37,003 nt of DNA from the NCBI GenBank assembly GCA_032718475.1, contig JAUCBJ010007923.1, positions 1 to 37,003 on the forward strand. The letters run 5' to 3'. The notes under the pieces were generated by a model. The model did no database searches, was not told the origin of the DNA, and was given only the letters and a program-made list of their open reading frames with translations. The translations under genes and the position numbers were made by a program. This document shows positions 1 through 37,003 of the stretch, piece after piece; within the stretch, counting starts at the first letter, position 1, and each line of letters opens with the position of its first letter. Origin of the DNA: Nemertoderma westbladi (taxonomy: Eukaryota; Animalia; Xenacoelomorpha).

Positions 1-2
1 AT

Positions 3-3000
3 ACGCGACCGTTCAACCAGTTTACATCGCAATCTACGACTTCGAGGAAGACTTGTGAGCCTACCGAACAACGAAAGCGAGACGATGTTCCGAAACGAAC
101 CGTTAGAATTAGTACGACGCAACGGACGCGAGCACGTCGACCACCATATCCAGATGATAGTAGTACTTCGAGCGAATCGGATTACCCGAAACGCGAGGTA
201 TTTAGAACAGGGGCGGCCGATGAATATAAACGCGAGCGTTCAGACAACTCTTTTGCAGACAACCCTCCACAGAATACACCGACACAGAAGGCGTTACCAC
301 CAGCGGGCGCGATCGGTGCGCAACAGTTCGCCGACATTGTCAACAAGTTGGCCCGGATTGAGGAACGTCTGGAGGAAGGTTACACCGACAGTTCGAGAAA
401 TTCCGAATTCGAACACAATAGACACCCGAAGGGACCACAAAGACCGGTACCTTCAAACCCCACAAGCGATCAGGGAAAAGCGCCAAGAAGGGAGAACATC
501 AACCAGACTACCAACCAAGGACGCGAAACTCTGAACGTTGCCGAGGAGATAGCGAAATTCGCAGCCAGACAAGGATTGCCGGTACAACAACCACCGAAGT
601 TTTCCGGTAGCTCAAAACACTGGCATACCTTCATAGACTATATCGAATCCCAGATCGCCGTGTGCGCCTTTACATCACGGGAGAAGTTCAATTACCTGCG
701 CCAAACGTTGTCAGGAGAACCTAAACGTTTGGCGGAGACTTTCGTCGGTGTACCGGACGCTTTCGAACTAGCGTACGATCGTTTGACTTCGATATACGGA
801 GGTACAGTGAGTATGGCCAGGTCAGTAATAGAAGAACTCTGTAAGGGAGGGGCTATCACTAAACCCGTCGACTTACTAAAACTAGCTGACGAGATCAAGA
901 ACGCTATCACTACCTTAAGATCAATTGGACAACTTGATTACGGGAATACCCCTACAGTCCTATTAAAGATAATAGGACGACTCCACCATCGACTTCGTCG
1001 GGAGTGGAGGAAGGTCGAATACCAGCGAGAGGAGCGAGGAGGATTCCTAAAATTAGAAGATGTGTACCTTTTAATATCCAGGGAGGCGGTAGTAGAAACT
1101 CGATCTAACTATACCGACCAGCACATCGTGGCAGAAGGGATCACACTGCCATCCTCCAACCGACAAAAACCCCAGACAACATCCACAAAGACGGCCACTT
1201 ACGCCACACCGACGGAATCACGACAATTCTCCGACGGTAATAGAGTATCTGCGCCCATTGGGACGAAACAGACGAGACAGCAACTCAGCACCGACTTCAA
1301 CGGCTGCCAATACTGCGAACATCTAGGTAAGCGGTATATTGGTCACAAGTTACGAGGTTGTCGACAATTTCGCGAGTTGAACTCGGAAGAACGACGGCTG
1401 CAGATACGGCCACTGGACTCTTGTTGGCGGTGTACGCGACACGGACACGTCCGTAAGGATTGCCCAAATACCGACACTTGTCCATCCTGTGGACGCAACC
1501 ACGACGGTCTGCTCCACACAGACAGCCACACGCCGACGAAACGCTTCGCCAGGGAACACCCGGAAGCAGCAGCGAGATGTGATGCGGCTTACCGAAAACG
1601 AGAATCGAAAACGACTCCAACATTCGTGACCCATATTGAGGATTGCTTCTCAGAACAATCCGGATCGTCGGACGAAGAATCAGAAGACGACGACGAATAT
1701 CCCAATGGAGACGAACAACCGTCGATCGCGCTCCTAACCACTGACCAACTGAAGGGATTCAGTGTAATCCCGATTAAGATCACTGGCACAAAGGGGAGTA
1801 AGAGGATCTACGCGATTCTAGATTCAGCCTCATCTCACAGTTACGTGGATGAAAAGATAGCTGACGTCGTAACGGATCTCAGACAAGGTAAACACGTCAG
1901 TTATACAGTAAGTAGTATGCACGGCCAGCGTGCAATACCAGTGACACGAGTTAAGTTGGACTTAGACTCTCTTCTTCCAAAATCGCAACACAGCGAGAGG
2001 GAGAGATCTTTGTTACCCTTTAGAGATCTAACCTTTGCGGCCACGAAGGACTTTAGTAACCTACTAGGTCCAGTGCCGGAACAATCTCTGGAGGACCGTA
2101 AGTATTTCAGACACCTTGGTGTACCCGAATGTCCTGTCAATTATAGATCGGTAGCAATGCTGATCGGGACGGACCAATTCAACCTACATCAGGTGTGGGA
2201 AACCAGACCATCGGCAGTTGTAGCGGGAAACGCATACGCCTGCAGAACGCCGATAGGGTGGTATACTCGAGCGCCTGTGCGCACACTAGACGTAAGTGAC
2301 GAGGAAGACGATGTACAGAGTACATGTAGTTTATTAACTACAAATTCAATTCATTCCTTTTCACACGACGTGAACCATACTACACTACAGTCGACAAAAC
2401 ATGACAGACGTGTAACTAGTATGATAAGTCACAAGGAGCAGCTAACCCACCAGGTGAGTTTAGAACTTGGGGGGAAGACGAATCAGCTAGAGATTCCATC
2501 GACGACAGATGATAGGCTTGCGAGTCTACCTACCCCAATAACCTCAACAGTGCCCGTCGATATCGACGATGACGCGTTGAAAATTCATCAGTTGGAACAA
2601 GCCGCCTTGGACAAAGAATTAACGGAGAAGACTATCAGGTGGTTAGAACAAGATACAGCTGAACCTGGTAGCTACGAACCTTGTATGTCGGAACAGGAGA
2701 AACAATCCCTAAAGATCATGGAAGATACTATCCGACAGACGGAGGACGGACATTACGAGGTGGGGATGTTATGGCGTAGCCAAAGTCCTAAACTTATAAA
2801 TAACTACCCACTGGCTTTGAGACGTCTACACTCAATACGACAACGTCTATTAAAGGACGAGAAAGCCCATCTGCAGTACAACACTCAGATGGAGACGTAT
2901 TTGACTGAAGGATACGCTATCCGAATGACTAACCCGGAGCGAGTGACCGACCAGACATACTACCTGCCACATCACTATGTGAGACATCCCGACAAACCAG

Positions 3001-6000
3001 ATAAAGTACGCGTAGTCAATGACTGTGCGGCTCTGTTTGAGGGAATGTCCCTCAATAGTGAGTTGATGGATGGACCGAACATGAATAATTATCTTATGGG
3101 GGTGATTATGCGCTTCCGTCAGCGTCAAGTAGCCTTTACTTGCGACGTTGAAGCGATGTTTCACCAAGTAAAAGCGTTAGAGCGAGACAGAGACAGTTTG
3201 CGGTTTCTCTGGTATCCGGAAGGGGACTTAAGTCTACCACCAGCGACTTACCAAATGCAAGTTCGCGTTTTCGGTGCCAGAGACAGCCCAAATTGTACGA
3301 TGTACGCCTTGAAGCAAGCCGCTAGAGATCAGAAACATCTGTATGACCCAGAGATAATTAGAATTGTAGAACGTGACTTTTACGTTGATGACGGATTACA
3401 GAGTTGCGACACAGTAGAACGTGCTACAACAGTAGCACATCAATTACGGGACTGCTTGGCGGGCGGAGGTTTTAACCTCACCAAATTCGCCTCAAACAGT
3501 GCCGAATTAGTTGACTCATTCGGAACTACTGAGCGTGGAGGTGGTGACATAGACCTAGAGTTCGAACCACTACCGACGACTAAGGTGTTGGGGCTCTTTT
3601 GGGACCCAAACACAGACAACTTTCGAGTGAAGGTGAGACTGGACAGTCAAGGAAACACACTGACCAAGAGATCATGCTTGTCAAAATTGAGCCGATTGTT
3701 CGATCCGTTAGGATTCATCAGTCCAGTGATACTGCAAGCCCGCATTTATATGCGCAGTATATGGAAGGATGGACTAACATGGGACGAGCCGATCTCATCA
3801 GACCAAGTGGACTTATGGAAGACCTGGGAGGCGGAATTATCTTCACTAGAGGATTATTTCATACCCAGGGTTTACTTTCCATTACAGAGTACATTTCCTG
3901 ACAACTTGGAACTACACTGTTTTTCTGACGCCAGTGACAACGGTTTTGGTGTGGCAGCGTATTTGCGCAGACAAGTAGAATCGGACGAGTTCGATGTTTC
4001 GCTCATTACTTCTAAGGCTAAGACCATGCCTACTAAGTATATGACGACACCACGAGCCGAGCTACAAGCCGCGACCCTGTCAACCACCATCGTGAACCTC
4101 ATACAGACAGAACTACAATCGAGTTTACAGATATTTTATTGGACTGACGCGACGTTGGTTTTATTTTACATAAACAACGACACACTCGAATTCAAGACAT
4201 TCGTAGCTAACCGTCGCGCGGAAATTCTAGACCGTTCAATAAAGGAGGATTGGCGACATTGTCCCGGACCACAAAACCCAGCTGATATTGCGTCGCGAGG
4301 AATGATGCCTGAGGAATTCTGTAAACCGGAGAACAAAGAGTTTTGGCAACACGGACCCCAGTTCTTGCAGAAATCGACACAAGATTGGCCTCCGTTATAC
4401 GACAACAAGTCCAACACCATTCCTAAGGACGCCGAAATCAAGAAACCAAAAAAGGGGAAGACAAAGAAAAGGACGACAGCGACTAAACTCAAGAAAAAAC
4501 CGAAGGCAAAATGGAAAGATATAACTTCAAAGGTTAAGAGAGGAAGACTTGCGAGCCTTTCTAAACCAGACATATCGCCAGACGGTCAACCAGACACGTT
4601 ACCAGACGGTCAACCAGACATGTTACTAGACAGCCAACCAGACATTTTGCCAGACATATCACAAAATGTTCCACCAGACGCTAGTAACACACTGACATAC
4701 AGTAAAGCCGCAGTTTCCCTATTGGAGCGGCCTTCTATTGACAAACAACCAGATACGTTACCAGACGTATCGCCAGACACATTACTAGACAGTCGACTAG
4801 ACATTAGTAATGTATCGACTAACAATAAAGCCGCAGTTTCCCTATTGGAGCGGCCTTGTATTGACAAACTACCAATTTTGACACACTTGGGCAACCATAA
4901 GCATGGTGAAACCTCATGTATTGCAGATGTGGGTAGTACCTACGCTAATGTAAATACAGGTGTTACTTTGCGCTCAAGAGACATACCGAACTTACAACCT
5001 GTGGTGAGACCTGGGATTAATGTCGGCAGAAAATTAAGTTTACCAAAACCTGCTGACCCCATAGAGTTCAAACCACCATTAACGATCGACTTACAAAGTA
5101 CCGACAATCAAGGTAAGAAGACAAAGAAGGACAAATTACTTGTAGACCCGGACGGATCAACAGTCAACAAGGGAATACTTACCGGCGGACCCGTGGGCCC
5201 TTCTAGTAATTCAAAACCTTCCAAGTTCTCCATTGACTTACCTGATGACATCACAAATACTTACGTCGACCGTATCGTAAACTTAACAGATTCTTGGTCA
5301 AACGCTTGCCGAAAACTAGCGTGGATTGTACGTTTTGTACAATACGTTAAAAGCAAACGTGACTTTACACGTCGACTTACATTGGCTGAGATTGACAGGT
5401 GTGAGATTAAATTAATTCGCCATTACCAACTGCGATATTTCGCGCGCGAATTCACATCTATAAATCAAGGTCAACCAATCAAGTCGTCACCAATACTGAG
5501 TTGGAGTCCGATTATTTATAATGGCTTAATTTGTCATAAATCTCGGCTTCAAAACATTGACTTTAACACAAACTTTAGGTACCCAATAATAATACCGCAA
5601 CATCACGAACTACAACGTGCAATGATACTGGACGCACATTTACATCTGAAACACGCTGGAAGACACCACTGTCTTTCCTACCTACGTACTAGATTTGTAT
5701 TAATTAGACCCAGTAAAGCATTAAGTTCAGTGACACGTACGTGTATTATTTGTAAAAAGGTACATTCTAGAATAGGTACCCAAGAAATGAGTGAACTACC
5801 ACAAGCACGACTTCAAGCATTCAGACCACCTTTTACAGAGACTGGAATTGATTGCTTTGGTCCCATACATACGAAACGTGGACGTATACTAGTAAAACGC
5901 TGGGGACTGATTTTCACATGTATGTCCAGTAGGGCAGTTCATATTGAACGTGTGATGGATCTTTCCACCAACGCGTTTATACTAGCACTGCGGCGATTTA

Positions 6001-6773
6001 TCGCTAGACGCGGACTAGTAAAATGCTTGTACTCAGACCAAGGGACAAACTTCGTTGGTGCTCGGAATGAGATTGCTAGAGCCTTTAAGAAATTAGATCA
6101 TGATCAAATCTCAAACGAACTGCAACCTCACAAGATTGTTTGGAAGTTCAATCCTCCAGATAGTCCTTGGAGAGGCGGAGTCTGGGAGAGACTGATTAGA
6201 TCTATAAAGACAGCAATGGCAAAGGTCATTCCAGTAAACCACATATTAACAGACGACCAACTGACAACATTGTTTGTTGAAATCGAGGCAATACTAAATA
6301 CTAGACCAATAGTATTAGTACCCGATGACAAACAATCCCAGTTTGCTTTAACACCGGCACACCTGCTTATGCAGGCACCGACGACATTAACGCCGATTTC
6401 TATTCCAATAGAAAGCGACAGTTACAGTAGAAAAGCGTGGAAAATCACGCAACTACTAGCTAACAAATTCTGGGAAATATGGCAAAACCATTATTTGCCC
6501 TCTATTTCTGCCAGAACAAACTGGTACAATAACACCCGCGCATTAAAGCCGGGAGATCACGTGCTGTTGGCAGAAGTGAATCTAAAAAGACGCTTCTGGA
6601 TAACAGGTGTCATTTTAGCCACACATCCATCTATGGATGGAGTGACAAGAACTGTGACGGTACGGACAATTGACGGTCGTACAGTAGACAGACCGACTCA
6701 ACGTCTCGTACTTCTTGAAGAGACTCGTAACGAGTCTGGAGACTACAAATCTCCACCTAATACTAGTAAATAA
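3..6773 (+). CDS. Bel/Pao gag-pol polyprotein, N-terminally partial
   Basis: Frame is open from base 3, so TTG 348 is not the true start. Gag Cys/His knuckles (CWRCTRHGHVRKDC), protease ILDSAS, RT DFYVDD, Pao RNase H LHCFSDAS, integrase HHCC plus GIDCFGP / SDQGTNFVGA / GGVWERLIRS. Confidence 0.96.
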   Translation, partial: TRPFNQFTSQSTTSRKTCEPTEQRKRDDVPKRTVRISTTQRTRARRPPYPDDSSTSSESDYPKREVFRTGAADEYKRERSDNSFADNPPQNTPTQKALPPAGAIGAQQFADIVNKLARIEERLEEGYTDSSRNSEFEHNRHPKGPQRPVPSNPTSDQGKAPRRENINQTTNQGRETLNVAEEIAKFAARQGLPVQQPPKFSGSSKHWHTFIDYIESQIAVCAFTSREKFNYLRQTLSGEPKRLAETFVGVPDAFELAYDRLTSIYGGTVSMARSVIEELCKGGAITKPVDLLKLADEIKNAITTLRSIGQLDYGNTPTVLLKIIGRLHHRLRREWRKVEYQREERGGFLKLEDVYLLISREAVVETRSNYTDQHIVAEGITLPSSNRQKPQTTSTKTATYATPTESRQFSDGNRVSAPIGTKQTRQQLSTDFNGCQYCEHLGKRYIGHKLRGCRQFRELNSEERRLQIRPLDSCWRCTRHGHVRKDCPNTDTCPSCGRNHDGLLHTDSHTPTKRFAREHPEAAARCDAAYRKRESKTTPTFVTHIEDCFSEQSGSSDEESEDDDEYPNGDEQPSIALLTTDQLKGFSVIPIKITGTKGSKRIYAILDSASSHSYVDEKIADVVTDLRQGKHVSYTVSSMHGQRAIPVTRVKLDLDSLLPKSQHSERERSLLPFRDLTFAATKDFSNLLGPVPEQSLEDRKYFRHLGVPECPVNYRSVAMLIGTDQFNLHQVWETRPSAVVAGNAYACRTPIGWYTRAPVRTLDVSDEEDDVQSTCSLLTTNSIHSFSHDVNHTTLQSTKHDRRVTSMISHKEQLTHQVSLELGGKTNQLEIPSTTDDRLASLPTPITSTVPVDIDDDALKIHQLEQAALDKELTEKTIRWLEQDTAEPGSYEPCMSEQEKQSLKIMEDTIRQTEDGHYEVGMLWRSQSPKLINNYPLALRRLHSIRQRLLKDEKAHLQYNTQMETYLTEGYAIRMTNPERVTDQTYYLPHHYVRHPDKPDKVRVVNDCAALFEGMSLNSELMDGPNMNNYLMGVIMRFRQRQVAFTCDVEAMFHQVKALERDRDSLRFLWYPEGDLSLPPATYQMQVRVFGARDSPNCTMYALKQAARDQKHLYDPEIIRIVERDFYVDDGLQSCDTVERATTVAHQLRDCLAGGGFNLTKFASNSAELVDSFGTTERGGGDIDLEFEPLPTTKVLGLFWDPNTDNFRVKVRLDSQGNTLTKRSCLSKLSRLFDPLGFISPVILQARIYMRSIWKDGLTWDEPISSDQVDLWKTWEAELSSLEDYFIPRVYFPLQSTFPDNLELHCFSDASDNGFGVAAYLRRQVESDEFDVSLITSKAKTMPTKYMTTPRAELQAATLSTTIVNLIQTELQSSLQIFYWTDATLVLFYINNDTLEFKTFVANRRAEILDRSIKEDWRHCPGPQNPADIASRGMMPEEFCKPENKEFWQHGPQFLQKSTQDWPPLYDNKSNTIPKDAEIKKPKKGKTKKRTTATKLKKKPKAKWKDITSKVKRGRLASLSKPDISPDGQPDTLPDGQPDMLLDSQPDILPDISQNVPPDASNTLTYSKAAVSLLERPSIDKQPDTLPDVSPDTLLDSRLDISNVSTNNKAAVSLLERPCIDKLPILTHLGNHKHGETSCIADVGSTYANVNTGVTLRSRDIPNLQPVVRPGINVGRKLSLPKPADPIEFKPPLTIDLQSTDNQGKKTKKDKLLVDPDGSTVNKGILTGGPVGPSSNSKPSKFSIDLPDDITNTYVDRIVNLTDSWSNACRKLAWIVRFVQYVKSKRDFTRRLTLAEIDRCEIKLIRHYQLRYFAREFTSINQGQPIKSSPILSWSPIIYNGLICHKSRLQNIDFNTNFRYPIIIPQHHELQRAMILDAHLHLKHAGRHHCLSYLRTRFVLIRPSKALSSVTRTCIICKKVHSRIGTQEMSELPQARLQAFRPPFTETGIDCFGPIHTKRGRILVKRWGLIFTCMSSRAVHIERVMDLSTNAFILALRRFIARRGLVKCLYSDQGTNFVGARNEIARAFKKLDHDQISNELQPHKIVWKFNPPDSPWRGGVWERLIRSIKTAMAKVIPVNHILTDDQLTTLFVEIEAILNTRPIVLVPDDKQSQFALTPAHLLMQAPTTLTPISIPIESDSYSRKAWKITQLLANKFWEIWQNHYLPSISARTNWYNNTRALKPGDHVLLAEVNLKRRFWITGVILATHPSMDGVTRTVTVRTIDGRTVDRPTQRLVLLEETRNESGDYKSPPNTSK
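4566..4870 (+). repeat. In-frame repeats within pol
   Basis: CCAGAC recurs with ~12-bp period (PDxx peptide); two copies of taaagccgcagtttccctattggagcggcctt-tattgacaaac near 4703 and 4826 (KAAVSLLERP). Confidence 0.85.
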
Positions 6774-7186
6774 TTAGGAGTTTACAAATAGATTTCCACG
6801 TACCTGTACACCGTAGTAAGGACAGAGGTAGAATTCCATTGTCTTTATATGTGAACATTGAGGGTAGTACCCTTATGTGTCACATAGGAGCGGGATTTGG
6901 AGGTATAAGAAATGGAATTCTACTTGGAACTCACAATATTGAGACATTTTCGAAATTTTAGACAATCCATTTGGATTTGAAAAATTTTTTAAAATTTTCT
7001 CCAGTGAATAGATTTCAGGGTACAGTCGGGTGGAACTCAAAATTAGAGAAACAAGAGAGGAAGACTTGCGAGCCTTTCTTAAAATTTTAATTAAATTTTA
7101 CACGGTCTTGTTTCAATAAGTTACGTCAATAAATAGACTCCCCTATATTTATTACTAATTCTTGACTGCTTATTTTCTGATAATAG

Positions 7187-8659
7187 TTTGGGATCAAAAG
7201 GTGAGTATTTTAGACTCACAGCCAGTTTAGCCCAAATTCGTTTTTATTTTGGCAAAAAATTTTAGATAAGAAGCAGCGTGTCATTAAAGAAACTACTACG
7301 ATCGCCGACGATCCTTTAGAGGAACTTCTTGAGATAGAAAGGAACCTCCCGAAGAAATCTCAGACGGAGATTCGACAACTTGAAGCAACAGATGCTATAG
7401 TTTGTATACAACCTTCAGAAACCTACCAACCCATAGACCCAGATGATTACGATTATAGTATGGGAGGAAGCGCTCGACCGATTGGAGATCTTATATACGA
7501 ACGAGTGTGGTACCCTGCTAATACGATGTGTAGTAAATGTGGCGTCGCTGGACATCATATGGCAAAGTGCAGTGGAAAGCACATTACTACGACTCAGCTA
7601 ATCTGTGGATGGTGTGGGGATCAAGGGTCTCATACCTTTTATACTTGCTGGAGATTTATGGCTCAATGTACTTACTGCAATATAAAGGGACATCGAGCAT
7701 CTGAATGCCAACTGAGAGACATACCTTATGAACACGAATCTGTAAAACTTGTGAGGAAGTTATTTGATGAGTGGGAAGATTTAGCCGACGAACATGTATC
7801 GGCACAGAGAAGACGGTTTCCGATGAGAGCGCATCTCGGATTTTGGGCGGTAAATCCCCAGACGATGATGTCGGAAGGATACATCTCCGCTATGCCTCAA
7901 TATGACGAACTTATCGAGGTTGTCGATATTTTGCCCCACGACAGCGGATTTCGAGTGGTGCGCGAATATCTGTTACAGATTCACCCGGATAACAAAAACA
8001 CGTGGAATTTTCAGAAAGTCGTAAATCGTATCACGTATGGTGAATTTGATCGTTTCCGAACCGAAAAGCGGAATAAAGGAGCTTGGTTAACCGTCGCATG
8101 GGCGTACCCAGCCGCGTTTTACCATAAACGTATACGAGCGAGCGTATTCGAGGAAGAGGAGGTCCTAGAGGCGACGAATATACCAGCCACTCCGGTTGCG
8201 CCGTCTGCACGTCACCCTCGGGAGGACGGGCAGGGTAGGATCATACGGGTCCAGAAGGTGGGCCAACAATTGAAGAAAATTATTAATGTAGAAGAACGCA
8301 AGGGAGTTGAGCCGACTATTCGAGTTACTCGGGATACGGTATCACTTCCAAGAGAACCGGTAGGAGGATCGGGACACACACCAGCTGTTCAACAGGGGGC
8401 GCAAGCTACTCTTGGGTCTGCGTCGTCCGCCTTTCGCGAGTTCCCAGACGTTCTACCAACTGTAGCAACAACTGATCGGTCACGAGGAATTGGTCGAGGT
8501 TTTGGGATGCCAAATAGACGAATTTGTGAGGAAATAGTCGCACCGTCTCTCAACGTCCCAAGTAAACCAGTGACTCGCCCCATTAGTCCCATATCGCGAG
8601 CAAAGTCACCTGTGCGCAGTTTTCGAGGACGCGGCAGGGCTCGATCTACTAAGCGATAA
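7187..8659 (+). CDS. Accessory ORF: triple CCHC zinc-knuckle protein with Arg-rich tail, probably spliced
   Basis: CSKCGVAGHHMAKC, CGWCGDQGSHTFYTC, CTYCNIKGHRASEC; C-terminus RSFRGRGRARSTKR. Frame open from acceptor at 7265 (ATG at 7460); putative intron 7201-7265 (GTGAGT...TTTTAG) and 14-nt exon 7187-7200. Confidence 0.8.
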
Positions 8660-8701
8660 AAGGGAGGGCAAGGGTGGACGGAAGACTCGTGGGCCTTTCT
8701 T

Positions 8702-9350
8702 ATGATTTGTGATTTATTTTGAATTATATGTTTTATATTTAGAAAATTTAGTAAAACTTATATTTTATATTTGTGCTTATTCCAAACTTATGCAATTTGT
8801 ATTGTTCCGAATTTATGAAATTTAGAAAGTTTATATTTAGAAGGAACTTATATTTGAAAGATTTATGTTTCATATTTGAGATGCAAAGGTTTATATTATT
8901 CTAAACTTATGCAGTTTATATTTATATTTAAGTAAAGACTTATATTTAGTAAGAATTTATATTTTATATTTGTAATTATTCCGAACTTATACAATTTATA
9001 TTATTCCAAACTTATGCAATTTGTATTGTTCCGAATATTATGCAATTTATATTTTATAAGTAGTATTTGTACCTAAAGAAAAAGTTTTATAGACAGAAAA
9101 TTTGTGCTCAGAAAGACTCATATTTGTAATTATTCCAAACTTATGCAATCTATATTTAGGTACGAAAGTATTTGTAATTACTTGAATTTATGCAATATTT
9201 GGGATGCAATAGTAGATGGAAGACTTGCGAGCCTTTCTTATTGTTTTCATTTATTTGTATTTGTAATTGTTTGAATTTATGCAATATTGAGATGCAATAG
9301 ATCTATATTGGTGAATTTAATTTAGATTTATATTGTACTTACTTAGTAAA
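8702..9350 (+). repeat. Degenerate AT-rich repeat tract in 3' UTR
   Basis: Many variants of tattcc(a/g)aacttatgcaattt(g/a)tat. Confidence 0.8.
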
Positions 9351-9658
9351 GCCTTAAATACGTAAAGTTTGAATTTGTAATTATTTTGTATCGAATCATT
9401 ACGTAAAAAGGAAGTATTGTTTGAAATTTAATTGTAAATATGTAAGTACGCCCTAAGTATTCTATAGTTTGATTGATTATTGGTGAAAACCGTATATTTT
9501 ATGCACGATAATATCCTGTTTTCATGGAGCGGTATAGAATTATATTCCCTAAATGCCGTGGATTTTCAAAATTTTATTTTATTCGAATTAACTTTGTAAA
9601 GATTGCTTTGAGTTCTCATTAGTATTGGTTCTATCTATTATGCATCTATCGGTCAAGT

Positions 9659-9745
9659 GGTTCAGTAGCTCAGTTGGTAGAGCGTTGGAAATTATATGTG
9701 TAGTAGGTATCGAGTTCGAATCCTAGTAAGTGCGAATTATTTTTT
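9659..9745 (+). ncRNA. tRNA-derived Pol III unit (pseudo-tRNA or SINE head)
   Basis: A-box/D-arm TAGCTCAGTTGGTAGAGC, B-box GAGTTCGAATCC, then a T-run; anticodon and acceptor stems do not pair. Confidence 0.65.
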
Positions 9746-9799
9746 GTGCAGAATTTCAACTCATTTAAATTAACCGCTACAAATTAATTGCATTTGTCT

Positions 9800-10124
9800 G
9801 TACCAATAAGGCTGTAGTTATTTGATTGTAACCAATGTCGTGCAAGTTATATATTAGCTGGACCAATAAGCTATCTTTAAAACCTTGTTAGAACCCATAG
9901 AACAATCGAGAATTTTCTCGATTGATTGCAGCACAAATTTAGTATATAAAGGTGCGATTCGTTCATTAGTTATCAATCTCAATCTTATATCTATACTTCT
10001 CAGATTTATTCTGTCGTGCTTAGTTTATTCTCAGATTACATTGTATTGTAATTGTGTCTTCTGTAATAAAGTCAGAATATTCTCTCAGCTTTTCTGTTTT
10101 ACTATGAATTCACTACGGTGAACA
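9800..10124 (+). promoter_or_regulatory. Putative 3' LTR core (left edge unresolved)
   Basis: CCAAT at 9803, 9832, 9863; palindrome aatcgagaattttctcgatt 9904-9923; TATATAAA 9943; AATAAA 10065; ends GGTGAACA 10124. No second LTR in the window to confirm. Confidence 0.55.
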
Positions 10125-11447
10125 AACTCAGGGACAGGATGGCCGGCTAGAGATCGGGCCACAGCAATGAACGGGAACATCACGGGAATGTAGACGAGAG
10201 ACAACCCGCAATACCATCTAGAGTTATTCGCCCATCGCCTGAAAGGTTAGACAGCGTTCGATCCTTGCTACCTAAGTGTAAGACCAAAAGATCAAAAGAG
10301 GTAGACGTAGTGACACGCTGCAAGCCTAAAATTACATCATAGGGACTGTACTGTCTTGATTCAGGAAAACCCACAGTAGACCTTCACATTCCTACGGGGG
10401 GAGGGAGAGAGAGCAGAGATACTAGTACGCAGATAGGACGTAGGCACACCGGTACAAGGCATACACATTGGTTAGGGTGCAGCAAACTGTACGCTTAACT
10501 CTTGCTAAGTACAGGTGCGTCTGTGACTATTTGCCGTGCAACGGTGTCCATTACATTAGAACTTGTAGGCTAGGGGGGTTGCTGTGTTTTCACCTGAATT
10601 GGGATTGTACCGTTCAGGCGGTAGGGCAGTTTACACTAGGCGCAAATAAATTGAGGCTATCAGGGATATACTAACATCTACCGTGTCCCCGCCAACGCCC
10701 TAATAGGAAGTTACCCGGACTACCTGGGTGACTAAAATTCTAGATAGGAGCCAGGATAGCTATTAGTACCCGTACGCCTACAGTAGTAAACTAACACATC
10801 TCTTCTTAGTATCAGGGACCTGGTACCTAAAATTGCCGAATTCTGGGCGTAGTATTAACCTTATGCCTGAATTTGAGTCCTGGAAATACGCAAGAGGGGA
10901 AGGAACCTTATCATTCGTGAGTATTGGACCTACAAGTTATAAAATTAGAATATTCGTAAAATGCACACCGTACCCAGTAATTATATATGTGAAGGAGCAA
11001 AACTGTTTTGACCATTCAGAATTAACACACGCGCGTTAGAAATTATTTACACCTCGAAATATATAAAATTAACTTTGTCCGTACTGTGCTTTGCCCGCTA
11101 GTTAGACATCTCCAAATATCTGCCTCTGTACCTAGCTAGCGTCCCTTTGCCCAACCATATAAATCACACCGCGGCAAAGTATACGAGCCCCTTAGTCCGT
11201 CAGTGAGTCAGCCTGATTTTAGGATTCGCTGCGCGGGATTTGTTTTATCGAAGTTTGTCTGCTCGTAGACTGTTTTCTGCCTCACCGGTTATAAGAGATC
11301 GATACTGCAATATATTCGCTTACTTAGGGTTTACTGTTTTGGTGAGAAGGTCGGATTTATGATTTGATTTACAAACTTTACAGTAGGATATTGCAGGTAT
11401 TGTTACCGTCTCTTCCGATAGTAGGAATAGGCGTATCTCTTCCAATT

Positions 11448-13684
11448 ACTTGGGTTGTCCAGCAAAGATGTCTTCGGCTAGTTCTTTGTCGATGAATGTA
11501 CCTGTGCTGCCGGAGTCAAGGAGGGCGTTTACTATGAGACTCTTCCCTAGTCCGTGGACTCTCAGCTGCACTACAGGGAATTCCTGGATTCCGACGTTGG
11601 AAGTCGGCACTTTCCAAGATGGTTGCCGATCCGGAATAGTCAGTCGAGGATCTTCTTCGCTTGTTTCAGTCTCATACGTAAGTGCTCGATACACTGCGGT
11701 GTTTATCATATAACAGGATTCGTTTTTGTGGGAGAAGGATTCGTCCGTGTAGAATCCTTCCATCTCAGAGCTGTGGTCAGTGTCGTTCACATCACTGAAT
11801 TGGACATGTAGTTCGGGCTCACTTACCTGACTCGTGCGGGTTCTGTCAAATTCTGTGTGCAGCAAGATATGATGTTTTGCGCCGCACTTAGCACACCTCG
11901 CGTCTGAGTAACAGGTCCGCCGTTGGTGTCCTTGTTTGAGACAATTATAACACAACTGCTTATCCCACATGACATCATGTCTATCCTTTAGGGATTTCTT
12001 CAAGAATTCATCACATCCACTCAAGCGATGGGGCCCGTCGCACAATGCACATTTGGGTTTGATGTTACTTCCTTTAACCTGTGTGGTGTTGTGCACACTT
12101 GTTCTTTCCTCAGGTTTTCTTCCATGAATTATCTTAGGAGACGTGGGAGGAGTTTTTGTTACCTGTTCTCTCCTGTCACTGGTTTGAGACTTAAATTTAC
12201 TTACGTCTTTCTTCGATTTGTTTACATAATAAGATCTTTCAGTGTCTTTCCCGCTGTTCTCCTCGTGGGAGGTTTGGCTTTCGCCATCGTCTGTATAACA
12301 CACTTTTGTTACCTTTCCCCTAGAAACGGGTTTTTCACTCTCCGGTGTCTTCTCTCGGGACCGCTTTAGGAGCTGCAATCTTACCTCTCCATTTAAGAAT
12401 GACATGAGATCAGCCATGGTAGGGTCTCTTTGTTGCTGGTCCATCATATAGAGAACTCTTGTCCCAATGCGTACCTACTCCACCCTTTGGCAAAGTACTG
12501 TAGATGCCACGGCTCCAACAACCATAGAACTCTGATATTCATGAGACTTACCTAACCAATCTAGTTGTCTACAGATCTCCTGAATCTCATCGGAAAACTC
12601 TATAATCCCGCTGCTAAAGAACTTTCGGGGCGCTACTAATTTCGCATACAAATACCTAGCTATGTTAGTCCTATTACCATACCTGATGTTTAGTGTATCC
12701 CAAACTTGTCTTAATCCATCTGGATGTCCAATAAACTTTAACGCCATTAACTTGGGAGGTCCTTCCAAGCATTAGATGAGAAATCTAAGTTTCTCTCCGT
12801 TGGATAGTACAGAGTTCTGTATGTTATCTTTGTAATATTCATTAAAAGATAACCATTTCATCTCATCTCCATTGAACTTGACGATTTCTCCCACCTTTAC
12901 CGCTTGGCGGGCTTCGGTTCTAGCCATTTGATGCGTAAAACTTTCTTGGGCCATCGTATTATTTAATATCGAGTTATCTGTATATAAATTTCTCGGATTA
13001 TGATCAGGTCTATATGGAATATCATTATCAACAGGTTTATAATTACCCTTAATAGGGTTTACTATAGGAGTTTCTACTTCACTAGCAGTATAGATGCGTG
13101 TAGGCTCCACACCTTGCGCATGAAATACTTCAGACCTAACTGGTTGACACATTCTTACAGGCGGTGGTGGTATACCCCTTTGTATATTTACCAATTTATT
13201 GCGTTCTAACGTGATACTCTGCTGCACTTCTTGCAACTCTAACCTACCCTCTCTTACTGTTCCCTTTAACTGCTGAACAGTCCCCTCCAACTCTCGGACC
13301 TGTTGGGAGGAAGGTGCATGATTTTCCTCTATCTGCCCAAGCAGGAGATCCATCCCCCGCCGTCGCTCATCCACCCACTCTACCGCCAAAGCGGGAGCCG
13401 CCAACATAGTAGCGGGTAGACGAGGGACGACGGGCGACAATTCTTTGATGTCTTGCTCAGCGTCCAGGACCGGGATTGATTCAGGGGCTATTCTAATGGG
13501 CACAGGTAGTTTAGTACTGTGCAAAGGGAATTTAGAGTTAGGTTCTGGAAGTACAGGGGTCTCTATCACAGAGGGGGTGGCTTCGAGAACAGGCCTAATA
13601 ATTTCAGGCTCATCTACTATAGTAGGGAGTCTTTCTTCCATAATAATTTGGTCTGTAGGCGCAGGATTACTTAAATCTACACTA
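11448..13684 (-). pseudogene. Duplicated gag-protease segment (copy of 14586-16822)
   Basis: Direct repeat at offset 3138 with about 7 substitutions seen; shares the TAA stop (12772 / 15910) and has an extra TAG at 12475. Confidence 0.95.
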
Positions 13685-16600
13685 CACTGAAGCATTGGCC
13701 GTAAGACGCCGATGTAGTTGCGCGATTCTCTTTTCCGCTAAGGGTCGGTTATTTATAAAGTTGGGTTTTCGCCGTCGGAATGGAAGACCAATCTCATAGC
13801 GACCTTGATCTTTAAGAAAACGGGTAGTCATTTCCTGAATCTGCTTGGCTCTCTCTTCCTCGACGGACAAGGCCTTGTCGTAGGAATTAGGCTCTACAAC
13901 TTCTTGAGTAAAGAATCGCACGGCGTGTTCATCGCGAATTTTATTGTTGTATCGCTCTACCACTTCGTTCAATTTGTCGTTGTAGGTGAATTATCCGCCA
14001 TGATTGATGAGATGGCACAGGTTTACTTGGTTTAACCAAGTTTCATTTTCGTTGAGGAGGTCGATTGTATTTTCCTCGTCGTATAATTGGTTAATATCGT
14101 CATTGTCTGATGAGTATGTTATTCCCTCAGTTGTGGTTTCTCCCTCACTGATTTCTTCTTCACATTCATTCACCTGATGTATCCTCTCCTCAGGGAGTCT
14201 TTCCATGAGTGTTCTACGGGAAGGTCCAGTGAAGTACCAACCTACTCTCATTCTTCCCGCGTACGCTTGTAATGGTTGCGGTCAAGCAGGCCGTTTTTCT
14301 AATGTCTCAAGCGCCTCGTGCGCATTTTGGCCGATTAATATCTGCACCCCTGGGTAGTCGGTGTTGAATCTAGGGATATTATGCTGCTGGGTAAAATGGT
14401 CTTCATCCCAGTTGTAAGGTTCCACTTGGCTGGTAGCAAAGTTCTTTATCGCCACCATTTTAATGACCTTATGCTATGTTCTCCTAGTTCATCCTGGGGA
14501 GTGGACAACACACCCACATAGTAATCTGTAGCTACTGTGGATTTCCAAACCTGCATAATTCCTGAAAGGTTCAACTTAGTTCGGAACTTGGGTTGTCCAG
14601 CAAAGATGTCTTCGGCTAGTTCTTTGTCGATGAATCTACCTGTGCTGCCGGAGTCAAGGAGGGCGTTTACTATGAGACTCTTCCCTAGTCCGTGGACTCT
14701 CAGCTGCACTACAGGGAATTCCTGGATTCCGACGTTGGAAGTCGGCACTTTCCAAGATGGTTGCCGATCCGGAATAGTCAGTCGAGGATCTTCTTCGCTT
14801 GTTTCAGTCTCATACGTAAGTGCTCGATACACTGCGGTGTTTATCATATAACAGGATTCGTTTTTGTGGGAGAAGGATTCGTCCGTGTAGAATCCTTCCA
14901 TCTCAGAGCTGTGGTCAGTGTCGTTCACATCACTGAATTGGACATGTAGTTCGGGCTCACTTACCTGACTCGTGCGGGTTCTGTCAAATTCTGTGTGCAG
15001 CAAGATATGATGTTTTGCGCCGCACTTAGCACACCTCGCGTCTGAGTAACAGGTCCGCCGTTGGTGTCCTTGTCTGAGACAATTATAACACAACTGCTTA
15101 TCCCACATGACATCATGTCTATCCTTTAGGGATTTCTTCAAGAATTCATCACATCCACTCAAGCGATGGGGCCCGTCGCACAATGCACATTTGGGTTTGA
15201 TGTTACTTCCTTTAACCTGTGTGGTGTTGTGCACACTTGTTCTTTCCTCAGGTTTTCTTCCATGAATTATCTTAGGAGACGTGGGAGGAGTTTTTGTTAC
15301 CTGTTCTCTCCTGTCACTGGTTTGAGACTTAAATTTACTTACGTCTTTCTTCGATTTGTTTACATAATAAGATCTTTCAGTGTCTTTCCCGCTGTTCTCC
15401 TCGTGGGAGGTTTGGCTTTCGCCATCGTCTGTATAACACACTTTTGTTACCTTTCCCCTAGAAACGGGTTTTTCACTCTCCGGTGTCTTCTCTCGGGACC
15501 GCTTTAGGAGCTGCAATCTTACCTCTCCATTTAAGAATGACATGAGATCAGCCATGGTAGGGTCTCTTTGTTGCTGGTCCATCATATAGAGAACTCTTGT
15601 CCCAATGCGTACCCACTCCACCCTTTGGCAAAGTACTGTAGATGCCACGGCTCCAACAACCATAGAACTCTGATATTCATGAGACTTACCTAACCAATCT
15701 AGTTGTCTACAGATCTCCTGAATCTCATCGGAAAACTCTATAATCCCGCTGCTAAGGAACTTTCGGGGCGCTACTAATTTCGCATACAAATACCTAGCTA
15801 TGTTAGTCCTATTACCATACCTGATGTTTAGTGTATCCCAAACTTGTCTTAATCCATCTGGATGTCCAATAAACTTTAACGCCATTAACTTGGGAGGTCC
15901 TTCCAAGCATTAGATGAGAAATCTAAGTTTCTCTCCGTTGGATAGTACAGAGTTCTGTATGTTATCTTTGTAATATTCATTAAAAGATAACCATTTCATC
16001 TCATCTCCATTGAACTTGACGATTTCTCCCACCTTTACCGCTTGGTGGGCTTCGGTTCTAGCCATTTGATGCGTAAAACTTTCTTGGGCCATCGTATTAT
16101 TTAATATCGAGTTATCTGTATATAAATTTCTCGGATTATGATCAGGTCTATATGGAATATCATTATCAACAGGTTTATAATTACCCTTAATAGGGTTTAC
16201 TATAGGAGTTTCTACTTCACTAGCAGTATAGATGCGTGTAGGCTCCACACCTTGCGCATGAAATACTTCAGACCTAACTGGTTGACACATTCTTACAGGC
16301 GGTGGTGGTATACCCCTTTGTATATTTACCAATTTATTGCGTTCTAACGCGATACTCTGCTGCACTTCTTGCAACTCTAACCTACCCTCTCTTACTGTTC
16401 CCTTTAACTGCTGAACAGTCCCCTCCAACTCTCGGACCTGTTGGGAGGAACGTGCATGATTTTCCTCTATCTGCCCAAGCAGGAGATCCATCCCCCGCCG
16501 TCGCTCATCCACCCACTCTACCGCCAAAGCGGGAGCCGCCAACATAGTAGCGGGTAGACGAGGGACGACGGGCGACAATTCTTTGATGTCTTGCTCAGCG

Positions 16601-17721
16601 TCCAGGACCGGGATTGATTCAGGGGCTATTCTAATGGGCACAGGTAGTTTAGTACTGTGCAAAGGGAATTTAGAGTTAGGTTCTGGAAGTACAGGGGTCT
16701 CTATCACAGAGGGGGTGGCTTCGAGAACAGGCCTAATAATTTCAGGCTCATCTACTATAGTAGGGAGTCTTTCTTCCATAATAATTTGGTCTGTAGGCGC
16801 AGGATTACTTAAATCTACACTAGCTAGTTGCCTTCTCACTGCGGGAGGCAAATTAGGCAATTTCTGTCGGTGTGGCACTCTTCTACGTCTGCTGGGACGA
16901 GATTTATTTCCTCTACCTTCAGGATCCGTTGTATCGCCTTCATCAGAGGAGGTAAATCCCTGTCTCCTGGGAGTAGATCGACTCAGCATCTGCATCTGAG
17001 AAGCTATTCTCTGTTTATTTAAGTAATCTTGCTTCACTTGAAGATTTTCCAACTCTAGTTGGGCTGTCTCTTCAGATGCCTTCTGTTCTGCTTCTACCAC
17101 TGCCTCTGCCGCTTTTCTTTCTGCTTCTGCCGCTGCCACTTTTCTTTCAATTTCTGCTGCTGCCGCTTTTCTTTCCGCTTCTGCCGCTGCCGCTTTTCTT
17201 TCAATTTCCGCTGCTGCCGCTTTTCTTTCCGCTTCTGCCGCTGCTGCTTTTCTTTCCGCTTCTGCCGCTGCTGCTTTTCTTTCAATTTCCGCTGCTACCG
17301 CTTTTCTTTCCGCTTCTGCCACTGCCACTCTCCTTTCAATTTCCGCTGCTGCCGCTGCCGCTGCCTTTCTGTCTTCTATTCGTGTTTTCCTTAATTGTTC
17401 TTCCTGTTCCCTAGTGATGAGGATGCTTTCATCATATTTAGCCTGCTCAGCGGCTAACATTTCCGCATCTAACGAGTCCAACACAGATTTGGCTCCCTCA
17501 CTATTAGGGTGAAGTCCAGCTAGCCTTCTCCTTAGCTCTTTGTCACCTATGAATCGTTGATAGTCTGAAAGATAGATGTCAATAGCGTCTTTCTTCTGAG
17601 GTTTTTCGGATGTAACTTCGCTTTCCACCTGAGAAAAGGTAGCGTCTGTTGATTCTCCATGGGTCATGCGCTCGGTTAGCTGAGCTTTCCATTGTGTCGT
17701 TCCTTGGACTTTAAGACTCAC
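13685..17721 (-). pseudogene. Bel/Pao gag-protease-early pol, disrupted
   Basis: ORFs 15910-17721, 14446-15906, 13991-14251 and 13682-13972 are consecutive pieces broken by in-frame stops (15910, 13991) and a frameshift near 14450; truncated before RT. Confidence 0.9.
17095..17370 (-). repeat. 27-bp coding tandem repeat, AAAAE(A/I)ERK
   Basis: About 9-10 units in the gag N-terminal region. Confidence 0.92.
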
Positions 17722-18118
17722 CCGTTGGAACCAAGTTTTTACAGTTTTTACATAAATAAAACTGACAGAAATAAGTAAAGTCCAATAAAAAAACAGGGCT
17801 GCAGTCCCTGACTAAATATCAAGACCTACCGGTATATAATTATCAAAATCGAATAACACTGTTGTACCTGTAAGTACTGATGCGGGTAGTTGGGCAGTTA
17901 GGCCTACAGCTTACCGTTCGACCGGTACCTTCGACTTTATTGCCTACTGTGCAATAAAGATGAAATCTATTATTGTTCGCGCTTTCAGACCTTTAGCAGT
18001 TTCACCTGCCAATTTTAGGTGTCCTCTTGTTTATAAATCGACTTTAGCCTATAACAATTATTTAGTACACATGAAGTAACATTAGCCGAAGCCAGTCTAT
18101 GCGCGATCATTCACCCAC

Positions 18119-18517
18119 TGTTAAGGGAGACTGGATTCTGGTGCTTTGCAGTTATTGCAGTGTAGACCTACTGTATTATTCGATTGATCGTTACTATATA
18201 ATTTCTGACAATATACTTACTTTCGGGGAAATATTAACAGTTCCTTTAGGACGTGGCGCTTTAAGTATATAACAGGGTTATGACTTACACTAAACACAAC
18301 GGGATGGCTACTGAGTTTCGTAAATAGCTCATTCTTTAGGAGATGCTTTATTATCTGTCACACTACTTCACACGACTTCACACTACTTCACACTGATCTG
18401 CCGACCGTCACTGAATTTGATCATATATAAGGAGGATAGCAACTGACACATGTAGGGATTATGAAATAGCATTTAATTCACATAAAAATCACTATAATGT
18501 AAGTCGAAATTGCTACA
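18119..18517 (-). promoter_or_regulatory. Putative 5' LTR of the minus-strand element
   Basis: Minus strand: TGTAGC start at 18517, TATA-like TTATATAT ~18423-18430, 11-bp repeat x3 ~18360-18395, AATAAA 18347-18352, ...TTAACA at 18119 followed by GTGG. Boundaries tentative. Confidence 0.4.
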
Positions 18518-19299
18518 GGTTACCTGTTCCTCTTACCTTCAGTAATCAAGAAGATTGGGGTTTATGATTATTTATCGTTATTCTCCAAATATAACAACAT
18601 ATCCCTCCATATACAACAATTAATAACAGACAGTAAACAGAAGTAAAATAATGCGGTGAACAATCAGTATATGTTACGTAGTGCATTGAGTAATGTTCCC
18701 AATCAGATAATAGATTTACGTTCTTATAATCAAAGCCATCTAATGTTGGCCAAAGTCTGAAACTTCTACAGAAGTACAGAAGAATTCCAAGCCGGTGTTT
18801 TGCTGCTCGGAAAATAGTAAACAAAGACCGTCATGCATTGCGCAGTTTTCCATAGGCCTCTGTAGAAGCAAAATGAAAATCGCTCTGAATGGCTGACTTA
18901 GCTAGGCAGAACAAAGAAAGGTTCCACGTTGACAGTCAATCAGCTGACAGATTTCGTCATCTGAGCTCCAATCTTTTAGAGTATTAAGCGAATTGTGGCA
19001 AAATGACTTGTTATGTCCGCTAAAAGCACCTACACGGCACATTGCGGGTAAAAATGACTTATTATATCCACAAAAGCTTTTACAGTAGACCAGCCTTCCA
19101 ACTCGAGGCAGTGACTTGAGTTATTTGTCTTATTTGCATAACTTTATGCCGTATCAGTTCAACAGATCACTGACCTAACCTCAAATTATCTACACCCAAT
19201 GACGTTAGTATTAACAGCGATTTGTTATTTAGCACTTTACAACCTTAGAGGACATTACAGCATTGTATTGGCCTGTACATTTAGTATTGTATTTGGTGT

Positions 19300-19390
19300 T
19301 ATTGTTTACATGGTAACCCATGACGGCGTTAAGTAAAGTCCACTAAGGGGACATTACTTAACGCCGTCATTGGATACCATGTAAACAATA
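19300..19390. repeat. Near-perfect inverted repeat
   Basis: 42-bp arms, 3 mismatches, 7-nt loop. Confidence 0.92.
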
Positions 19391-20360
19391 GGTGTAAATT
19401 TGCCTGACAGCCAGATAGGCCTACTACATTACCTACCGGTAGGCGGGGTATAGCTATTAATAATCAGTAGGGCCTAGCTATATTATTATATCATGGCTCC
19501 AAAAAGCAAGCAAACAGTCGGCCAAAGCCGGAGGCGACCCAAAGGCTCCTCTTTCGATAGCTGCTACCCGAGGGTAGGGGTGGGCGATACTCCTATCCCA
19601 AGATTTGGCCATGGCTCCCAACGCCACCATAAATATAAGCTAACTTATATATAACATAATTTATGTCATTTTTACATTTATTTATACAGCAACTAATATA
19701 AATTGTGCAGTTTCTATCACTTATAATGTATATGTACAATCATTTCGTAATGTTAAAATTCTGGAATAAAAACTACATACATACTTGTTGCAAAGTACTT
19801 TACAGTGTTCTGATCCTCTCGGCTATATTTTCACTCACTCACTAACGTTCATTCGTGTAACAAAGCCACTCGGATCATCACACTGTAAAGTGCTACTTTA
19901 CACACAAGTATTTAAATAGTTATTACATTGTTTTATATTGCAAAGTCGCGAAAGATGTTTGGTTTGTAATAAAAAAATGAGACAAGACAATCTATCTCGT
20001 AATATGGAAACACATTGAAAGGCTAAATTAATGGAACCGTTACCAAAAAAATTAAAAAAACAGGATGATATTTATAGTGAAGATGAAAAGAAAGAGAGAG
20101 ATGAGCGTGAAATATTAAAGATAAAACATTCAATGGAAAATAAATGGCATAAAGTTATGAATTATTTTGAGAGGGATACAAAAACAGTTACCCCTAGTAC
20201 CTTTAGTAAATGAAGAAAATTTGAGTGAGAAAGATGAAGAAGAAGAGGATGATGAGATGGAGAATGAAAATAGTGACAGACAGGATGAAGTTTAAGAGAG
20301 TGAGGAAGTGCAAACGAATCTTATTGTTTATATGTTTTTAACATCCATGAAATTGTATAA

Positions 20361-20503
20361 ATTATTAAGTAATTTAATCAGGACTTAGGATGATCCAACT
20401 CAATAGCAAATGGAGCGGATAAAATGAATTCGCCACCAGCGGGGATCGAACCCGCGTCTCCCGATAAACGTTCAGGTATGCTTACAATTACACCACAGAC
20501 TGA
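20361..20503 (-). mobile_element. tRNA-derived SINE-like unit, copy 1
   Basis: Minus strand: degenerate A-box, stem CCTGA-ACGTTTA-TCGGG, T-arm GCGGG-TTCGATC-CCCGC; 3' tail shared with copy 2. Confidence 0.75.
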
Positions 20504-20692
20504 CACATATACGTATATATACGTATAAATTCTTAAGTAATTTAAATAGGACTTAGGATGATACAATTAAGATTCGTTTGCAGTACAGGTCATAACTGCT
20601 ACTGTATTAGAATACAGATTAAATCCATCCGTTAGGGTGGACTGTATTCAATGGAAACCATGAGGTAGCTTACCACTTATAGCAAATCAATC

Positions 20693-20826
20693 TCCGTGTT
20701 GTAGTGGTTAGCATACCTAAACGTTTATCGGGAGACGCAGGTTCGATCCCCGCTGGTGGCGAATTCATTTTTTCCGCTCCATTTGCTATAGAGTCATCCT
20801 AAGTCCTGTTAAAATTACTTAATAAT
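20693..20826 (+). mobile_element. tRNA-derived SINE-like unit, copy 2
   Basis: GTAGTGGTTAGCAT A-box region, GGTTCGATCCC B-box, T6 run; inverted copy of 20361-20503. Confidence 0.75.
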
Positions 20827-21545
20827 ATCTATTAATATTATTATATTTTAATATAATAATATTACTATATATAATACTATTACTTTCTTCTGTATAATAA
20901 TATGCTATTATGCTATATAATGATGTTATCATATTATGTAATTATTTAAATATAATAATTTAATTAATTTACCAATTTATTCAGTATGTTCTATTTTATT
21001 TTCTTCTTCATTATTTCCTATTTTATTCTTTCAATTTGAATATATGAATTATAAATGGGAAAATGTTTGACGTGGGCCCCATAGCATTGTTAGTGTGAAG
21101 CACAAAAGTATTCAACATAATGTATACACTATGTATAAAAAAGTGAGTATAACAAATTATGATTCAACAATGTGCAACATGCGGAATAACCAGTATAGTG
21201 ATTATCTACAGAGCAACACGAGACGGATGAATTGAATAAGCAAGCAATGGCTGGACTCTGAAATAATTTTCAAAAAATGTGTGCTTTGCAATCTCCTAGC
21301 CTAACAAGGACTATAAAAATATAGTCAAAAAGGTAGCCAATTGTATAATGTATACCTTACTATTATGTTTGTTAGCGGGTGCCACTGACCTTCATTTCCT
21401 GTAATATTTAACAAAGTAAGTGGACACATTTTGACATTTACTTAGAAAGACCAAAAATTAACTGTAATATTTTCTCTAATATTTATGCATAACAAATGCT
21501 CCTGAAATTATCAGATCATTATAAATATTATATATATTGTAAATG

Positions 21546-21607
21546 AATATTTTGATCGAAATCTAACCTAAGTAGGGCTACTTAGGTTAGTTTTCGATCG
21601 AAATATT
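21546..21607. repeat. Palindrome
   Basis: 30-bp arms, 2 mismatches, 2-nt spacer. Confidence 0.9.
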
Positions 21608-21954
21608 GATGAAATATAATTTTCTACCTTAAATGGGAGTGATATAATGTTGTTGGTAAATAATGTGAATAAGTCAATAAATACCTACATAACATTCCCC
21701 ATTTAATGTGATGTATATAAGAATTATTTTATTGTCGCAACCACTGAGAGAGTTAATGATTAATTACACAAAAAGTAATGGGGAATTGAATGCACCTGTT
21801 GTTACTACCTCTCTTATTTACTACCTCGTTTGAATCGTAAAGTTGTTATAAAGTACAGTGAAATTGATTATATACCAACCTGAAGAATGTAGTCAACAAT
21901 GCAATAGGTAGAATAGTGAGCCGTTGCTGTAGTACATAGGATATACTACAAACA

Positions 21955-22330
21955 TGTGGGGCGAGCGACGAAAGTAAACGAGCTTAGCATACAGGACACA
22001 GGTACCACGAACTCAATCGGTGTGTCTGTTGCTCTGTTGTTCTGTTGTGGGGCGAGCCACGAAGTGAGTGAGCCTTAGCGTAGTGGTACCATTAATCAAC
22101 CTGTCGTTATGTTGATCTGTGGGGCGAGCCACTAAGTGAGTGAGCCTTAGCATAGGGGTACCATTAATCTACCTGTCGTTCTGTTCAACTGTCGCTTTTT
22201 TTTCAGTGTTCAATTTTGAACGTTAATAACTCAATCAATCCTCGATAAAATGTGAACCAAATTTGGTAGACAAATAGTCTATCAAAAGTTTAGAAATTTT
22301 ACAAGTTGAATTTGCTTGGGGCCTTCGTGC
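21955..22330 (+). repeat. Helitron/Helentron-like non-autonomous repeat with ~72-bp tandem heads
   Basis: Three tgtggggcgagc-acgaagtgagtgagccttagc units with ctgtt runs, then a body similar to 23736-23890. Confidence 0.5.
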
Positions 22331-23375
22331 AGCACCAGTGTCTTACAGTTATAATAAATTTATTTGTCCAAAATTATAACGCTTGACATCAGCGGGTTGC
22401 TAGGGGACTAAATCAGCTGGGTTTCTGGTAAATTACGAAATTACAGTAATACCAAGGACTTCAGTAGTCCTTGACAATACTGCAATACCATACTGTGTTT
22501 GGTGTTATACGGTACTGGCTGACTGGTACCGCGATACCGGTGCAGTGATTATAGATCATGTATAGGCCTACTGGAACAGGACAGGTCAAATTCTGTTTTC
22601 CCTAATTAGCCATGCACTGCAGCGCGGACTAGCTGGACTGCGGTCCTGAATTAGTTTAGAGGGTCCGTTCTGCCGTTGGCGCCGTTTGCCCTACCTGCCT
22701 ACTCCTACTACTGTCAGACTGTAAAACCGGACTGTCAGCAACTGCCAACTACAGAACTACCAGTACCTTACTGAACTATGACAGCACTATACCGCATTTC
22801 TACGCTCCTGTCAGCGATGAAAGAAAATTAATTTCTTCGTTTACGGTTTCTGCTCTTGTTAATGGATTAATATGTTAATTAAAGACTATGTACCTGTATA
22901 CAAAGGCACTGGCCAACGTATACTACGATGGCACCGGCAACTGGTAGAATCAGATGTAGGCAGATTGTAGGTATGTATTGTAGGTAGGATGTACCGGTAC
23001 ATACCAATCTGCCAATGCAACAATAGCAATAGGCCTACCCCAACAAACCATCCATCGACTCTGGACTTGCAACTGTAACCATGGAAGTTATGTGGACTAA
23101 CCAGCTGACTGACATTCTTAGTTCAGGCACCCACTACCACCAGAGTCTACCCAGCTGCCCAGAAAAGTGTTGGAATGGAAATCAAACAACTCACCACCAA
23201 GGTCGCCTCTGTCTGTTACCTCGACTTTCGGTATTGCTCCCGCTACGGGCAAACTGGACTAACCGTAACTGAGGATGACATAATTCGGTTTTTTAATCTC
23301 ACTCACCCAGTGCCCTGTGGTGTTGAAATTGACACACATTGTACAAGCAGTAGGCCTAGTGCTCCGAGTTTCCGG

Positions 23376-23652
23376 CAAGACGAGTACTGCGTTGACTATA
23401 CTCATATAAAACACCTGGCTTCGCATATTGAATGCATCGATAGTTATAAAGATCGCAAGTCTGCGTTTAGGAAATATATTTAAATACAAATCAGGATGAG
23501 CACAATGAGGATTATAATGAAGACGACTGCGTTGACTATACTCCTATAAAACACCTGGTTCGCTATTGAATGCATTGATAGTTATAAAGATCGCAAGTCT
23601 GCGTTTAGGAAAAAAATTTAAATACAAACAAGGCTTATAATGAAGACGAGTA
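23376..23652 (+). repeat. ~140-bp tandem duplication with partial third copy
   Basis: ctgcgttgactatactc...gatcgcaagtctgcgtttaggaaa near 23386 and 23527. Confidence 0.85.
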
Positions 23653-23735
23653 GGCCTACTGTTTTTATTATATTCTAAATTTTAATTTGTGTCTCATCAT
23701 AACTGAGCCTCGTGCTGCGCAAAGTCCCCACAAAC

Positions 23736-23949
23736 GTGTCGTTCTGTTGATCTGTTGCTTTTTTGCAGTGTTCAATTTTAAACGTTAATAACTCGGCCAA
23801 TCTTCGATGAAATCTATCCAAACTTGGTACACATGTTGTTTGGCAAAAGTTTATAAATTTTCCAAGTTGAATTTTCGTGTGGCCTTCGAGAAGCTAAGAT
23901 AATAGCAGTTAATTAGTTAATCCACACTTTTAGACGTGGTAATAACTAG
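23736..23949 (+). mobile_element. Second Helitron-like copy with candidate CTAG 3' end
   Basis: Diverged copy of ~22173-22328; weak CCAC...GTGG hairpin, then CTAG|T at 23946-23950 abutting LINE sequence. Confidence 0.45.
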
Positions 23950-23959
23950 TCTGAATTGA

Positions 23960-25774
23960 ACTACTATTTCTAATTCCACTGGCAGTGTATATTTATGCGA
24001 TTTCTCAGATCATGATTACACAGTAACATCAATTAAACATAAATTTAATAAAATTGTAAAGAAAGACGAGTGGATTGAGTATAGGAATTTTACTGATTTT
24101 AACAAATGTGCCTTTTTAAATGAAATTGAGAATATTATCTGGAATGATTTTTATCTTGAGGATGATATCAATAAACAATTTGAGATTTTTGAAAATCAGA
24201 TAGTGGAAATACTGAATAAATATGCCCCTATGAAACGTAAACTAGTCATTCCTAATAAAAATATGATGAGAGATGACTGGGCAACAGATGAACTTAATGA
24301 GTTAAAAACCAATAAATATAAAAAAATTTCACTTTGGCGCCGTACAAAAAGTGATAACGATTACAAAGCATACAAATTATTGCGAAATAAGTTTAATAAT
24401 CTGAACAATAAACTAAAGAATAATTTCGTAAAAAATAAATATCTGAGTGCCAGGGACAGCAAATCAATGTGGATAATAATTAATAAAATTATAAATAATA
24501 AAGCGAATGCCTCCATTAACTGTATCAAATACAGAGGTATTTTAATAACTATCAGAAAACAACTATCAAATGCCATGAATGAAACTTTTCTAAATTTAGG
24601 GAACTTTTTTAATTGCTCATCGACCAATATGGGCATTTATACCCTACCTGTCGACTCCGTACAAAACCGAGCTCATTTTTCATTTAAATGCGTGAGTCTA
24701 TTAGAAGTAGACTATAGAATTGATCAATTAAATGAAAATAAGTCCTCTGGACCTTGTAAAATACCTACAAAAATAATAAGGGAATTTCGATCTCAGATTT
24801 CGGGGCCGTTGCATTTTCTAATAAATCAATGTTTGACGAAATCTTTATTCCCAGACCATCTAAAATTGTCGAATATTTCCTCAATTTATAAAAAAGCTGA
24901 TCTATTTGATGCTGCGAACTACAGACCAGTTGCAACAACGTCTCCTTTTGCCAAAGTTGTTGAAAAAATTATGTGTTCTCAAATACTTGAATATGTCAAA
25001 GATAATAAGCTTTTATACCCAAAACAATTTGGTTTCTGAAAAGGATTTTCTACTGTTGATGCTGTTACTTACTTAACTGAGAATTGGCGTCAACATTTGA
25101 ATGACAACAAATTTGTCGCAGCCGCATTTTTAGACCTAAGCAAAGCTTTCAACTCTATAAATCATTGAATCACAGACTCAAACATTTAGGCTTCCACTCG
25201 ACTGCACTGAACCTCATACAAAATTACCTATTGAAAAGGAAGCAACGTGTTAAAGTAGAAAATACTTTTTCTGATTGGCTAACTGAAACAGGGGGCGTTC
25301 CCCAAGGTACCATTTTAGGGCCTCTATTATTTATGCTATATACCAATAACATTCCAGAACAACTCACAAATGTTTAAATTATACAGTATGCTGATGATAC
25401 AGTTATTTATGTGGCTGACTCAGATCCAGAACAAGCTACAAAATTGTTAGAGTCGAATGTTCAGAAAATTCAAAAAATATTTAATGATTGTCATTTGAAA
25501 CTGAACCCGGACAAAACGGAATTTCTCCTTTTATCTCCGAAGCAAATCAGCCCAGAAAATAGAGCTGATTTCTCATCCATAAAATTAAATGTAGGCTGCC
25601 CTGAACCTATTCCACAATCTCCATCAGTAAAATATCTGGGAGTGAACATTGATAACGAGCTAAATTGGAAAGATTACATAGGGAAAATGATCCAAAAAAT
25701 GACTCTTACCATTTCTTGTTTACGAATAATAAAGGGTCAATTGCCCAATAAAACTAAATTGCAATTATATAAAA
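23960..25774 (+). pseudogene. Non-LTR retrotransposon (CR1/L2/Jockey-like) ORF2 fragment
   Basis: End of AP endonuclease (FSDH at ~24002), NYRPV, QFGF*KG, FLDLSKAF, GVPQGTILGPLLF, QYADD, KYLGV; stops and frameshifts; cut off at 25774. Confidence 0.93.
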
Positions 25775-25784
25775 AGTAGTAGGG

Positions 25785-26110
25785 TCTTCCTCCTCTCTGT
25801 GACAGTTAGACCTAACTGACACCCATTGGGTGTCATATGACACCCAATTATCACCCTATGGGTGTCATTGGGTGTCATTGGCGCCAGACTGTCTGGGTGA
25901 CACCTCCCAATTAGGCTAATTAGACCCTAATTGACAGGTGTCATCAATTAATTAGTATAATTAAACCCTAACAGGTGTCATATGACTCCTAATTAGGGTT
26001 TAATTGATTATCCTAATTAATCAGACTGATTAGCGCCCTGACACACAATGGGTCATCAGTGATGTCTAACTGTCGCAGAGAAGGGGGAAGAGGGTGTCAT
26101 AAGTGACACC
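25785..26110. repeat. Subterminal fold-back with nested palindromes
   Basis: 25785-25835 is an imperfect inverted repeat of ~26039-26091; inner IR aattaaaccctaa/ttagggtttaatt; many TGACAC/GTGTCA and TAATTA motifs. Confidence 0.88.
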
Positions 26111-26795
26111 GCAGCTCTTTTATTCATAATACTTATTTATTTATATTTAATTTTAATTAATTATTTTATTCGTATTTATTCATTTGTACTTTATTTTAAA
26201 TTAATTAATTGTATATATTACTTTTACTTTATACATTGATTTCTATTTTTAGATTAATTAGTTTTTATATTACCAACGAGATCACTATGACATAATGTCT
26301 ATTTTTAACTTTATAATGGCTATGGTATACTGCTCCCTACTGGCAACTATCAACTGCGTTCATCGGCGGGGGCCCCTCCTCTGCCATCATTATTCATTAA
26401 CTAGATACGACAGGCAGTGAATCTATACATATACCCCCAAGGCAAATATAAATCAGCGGTCCCGTCTGTTAGCAGCCCCCTCGATGACTCACTAATAATC
26501 CCAATGCGGCCTTGACTACAGCAAATCCGTATATCGCCCAAGGCTAATGCTCAAGCGGCCCTCCATTGTTCCCACTATAGCCGGCGTCGCTTTGTCCCTT
26601 TCCTATATCCAGGCAGCCCGTATCATAACAATGAAGCGCCTCTAATCACGCATTCCTCTCTACTAATCCCTTTCCTTTGCACCAGACCTGCTTCTGTTAT
26701 ACAGCCAACTCAACATAATTAGTCCAGATGCCTACAGGGGTTTCTAATATAGAATCAACACGAGAAGTTGCCCTGGTTACCGCTTATGCATGAAC

Positions 26796-26890
26796 AGCCA
26801 ATCAGCGGGCTTCATTTCTACTGCTGCGTTCTGATTGGCTCATTTAAGAGACAAGGGCCTCCCTTACTAACCGAATTGCTATTTAATACG
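26796..26890 (+). promoter_or_regulatory. Putative Pol II promoter for the polymerase transcript
   Basis: Inverted CCAAT pair agccaatcag (26796) / ctgattggct (26831); TATA-like TATTTAA at 26880. Confidence 0.5.
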
Positions 26891-27037
26891 TCCCCACTAA
26901 TATATTAGGTCATTATTTCAATTGCAAGTTACGATTAACATCATTTACCATTATTTTGTTTTCGAATTTAATATTATTTATTTAAGAATATTTATTTGTT
27001 ATCGTCAGTCAACTATCCAGTTGTATAGTTGTATTAT

Positions 27038-27854
27038 TGTCATTTCGCTGCGTTATCGCTCATCGTCGACAACAAACTTTCCGCGTATCCACCGCGTAAT
27101 ATTTCAATATTTCTAATTTCCGATACCATTCCGTTCTATCGGTTGATAAACTCTCTCGTCGTCCACGTCAACCAACTTCCTTGTCACCAATGAACTTCCA
27201 AACTTCTTCTTTCCGTGAATATTTACTAACACCGTAAGTAAAAACTGCCTTCCATCTAGCTATACTTTCGACGCCGCTAGCAAACAATTTACATTTAATG
27301 TCTACCGGTACAACAGTATTGCAGTAGGCTCATTATTAATTACTGTCAGACTGCGGTGGTACCGATAGCCTAAACCGTGATCGAAGCATTCGATCAATAG
27401 GCCTACATCCGCCTATTTGCTTACAGTATTTTTTATCTTTTTACAAATAATCAACTTATTTTTCTAGTGTCATTTCGCCGCGTTAACACTCATCGTCGAC
27501 AACAAACTTTCCGCGTATCCGCCGCGTAATATTCCAATATTTCTAATTTCCGATATCGGTACCATTCCGTTCTATCGGTAAATAAACTCTCTCGTCGTCC
27601 ACGTCAACCAACTTCCTCATCGCCACCGAACTTCCAAACTTCTTCTTTCCGTGAATATTTACTAATACCGTAAGTAAAATCTACCTTCCACCATCTGACG
27701 ATACTATCGATGCCGATAGCAAACAATTTACATTTAGGCCTAATGTCTACCGATACAACAGTATTGCAGTAGGCTCATTATTAATTACTGTCAGACTACG
27801 GTGGTACCGATAGCCTAAACCAGGATCGAAGCATTCGATCAATAGGCCTACATC
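27038..27854 (+). repeat. ~430-bp duplicated non-coding exon-intron unit
   Basis: 27038-27409 resembles 27468-27854; GTAAGT donors at 27234 and 27670; near-identical TTTTCTAG acceptor blocks end at 27467 and 28384. Confidence 0.85.
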
Positions 27855-28391
27855 TGTCTATCTGCTTGTCTACCTGACTACCGGTACCCCATCATTCGAG
27901 TTAGCCTAATGCCATCATAGTAACGATATAGACCCTACTGAACAACACTGAATACTGCAGTTTTCACTATATATCCTACTGACTAACTGAGTTCTCACAC
28001 AGCGATTAGCTAGGCCTATCGTTGATTTGTATTGGTTAACGCTACCGGTACGTCTGACTTCTGGCAGACTTTTCACTAGCACTACTGCTCTGACTGACTG
28101 ACTGTTGTTTATAGACCCTCTTTCCACGAATAATAACTGGCATCGCTTTTGTGTCTTGGTTATCGCCACTATCTAACCGCTGGTATACTAACACTTCCAC
28201 ACTAGATACTGCCGACTGCCTGCTTTATGTTTCACTGACTGATTGCTACAATACAGCAATAGGCCTAACTATATAAACACAGTATTGTTGCCTAGTAACC
28301 GATTAATACCTACTGTTTTACTTTATTTTTAGCAAGTATACAGTATTTTTTATCTTTTTATAAATAATCAACGTATTTTTCTAGATTCAAG

Positions 28392-29186
28392 ATGCCTATG
28401 TCTACCAATAAAGATAGCTGCCCCATCTGCGACAAAGAGATGCGGAGTGATAATCTAAAATCACATATTAAAATTCATTTCGCGCAATATAGATGCGACT
28501 GTTGCCCGACTTGGTCTTCGGAAAAGAAGACGCTGGTTGGCCATCTTGTTTCGTGTCCTCAGGGGGGAACAGGATTTAGTTACGTAAACGAGCCAGCCGA
28601 TTGCCGCTGCGGGGATTCGCTCACCCTGTCATCCTTTTCTGAGCATGAATGCTACACTCGACTTTTTTCGCGGAAACGCAAAACTCCGACTACCTCCCAC
28701 TCATCCCCCATCAACTCTACTCCAGAACAAGTCGGCGGCGGCGGCTCCAATAATGAACCTTCAACTTCACGAGATTCTATTTCCCCAAACAATCCATTTC
28801 AACCCCCCTCCAACGGAAGCGCACACGGACGACTGTTTACCTATAACAACGACCTCGCAGAAACAAGACTCGATGCTGAATTAACATTAAACGAAAATTT
28901 TCCACACATTCAAGAACACGTTAGTAGCCATTTACGTAGTGCCATGGGAACTTTTTTAAGAGTCTGGCTTACAATCAACATCGTAATGGAGCGTGAAACG
29001 AGCGAGGGATTTCAAATTGAATCTTTCTGTTTTAAATCTAGCGGTAACAATAATCAAATTCTAAATAATAGCGACTTTAATAACTGGTTTTCTAGCGCCG
29101 TCAATCGTATCGATCAACTGTTAAAGCGTGTTTCTCTGCCTCGGCTCGGGTTGGCGCATAATAGCCATCGAGCGAATAACTATTGA
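28392..29186 (+). CDS. pPolB N-terminal part (C2H2 finger and terminal-protein region), frameshifted relative to the main ORF
   Basis: CPICDKEMRSDNLKSHIKIH; a +1 shift near 29125 joins it to the GSGW motif typical of Polinton pPolB N-termini. Confidence 0.75.
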   Translation: MPMSTNKDSCPICDKEMRSDNLKSHIKIHFAQYRCDCCPTWSSEKKTLVGHLVSCPQGGTGFSYVNEPADCRCGDSLTLSSFSEHECYTRLFSRKRKTPTTSHSSPINSTPEQVGGGGSNNEPSTSRDSISPNNPFQPPSNGSAHGRLFTYNNDLAETRLDAELTLNENFPHIQEHVSSHLRSAMGTFLRVWLTINIVMERETSEGFQIESFCFKSSGNNNQILNNSDFNNWFSSAVNRIDQLLKRVSLPRLGLAHNSHRANNY

Positions 29187-32100
29187 GATTGCGCGGTCCC
29201 AACGCAACCCCTATTTAAAGGGTCAAGGCTTCAATAATTCTAAATTATTATTAAATAAAAAATGTACCGTAAGCGTAGACTGCCCGCTGGGGGAATGCTT
29301 TAAATACGCAGTATTGGCCGCCGCAAATTATAAGAAAATTGATAGAAAACAAAATAATATCAAAAGAATTTCAACGTTTACTCCTTTTCTAAACATGTTT
29401 GATTTTTCCAATTTAAGTTTCCCGGTGGACAGAGTAACTGGTATTCCCCAGTTTCTGAAAGCCAACCCTATATACTGTATAAACCTTCTTTATTGGAGTA
29501 ATACGGAAGAACTCTCCATTCTAAGTCAACCAGATAGCGCGCACTGTTCCGGTAAAACTGTACTAAACTTATTATTTATCGAAGCCACAAGCAAAAACCC
29601 TGCCCACTACGTAGCTATTACTAACATAGATAGACTAATAAATTCAAAAGATTCAGACGGTAACAAGACGCACTGCGAACGCTGTCTCAGAGGCTTTTAC
29701 ACTGACAAATCACTGGGAGAACATCGAGAGCGCTGCTATACGGGTAAACGCCAACTCGAGTATATGCCCGAAAATCTCTTGGTTAAATTTGACAGGTACG
29801 ATAAGACTCTATCCCCGCCTTTCTGTATATACGCCGACATTGAAACTATTCTAGAACCTACAAACAATATTAAACTCCCACAGAAACATATAGCTAGCGC
29901 GGCAGCCTTTTATACAGTACCAAATCAGAAATTAATTAACCCTCCTAAAACAGATGTTCAAATTTTCCGCGACGATGGCAGTAACCACGTAATGCGCGAC
30001 TTTCTAACCGCTATGGAAAGTCATTGTAGGGAGTTATACGATTGGTCCATTTCTAGTACAAACACACGTGCCCCCATGCAACTCACTACTAGCCAACAAA
30101 CTGACTTTAATAACGCTACACAATGCTACGTCTGCAACTGTAATTTAACCCCCGATTCTCATAATTTAAACCTCAATGACAATCTCAGCACCAAAGTCCG
30201 CGATCATGATCATTATAGCGGGGAGTATCGAGGGGCTGCTTTCGTCAGCTGCAACAGGAAACTTTCCCTAAAACGGAATAATTTTTATATTATATTTCAT
30301 AACTTGAGGAAATTCGATATGCATTTACTACTAAAAGAAGGAATGACCGATAGTTCTAGAACACACTGGAAAATGACCGTAATACCAAAAAACACCGAAA
30401 CTTATATTCACCTTAAAGTTAGCTTTCCAATCGATCCGAGTACCCCAACAGCCAACGCTAAAGAAAGTATCTCCATTAATTTTCTAGATTCCTATCAGTT
30501 TATGACTGCCAGCCTAGATAATCTTAGTAGCTATCTCACTAAAAATAACAGTAACCTAGCAACAGCCATACCCCATACACTAGCTCAAATGACCCAACTC
30601 TATCCCAACATTAGCGATAACACAATAAAAAACAAGGGCGTATTCCCATATTCCTACATTCAAAATATTTCAAACCTACACGAAACTACACTCCCCCCAT
30701 TAGAAAGCTTCTATAATGATCTCAAATTGGAACAATGTAGCGCAGAAAACTATCAGCGCGCGCTTACTACTTGGGATGAATTAAACTGCCTAACAATCTT
30801 CGACTATATGATTGGCTATTTGGTTCTAGACGTTACCCTATTGGCTGATACTTTCGAGCAGTTCCGATCCCTCTGTCTTACTAATTATGGACTCGAGCCC
30901 GTAATGTACTTCACTGCCCCTGGATTAACTTACGACGCAGCGCTGAAATTCACGCAATCAGAAATTCAATTACTATCAGACGCTTCCATCTACTCGGACT
31001 TTGAAACAAATATTAGGGGTGGTCTAGTTTTCTTGAATACACATTCCGTAGACGCAAATATCCCCGATAAACCCGACTATGACTCCAGTCTCCCCAAGAA
31101 ATATCTAATTCCCATCGATGCGAATAACCTTTACGGCTGCGCCCTGAGCCAGAAACTTCCCTATGCTAATATTAAACTCGTAACTACCCCCATAGACCTA
31201 GCTACAATAGACGCGAGTGGGGACACTGGTTATTATTGCATAGTTGATCTACATTATCCGAAAGAAATTCATGATTTGACCGCCGATCTGCCTCTAGGAG
31301 CAGAGAAGATGTCAGTCCCTAAATCCTTTCTTAGCGAATACATGGAAGATCTTTGGGAGCATTACAATCTCACCGATACGGCTACCTGTAGACCATACAA
31401 CGATACCTGTACTAAGCTACTACTACATCAGTTTAATAAGGTTGAATACGGTATCCATATTAAGCTACTTCAGCTCTATTTGAAGCTCGGTCTTAAACTT
31501 ACACAAGTACACAGGGTCTACTCTTTCTCACAAAAATATATTTTCAAGGACTACATTAGTTTTAATACGAATAAAAGACAGTCGACAAATAACCCATTCG
31601 AGATCCTATTTTATAAGTTGATGAACAATGCCTTGTATGGGAAATGCCTCCAAAAGGTTAGAGACCGCGTTTCTTTCAGGTTATGCAATAGCGACGAACA
31701 ATGCGATTTGCTCTTAGCCAAGCCCAACCACGAATCGTTTGTTGTCTTTACCCCCAACTTGAGTGGACATACTTTCACTAAAGAGGCTGTTTGCCTAAAT
31801 CAGGGCGTGTTCATCGGTTGCACTATACTAGATCTATCTAAGCTACAGATGTACGACCTATTTTACAACAAACTGAAACCTCTAGAACAAAAACTGGATT
31901 GCCAGATTCGCTGTCTAGCTGGTGACACGGATTCTCTAATGCTAAGCGTAACTAATACACCACAGCTAACCTTTCTACGGGCAATGTTTGAGGGTGGTTT
32001 CCTAGATACTTCCAACTACAGTACAACACATCCACTCTATACCATTAAACACAAAGCGGCTCTCGGCTTTGTAAAAGATGAGAGCTGCAGTTTGCAGTAT

Positions 32101-32445
32101 AAACAGTGGGTTTTCCTTAAACCAAAGGTCTATAGTTTTCAATCCTATGATGCCCCAATCAAGAAAACCGCCAAAGGTGTATCTAGATCGGTTGTCGCTA
32201 AGCAACTAACACACGAGGATTATGCAGACTGTTTTGAAAACGAGGCAATGCTCTTCCGCTATAACTCTACCTTCACTTCTAGAAAGCATCAAATTTTTAC
32301 TGGTCATGTCTATAAGAAGGCACTAACGCTCTGGGATACGAAATCATATTGGAGTAGTAAATATAGCAGCAAACCATACGGGCACTATAGCACTAAGCTT
32401 GTTAGACCGGCGAAACGAGTAGTAATCCCCCCTACTAGAATTTAA
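29128..32445 (+). CDS. polB: Protein-primed family B DNA polymerase with inserted HNH/endonuclease VII-like domain
   Basis: Exonuclease YADIE, FHNLRKFD, FLDS; polymerase IDANNLYG, KLMNNALYGK, GDTDS; CYVC...RDHDHYSGEYRGAA..CN. Confidence 0.96.
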   Translation: MFLCLGSGWRIIAIERITIEIARSQRNPYLKGQGFNNSKLLLNKKCTVSVDCPLGECFKYAVLAAANYKKIDRKQNNIKRISTFTPFLNMFDFSNLSFPVDRVTGIPQFLKANPIYCINLLYWSNTEELSILSQPDSAHCSGKTVLNLLFIEATSKNPAHYVAITNIDRLINSKDSDGNKTHCERCLRGFYTDKSLGEHRERCYTGKRQLEYMPENLLVKFDRYDKTLSPPFCIYADIETILEPTNNIKLPQKHIASAAAFYTVPNQKLINPPKTDVQIFRDDGSNHVMRDFLTAMESHCRELYDWSISSTNTRAPMQLTTSQQTDFNNATQCYVCNCNLTPDSHNLNLNDNLSTKVRDHDHYSGEYRGAAFVSCNRKLSLKRNNFYIIFHNLRKFDMHLLLKEGMTDSSRTHWKMTVIPKNTETYIHLKVSFPIDPSTPTANAKESISINFLDSYQFMTASLDNLSSYLTKNNSNLATAIPHTLAQMTQLYPNISDNTIKNKGVFPYSYIQNISNLHETTLPPLESFYNDLKLEQCSAENYQRALTTWDELNCLTIFDYMIGYLVLDVTLLADTFEQFRSLCLTNYGLEPVMYFTAPGLTYDAALKFTQSEIQLLSDASIYSDFETNIRGGLVFLNTHSVDANIPDKPDYDSSLPKKYLIPIDANNLYGCALSQKLPYANIKLVTTPIDLATIDASGDTGYYCIVDLHYPKEIHDLTADLPLGAEKMSVPKSFLSEYMEDLWEHYNLTDTATCRPYNDTCTKLLLHQFNKVEYGIHIKLLQLYLKLGLKLTQVHRVYSFSQKYIFKDYISFNTNKRQSTNNPFEILFYKLMNNALYGKCLQKVRDRVSFRLCNSDEQCDLLLAKPNHESFVVFTPNLSGHTFTKEAVCLNQGVFIGCTILDLSKLQMYDLFYNKLKPLEQKLDCQIRCLAGDTDSLMLSVTNTPQLTFLRAMFEGGFLDTSNYSTTHPLYTIKHKAALGFVKDESCSLQYKQWVFLKPKVYSFQSYDAPIKKTAKGVSRSVVAKQLTHEDYADCFENEAMLFRYNSTFTSRKHQIFTGHVYKKALTLWDTKSYWSSKYSSKPYGHYSTKLVRPAKRVVIPPTRI

Positions 32446-32459
32446 TTTAATTTTTCTAG

Positions 32460-32975
32460 AATAAGAAATTGAACAACAAAATAGAAATAACCAATAAACA
32501 GTTTACCGGAAAAAACATTGCCAAATTTGAACTAGATAAAATTTCACAGCAAATTATAGGTCAAAGTAGCTTAAAACCAAACATGTTTATCTACAAAGGT
32601 GACGATTCAACTTTAATGCTATTTCCCAGCGGCGCAGTAACAATTGTAGGCCTGTGCAATAATTTAGCTAGTGAATTGCTTTATTTAAAACAAACTATCG
32701 ATATGCAATTACAAAATTTGAAACTTAATACCGAAACACGAACTATTATTTTTCCAAGTGTTAATTTTAAATTATTCATGAAAAAATGTGGACATCATAC
32801 AATTAATAATAAAGCAATATTTATTAGCTATACCCCCGAATTATTTTGCGCGATTAGAATATATATAGGACGTGCATATTTCAGTGTATTTCATAGTAAT
32901 AAAATCGTTTCCATGTGTACTGCCGGTGAATTCCCCGGATCATTATCTATTTTACAAACTTTATTATTAAATTAG
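32460..32975 (+). CDS. Divergent TATA-box-binding protein (TBP)-like protein
   Basis: ~170 aa with two TBP-like repeats: STLMLFPSGAVTIVG (cf. TALIFSSGKMVCTG) and SYTPELFCAIRI...SVFHSNKIV (cf. SYEPELFPGLIY...LIFVSGKVV). No ATG at the start; preceded by acceptor TTTTTCTAG ending 32459. Confidence 0.75.
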   Translation, partial: NKKLNNKIEITNKQFTGKNIAKFELDKISQQIIGQSSLKPNMFIYKGDDSTLMLFPSGAVTIVGLCNNLASELLYLKQTIDMQLQNLKLNTETRTIIFPSVNFKLFMKKCGHHTINNKAIFISYTPELFCAIRIYIGRAYFSVFHSNKIVSMCTAGEFPGSLSILQTLLLN

Positions 32976-33043
32976 TTTATTTACTATGGTATACATGAAA
33001 GTTTACTATATTATTTATTTTGTGTTGGTTTTTATTTTTCCGT

Positions 33044-34075
33044 GAGTAGGGTTTGAATCCGTGACCATCCGTGTTACCCACTTTTTATAATTGCATTAGT
33101 AGGACTCGAACCCTGGTTTAACTTATTTTGTGTTGGTTTTATAATGGTCGCGAGTAGGGCTTGAACCCGTGACCTTCTATTTATTTTCCATAAAACGGGA
33201 TACGAGAAGGGGTCGAACCTGCGAGCATATATTTTTCCTATTTTGTGTTTAGTTTAGTTACTCTAGTTATTCTATGTTTACTTTTTATATTTTCATGATT
33301 AGGATTCGAACCCTGGTTTATCTTATTTTGTGTTGGTTTTATAATGGTCGCGAGTAGGGATTGAACCTATGACCTCCTGTTTATTTTCCATAAAAACGGG
33401 ATATGAGTAGGGATTGAGCCCGTGACCTTCTGTTTTTCCTATTTTATGTTTAGTTTAGTTACTCTAGTTATTCTATGTTTACTTTATTTTGTGTTGGTTT
33501 TATATTGGTCGCGAGTAGGGATTGAACCCGTGACCATCTGTTTATCCTATTTTATGTTTACTTTTTATATTTTTCCATAAAACGGGATACGAGAAGGGGT
33601 CGAACCTATGACCATCTGTTTATCATATTTTGTGTTTAGTTTAGTTACTCTATGTTAAAGTGAATTTTCACATTATATTTTCATGATTAGGATTCGAACC
33701 CTGGTTTAACTTATTTTGTGTTGGATTTATAATGGTCGCGAGTAGGGATTGAACCTATGACCTCCTGTTTATTTTCCATAAAACGGGATACGAGTAGGGA
33801 TTGAGCCCGTGACCTTCTGTTTTTCCTATTTTGTGTTTAGTTTAGTTACTCTAGTTATTCTATGTTTACTTTTTATATTTTCATGATTAGGATTCGAACC
33901 CTGGTTTAACTTATTTTGTGTTGGATTTATAATGGTCGCGAGTAGGGATTGAACCTATGACCTCCTGTTTATTTTCCATAAAACGGGATACGAGTAGGGA
34001 TTGAGCCCGTGACCTTCTGTTTTTCCTATTTTGTGTTTAGTTTAGTTACTCTATGTTAAAGTGAATTTTCACATT
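33044..34075 (-). repeat. Array of 15 tRNA T-arm/B-box-like units, ~200-bp higher-order period
   Basis: Minus-strand GG(T/C)TC(G/A)A cores near 33044, 33101, 33146, 33197, 33301, 33346, 33398, 33507, 33584, 33689, 33734, 33785, 33889, 33934, 33985. Confidence 0.9.
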
Positions 34076-34259
34076 ATATTTGTGTTAAATTATAAATTTA
34101 TGTTACAATTATTATCTATAATATAAAAAACAGAAATATTCGAGTTATATTGCATATGAGCAATAAATTACAATATACGAGCTGTTAATTTTTCTTATTC
34201 TTACTAAACAAATGTTAATCTTCAAGTCAGTCCTTATTGGATCGAACTACAGTATAATA

Positions 34260-34886
34260 ATGAGTGGGCCTATAGATGTACGGTTTAGGTTTGGTGCCAC
34301 AATGTTAATGGCTGGCCCTTCTGGCAGTGGTAAAACTACATATTTGGAGCAAATATTACAAAATAGCAAGCAAATTTTTGACGCGCAACCATCAGAGATT
34401 ATTTGGATATATGGGCAAACTAAACCGATTGTGAAAGGTGTCAATATTACTACCTTAAATGAAATTCCGGAACACTTTAATCAAAATGTAAAAAGACAGA
34501 GTGTGATTATATTCGATGATTTAATGTCTGAGCTAGAGAATTCAAAGCAAATAACAATTTTATTTACCAAAGTCGCGCGCCATTCGCATTCTTTTGTTAT
34601 TTTTTTAACGCAAAACCTATTTCAGAAAGGAGGGGAAGCACGTACTCGATCTATTAACTCTACCTATTTTTTACTATTTAAGAATCCGCGTGATTTAACG
34701 CAGATCAGAACCTTAGCCTATCAGATGAACCCAAATAATCCAAAATTTTTAATTAGCGCTTACCACGACGTTACACAGCAAGCATTCAATCCGCTTTTAA
34801 TCGACTTTCATCAACAGACTCCAGAAAATCTGCGGATAAGGGCTAATCTATTCACGATGGAACATTGTGTTTATCAGCCTTTGTAA
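34260..34886 (+). CDS. A32/FtsK-like DNA packaging ATPase
   Basis: Walker A GPSGSGKT, Walker B IIFDD, ARH, LTQN, FKNPRD. Alternative start 34212. Confidence 0.93.
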   Translation: MSGPIDVRFRFGATMLMAGPSGSGKTTYLEQILQNSKQIFDAQPSEIIWIYGQTKPIVKGVNITTLNEIPEHFNQNVKRQSVIIFDDLMSELENSKQITILFTKVARHSHSFVIFLTQNLFQKGGEARTRSINSTYFLLFKNPRDLTQIRTLAYQMNPNNPKFLISAYHDVTQQAFNPLLIDFHQQTPENLRIRANLFTMEHCVYQPL

Positions 34887-34998
34887 TATTCGTAAAAATG
34901 TTATTGTTGCCAATTGTCTGCTATTTAATAATAGTTTATCTTTATTTGTTATACTATACCAAAAAAATTCTTCTTGTTATGCGTATTCTAGAGCAGTT

Positions 34999-35340
34999 AT
35001 GGATCTCAATATACGAAAACATAGGAAAGAATTAACATTCCTGAGAAATAGTAGCGCGGTTGCAAGAGGATTTTTTATACGACATAAAGCAAGCAACGAG
35101 TTGATTCGCCTTCTTGTTAATGTGACTCTAAATACTCTATTCGGAAATTTGCATATCAATAATCGAATTTTAAAGAAATTAGCACCCTTTAAAAATAATA
35201 TGCGTAAACTGAAAGCAAAAAAATCATTAACCTTTCAACGTAAAACACTATCTCAATTTGGCGGATTTTTGCCACTTTTATTGCCCCTGTTGCTTGGTGC
35301 CACAGAAATCGCAACAACCGTAGCTACCGCGCTTACGTGA
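34999..35340 (+). CDS. Basic virion core protein precursor, adenovirus pX-like C-terminus
   Basis: Lys/Arg-rich, then QFGG|FLPLLLPLLLGA resembling an adenain-type cleavage site plus hydrophobic helix. Confidence 0.7.
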   Translation: MDLNIRKHRKELTFLRNSSAVARGFFIRHKASNELIRLLVNVTLNTLFGNLHINNRILKKLAPFKNNMRKLKAKKSLTFQRKTLSQFGGFLPLLLPLLLGATEIATTVATALT

Positions 35341-35537
35341 TGTCTTTTAAAAAATTATATTTAGTAACACCCGAACAATATAATATAATAAAGTCAAAAA
35401 CAACTCCATTTTCCCAAAAAATAAAAACAACCAAAAAAAGAACGGTCATAAAAAGTCGAAATAGGCAAACAATAAACGAAAGAAAAGGAAGGGTGTTGAG
35501 GTTATTCGATTACACCCGAAAGAGTAGATATATATAA
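35340..35537 (+). CDS. Small basic hypothetical Polinton protein
   Basis: ATG overlaps the previous TGA; MSFKKLYLVTPEQY start, basic composition. Confidence 0.5.
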   Translation: MSFKKLYLVTPEQYNIIKSKTTPFSQKIKTTKKRTVIKSRNRQTINERKGRVLRLFDYTRKSRYI

Positions 35538-35612
35538 TGTCATGGATAAAAAGATTAACGGTAACCTGTAACCTTCATTGTCTATGTAATTCTAGAACAG
35601 TTAGTAATAGCT

Positions 35613-36681
35613 ATGACGAGCAAGATTGTGGACCGCAAGTTACGCAAAATTTACTACAGCGTTTCAAATGTTGCGGGATTTTCAAGTCAAAAAAAACTAA
35701 GTACTGCAACAAAAATCAAACCAGCTATAGTCAAAAAATGGTTGCAAGGTGAATCTAATTACACTCTACATGCACCGGCGCGAAAACATTTCCCTACGAG
35801 TCGCATGTATTTTTATGGTATAAGCGACACAATTCAAGTGGATCTGATTGATATGCAACAACATTGGGAAACAAATTCTGATTATGGATATATTTTGACC
35901 GCAATAAACTGCTTTAGTAAGCGTGGATGGGCTTTACCCCTGAAACGAAAAACGGGAAAAGAAATTAAGCGTGTTCTAGAAACAATATTTAATGATGAAA
36001 CACCTAGAAATTTGTGTACAGATCAAGGCTTGGAATTTGATAATAAACTGGTTTTGGATTATTTGAAACTAAAAAAGGTGAGGTACTATACAACCCGGTC
36101 TCAATTTAAGGCTGCAATCTGCGAAAGATTTAATAGAACTCTGAAAACGAAAATGTTCAAAATATTTAATCGACGCAAAAATTTTAAATGGCTTAAAATA
36201 TTGCCGGAAATACTAGTAGCCTATAATAAATCGAAACATCGTTCAATTGGTATGGCACCGTTACATGTAAATAAAACAAATGAGGATAAAGTACGTAAAA
36301 AACTATATGGAGACCTCTCTAAAATTAAAGTTTCCCCTCCAGTCTTTAAAATAGGAGACAGTGTGAGGTTAAATATTTCTAAAAATAAATTTGAGAAAGG
36401 TTATATTCAAGGTTGGACAACGGAAATTTTCACAATCGCGAGGATAAGAATGGATAGATTCCCGATCGCAATGTATCATGTAAAAGACGCCCGGCGTGGG
36501 CCGTGAGATTGAGGGAAGCTTCTACCCAGAAGAAATTCAGAGAGTTCAGCAAAAGAGCAACATATTAGCAATCGATAACATAGTAAAATCGAGAAACAGA
36601 GGAGCCGAGCTGGAATATCTTGTTAAATTTAAAGGTTATAAGCGCGCAACCTGGATAAAACAGTCTCAACTACGGAAATAG
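35613..36681 (+). CDS. Retroviral-like DDE integrase with C-terminal chromodomain (frameshift ~36495)
   Basis: QVDLIDM, TDQGLEF, ERFNRTLK, KGYIQGWTTEIF; +1 frame continues EIEGSFYPEEIQ...EYLVKFKGY...TWI. Confidence 0.92.
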
Positions 36682-36684
36682 ATA

Positions 36685-37003
36685 ATGATGGATACTTATA
36701 TAAGCCTATTCTGTAATGGGCCAACTGAAAAGTTTCCAGGGAATACATTGGCCAAATTTACAAATGACTTACCATATACGTTAATTCTGAGTGAAAACAT
36801 GGAAGTGGGACTGAGTGAGATACAGTATTCTAGTTCTTTCTATAATTTAGTCGAAGAATCTCAATTTATTGTTTATCGAGATATTCATCAGTCAACTATA
36901 ATAAATTTCATGCCGGGTTTATATGGGAGCATAGAAGCTATAGTGGATCGAATAAATAGAGAAAATGATCACCCCTCCCTACCAGAATTAATTTATTTAA
37001 AGT
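36685..37003 (+). CDS. Minor capsid (penton) protein, 3'-partial
   Basis: Not in the ORF track; manual translation MMDTYISLFCNGPTEKFPGNTLAKFTNDLPYTLILSENMEVGLSEIQY...PGLYGSIEAIVDRIN fits the Polinton penton N-terminal pattern; open to the window edge. Confidence 0.85.
   Translation, partial: MMDTYISLFCNGPTEKFPGNTLAKFTNDLPYTLILSENMEVGLSEIQYSSSFYNLVEESQFIVYRDIHQSTIINFMPGLYGSIEAIVDRINRENDHPSLPELIYLK

Follow-up and report, generated by a model that had tools for sequence, protein, structure and literature searches.

A divergent TBP-like gene and a tandem array of B-boxes lie side by side in a Polinton of Nemertoderma westbladi, and the sequence gives an even chance to the reading that they are neighbours and not a fixed pair, the array being a later tRNA-derived insertion that would probably serve as a platform for host TFIIIC. 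A 3' fragment of a tRNA or tRNA-SINE would have been inserted behind the TBP gene and then amplified in tandem by slippage or unequal exchange, selection retaining from it a DNA motif read by TFIIIC and not an RNA structure. When bound by TFIIIC without TFIIIB and Pol III, the array could provide insulation or a pause in transcription between the polymerase and virion blocks. The most likely targets of the TBP-like protein would be Pol II promoters of the element itself, as in relatives that carry no array, which is put forward as a lead only. The new part is the B-box array inside a Polinton, TBP genes in such elements being already in print.

The window, i.e. the whole stretch of 37,003 nucleotides that was analysed, contains the Polinton in its last 11.2 kb. 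The Polinton/Maverick copy (25777..37003, plus strand) is lodged inside a LINE reverse-transcriptase remnant and continues past the window edge. It was checked for Polinton termini (AG...CT, long TIRs and a 6-bp target duplication): the left end, AGTAGTAG, is at 25777 and the right end lies beyond the window. Read depth rises at ~25.8 kb in all four DNA runs, matching this left end. A protein-primed polB, an rve integrase and an A32-type ATPase, the genes by which Polintons are recognized, are found together within the one element. The polB gene (28392..32445, plus strand; Pfam DNA_pol_B_2, E 1.7e-17) is carried in two frames in this copy, with a break near 29.1-29.2 kb. It is followed by an AG-ended tract that resembles a splice acceptor by a crude T/C score (32448..32459, plus strand) and abuts the TBP-like frame (32460..32975, plus strand, 171 aa from stop to stop). 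Next comes the array (33008..34081, minus strand), composed of 15 units of six types in a 200-nt higher-order repeat. The plus strand then encodes the A32-type packaging ATPase (34212..34886, starting at 34212 or 34260), a pX-like small basic protein (34999..35340; weak match to Pfam Adeno_PX, E 0.03) and the Pfam-identified rve integrase (35613..36678), whose C-terminal part is in another frame after a break near 36.49 kb. The last feature is the start of an ORF (36685..37003, plus strand) that is syntenic with the post-integrase gene of the related loci L099 and L115 and matches in sequence the ORF at the same position in both (E 1e-6 and 2e-5, respectively). The first-pass annotation had placed a TBP-like ORF and an adjoining ~1-kb B-box array between polB and an ATPase-pX-integrase-penton block. 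This layout was confirmed, with polB on one side and the ATPase, pX-like and integrase genes on the other. Within the block, the ATPase and integrase stand and pX is a weak match, while penton is an assumed label for the ORF at 36685, in which a Pfam search found no domain.

Other features of the element were observed upstream of polB. The left end contains a sub-terminal inverted repeat together with GGTGTCA/TGACACC repeats (25785-26091). A 390-nt non-coding sequence is duplicated at 27035-27867 (89%), with a strong GTAAGT donor at the end of each copy (27234 and 27670). An ATG at 27190 would be in frame with polB via an acceptor ending at 28384, which marks a possible spliced leader region.

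The frame at 32460-32975 encodes a divergent protein with a predicted two-repeat TBP saddle fold. All 30 matches obtained with this protein in the ESM Atlas are TBP, with a best score of 0.95. A model generated by AF2 from a 6-row alignment (pLDDT 75, pTM 0.58; the single sequence gave an unusable model with a pLDDT of 33) was submitted to Foldseek and every match listed to rank 44 was a TBP chain (E 1.7e-7 to 4.6e-5, TM about 0.6-0.75, identity 13-18%). A 12-row TBP profile compared with PDB sequences gave 35 matches, all TBP or TBP fusions. The TBP-like ORF first proposed at this place is borne out by these searches. Those made with the single sequence were almost empty (one without any match, one with two) and phmmer against the PDB found no TBP. 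In Pfam, the frame matches TBP (PF00352) over residues 8-65 only (E=3e-4) and scores 20.9 bits, below the gathering cut-off of 22.9; the relatives P0002, P0123 and P0124 and the TBP of L099 exceed this cut-off. Another candidate relative, P0001, was dropped as a spurious frog repeat protein. Four residues are invariant across the 12 TBP rows (Phe55, Tyr124, Phe129 and Phe144), of which the three Phe are presumably, by their motif, the intercalating positions. The protein is therefore like cellular TBP in its predicted two-repeat saddle and in the invariant Phe55, Phe129 and Phe144, and differs from it in its low identity, in a shortened first-repeat loop whose Phe is lost and in its sub-cut-off Pfam score.

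The first ATG of the frame (32583, residue 42) falls in the middle of a repeat, the first predicted strand beginning at residue 9, so that the protein must begin earlier. The acceptor-like tract at 32448-32459 is among the top 20 of the 302 YAG sites of the element by the crude T/C score. A contig at family depth is identical to the window over 32450-32536 (0 differences). Within the frame, the 10 substitutions listed at a level of at least 20%, inspected by hand, bring no in-frame start or stop, and no indel was seen. The ATG-less start, fronted by an acceptor-like site, is thus the state of the family and not the result of decay. Possible starts are a spliced leader ending in AUG, of the flatworm type described in parts of PMC9851317, the fourth codon, which is TTG, or an intron of 39/42 nt whose removal would join the frame in phase to polB. 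Neither of two strong upstream donors brings an ATG in frame with the TBP-like gene. The word TTCTAG is common in the element (14 occurrences on the plus strand and 9 on the minus strand) and hence is no proof of splicing.

The 15 units of the array are 52-108 nt long and all lie on the minus strand, with B-boxes starting at 34007, 33955, 33900, 33807, 33755, 33700, 33606, 33528, 33420, 33367, 33312, 33219, 33167, 33112 and 33059. On the minus strand of the array the motif GTTCRANNC is found 11 times where 500 shuffles predict 0.13, and the plus strand has none. The B-box consensus GGTTCRANYCY, as given in a part of PMC12498455, is exact in 11 of the 15 units and has one mismatch in the other four. 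Each unit resembles the variable loop and T-arm of a tRNA: when the 19-nt unit pattern was searched in viral contigs, 87 of its 99 matches fell within ARAGORN tRNAs, at the variable loop/T-arm. ARAGORN and Rfam found no tRNA and no RNA family in the array itself. The five T-stem pairs are all intact in 0/15 units vs 54/59 tRNAs, the comparison set being the 59 tRNAs out of 74 whose T-loop could be located. An A-box (TRGYNNARNNG) searched 30-95 nt upstream of the B-box has at best two mismatches in each of the 15 units, with a shuffle mean of 1.7; as a control, a host SINE gives one mismatch. Minus-strand folding was better than that of shuffles (z < -2) for two of six units, with a non-tRNA pairing. 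The array has B-boxes without A-box or Pol III gene, as the sequence criterion of ETC sites and boundary elements asks, and is likely a lineage-specific, tRNA-derived and B-box-only structure.

An improbable explanation is that the array is a Pol III small-RNA cassette comparable to those of VA-RNA or BLV miRNAs. Degenerate A-boxes or TATAAA words would then recruit TFIIIB, and short minus-strand RNAs antisense to TBP and polB would end at T4 runs. The perfect B-boxes speak for it, as do runs of at least four T on the minus strand (5 vs 1.2 expected), which each follow the start of a type-A B-box at a distance of ~24-25 nt. In BLV, moreover, the A-boxes are highly degenerate and B-boxes lie past the terminator (PMC12498455, in part). 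The A-box that does not exceed chance, the T-stem that is not kept, the non-tRNA pairing of the two units that fold well and the lack of any ARAGORN or Rfam match all speak against it, and they also disfavour the small-RNA cassette envisaged in the first-pass annotation. As for the minus-strand TATAAA words that had been noticed in the spacers, nine are present vs 2.65 expected, but 8/9 are located 23-24 nt after the start of a B-box, which makes the words duplicates of a single ancestral position on an A-rich strand and not nine independent sites.

The B-box letters of the array look preferentially conserved and appear to be selected, as the reading of the array as a TFIIIC platform would predict. 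Across the six related unit types, compared in ungapped columns anchored on the B-box, 6/8 constrained B-box columns are invariant against 5/41 flank columns (p 0.0007) and 3/18 near-flank columns (p 0.008), in a test whose profile is trained on the same units and whose AT-rich flanks mutate faster. Identity among the unit types is ~50% in the flanks and 76% in the B-box. Position 57 accepts only purines, position 59 is free and position 60 accepts only pyrimidines, in the units as in the 59 real tRNAs. Since the units had originally been cut at the B-box, the scoring was repeated after masking the box. The top 15 were then the 15 units, with a wide gap below them, so no unit has lost its B-box, and each unit type that was left out still ranked within the top 15 of 1120 positions. 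Offsets 11-15, directly 3' of the B-box, are nearly as conserved as the box, and the reader of the motif could therefore be another protein than TFIIIC. The affinity of TFIIIC for B-boxes is high, and at ETC sites, where neither TFIIIB nor Pol III accompanies it, TFIIIC has barrier and insulator roles (PMC12409998, in part), and boundary elements of fission yeast carry multiple B-boxes (PMC6829894, in part). From these properties the array would be a boundary or a pause site. We lean slightly towards TFIIIC binding the array in vivo; that the array serves as a boundary is a more tentative proposal, possible but doubtful. A TFIIIC-type insulator or decoy, one of the functions initially suggested for the pair, survives and gains support from the preferential conservation of the B-box letters.

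Other copies of the family were found in four public DNA runs, which come from three samples and three studies under one species label and one of which may be the source of the window. The depth of the element is far above that of its flank in the four runs, indicating a multi-copy family. No RNA run was found to carry the stretch, which is evidence neither for nor against its transcription. Contigs spanning the 3' end of the TBP gene and the first array units are present in three of the four runs and include copies ~10% diverged. In two of the four, a joint at 29226/32453 deletes most of polB and keeps TBP and the array. Contigs that run into unlike DNA amount to 1% in three runs and to 17% of 26 in the fourth, where loose ends lie at the AT-rich right edge; short contigs break at repeats. 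This low run-on argues against a dispersed host satellite, although it is not a genome-wide count. With the unit profile, the 25.8 kb of host DNA in the window gave no unit. The array was thus not seen as a host satellite outside Polintons, an eventuality raised in the first-pass annotation, either in these 25.8 kb or in the contigs, which are short.

The main rival, which appears rather unlikely, is a neutral internal satellite: a 3' fragment of a tRNA or SINE would have been amplified and homogenised by recombination between copies, and the B-box would persist without any binder as it is GC-rich and the array young. Such a satellite would explain that array length and unit order differ between copies, with joints that skip 239-903 nt, that unrelated tandem repeats are present in other Polinton loci (L120, L121, L124 and L126) and that the array is in none of the relatives. 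It accounts poorly for flanks of ~50% identity around a box of 76%, for variation falling at the degenerate positions of the B-box and for the absence of any flank-intact unit without a box.

Least probable of the explanations weighed is a cis-element for proteins of the element itself (the packaging ATPase, the terminal protein or the polB zinc finger), the likeness to B-boxes being a relic. The plus-strand core AGTAGGG of nine units is also found at the left terminus of the element (25778). This 7-mer match was however made post hoc, and the host part of the window has AGTAGGG at five further plus-strand sites. The array borders on the ATPase gene, and the block of TBP and array is retained in apparent deletion derivatives, i.e. 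in the copies joined from 29226 to 32453 and where contig depth falls from ~34.2 kb, ATPase onward, a fall that rests on contig depth, which is not copy number. The tRNA-like pattern at positions 57, 59 and 60 is not predicted by such a site.

The independence of the TBP gene from the array comes from related elements. A metagenome scan with the TBP alignment gave L115 and L116, and scans with integrase and ATPase added further elements. A TBP gene is present in 12 of 23 loci selected by integrase or TBP, which represent nine distinct elements from ~5 sources, five of the nine being single-sourced (four contigs of one MAG and L135, which carries the element of L099). L115 and L116 are one family with the order TBP, ATPase, pX-like, (extra ORF), integrase and next gene, and their ATPase starts only 28 nt after the TBP stop, with no repeat array in between. 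The neighbour after TBP is TFIIB in seven of the nine elements, the ATPase in one (L115/L116) and an unrelated ORF in one (L124). None of the nine carries the array in its available sequence. In 10 loci, the 1.2 kb after the TBP stop contain no B-box-like word or one, vs 14 in the window, the maximum per 1.1 kb in 17 loci is three, and the 190-kb bin with L099 has 27 such words vs 32 in a reversed control. In the window, the unit profile detected the 15 array units only; over 375 kb of related loci it gave no match below E 0.1. Scans of viral contigs, run with the ATPase on its own, with the array word and with TBP alignments, found nothing. The scan with the ATPase alignment gave 16 loci, among which only L099 has integrase and TBP, the other 15 being outside the co-occurrence count. 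In the tree, the window TBP belongs to one clade (100/100) with the array-less L115 and L124. The TBP gene therefore does not need the array and the pair is not fixed. The general coupled TBP and B-box system that had been proposed fails on the array being carried by 0/9 distinct TBP-bearing relatives, an outcome named beforehand as refuting it. The relatives are distant (ATPase ~40-47% identical to that of the window copy) and several contigs are partial (L115 3.6 kb, L116 2.7 kb, L134 3.9 kb), which leaves room for an array elsewhere in these elements or for a coupling limited to one lineage.

Such a lineage-limited coupling, in which TBP, redirected to the array, would work there with TFIIIC/TFIIIB as a decoy or an early-to-late switch, is very improbable. 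The TBP gene and the array are joined in other copies, diverged and polB-deleted ones included, but copies of one family would be expected to keep this linkage even if it had no function. The TBP branch of the window is long (2.61 vs 1.1-1.4 for L124/L115, a value to which the long-branch warning applies) and its ATPase branch is normal (0.79 vs 0.83-0.92), a difference equally fitted by relaxed selection. The coupling would also agree with the lack of a shared late box in the window copy; it is opposed by the array-less state of all nine other TBP-bearing elements and by the single ancestral position of the TATAAA words in an A-rich strand. Just as little credit can be given to an inherited TBP that would have been re-purposed (fast evolution, a start supplied by splicing) and that, with host TFIIIC on the 15 units, would form an element-encoded switch or sink for Pol III factors, gating replication versus virion genes.

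Under the preferred reading, the TBP-like protein would serve Pol II promoters of the element independently of the array. The best shared late-promoter hexamer of the window copy is found at 3/5 genes, and random window sets reach at least three in 97%, so a late-promoter role of TBP is a lead and not a result here. GGATAA and ATAAA(n)CAG were seen post hoc and are not claimed as promoter patterns. In L115, the ATPase, pX-like and post-integrase genes are each preceded, at 26-49 nt, by TATAAAC (731, 1389 and 3309); these sites are three of its four plus-strand occurrences and the minus strand has none. A clade with TBP beside TFIIB (Pfam TFIIB E 5e-11) comprises L099 (3582-4777), L126, L127, L129, L130, L132, L134 and L135. 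The TBP-TFIIB pair sits there between large and protease-like ORFs, which we take to be capsid and protease, and the integrase. The contigs of this clade, probably contaminants there, have been assigned to a giant-virus bin and to bacterial MAGs.

TBP genes are labelled in Polinton/adintovirus-related MELD elements in the figure legends of PMC8502044 and bioRxiv 10.1101/697771, which mention neither a TBP function nor arrays. The window copy shares with the MELD elements of those legends (PMC8502044) a TBP-fold gene in an element with polB, ATPase and integrase, and differs from them in being unusually divergent, with no ATG before the first strand, no adjacent TFIIB and an array behind the gene. 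Parts of the Bamfordvirae preprint contain nothing on Polinton TBP/TFIIB, and searches of openly readable main texts on Polintons with TFIIIC, on tRNA-derived tandem repeats and on B-box arrays in DNA transposons returned unrelated reviews only. As far as parts of PMC12409998 and PMC6829894 describe them, ETC sites and the multi-B-box boundaries and COC sites of S. pombe share with the array multiple B-boxes, the absence of an A-box or tRNA body and a position at the border of gene blocks. Here, by contrast, 15 tandem units lie inside a mobile virus-like element. The adenovirus VA RNA, the BLV miRNA cluster and the MHV68 TMERs share with it GGTTCRANYCY B-boxes and nearby T4 runs (PMC12498455, in part). 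Unlike these viral Pol III type 2 cassettes, the array has neither an A-box above chance nor a conserved hairpin, and its tandem layout is satellite-like. Herpesvirus ORF24/BcRF1 are viral TBP-like late/intermediate factors. Poxvirus VETF/VITF-3 likewise share with the window protein a virus-encoded TBP fold, which could direct stage-specific promoters (PMC12917281, in part). In contrast to the setting of such viral TBP-like factors, the Polinton has no viral RNA polymerase and no matching promoter box is demonstrated in the window copy.

Should the array be occupied by TFIIIC, a virus-like DNA element would have turned a tRNA fragment into an ETC-type chromatin boundary of its own, with which the Polinton could shield or time its genes after integration. 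The array would also offer a compact system, present in many copies, for studying the function of B-box-only TFIIIC sites. From the negative result on coupling, work on Polinton TBP genes should look towards TFIIB and Pol II promoters and not take the genes for default Pol III partners.

The host part of the window contains other mobile sequences. An inverted pair of a tRNA-derived SINE-like element (20360-20560 and 20690-20825, 88% over 139 nt) has an A-box at one mismatch and a B-box, and its sequence beyond the B-box is unrelated to the array units. Positions 1-17700 are occupied by the gag-pol ORFs of an LTR retrotransposon, presumably BEL/Pao-like by its motifs, one ORF being long (3-6773) and the minus strand bearing duplicated fragments.

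Follow-up and report, generated by a model that had tools for sequence, protein, structure and literature searches.

Polintons have been connected with the origins of adenoviruses and large DNA viruses, and the control of their transcription has been little described. Viral TBPs, by contrast, are already known, and a TBP label exists in the related MELD viruses: the Fig. 5 legend of Starrett et al. (2021, PMC8502044; preprint 10.1101/697771), within the section on non-animal datasets, labels a TBP gene in MELD viruses that carry an adintovirus-like PolB. In one supplementary file of that article, TBP is not mentioned. According to PMC10675990, TBP genes occur in elements that putatively derive from mirusviruses, and not in PLVs. 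Term searches of PMC12220804, 10.64898/2026.06.19.733378 and 10.64898/2026.10.13.758929 returned no TBP, and among the open papers that our literature search covered, Starrett et al. alone link TBP to Polinton-type elements.

Here, we describe a TBP-like frame in a stretch of Nemertoderma westbladi DNA (assembly GCA_032718475.1, contig JAUCBJ010007923.1), where "the window" means the whole analyzed stretch of 37,003 nucleotides. The frame lies between the protein-primed PolB (pPolB) and packaging ATPase genes of a Polinton, whose features in the window are as follows:

25775..25780, plus strand: AGTAGT, probable Polinton left terminus, interrupting LINE-like reverse transcriptase sequence
26798..26914, plus strand: candidate left-end Pol II promoter, from motif match and spacing, with a presumed function
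27035..27867, plus strand: duplicated leader-like region of about 430-440 bp, with GTAAGT donors at 27234 and 27670
28392..32445, plus strand: pPolB with a zinc-finger-like N-terminal part (PF03175, E 1.7e-17), frameshifted near 29130
32440..32459, plus strand: T-rich tract ending in TTCTAG, splice-acceptor-like, from sequence and motif counts
32460..32975, plus strand: TBP-like frame of 171 codons plus a stop at 32973-32975, from the stop-free ORF, Pfam and a structure model
33008..34081, minus strand: tandem array with a 200-bp period and subunits of about 52-55 nt, between the TBP-like frame and the ATPase
34212..34886, plus strand: A32-like packaging ATPase (PF04665, E 2.6e-6, above cut-off)
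34999..35340, plus strand: 113-aa basic protein with a pX-like GGFLPLL motif (PF05829, E 0.033, weak)
35340..35537, plus strand: 65-aa basic ORF whose N-terminus weakly resembles the ORF in the same place in metagenome locus L001 (E 0.029)
35613..36678, plus strand: retroviral-type integrase with chromodomain (PF00665, E 5.4e-5, below cut-off), frameshifted near 36500
36685..37003, plus strand: start of a further ORF that runs past the window end, a putative "minor capsid" gene with 41% identity to its L001 counterpart in the same place and without a Pfam match

The Polinton context proposed for this frame by an earlier, sequence-only reading holds, with pPolB, A32-like ATPase and integrase genes around the frame and AGTAGT at the left end. 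AGTAGT is the rule for Polinton termini; of terminal inverted repeats with AG ends and a target-site duplication, only the left AGTAGT (25775) is seen, the right end of the element lying beyond the window. Major capsid protein and maturation protease genes were not detected in the window, past whose end the element runs, and a scan of the element's ORFs inside the window turned up no TFIIB-like gene, the right part of the element lying outside. Two frameshifts in core genes (pPolB and integrase) make the window copy dead as an element. CpG is not depleted in the element (observed/expected 1.09), the TBP-like frame is 29% GC, and depth in sequencing run X1 is about 2,000, which is not a copy number.

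Other sequences in the window include a long open BEL/Pao gag-pol frame at 1-6773 (PF05380, E 6.8e-42), a 399-aa zinc-knuckle ORF downstream of it at 7460-8659, and, on the minus strand at 11446-17667, a second BEL/Pao-like gag region with a weak DUF1759 match. This last region contains a near-identical duplication, with copies spaced 3,138 bp apart, along with a 27-bp coding repeat rich in alanine and glutamate. Inverted repeats with 33-102-nt arms at 19300-19390, 20356-20875 and 21543-21610 are probably small non-autonomous elements, and a degraded LINE-like reverse transcriptase at 24230-25774 is interrupted by the Polinton. For this flanking LINE, an Atlas search gave hemichordate, mollusc, flatworm and cnidarian clusters, and the BEL/Pao and LINE content points to an invertebrate host.

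Our preferred reading, which we hold with about even confidence, is that the frame is a TBP gene of a Polinton lineage that would supply the element with a private promoter factor, its mRNA probably being spliced and its translation beginning at a non-AUG codon or at a start that the leader provides. The homology, the position of the gene, its residue pattern, the absent ATG and the acceptor-like motif enter this reading as observations, the saddle fold as a prediction, and the functional steps as what we infer from them.

The 171-residue translation of 32460-32972 (plus strand) contains all four TBP motifs quoted in the sequence-only reading, and none of 20,000 shuffles of its DNA was stop-free. 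Pfam PF00352 matches residues 8-65 with an E-value of 3.2e-4; the score of 20.9 bits falls short of the 22.9 cut-off. A single-sequence phmmer search of the PDB returned no TBP and one unrelated match at E 1.4, and none of the 39 candidates from a single-sequence search of a 5.8-billion protein set was a relative of the frame. A search of 1.84 billion representatives gave two matches. The top one, P0002 (4,253 aa with eight repeated stretches, E 5.8e-8), was discarded as repeat-driven; the other, P0003 (E 4.5e-4 to the frame), is a clear TBP-family protein (E 8.8e-12) and was retained. An iterated search added P0004 and P0007-P0011, and two metagenome loci, L001 and L002, were recovered from 77 pattern matches; scans of viral contigs found no further TBP-like loci. 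Our working alignment, A5, comprises the frame and eight relatives at 20-28% identity, omitting P0005 and P0006 as near-duplicates of P0004, and P0011, which is archaeal (E 0.63).

All nine A5 members are matched by the Pfam TBP family, and the A5 profile matches 35 PDB sequences at E<=1e-3 (best E 4.9e-25), every one named TBP or TBP-containing bar one labeled ECU04_1440 protein. A profile built from the eight relatives without the query scores the frame at 60.0 bits, with about 30 bits for each half, compared with 16.2 bits for the best of 2,000 shuffles (1,852 reported) and -1.3 for the reversed sequence, a control that is not fully independent because the relatives came from query-seeded searches. 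An Atlas search gave TBP-family matches in 30 of 30 cases at 0.95, with a recognition value (1826) below the tool's line of 2300 that makes this weak evidence. We conclude that the frame is near certainly a TBP homologue. The divergent TBP-like protein of the sequence-only reading is thus upheld by the A5 profile's PDB matches, by the saddle model described below and by the Pfam search it had suggested, albeit below cut-off; its alignment of both halves to the TBP core agrees with the score of each half against the relatives' profile.

A single-sequence structure model of the protein was unusable (pLDDT 32.9), and the saddle model therefore rests on the alignment of TBP-like relatives. Built with A5, AlphaFold gives a model with pLDDT 83.9 and pTM 0.75, in which residues 11-30 average above 90 and two lobes, each beta-alpha-beta-beta-beta-beta-alpha, follow TBP topology. 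All 39 Foldseek rows listed through rank 44 are TBP chains (TM 0.68-0.79, best E 1.7e-8), and the next row falls to TM 0.32; VIA-align returns 38 TBP entries (Z 13.2-15.7, rmsd 2.0-2.7 A, 155-162 aligned residues) before an entry at Z 9.0. Viral TBPs are among the BFVD structure matches, from E 4e-9. The protein is thus predicted to keep the full two-lobed saddle, and the AlphaFold and Foldseek comparison proposed in the sequence-only reading comes out in favor of TBP. Since the model leans on A5, it shows that the protein is compatible with a saddle but does not count as evidence separate from the sequence comparisons.

We mapped functional residues through A5 and the A5-versus-PDB alignments, using position definitions in PMC7221094. 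The L5.1 phenylalanines of both lobes (F55 and F144) are present and invariant in all nine A5 members, and the C-lobe stirrup phenylalanine (F129) and the N-lobe central asparagine (N12) are also retained. Three of the four cellular intercalating phenylalanines are thereby matched in the alignment (F55, F129 and F144), in line with the sequence-only reading that some had been kept. The fourth, in the N-lobe stirrup, is probably lost: the stirrup is a two-residue turn in the model, with a gap of about five residues relative to cellular TBP, and F43, which falls in the fourth phenylalanine column by HMMER gap placement, lies in strand 3 of the model and is leucine in 7 of 8 relatives. At the C-lobe central asparagine position the protein has T91, no A5 member having asparagine there, and the proline that follows the C-lobe stirrup phenylalanine is replaced by C130. 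That proline favors T at the first TATA position, as stated in a passage of PMC12529657. The proline-to-cysteine and asparagine-to-threonine changes make an altered DNA specificity plausible.

Surfaces that contact cofactors have diverged as well. One TFIIB-binding glutamate, C.L3.4, is present (E127), and at the other, C.L3.2, the protein has T125 where all eight relatives have glutamate. Helix 2 (residues 66-82) contains one lysine or arginine and two aspartates or glutamates, so the basic patch bound by TFIIA, TAF1, Mot1 and Brf is gone. Several traits are common to the family, including the shortened stirrup of the N-lobe, the replacement of FPG by FCA (5 of 8 relatives) and the missing C-lobe asparagine (8 of 8). 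Passages of PMC7221094 describe viral TBPs as retaining the DNA face and losing the face that binds host regulators, and judged by sequence the residue pattern of the protein is that one.

The two metagenome loci place this gene in a wider context. In both, a TBP relative is followed by an ATPase, a small basic ORF, a further ORF and an integrase; the same next ORF follows the integrase in L001 only, since the L002 sequence stops partway through the integrase gene. The two loci are close siblings, so L002 does not count as independent of L001. Identity between the window and L001 is 38% for the ATPase, 42% for the integrase and 41% for the last ORF, the two small ORFs match weakly (E 0.015 and 0.029), and the L001 integrase passes its Pfam cut-off. 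From the TBP gene onward the L001 gene order equals that of the window, which argues that the TBP gene is a feature of the lineage and not a chance capture. In both loci (L001:1-423 and L002:2-493), the 5' part of the TBP gene overlaps an acidic frame that is rich in Ser/Thr and has a CCECK motif, and Pfam finds no match for the L001 copy.

While the TBP relatives in L001 and L002 begin with ATG, the window frame has no such start. Position 32460, from which the sequence-only reading had begun the protein, proves to be not a start codon; it is the base right after an in-frame TAG (32457-32459). Within 32301-32600 the only ATGs are at 32306, inside pPolB, and at 32583, which is codon 42 and the first ATG of the frame. 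Codons 7-39 encode strand 1, helix 1 and strand 2 of the model, core elements of the fold, so a start at codon 42 would lose part of the first lobe. A near-cognate TTG is present at codon 4 (32469-32471). Chance absence of ATG over the 123 nt occurs in 19% of shuffles. Three contigs from run X4, which belongs to another study, cover 32255-32483, 32488-32700 and 32704-33135 and span all but seven bases of the frame; they differ from the window by 2, 4 and 6 positions, with eight in-frame differences, none of which makes an ATG or a stop. As these contigs also lack an ATG before codon 42, its absence is not private to the window copy.

Just upstream, the T-rich tract ends in TTCTAG, a motif first spotted by eye, whose TAG doubles as the in-frame stop and which ends 9 nt before the codon-4 TTG. 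TTCTAG recurs ahead of the ATGs of pPolB, the pX-like ORF and the integrase, from which it is separated by 7, 7 and 17 nt, respectively. TTCTAGA lies within 25 nt of three of six ATG starts (P 0.008 against random ATG sets with any 7-mer allowed) and near four of seven starts when the TBP frame is included (P 0.0004; 0.005 against non-coding positions). It is absent from the other three of the seven, and an ATG-only test with 6-mers and a 40-nt window is not significant (P 0.20). TTCTAGA may also be an initiator motif, and a heat-shock element was considered. None of the six stronger donor-like sites upstream supplies a cis-spliced in-frame ATG. The simplest readings would have the mRNA spliced and the protein begun at the near-cognate codon 4, or else have a host spliced leader contribute the AUG, as is known in flatworms (PMC9851317). 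In one X4 contig, the sequence departs from the window at position 32453: the acceptor-like motif is the same, but what lies 5' of it is different DNA with a similar T-rich tract, and this single junction is a hint that the motif travels with the TBP gene.

The first ATG would yield a 130-aa form, and either this form or the full protein could in principle act, as the sequence-only reading suggested, in a dominant-negative way, as a decoy sitting on host TATA boxes or sequestering host factors to dampen host transcription. The retained DNA-facing phenylalanines, the lost cofactor surfaces and the presence in the sequence of an ATG-started 130-aa form fit such a role. We nonetheless consider it very unlikely, as folding of the shorter form is improbable when three elements of its first lobe (strand 1, helix 1, strand 2) are missing, and the surfaces needed to titrate host factors are those that have been lost. 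Moreover, the viral TBPs that have been characterized activate viral promoters (PMC12529657), and a general repressor would presumably harm an element that is inherited through the germline.

A real rival to our preferred reading is recent decay: a formerly functional Polinton TBP would have been abandoned, its start codon lost and the gene left drifting while the element relies on host TBP. We compared copies using 27 differences in four genes, among the 40 of 109 that are listed, with X1 and X2 covered in part. Among these, the TBP frame shows seven nonsynonymous differences to one synonymous between window and run contigs, compared with 9:10 for pPolB, ATPase and pX together (Fisher one-sided p 0.06); the 7:1 ratio is neutral-like (P 0.38), and the core genes are more synonymous than neutral (P 0.016). 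It is this ratio, together with the missing ATG and the lost glutamate, that gives decay its weight: the window and all three X4 contigs lack a start that the L001 and L002 relatives have, the glutamate is kept in all eight relatives, and Asn147 stands where all eight have glycine. However, 171 codons are free of stops and indels in the window and in the listed run differences, and for a frame at 29% GC and 20-28% identity to its relatives to be open, long-term selection is needed. The model is also a complete and confident saddle, and the acceptor-like motif remains intact immediately 5' of the frame. Eight differences carry little power, and private differences of a dead copy are in any case expected to be neutral. 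We regard decay as somewhat unlikely.

Next to the frame, the tandem array raises the question of a role apart from Pol II initiation. Most of its subunits carry a B-box motif resembling a tRNA 3' half, some end in CCA, and 11 of the window's 13 minus-strand GG[AT]TC[AG]A..C motifs fall within it. ARAGORN and Rfam find no match in the array, which by these searches does not consist of tRNA genes; the subunits are possible TFIIIC sites. The array is shorter in the run contigs and absent from L001 and L002. Binding of the TBP-like protein to this array or to the element's termini, in replication, packaging, insulation or Pol III-type transcription, would suit a gene that sits between replication and packaging genes, adjoins the array and has lost one TFIIB glutamate, and a passage of PMC12209930 describes a Giardia TBP with lost phenylalanines and a changed DNA preference. 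Against this, nothing like the array separates the TBP and ATPase genes of L001 and L002, the factor that binds B-boxes is TFIIIC and not TBP, the lost N-lobe patch is also the Brf1/2 surface (in the account of PMC7221094), and the relatives retain both TFIIB glutamates. Taken together, we judge a role of this kind to be quite unlikely.

Our preferred reading of a private promoter factor draws on the left end of the element. The candidate promoter there comprises CCAAT (26798), inverted CCAAT (26834), TATTTAA (26880) and an initiator-like TCATT (26910), with TATTTAA placed 30 nt before the initiator-like motif. TATTTAA occurs ten times on the plus strand of the element, and no TATA-like box common to the upstream regions of the element's genes was found. 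Downstream, within the duplicated region, a further copy of the acceptor-like motif, within TTTTTCTAG ending at 27467, and the donor at 27670 bound an ATG-free candidate exon of 202 nt (27468-27669). The promoter-like set and the duplicated donor region suggest a non-coding leader. The left terminal region at 25775-26110 carries repeated GGGTGTCA- and TGACACCC-like words in both orientations. Among the literature matches listed, judged by title and abstract opening, no paper has the splicing of Polinton genes as its subject.

We propose that the predicted saddle would bind and kink the A/T-rich minor groove through three phenylalanines and a more polar C-lobe face, features from which we infer a preferred box that differs somewhat from TATAAA; the left-end TATTTAA is a candidate binding site. 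Lacking the N-lobe basic patch, the protein would escape control by TFIIA, TAF1, Mot1 and Brf-type factors, as has been argued for other viral TBPs in part of PMC7221094. It would still engage host TFIIB and Pol II, probably more weakly than its relatives do, since one of the two TFIIB glutamates is threonine. A transcript from the left end would then be spliced onto the TTCTAG acceptors that precede several genes, with either a non-coding leader in cis or a host spliced leader in trans as the source, and translation of TBP would begin either at the near-cognate TTG of codon 4 or at an AUG contained in the leader. The fullest version of this idea, which we consider rather unlikely, is an adenovirus-like program in which a single left-end TATT-type promoter would be read by the element's own orthogonal TBP, a non-coding leader would be spliced before each gene, and the dose of the AUG-less TBP would be set by near-cognate initiation or by a host-spliced-leader AUG.

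A conserved TBP gene in animal Polintons would make it a testable claim that small elements carry part of the basal transcription apparatus. A bare 170-aa TBP that has lost its regulatory surfaces would be a natural minimal, and possibly orthogonal, promoter factor. The missing ATG, the acceptor-like motif common to several genes and the lost TFIIB contact together point either to an unusual limit on TBP dose or to a gene caught in the act of being lost.

Compared with cellular TBPs (PF00352; 1cdw, 1ytb and 1ais), the protein shares the predicted two-lobed saddle (Z around 15, rmsd around 2.3 A), both L5.1 phenylalanines, a C-lobe stirrup of the form Y-x-P-E-L-F and the N-lobe central asparagine (N12). 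It differs from them in its low identity (15-18%), an N-lobe stirrup that is about five residues shorter, the replacement of the C-lobe asparagine by threonine, of proline by cysteine and of the C.L3.2 glutamate by threonine, and the lack of a basic N-lobe helix, an N-terminal extension and an ATG from which the first lobe could be started. The surrounding element resembles Polintons/Mavericks (adintoviruses) in its pPolB, A32-like ATPase, pX-like ORF, rve integrase with chromodomain and AGTAGT left end; unlike here, section 3.2 of PMC8502044 does not name TBP when it goes through the other genes of adintoviruses. With MELD viruses it shares a TBP-like gene in a Polinton/adintovirus-type element, known in their case from the legend label alone.

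The TBPs of large dsDNA viruses (NCLDV), such as those of Heterosigma akashiwo virus and the asfarvirus B263R homologue, have the same fold, as the BFVD matches show, with the L5.1 phenylalanines kept; like the window protein, viral TBPs are described by Ravarani et al. (2020, PMC7221094) as having lost the N-lobe signature and being variable at C.L3.2. Nearly all of these viruses encode their own TFIIB according to the same paper, whereas none was detected in the part of the element within the window. KSHV ORF24, as portrayed in parts of PMC12529657, likewise has a more polar DNA face and has lost TFIIB-contacting acidic residues, and it reads TATTWAA, while TATTTAA stands at the element's candidate promoter. 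The window protein consists of no more than a 171-aa core. ORF24, by contrast, is large and has several domains, with all four phenylalanines kept; it makes direct contact with Pol II and depends on five additional viral activators. What sets the Nemertoderma gene apart from known viral-type TBPs is its missing ATG, the acceptor-like motif that it shares with other genes of the element, and its lost TFIIB contact.
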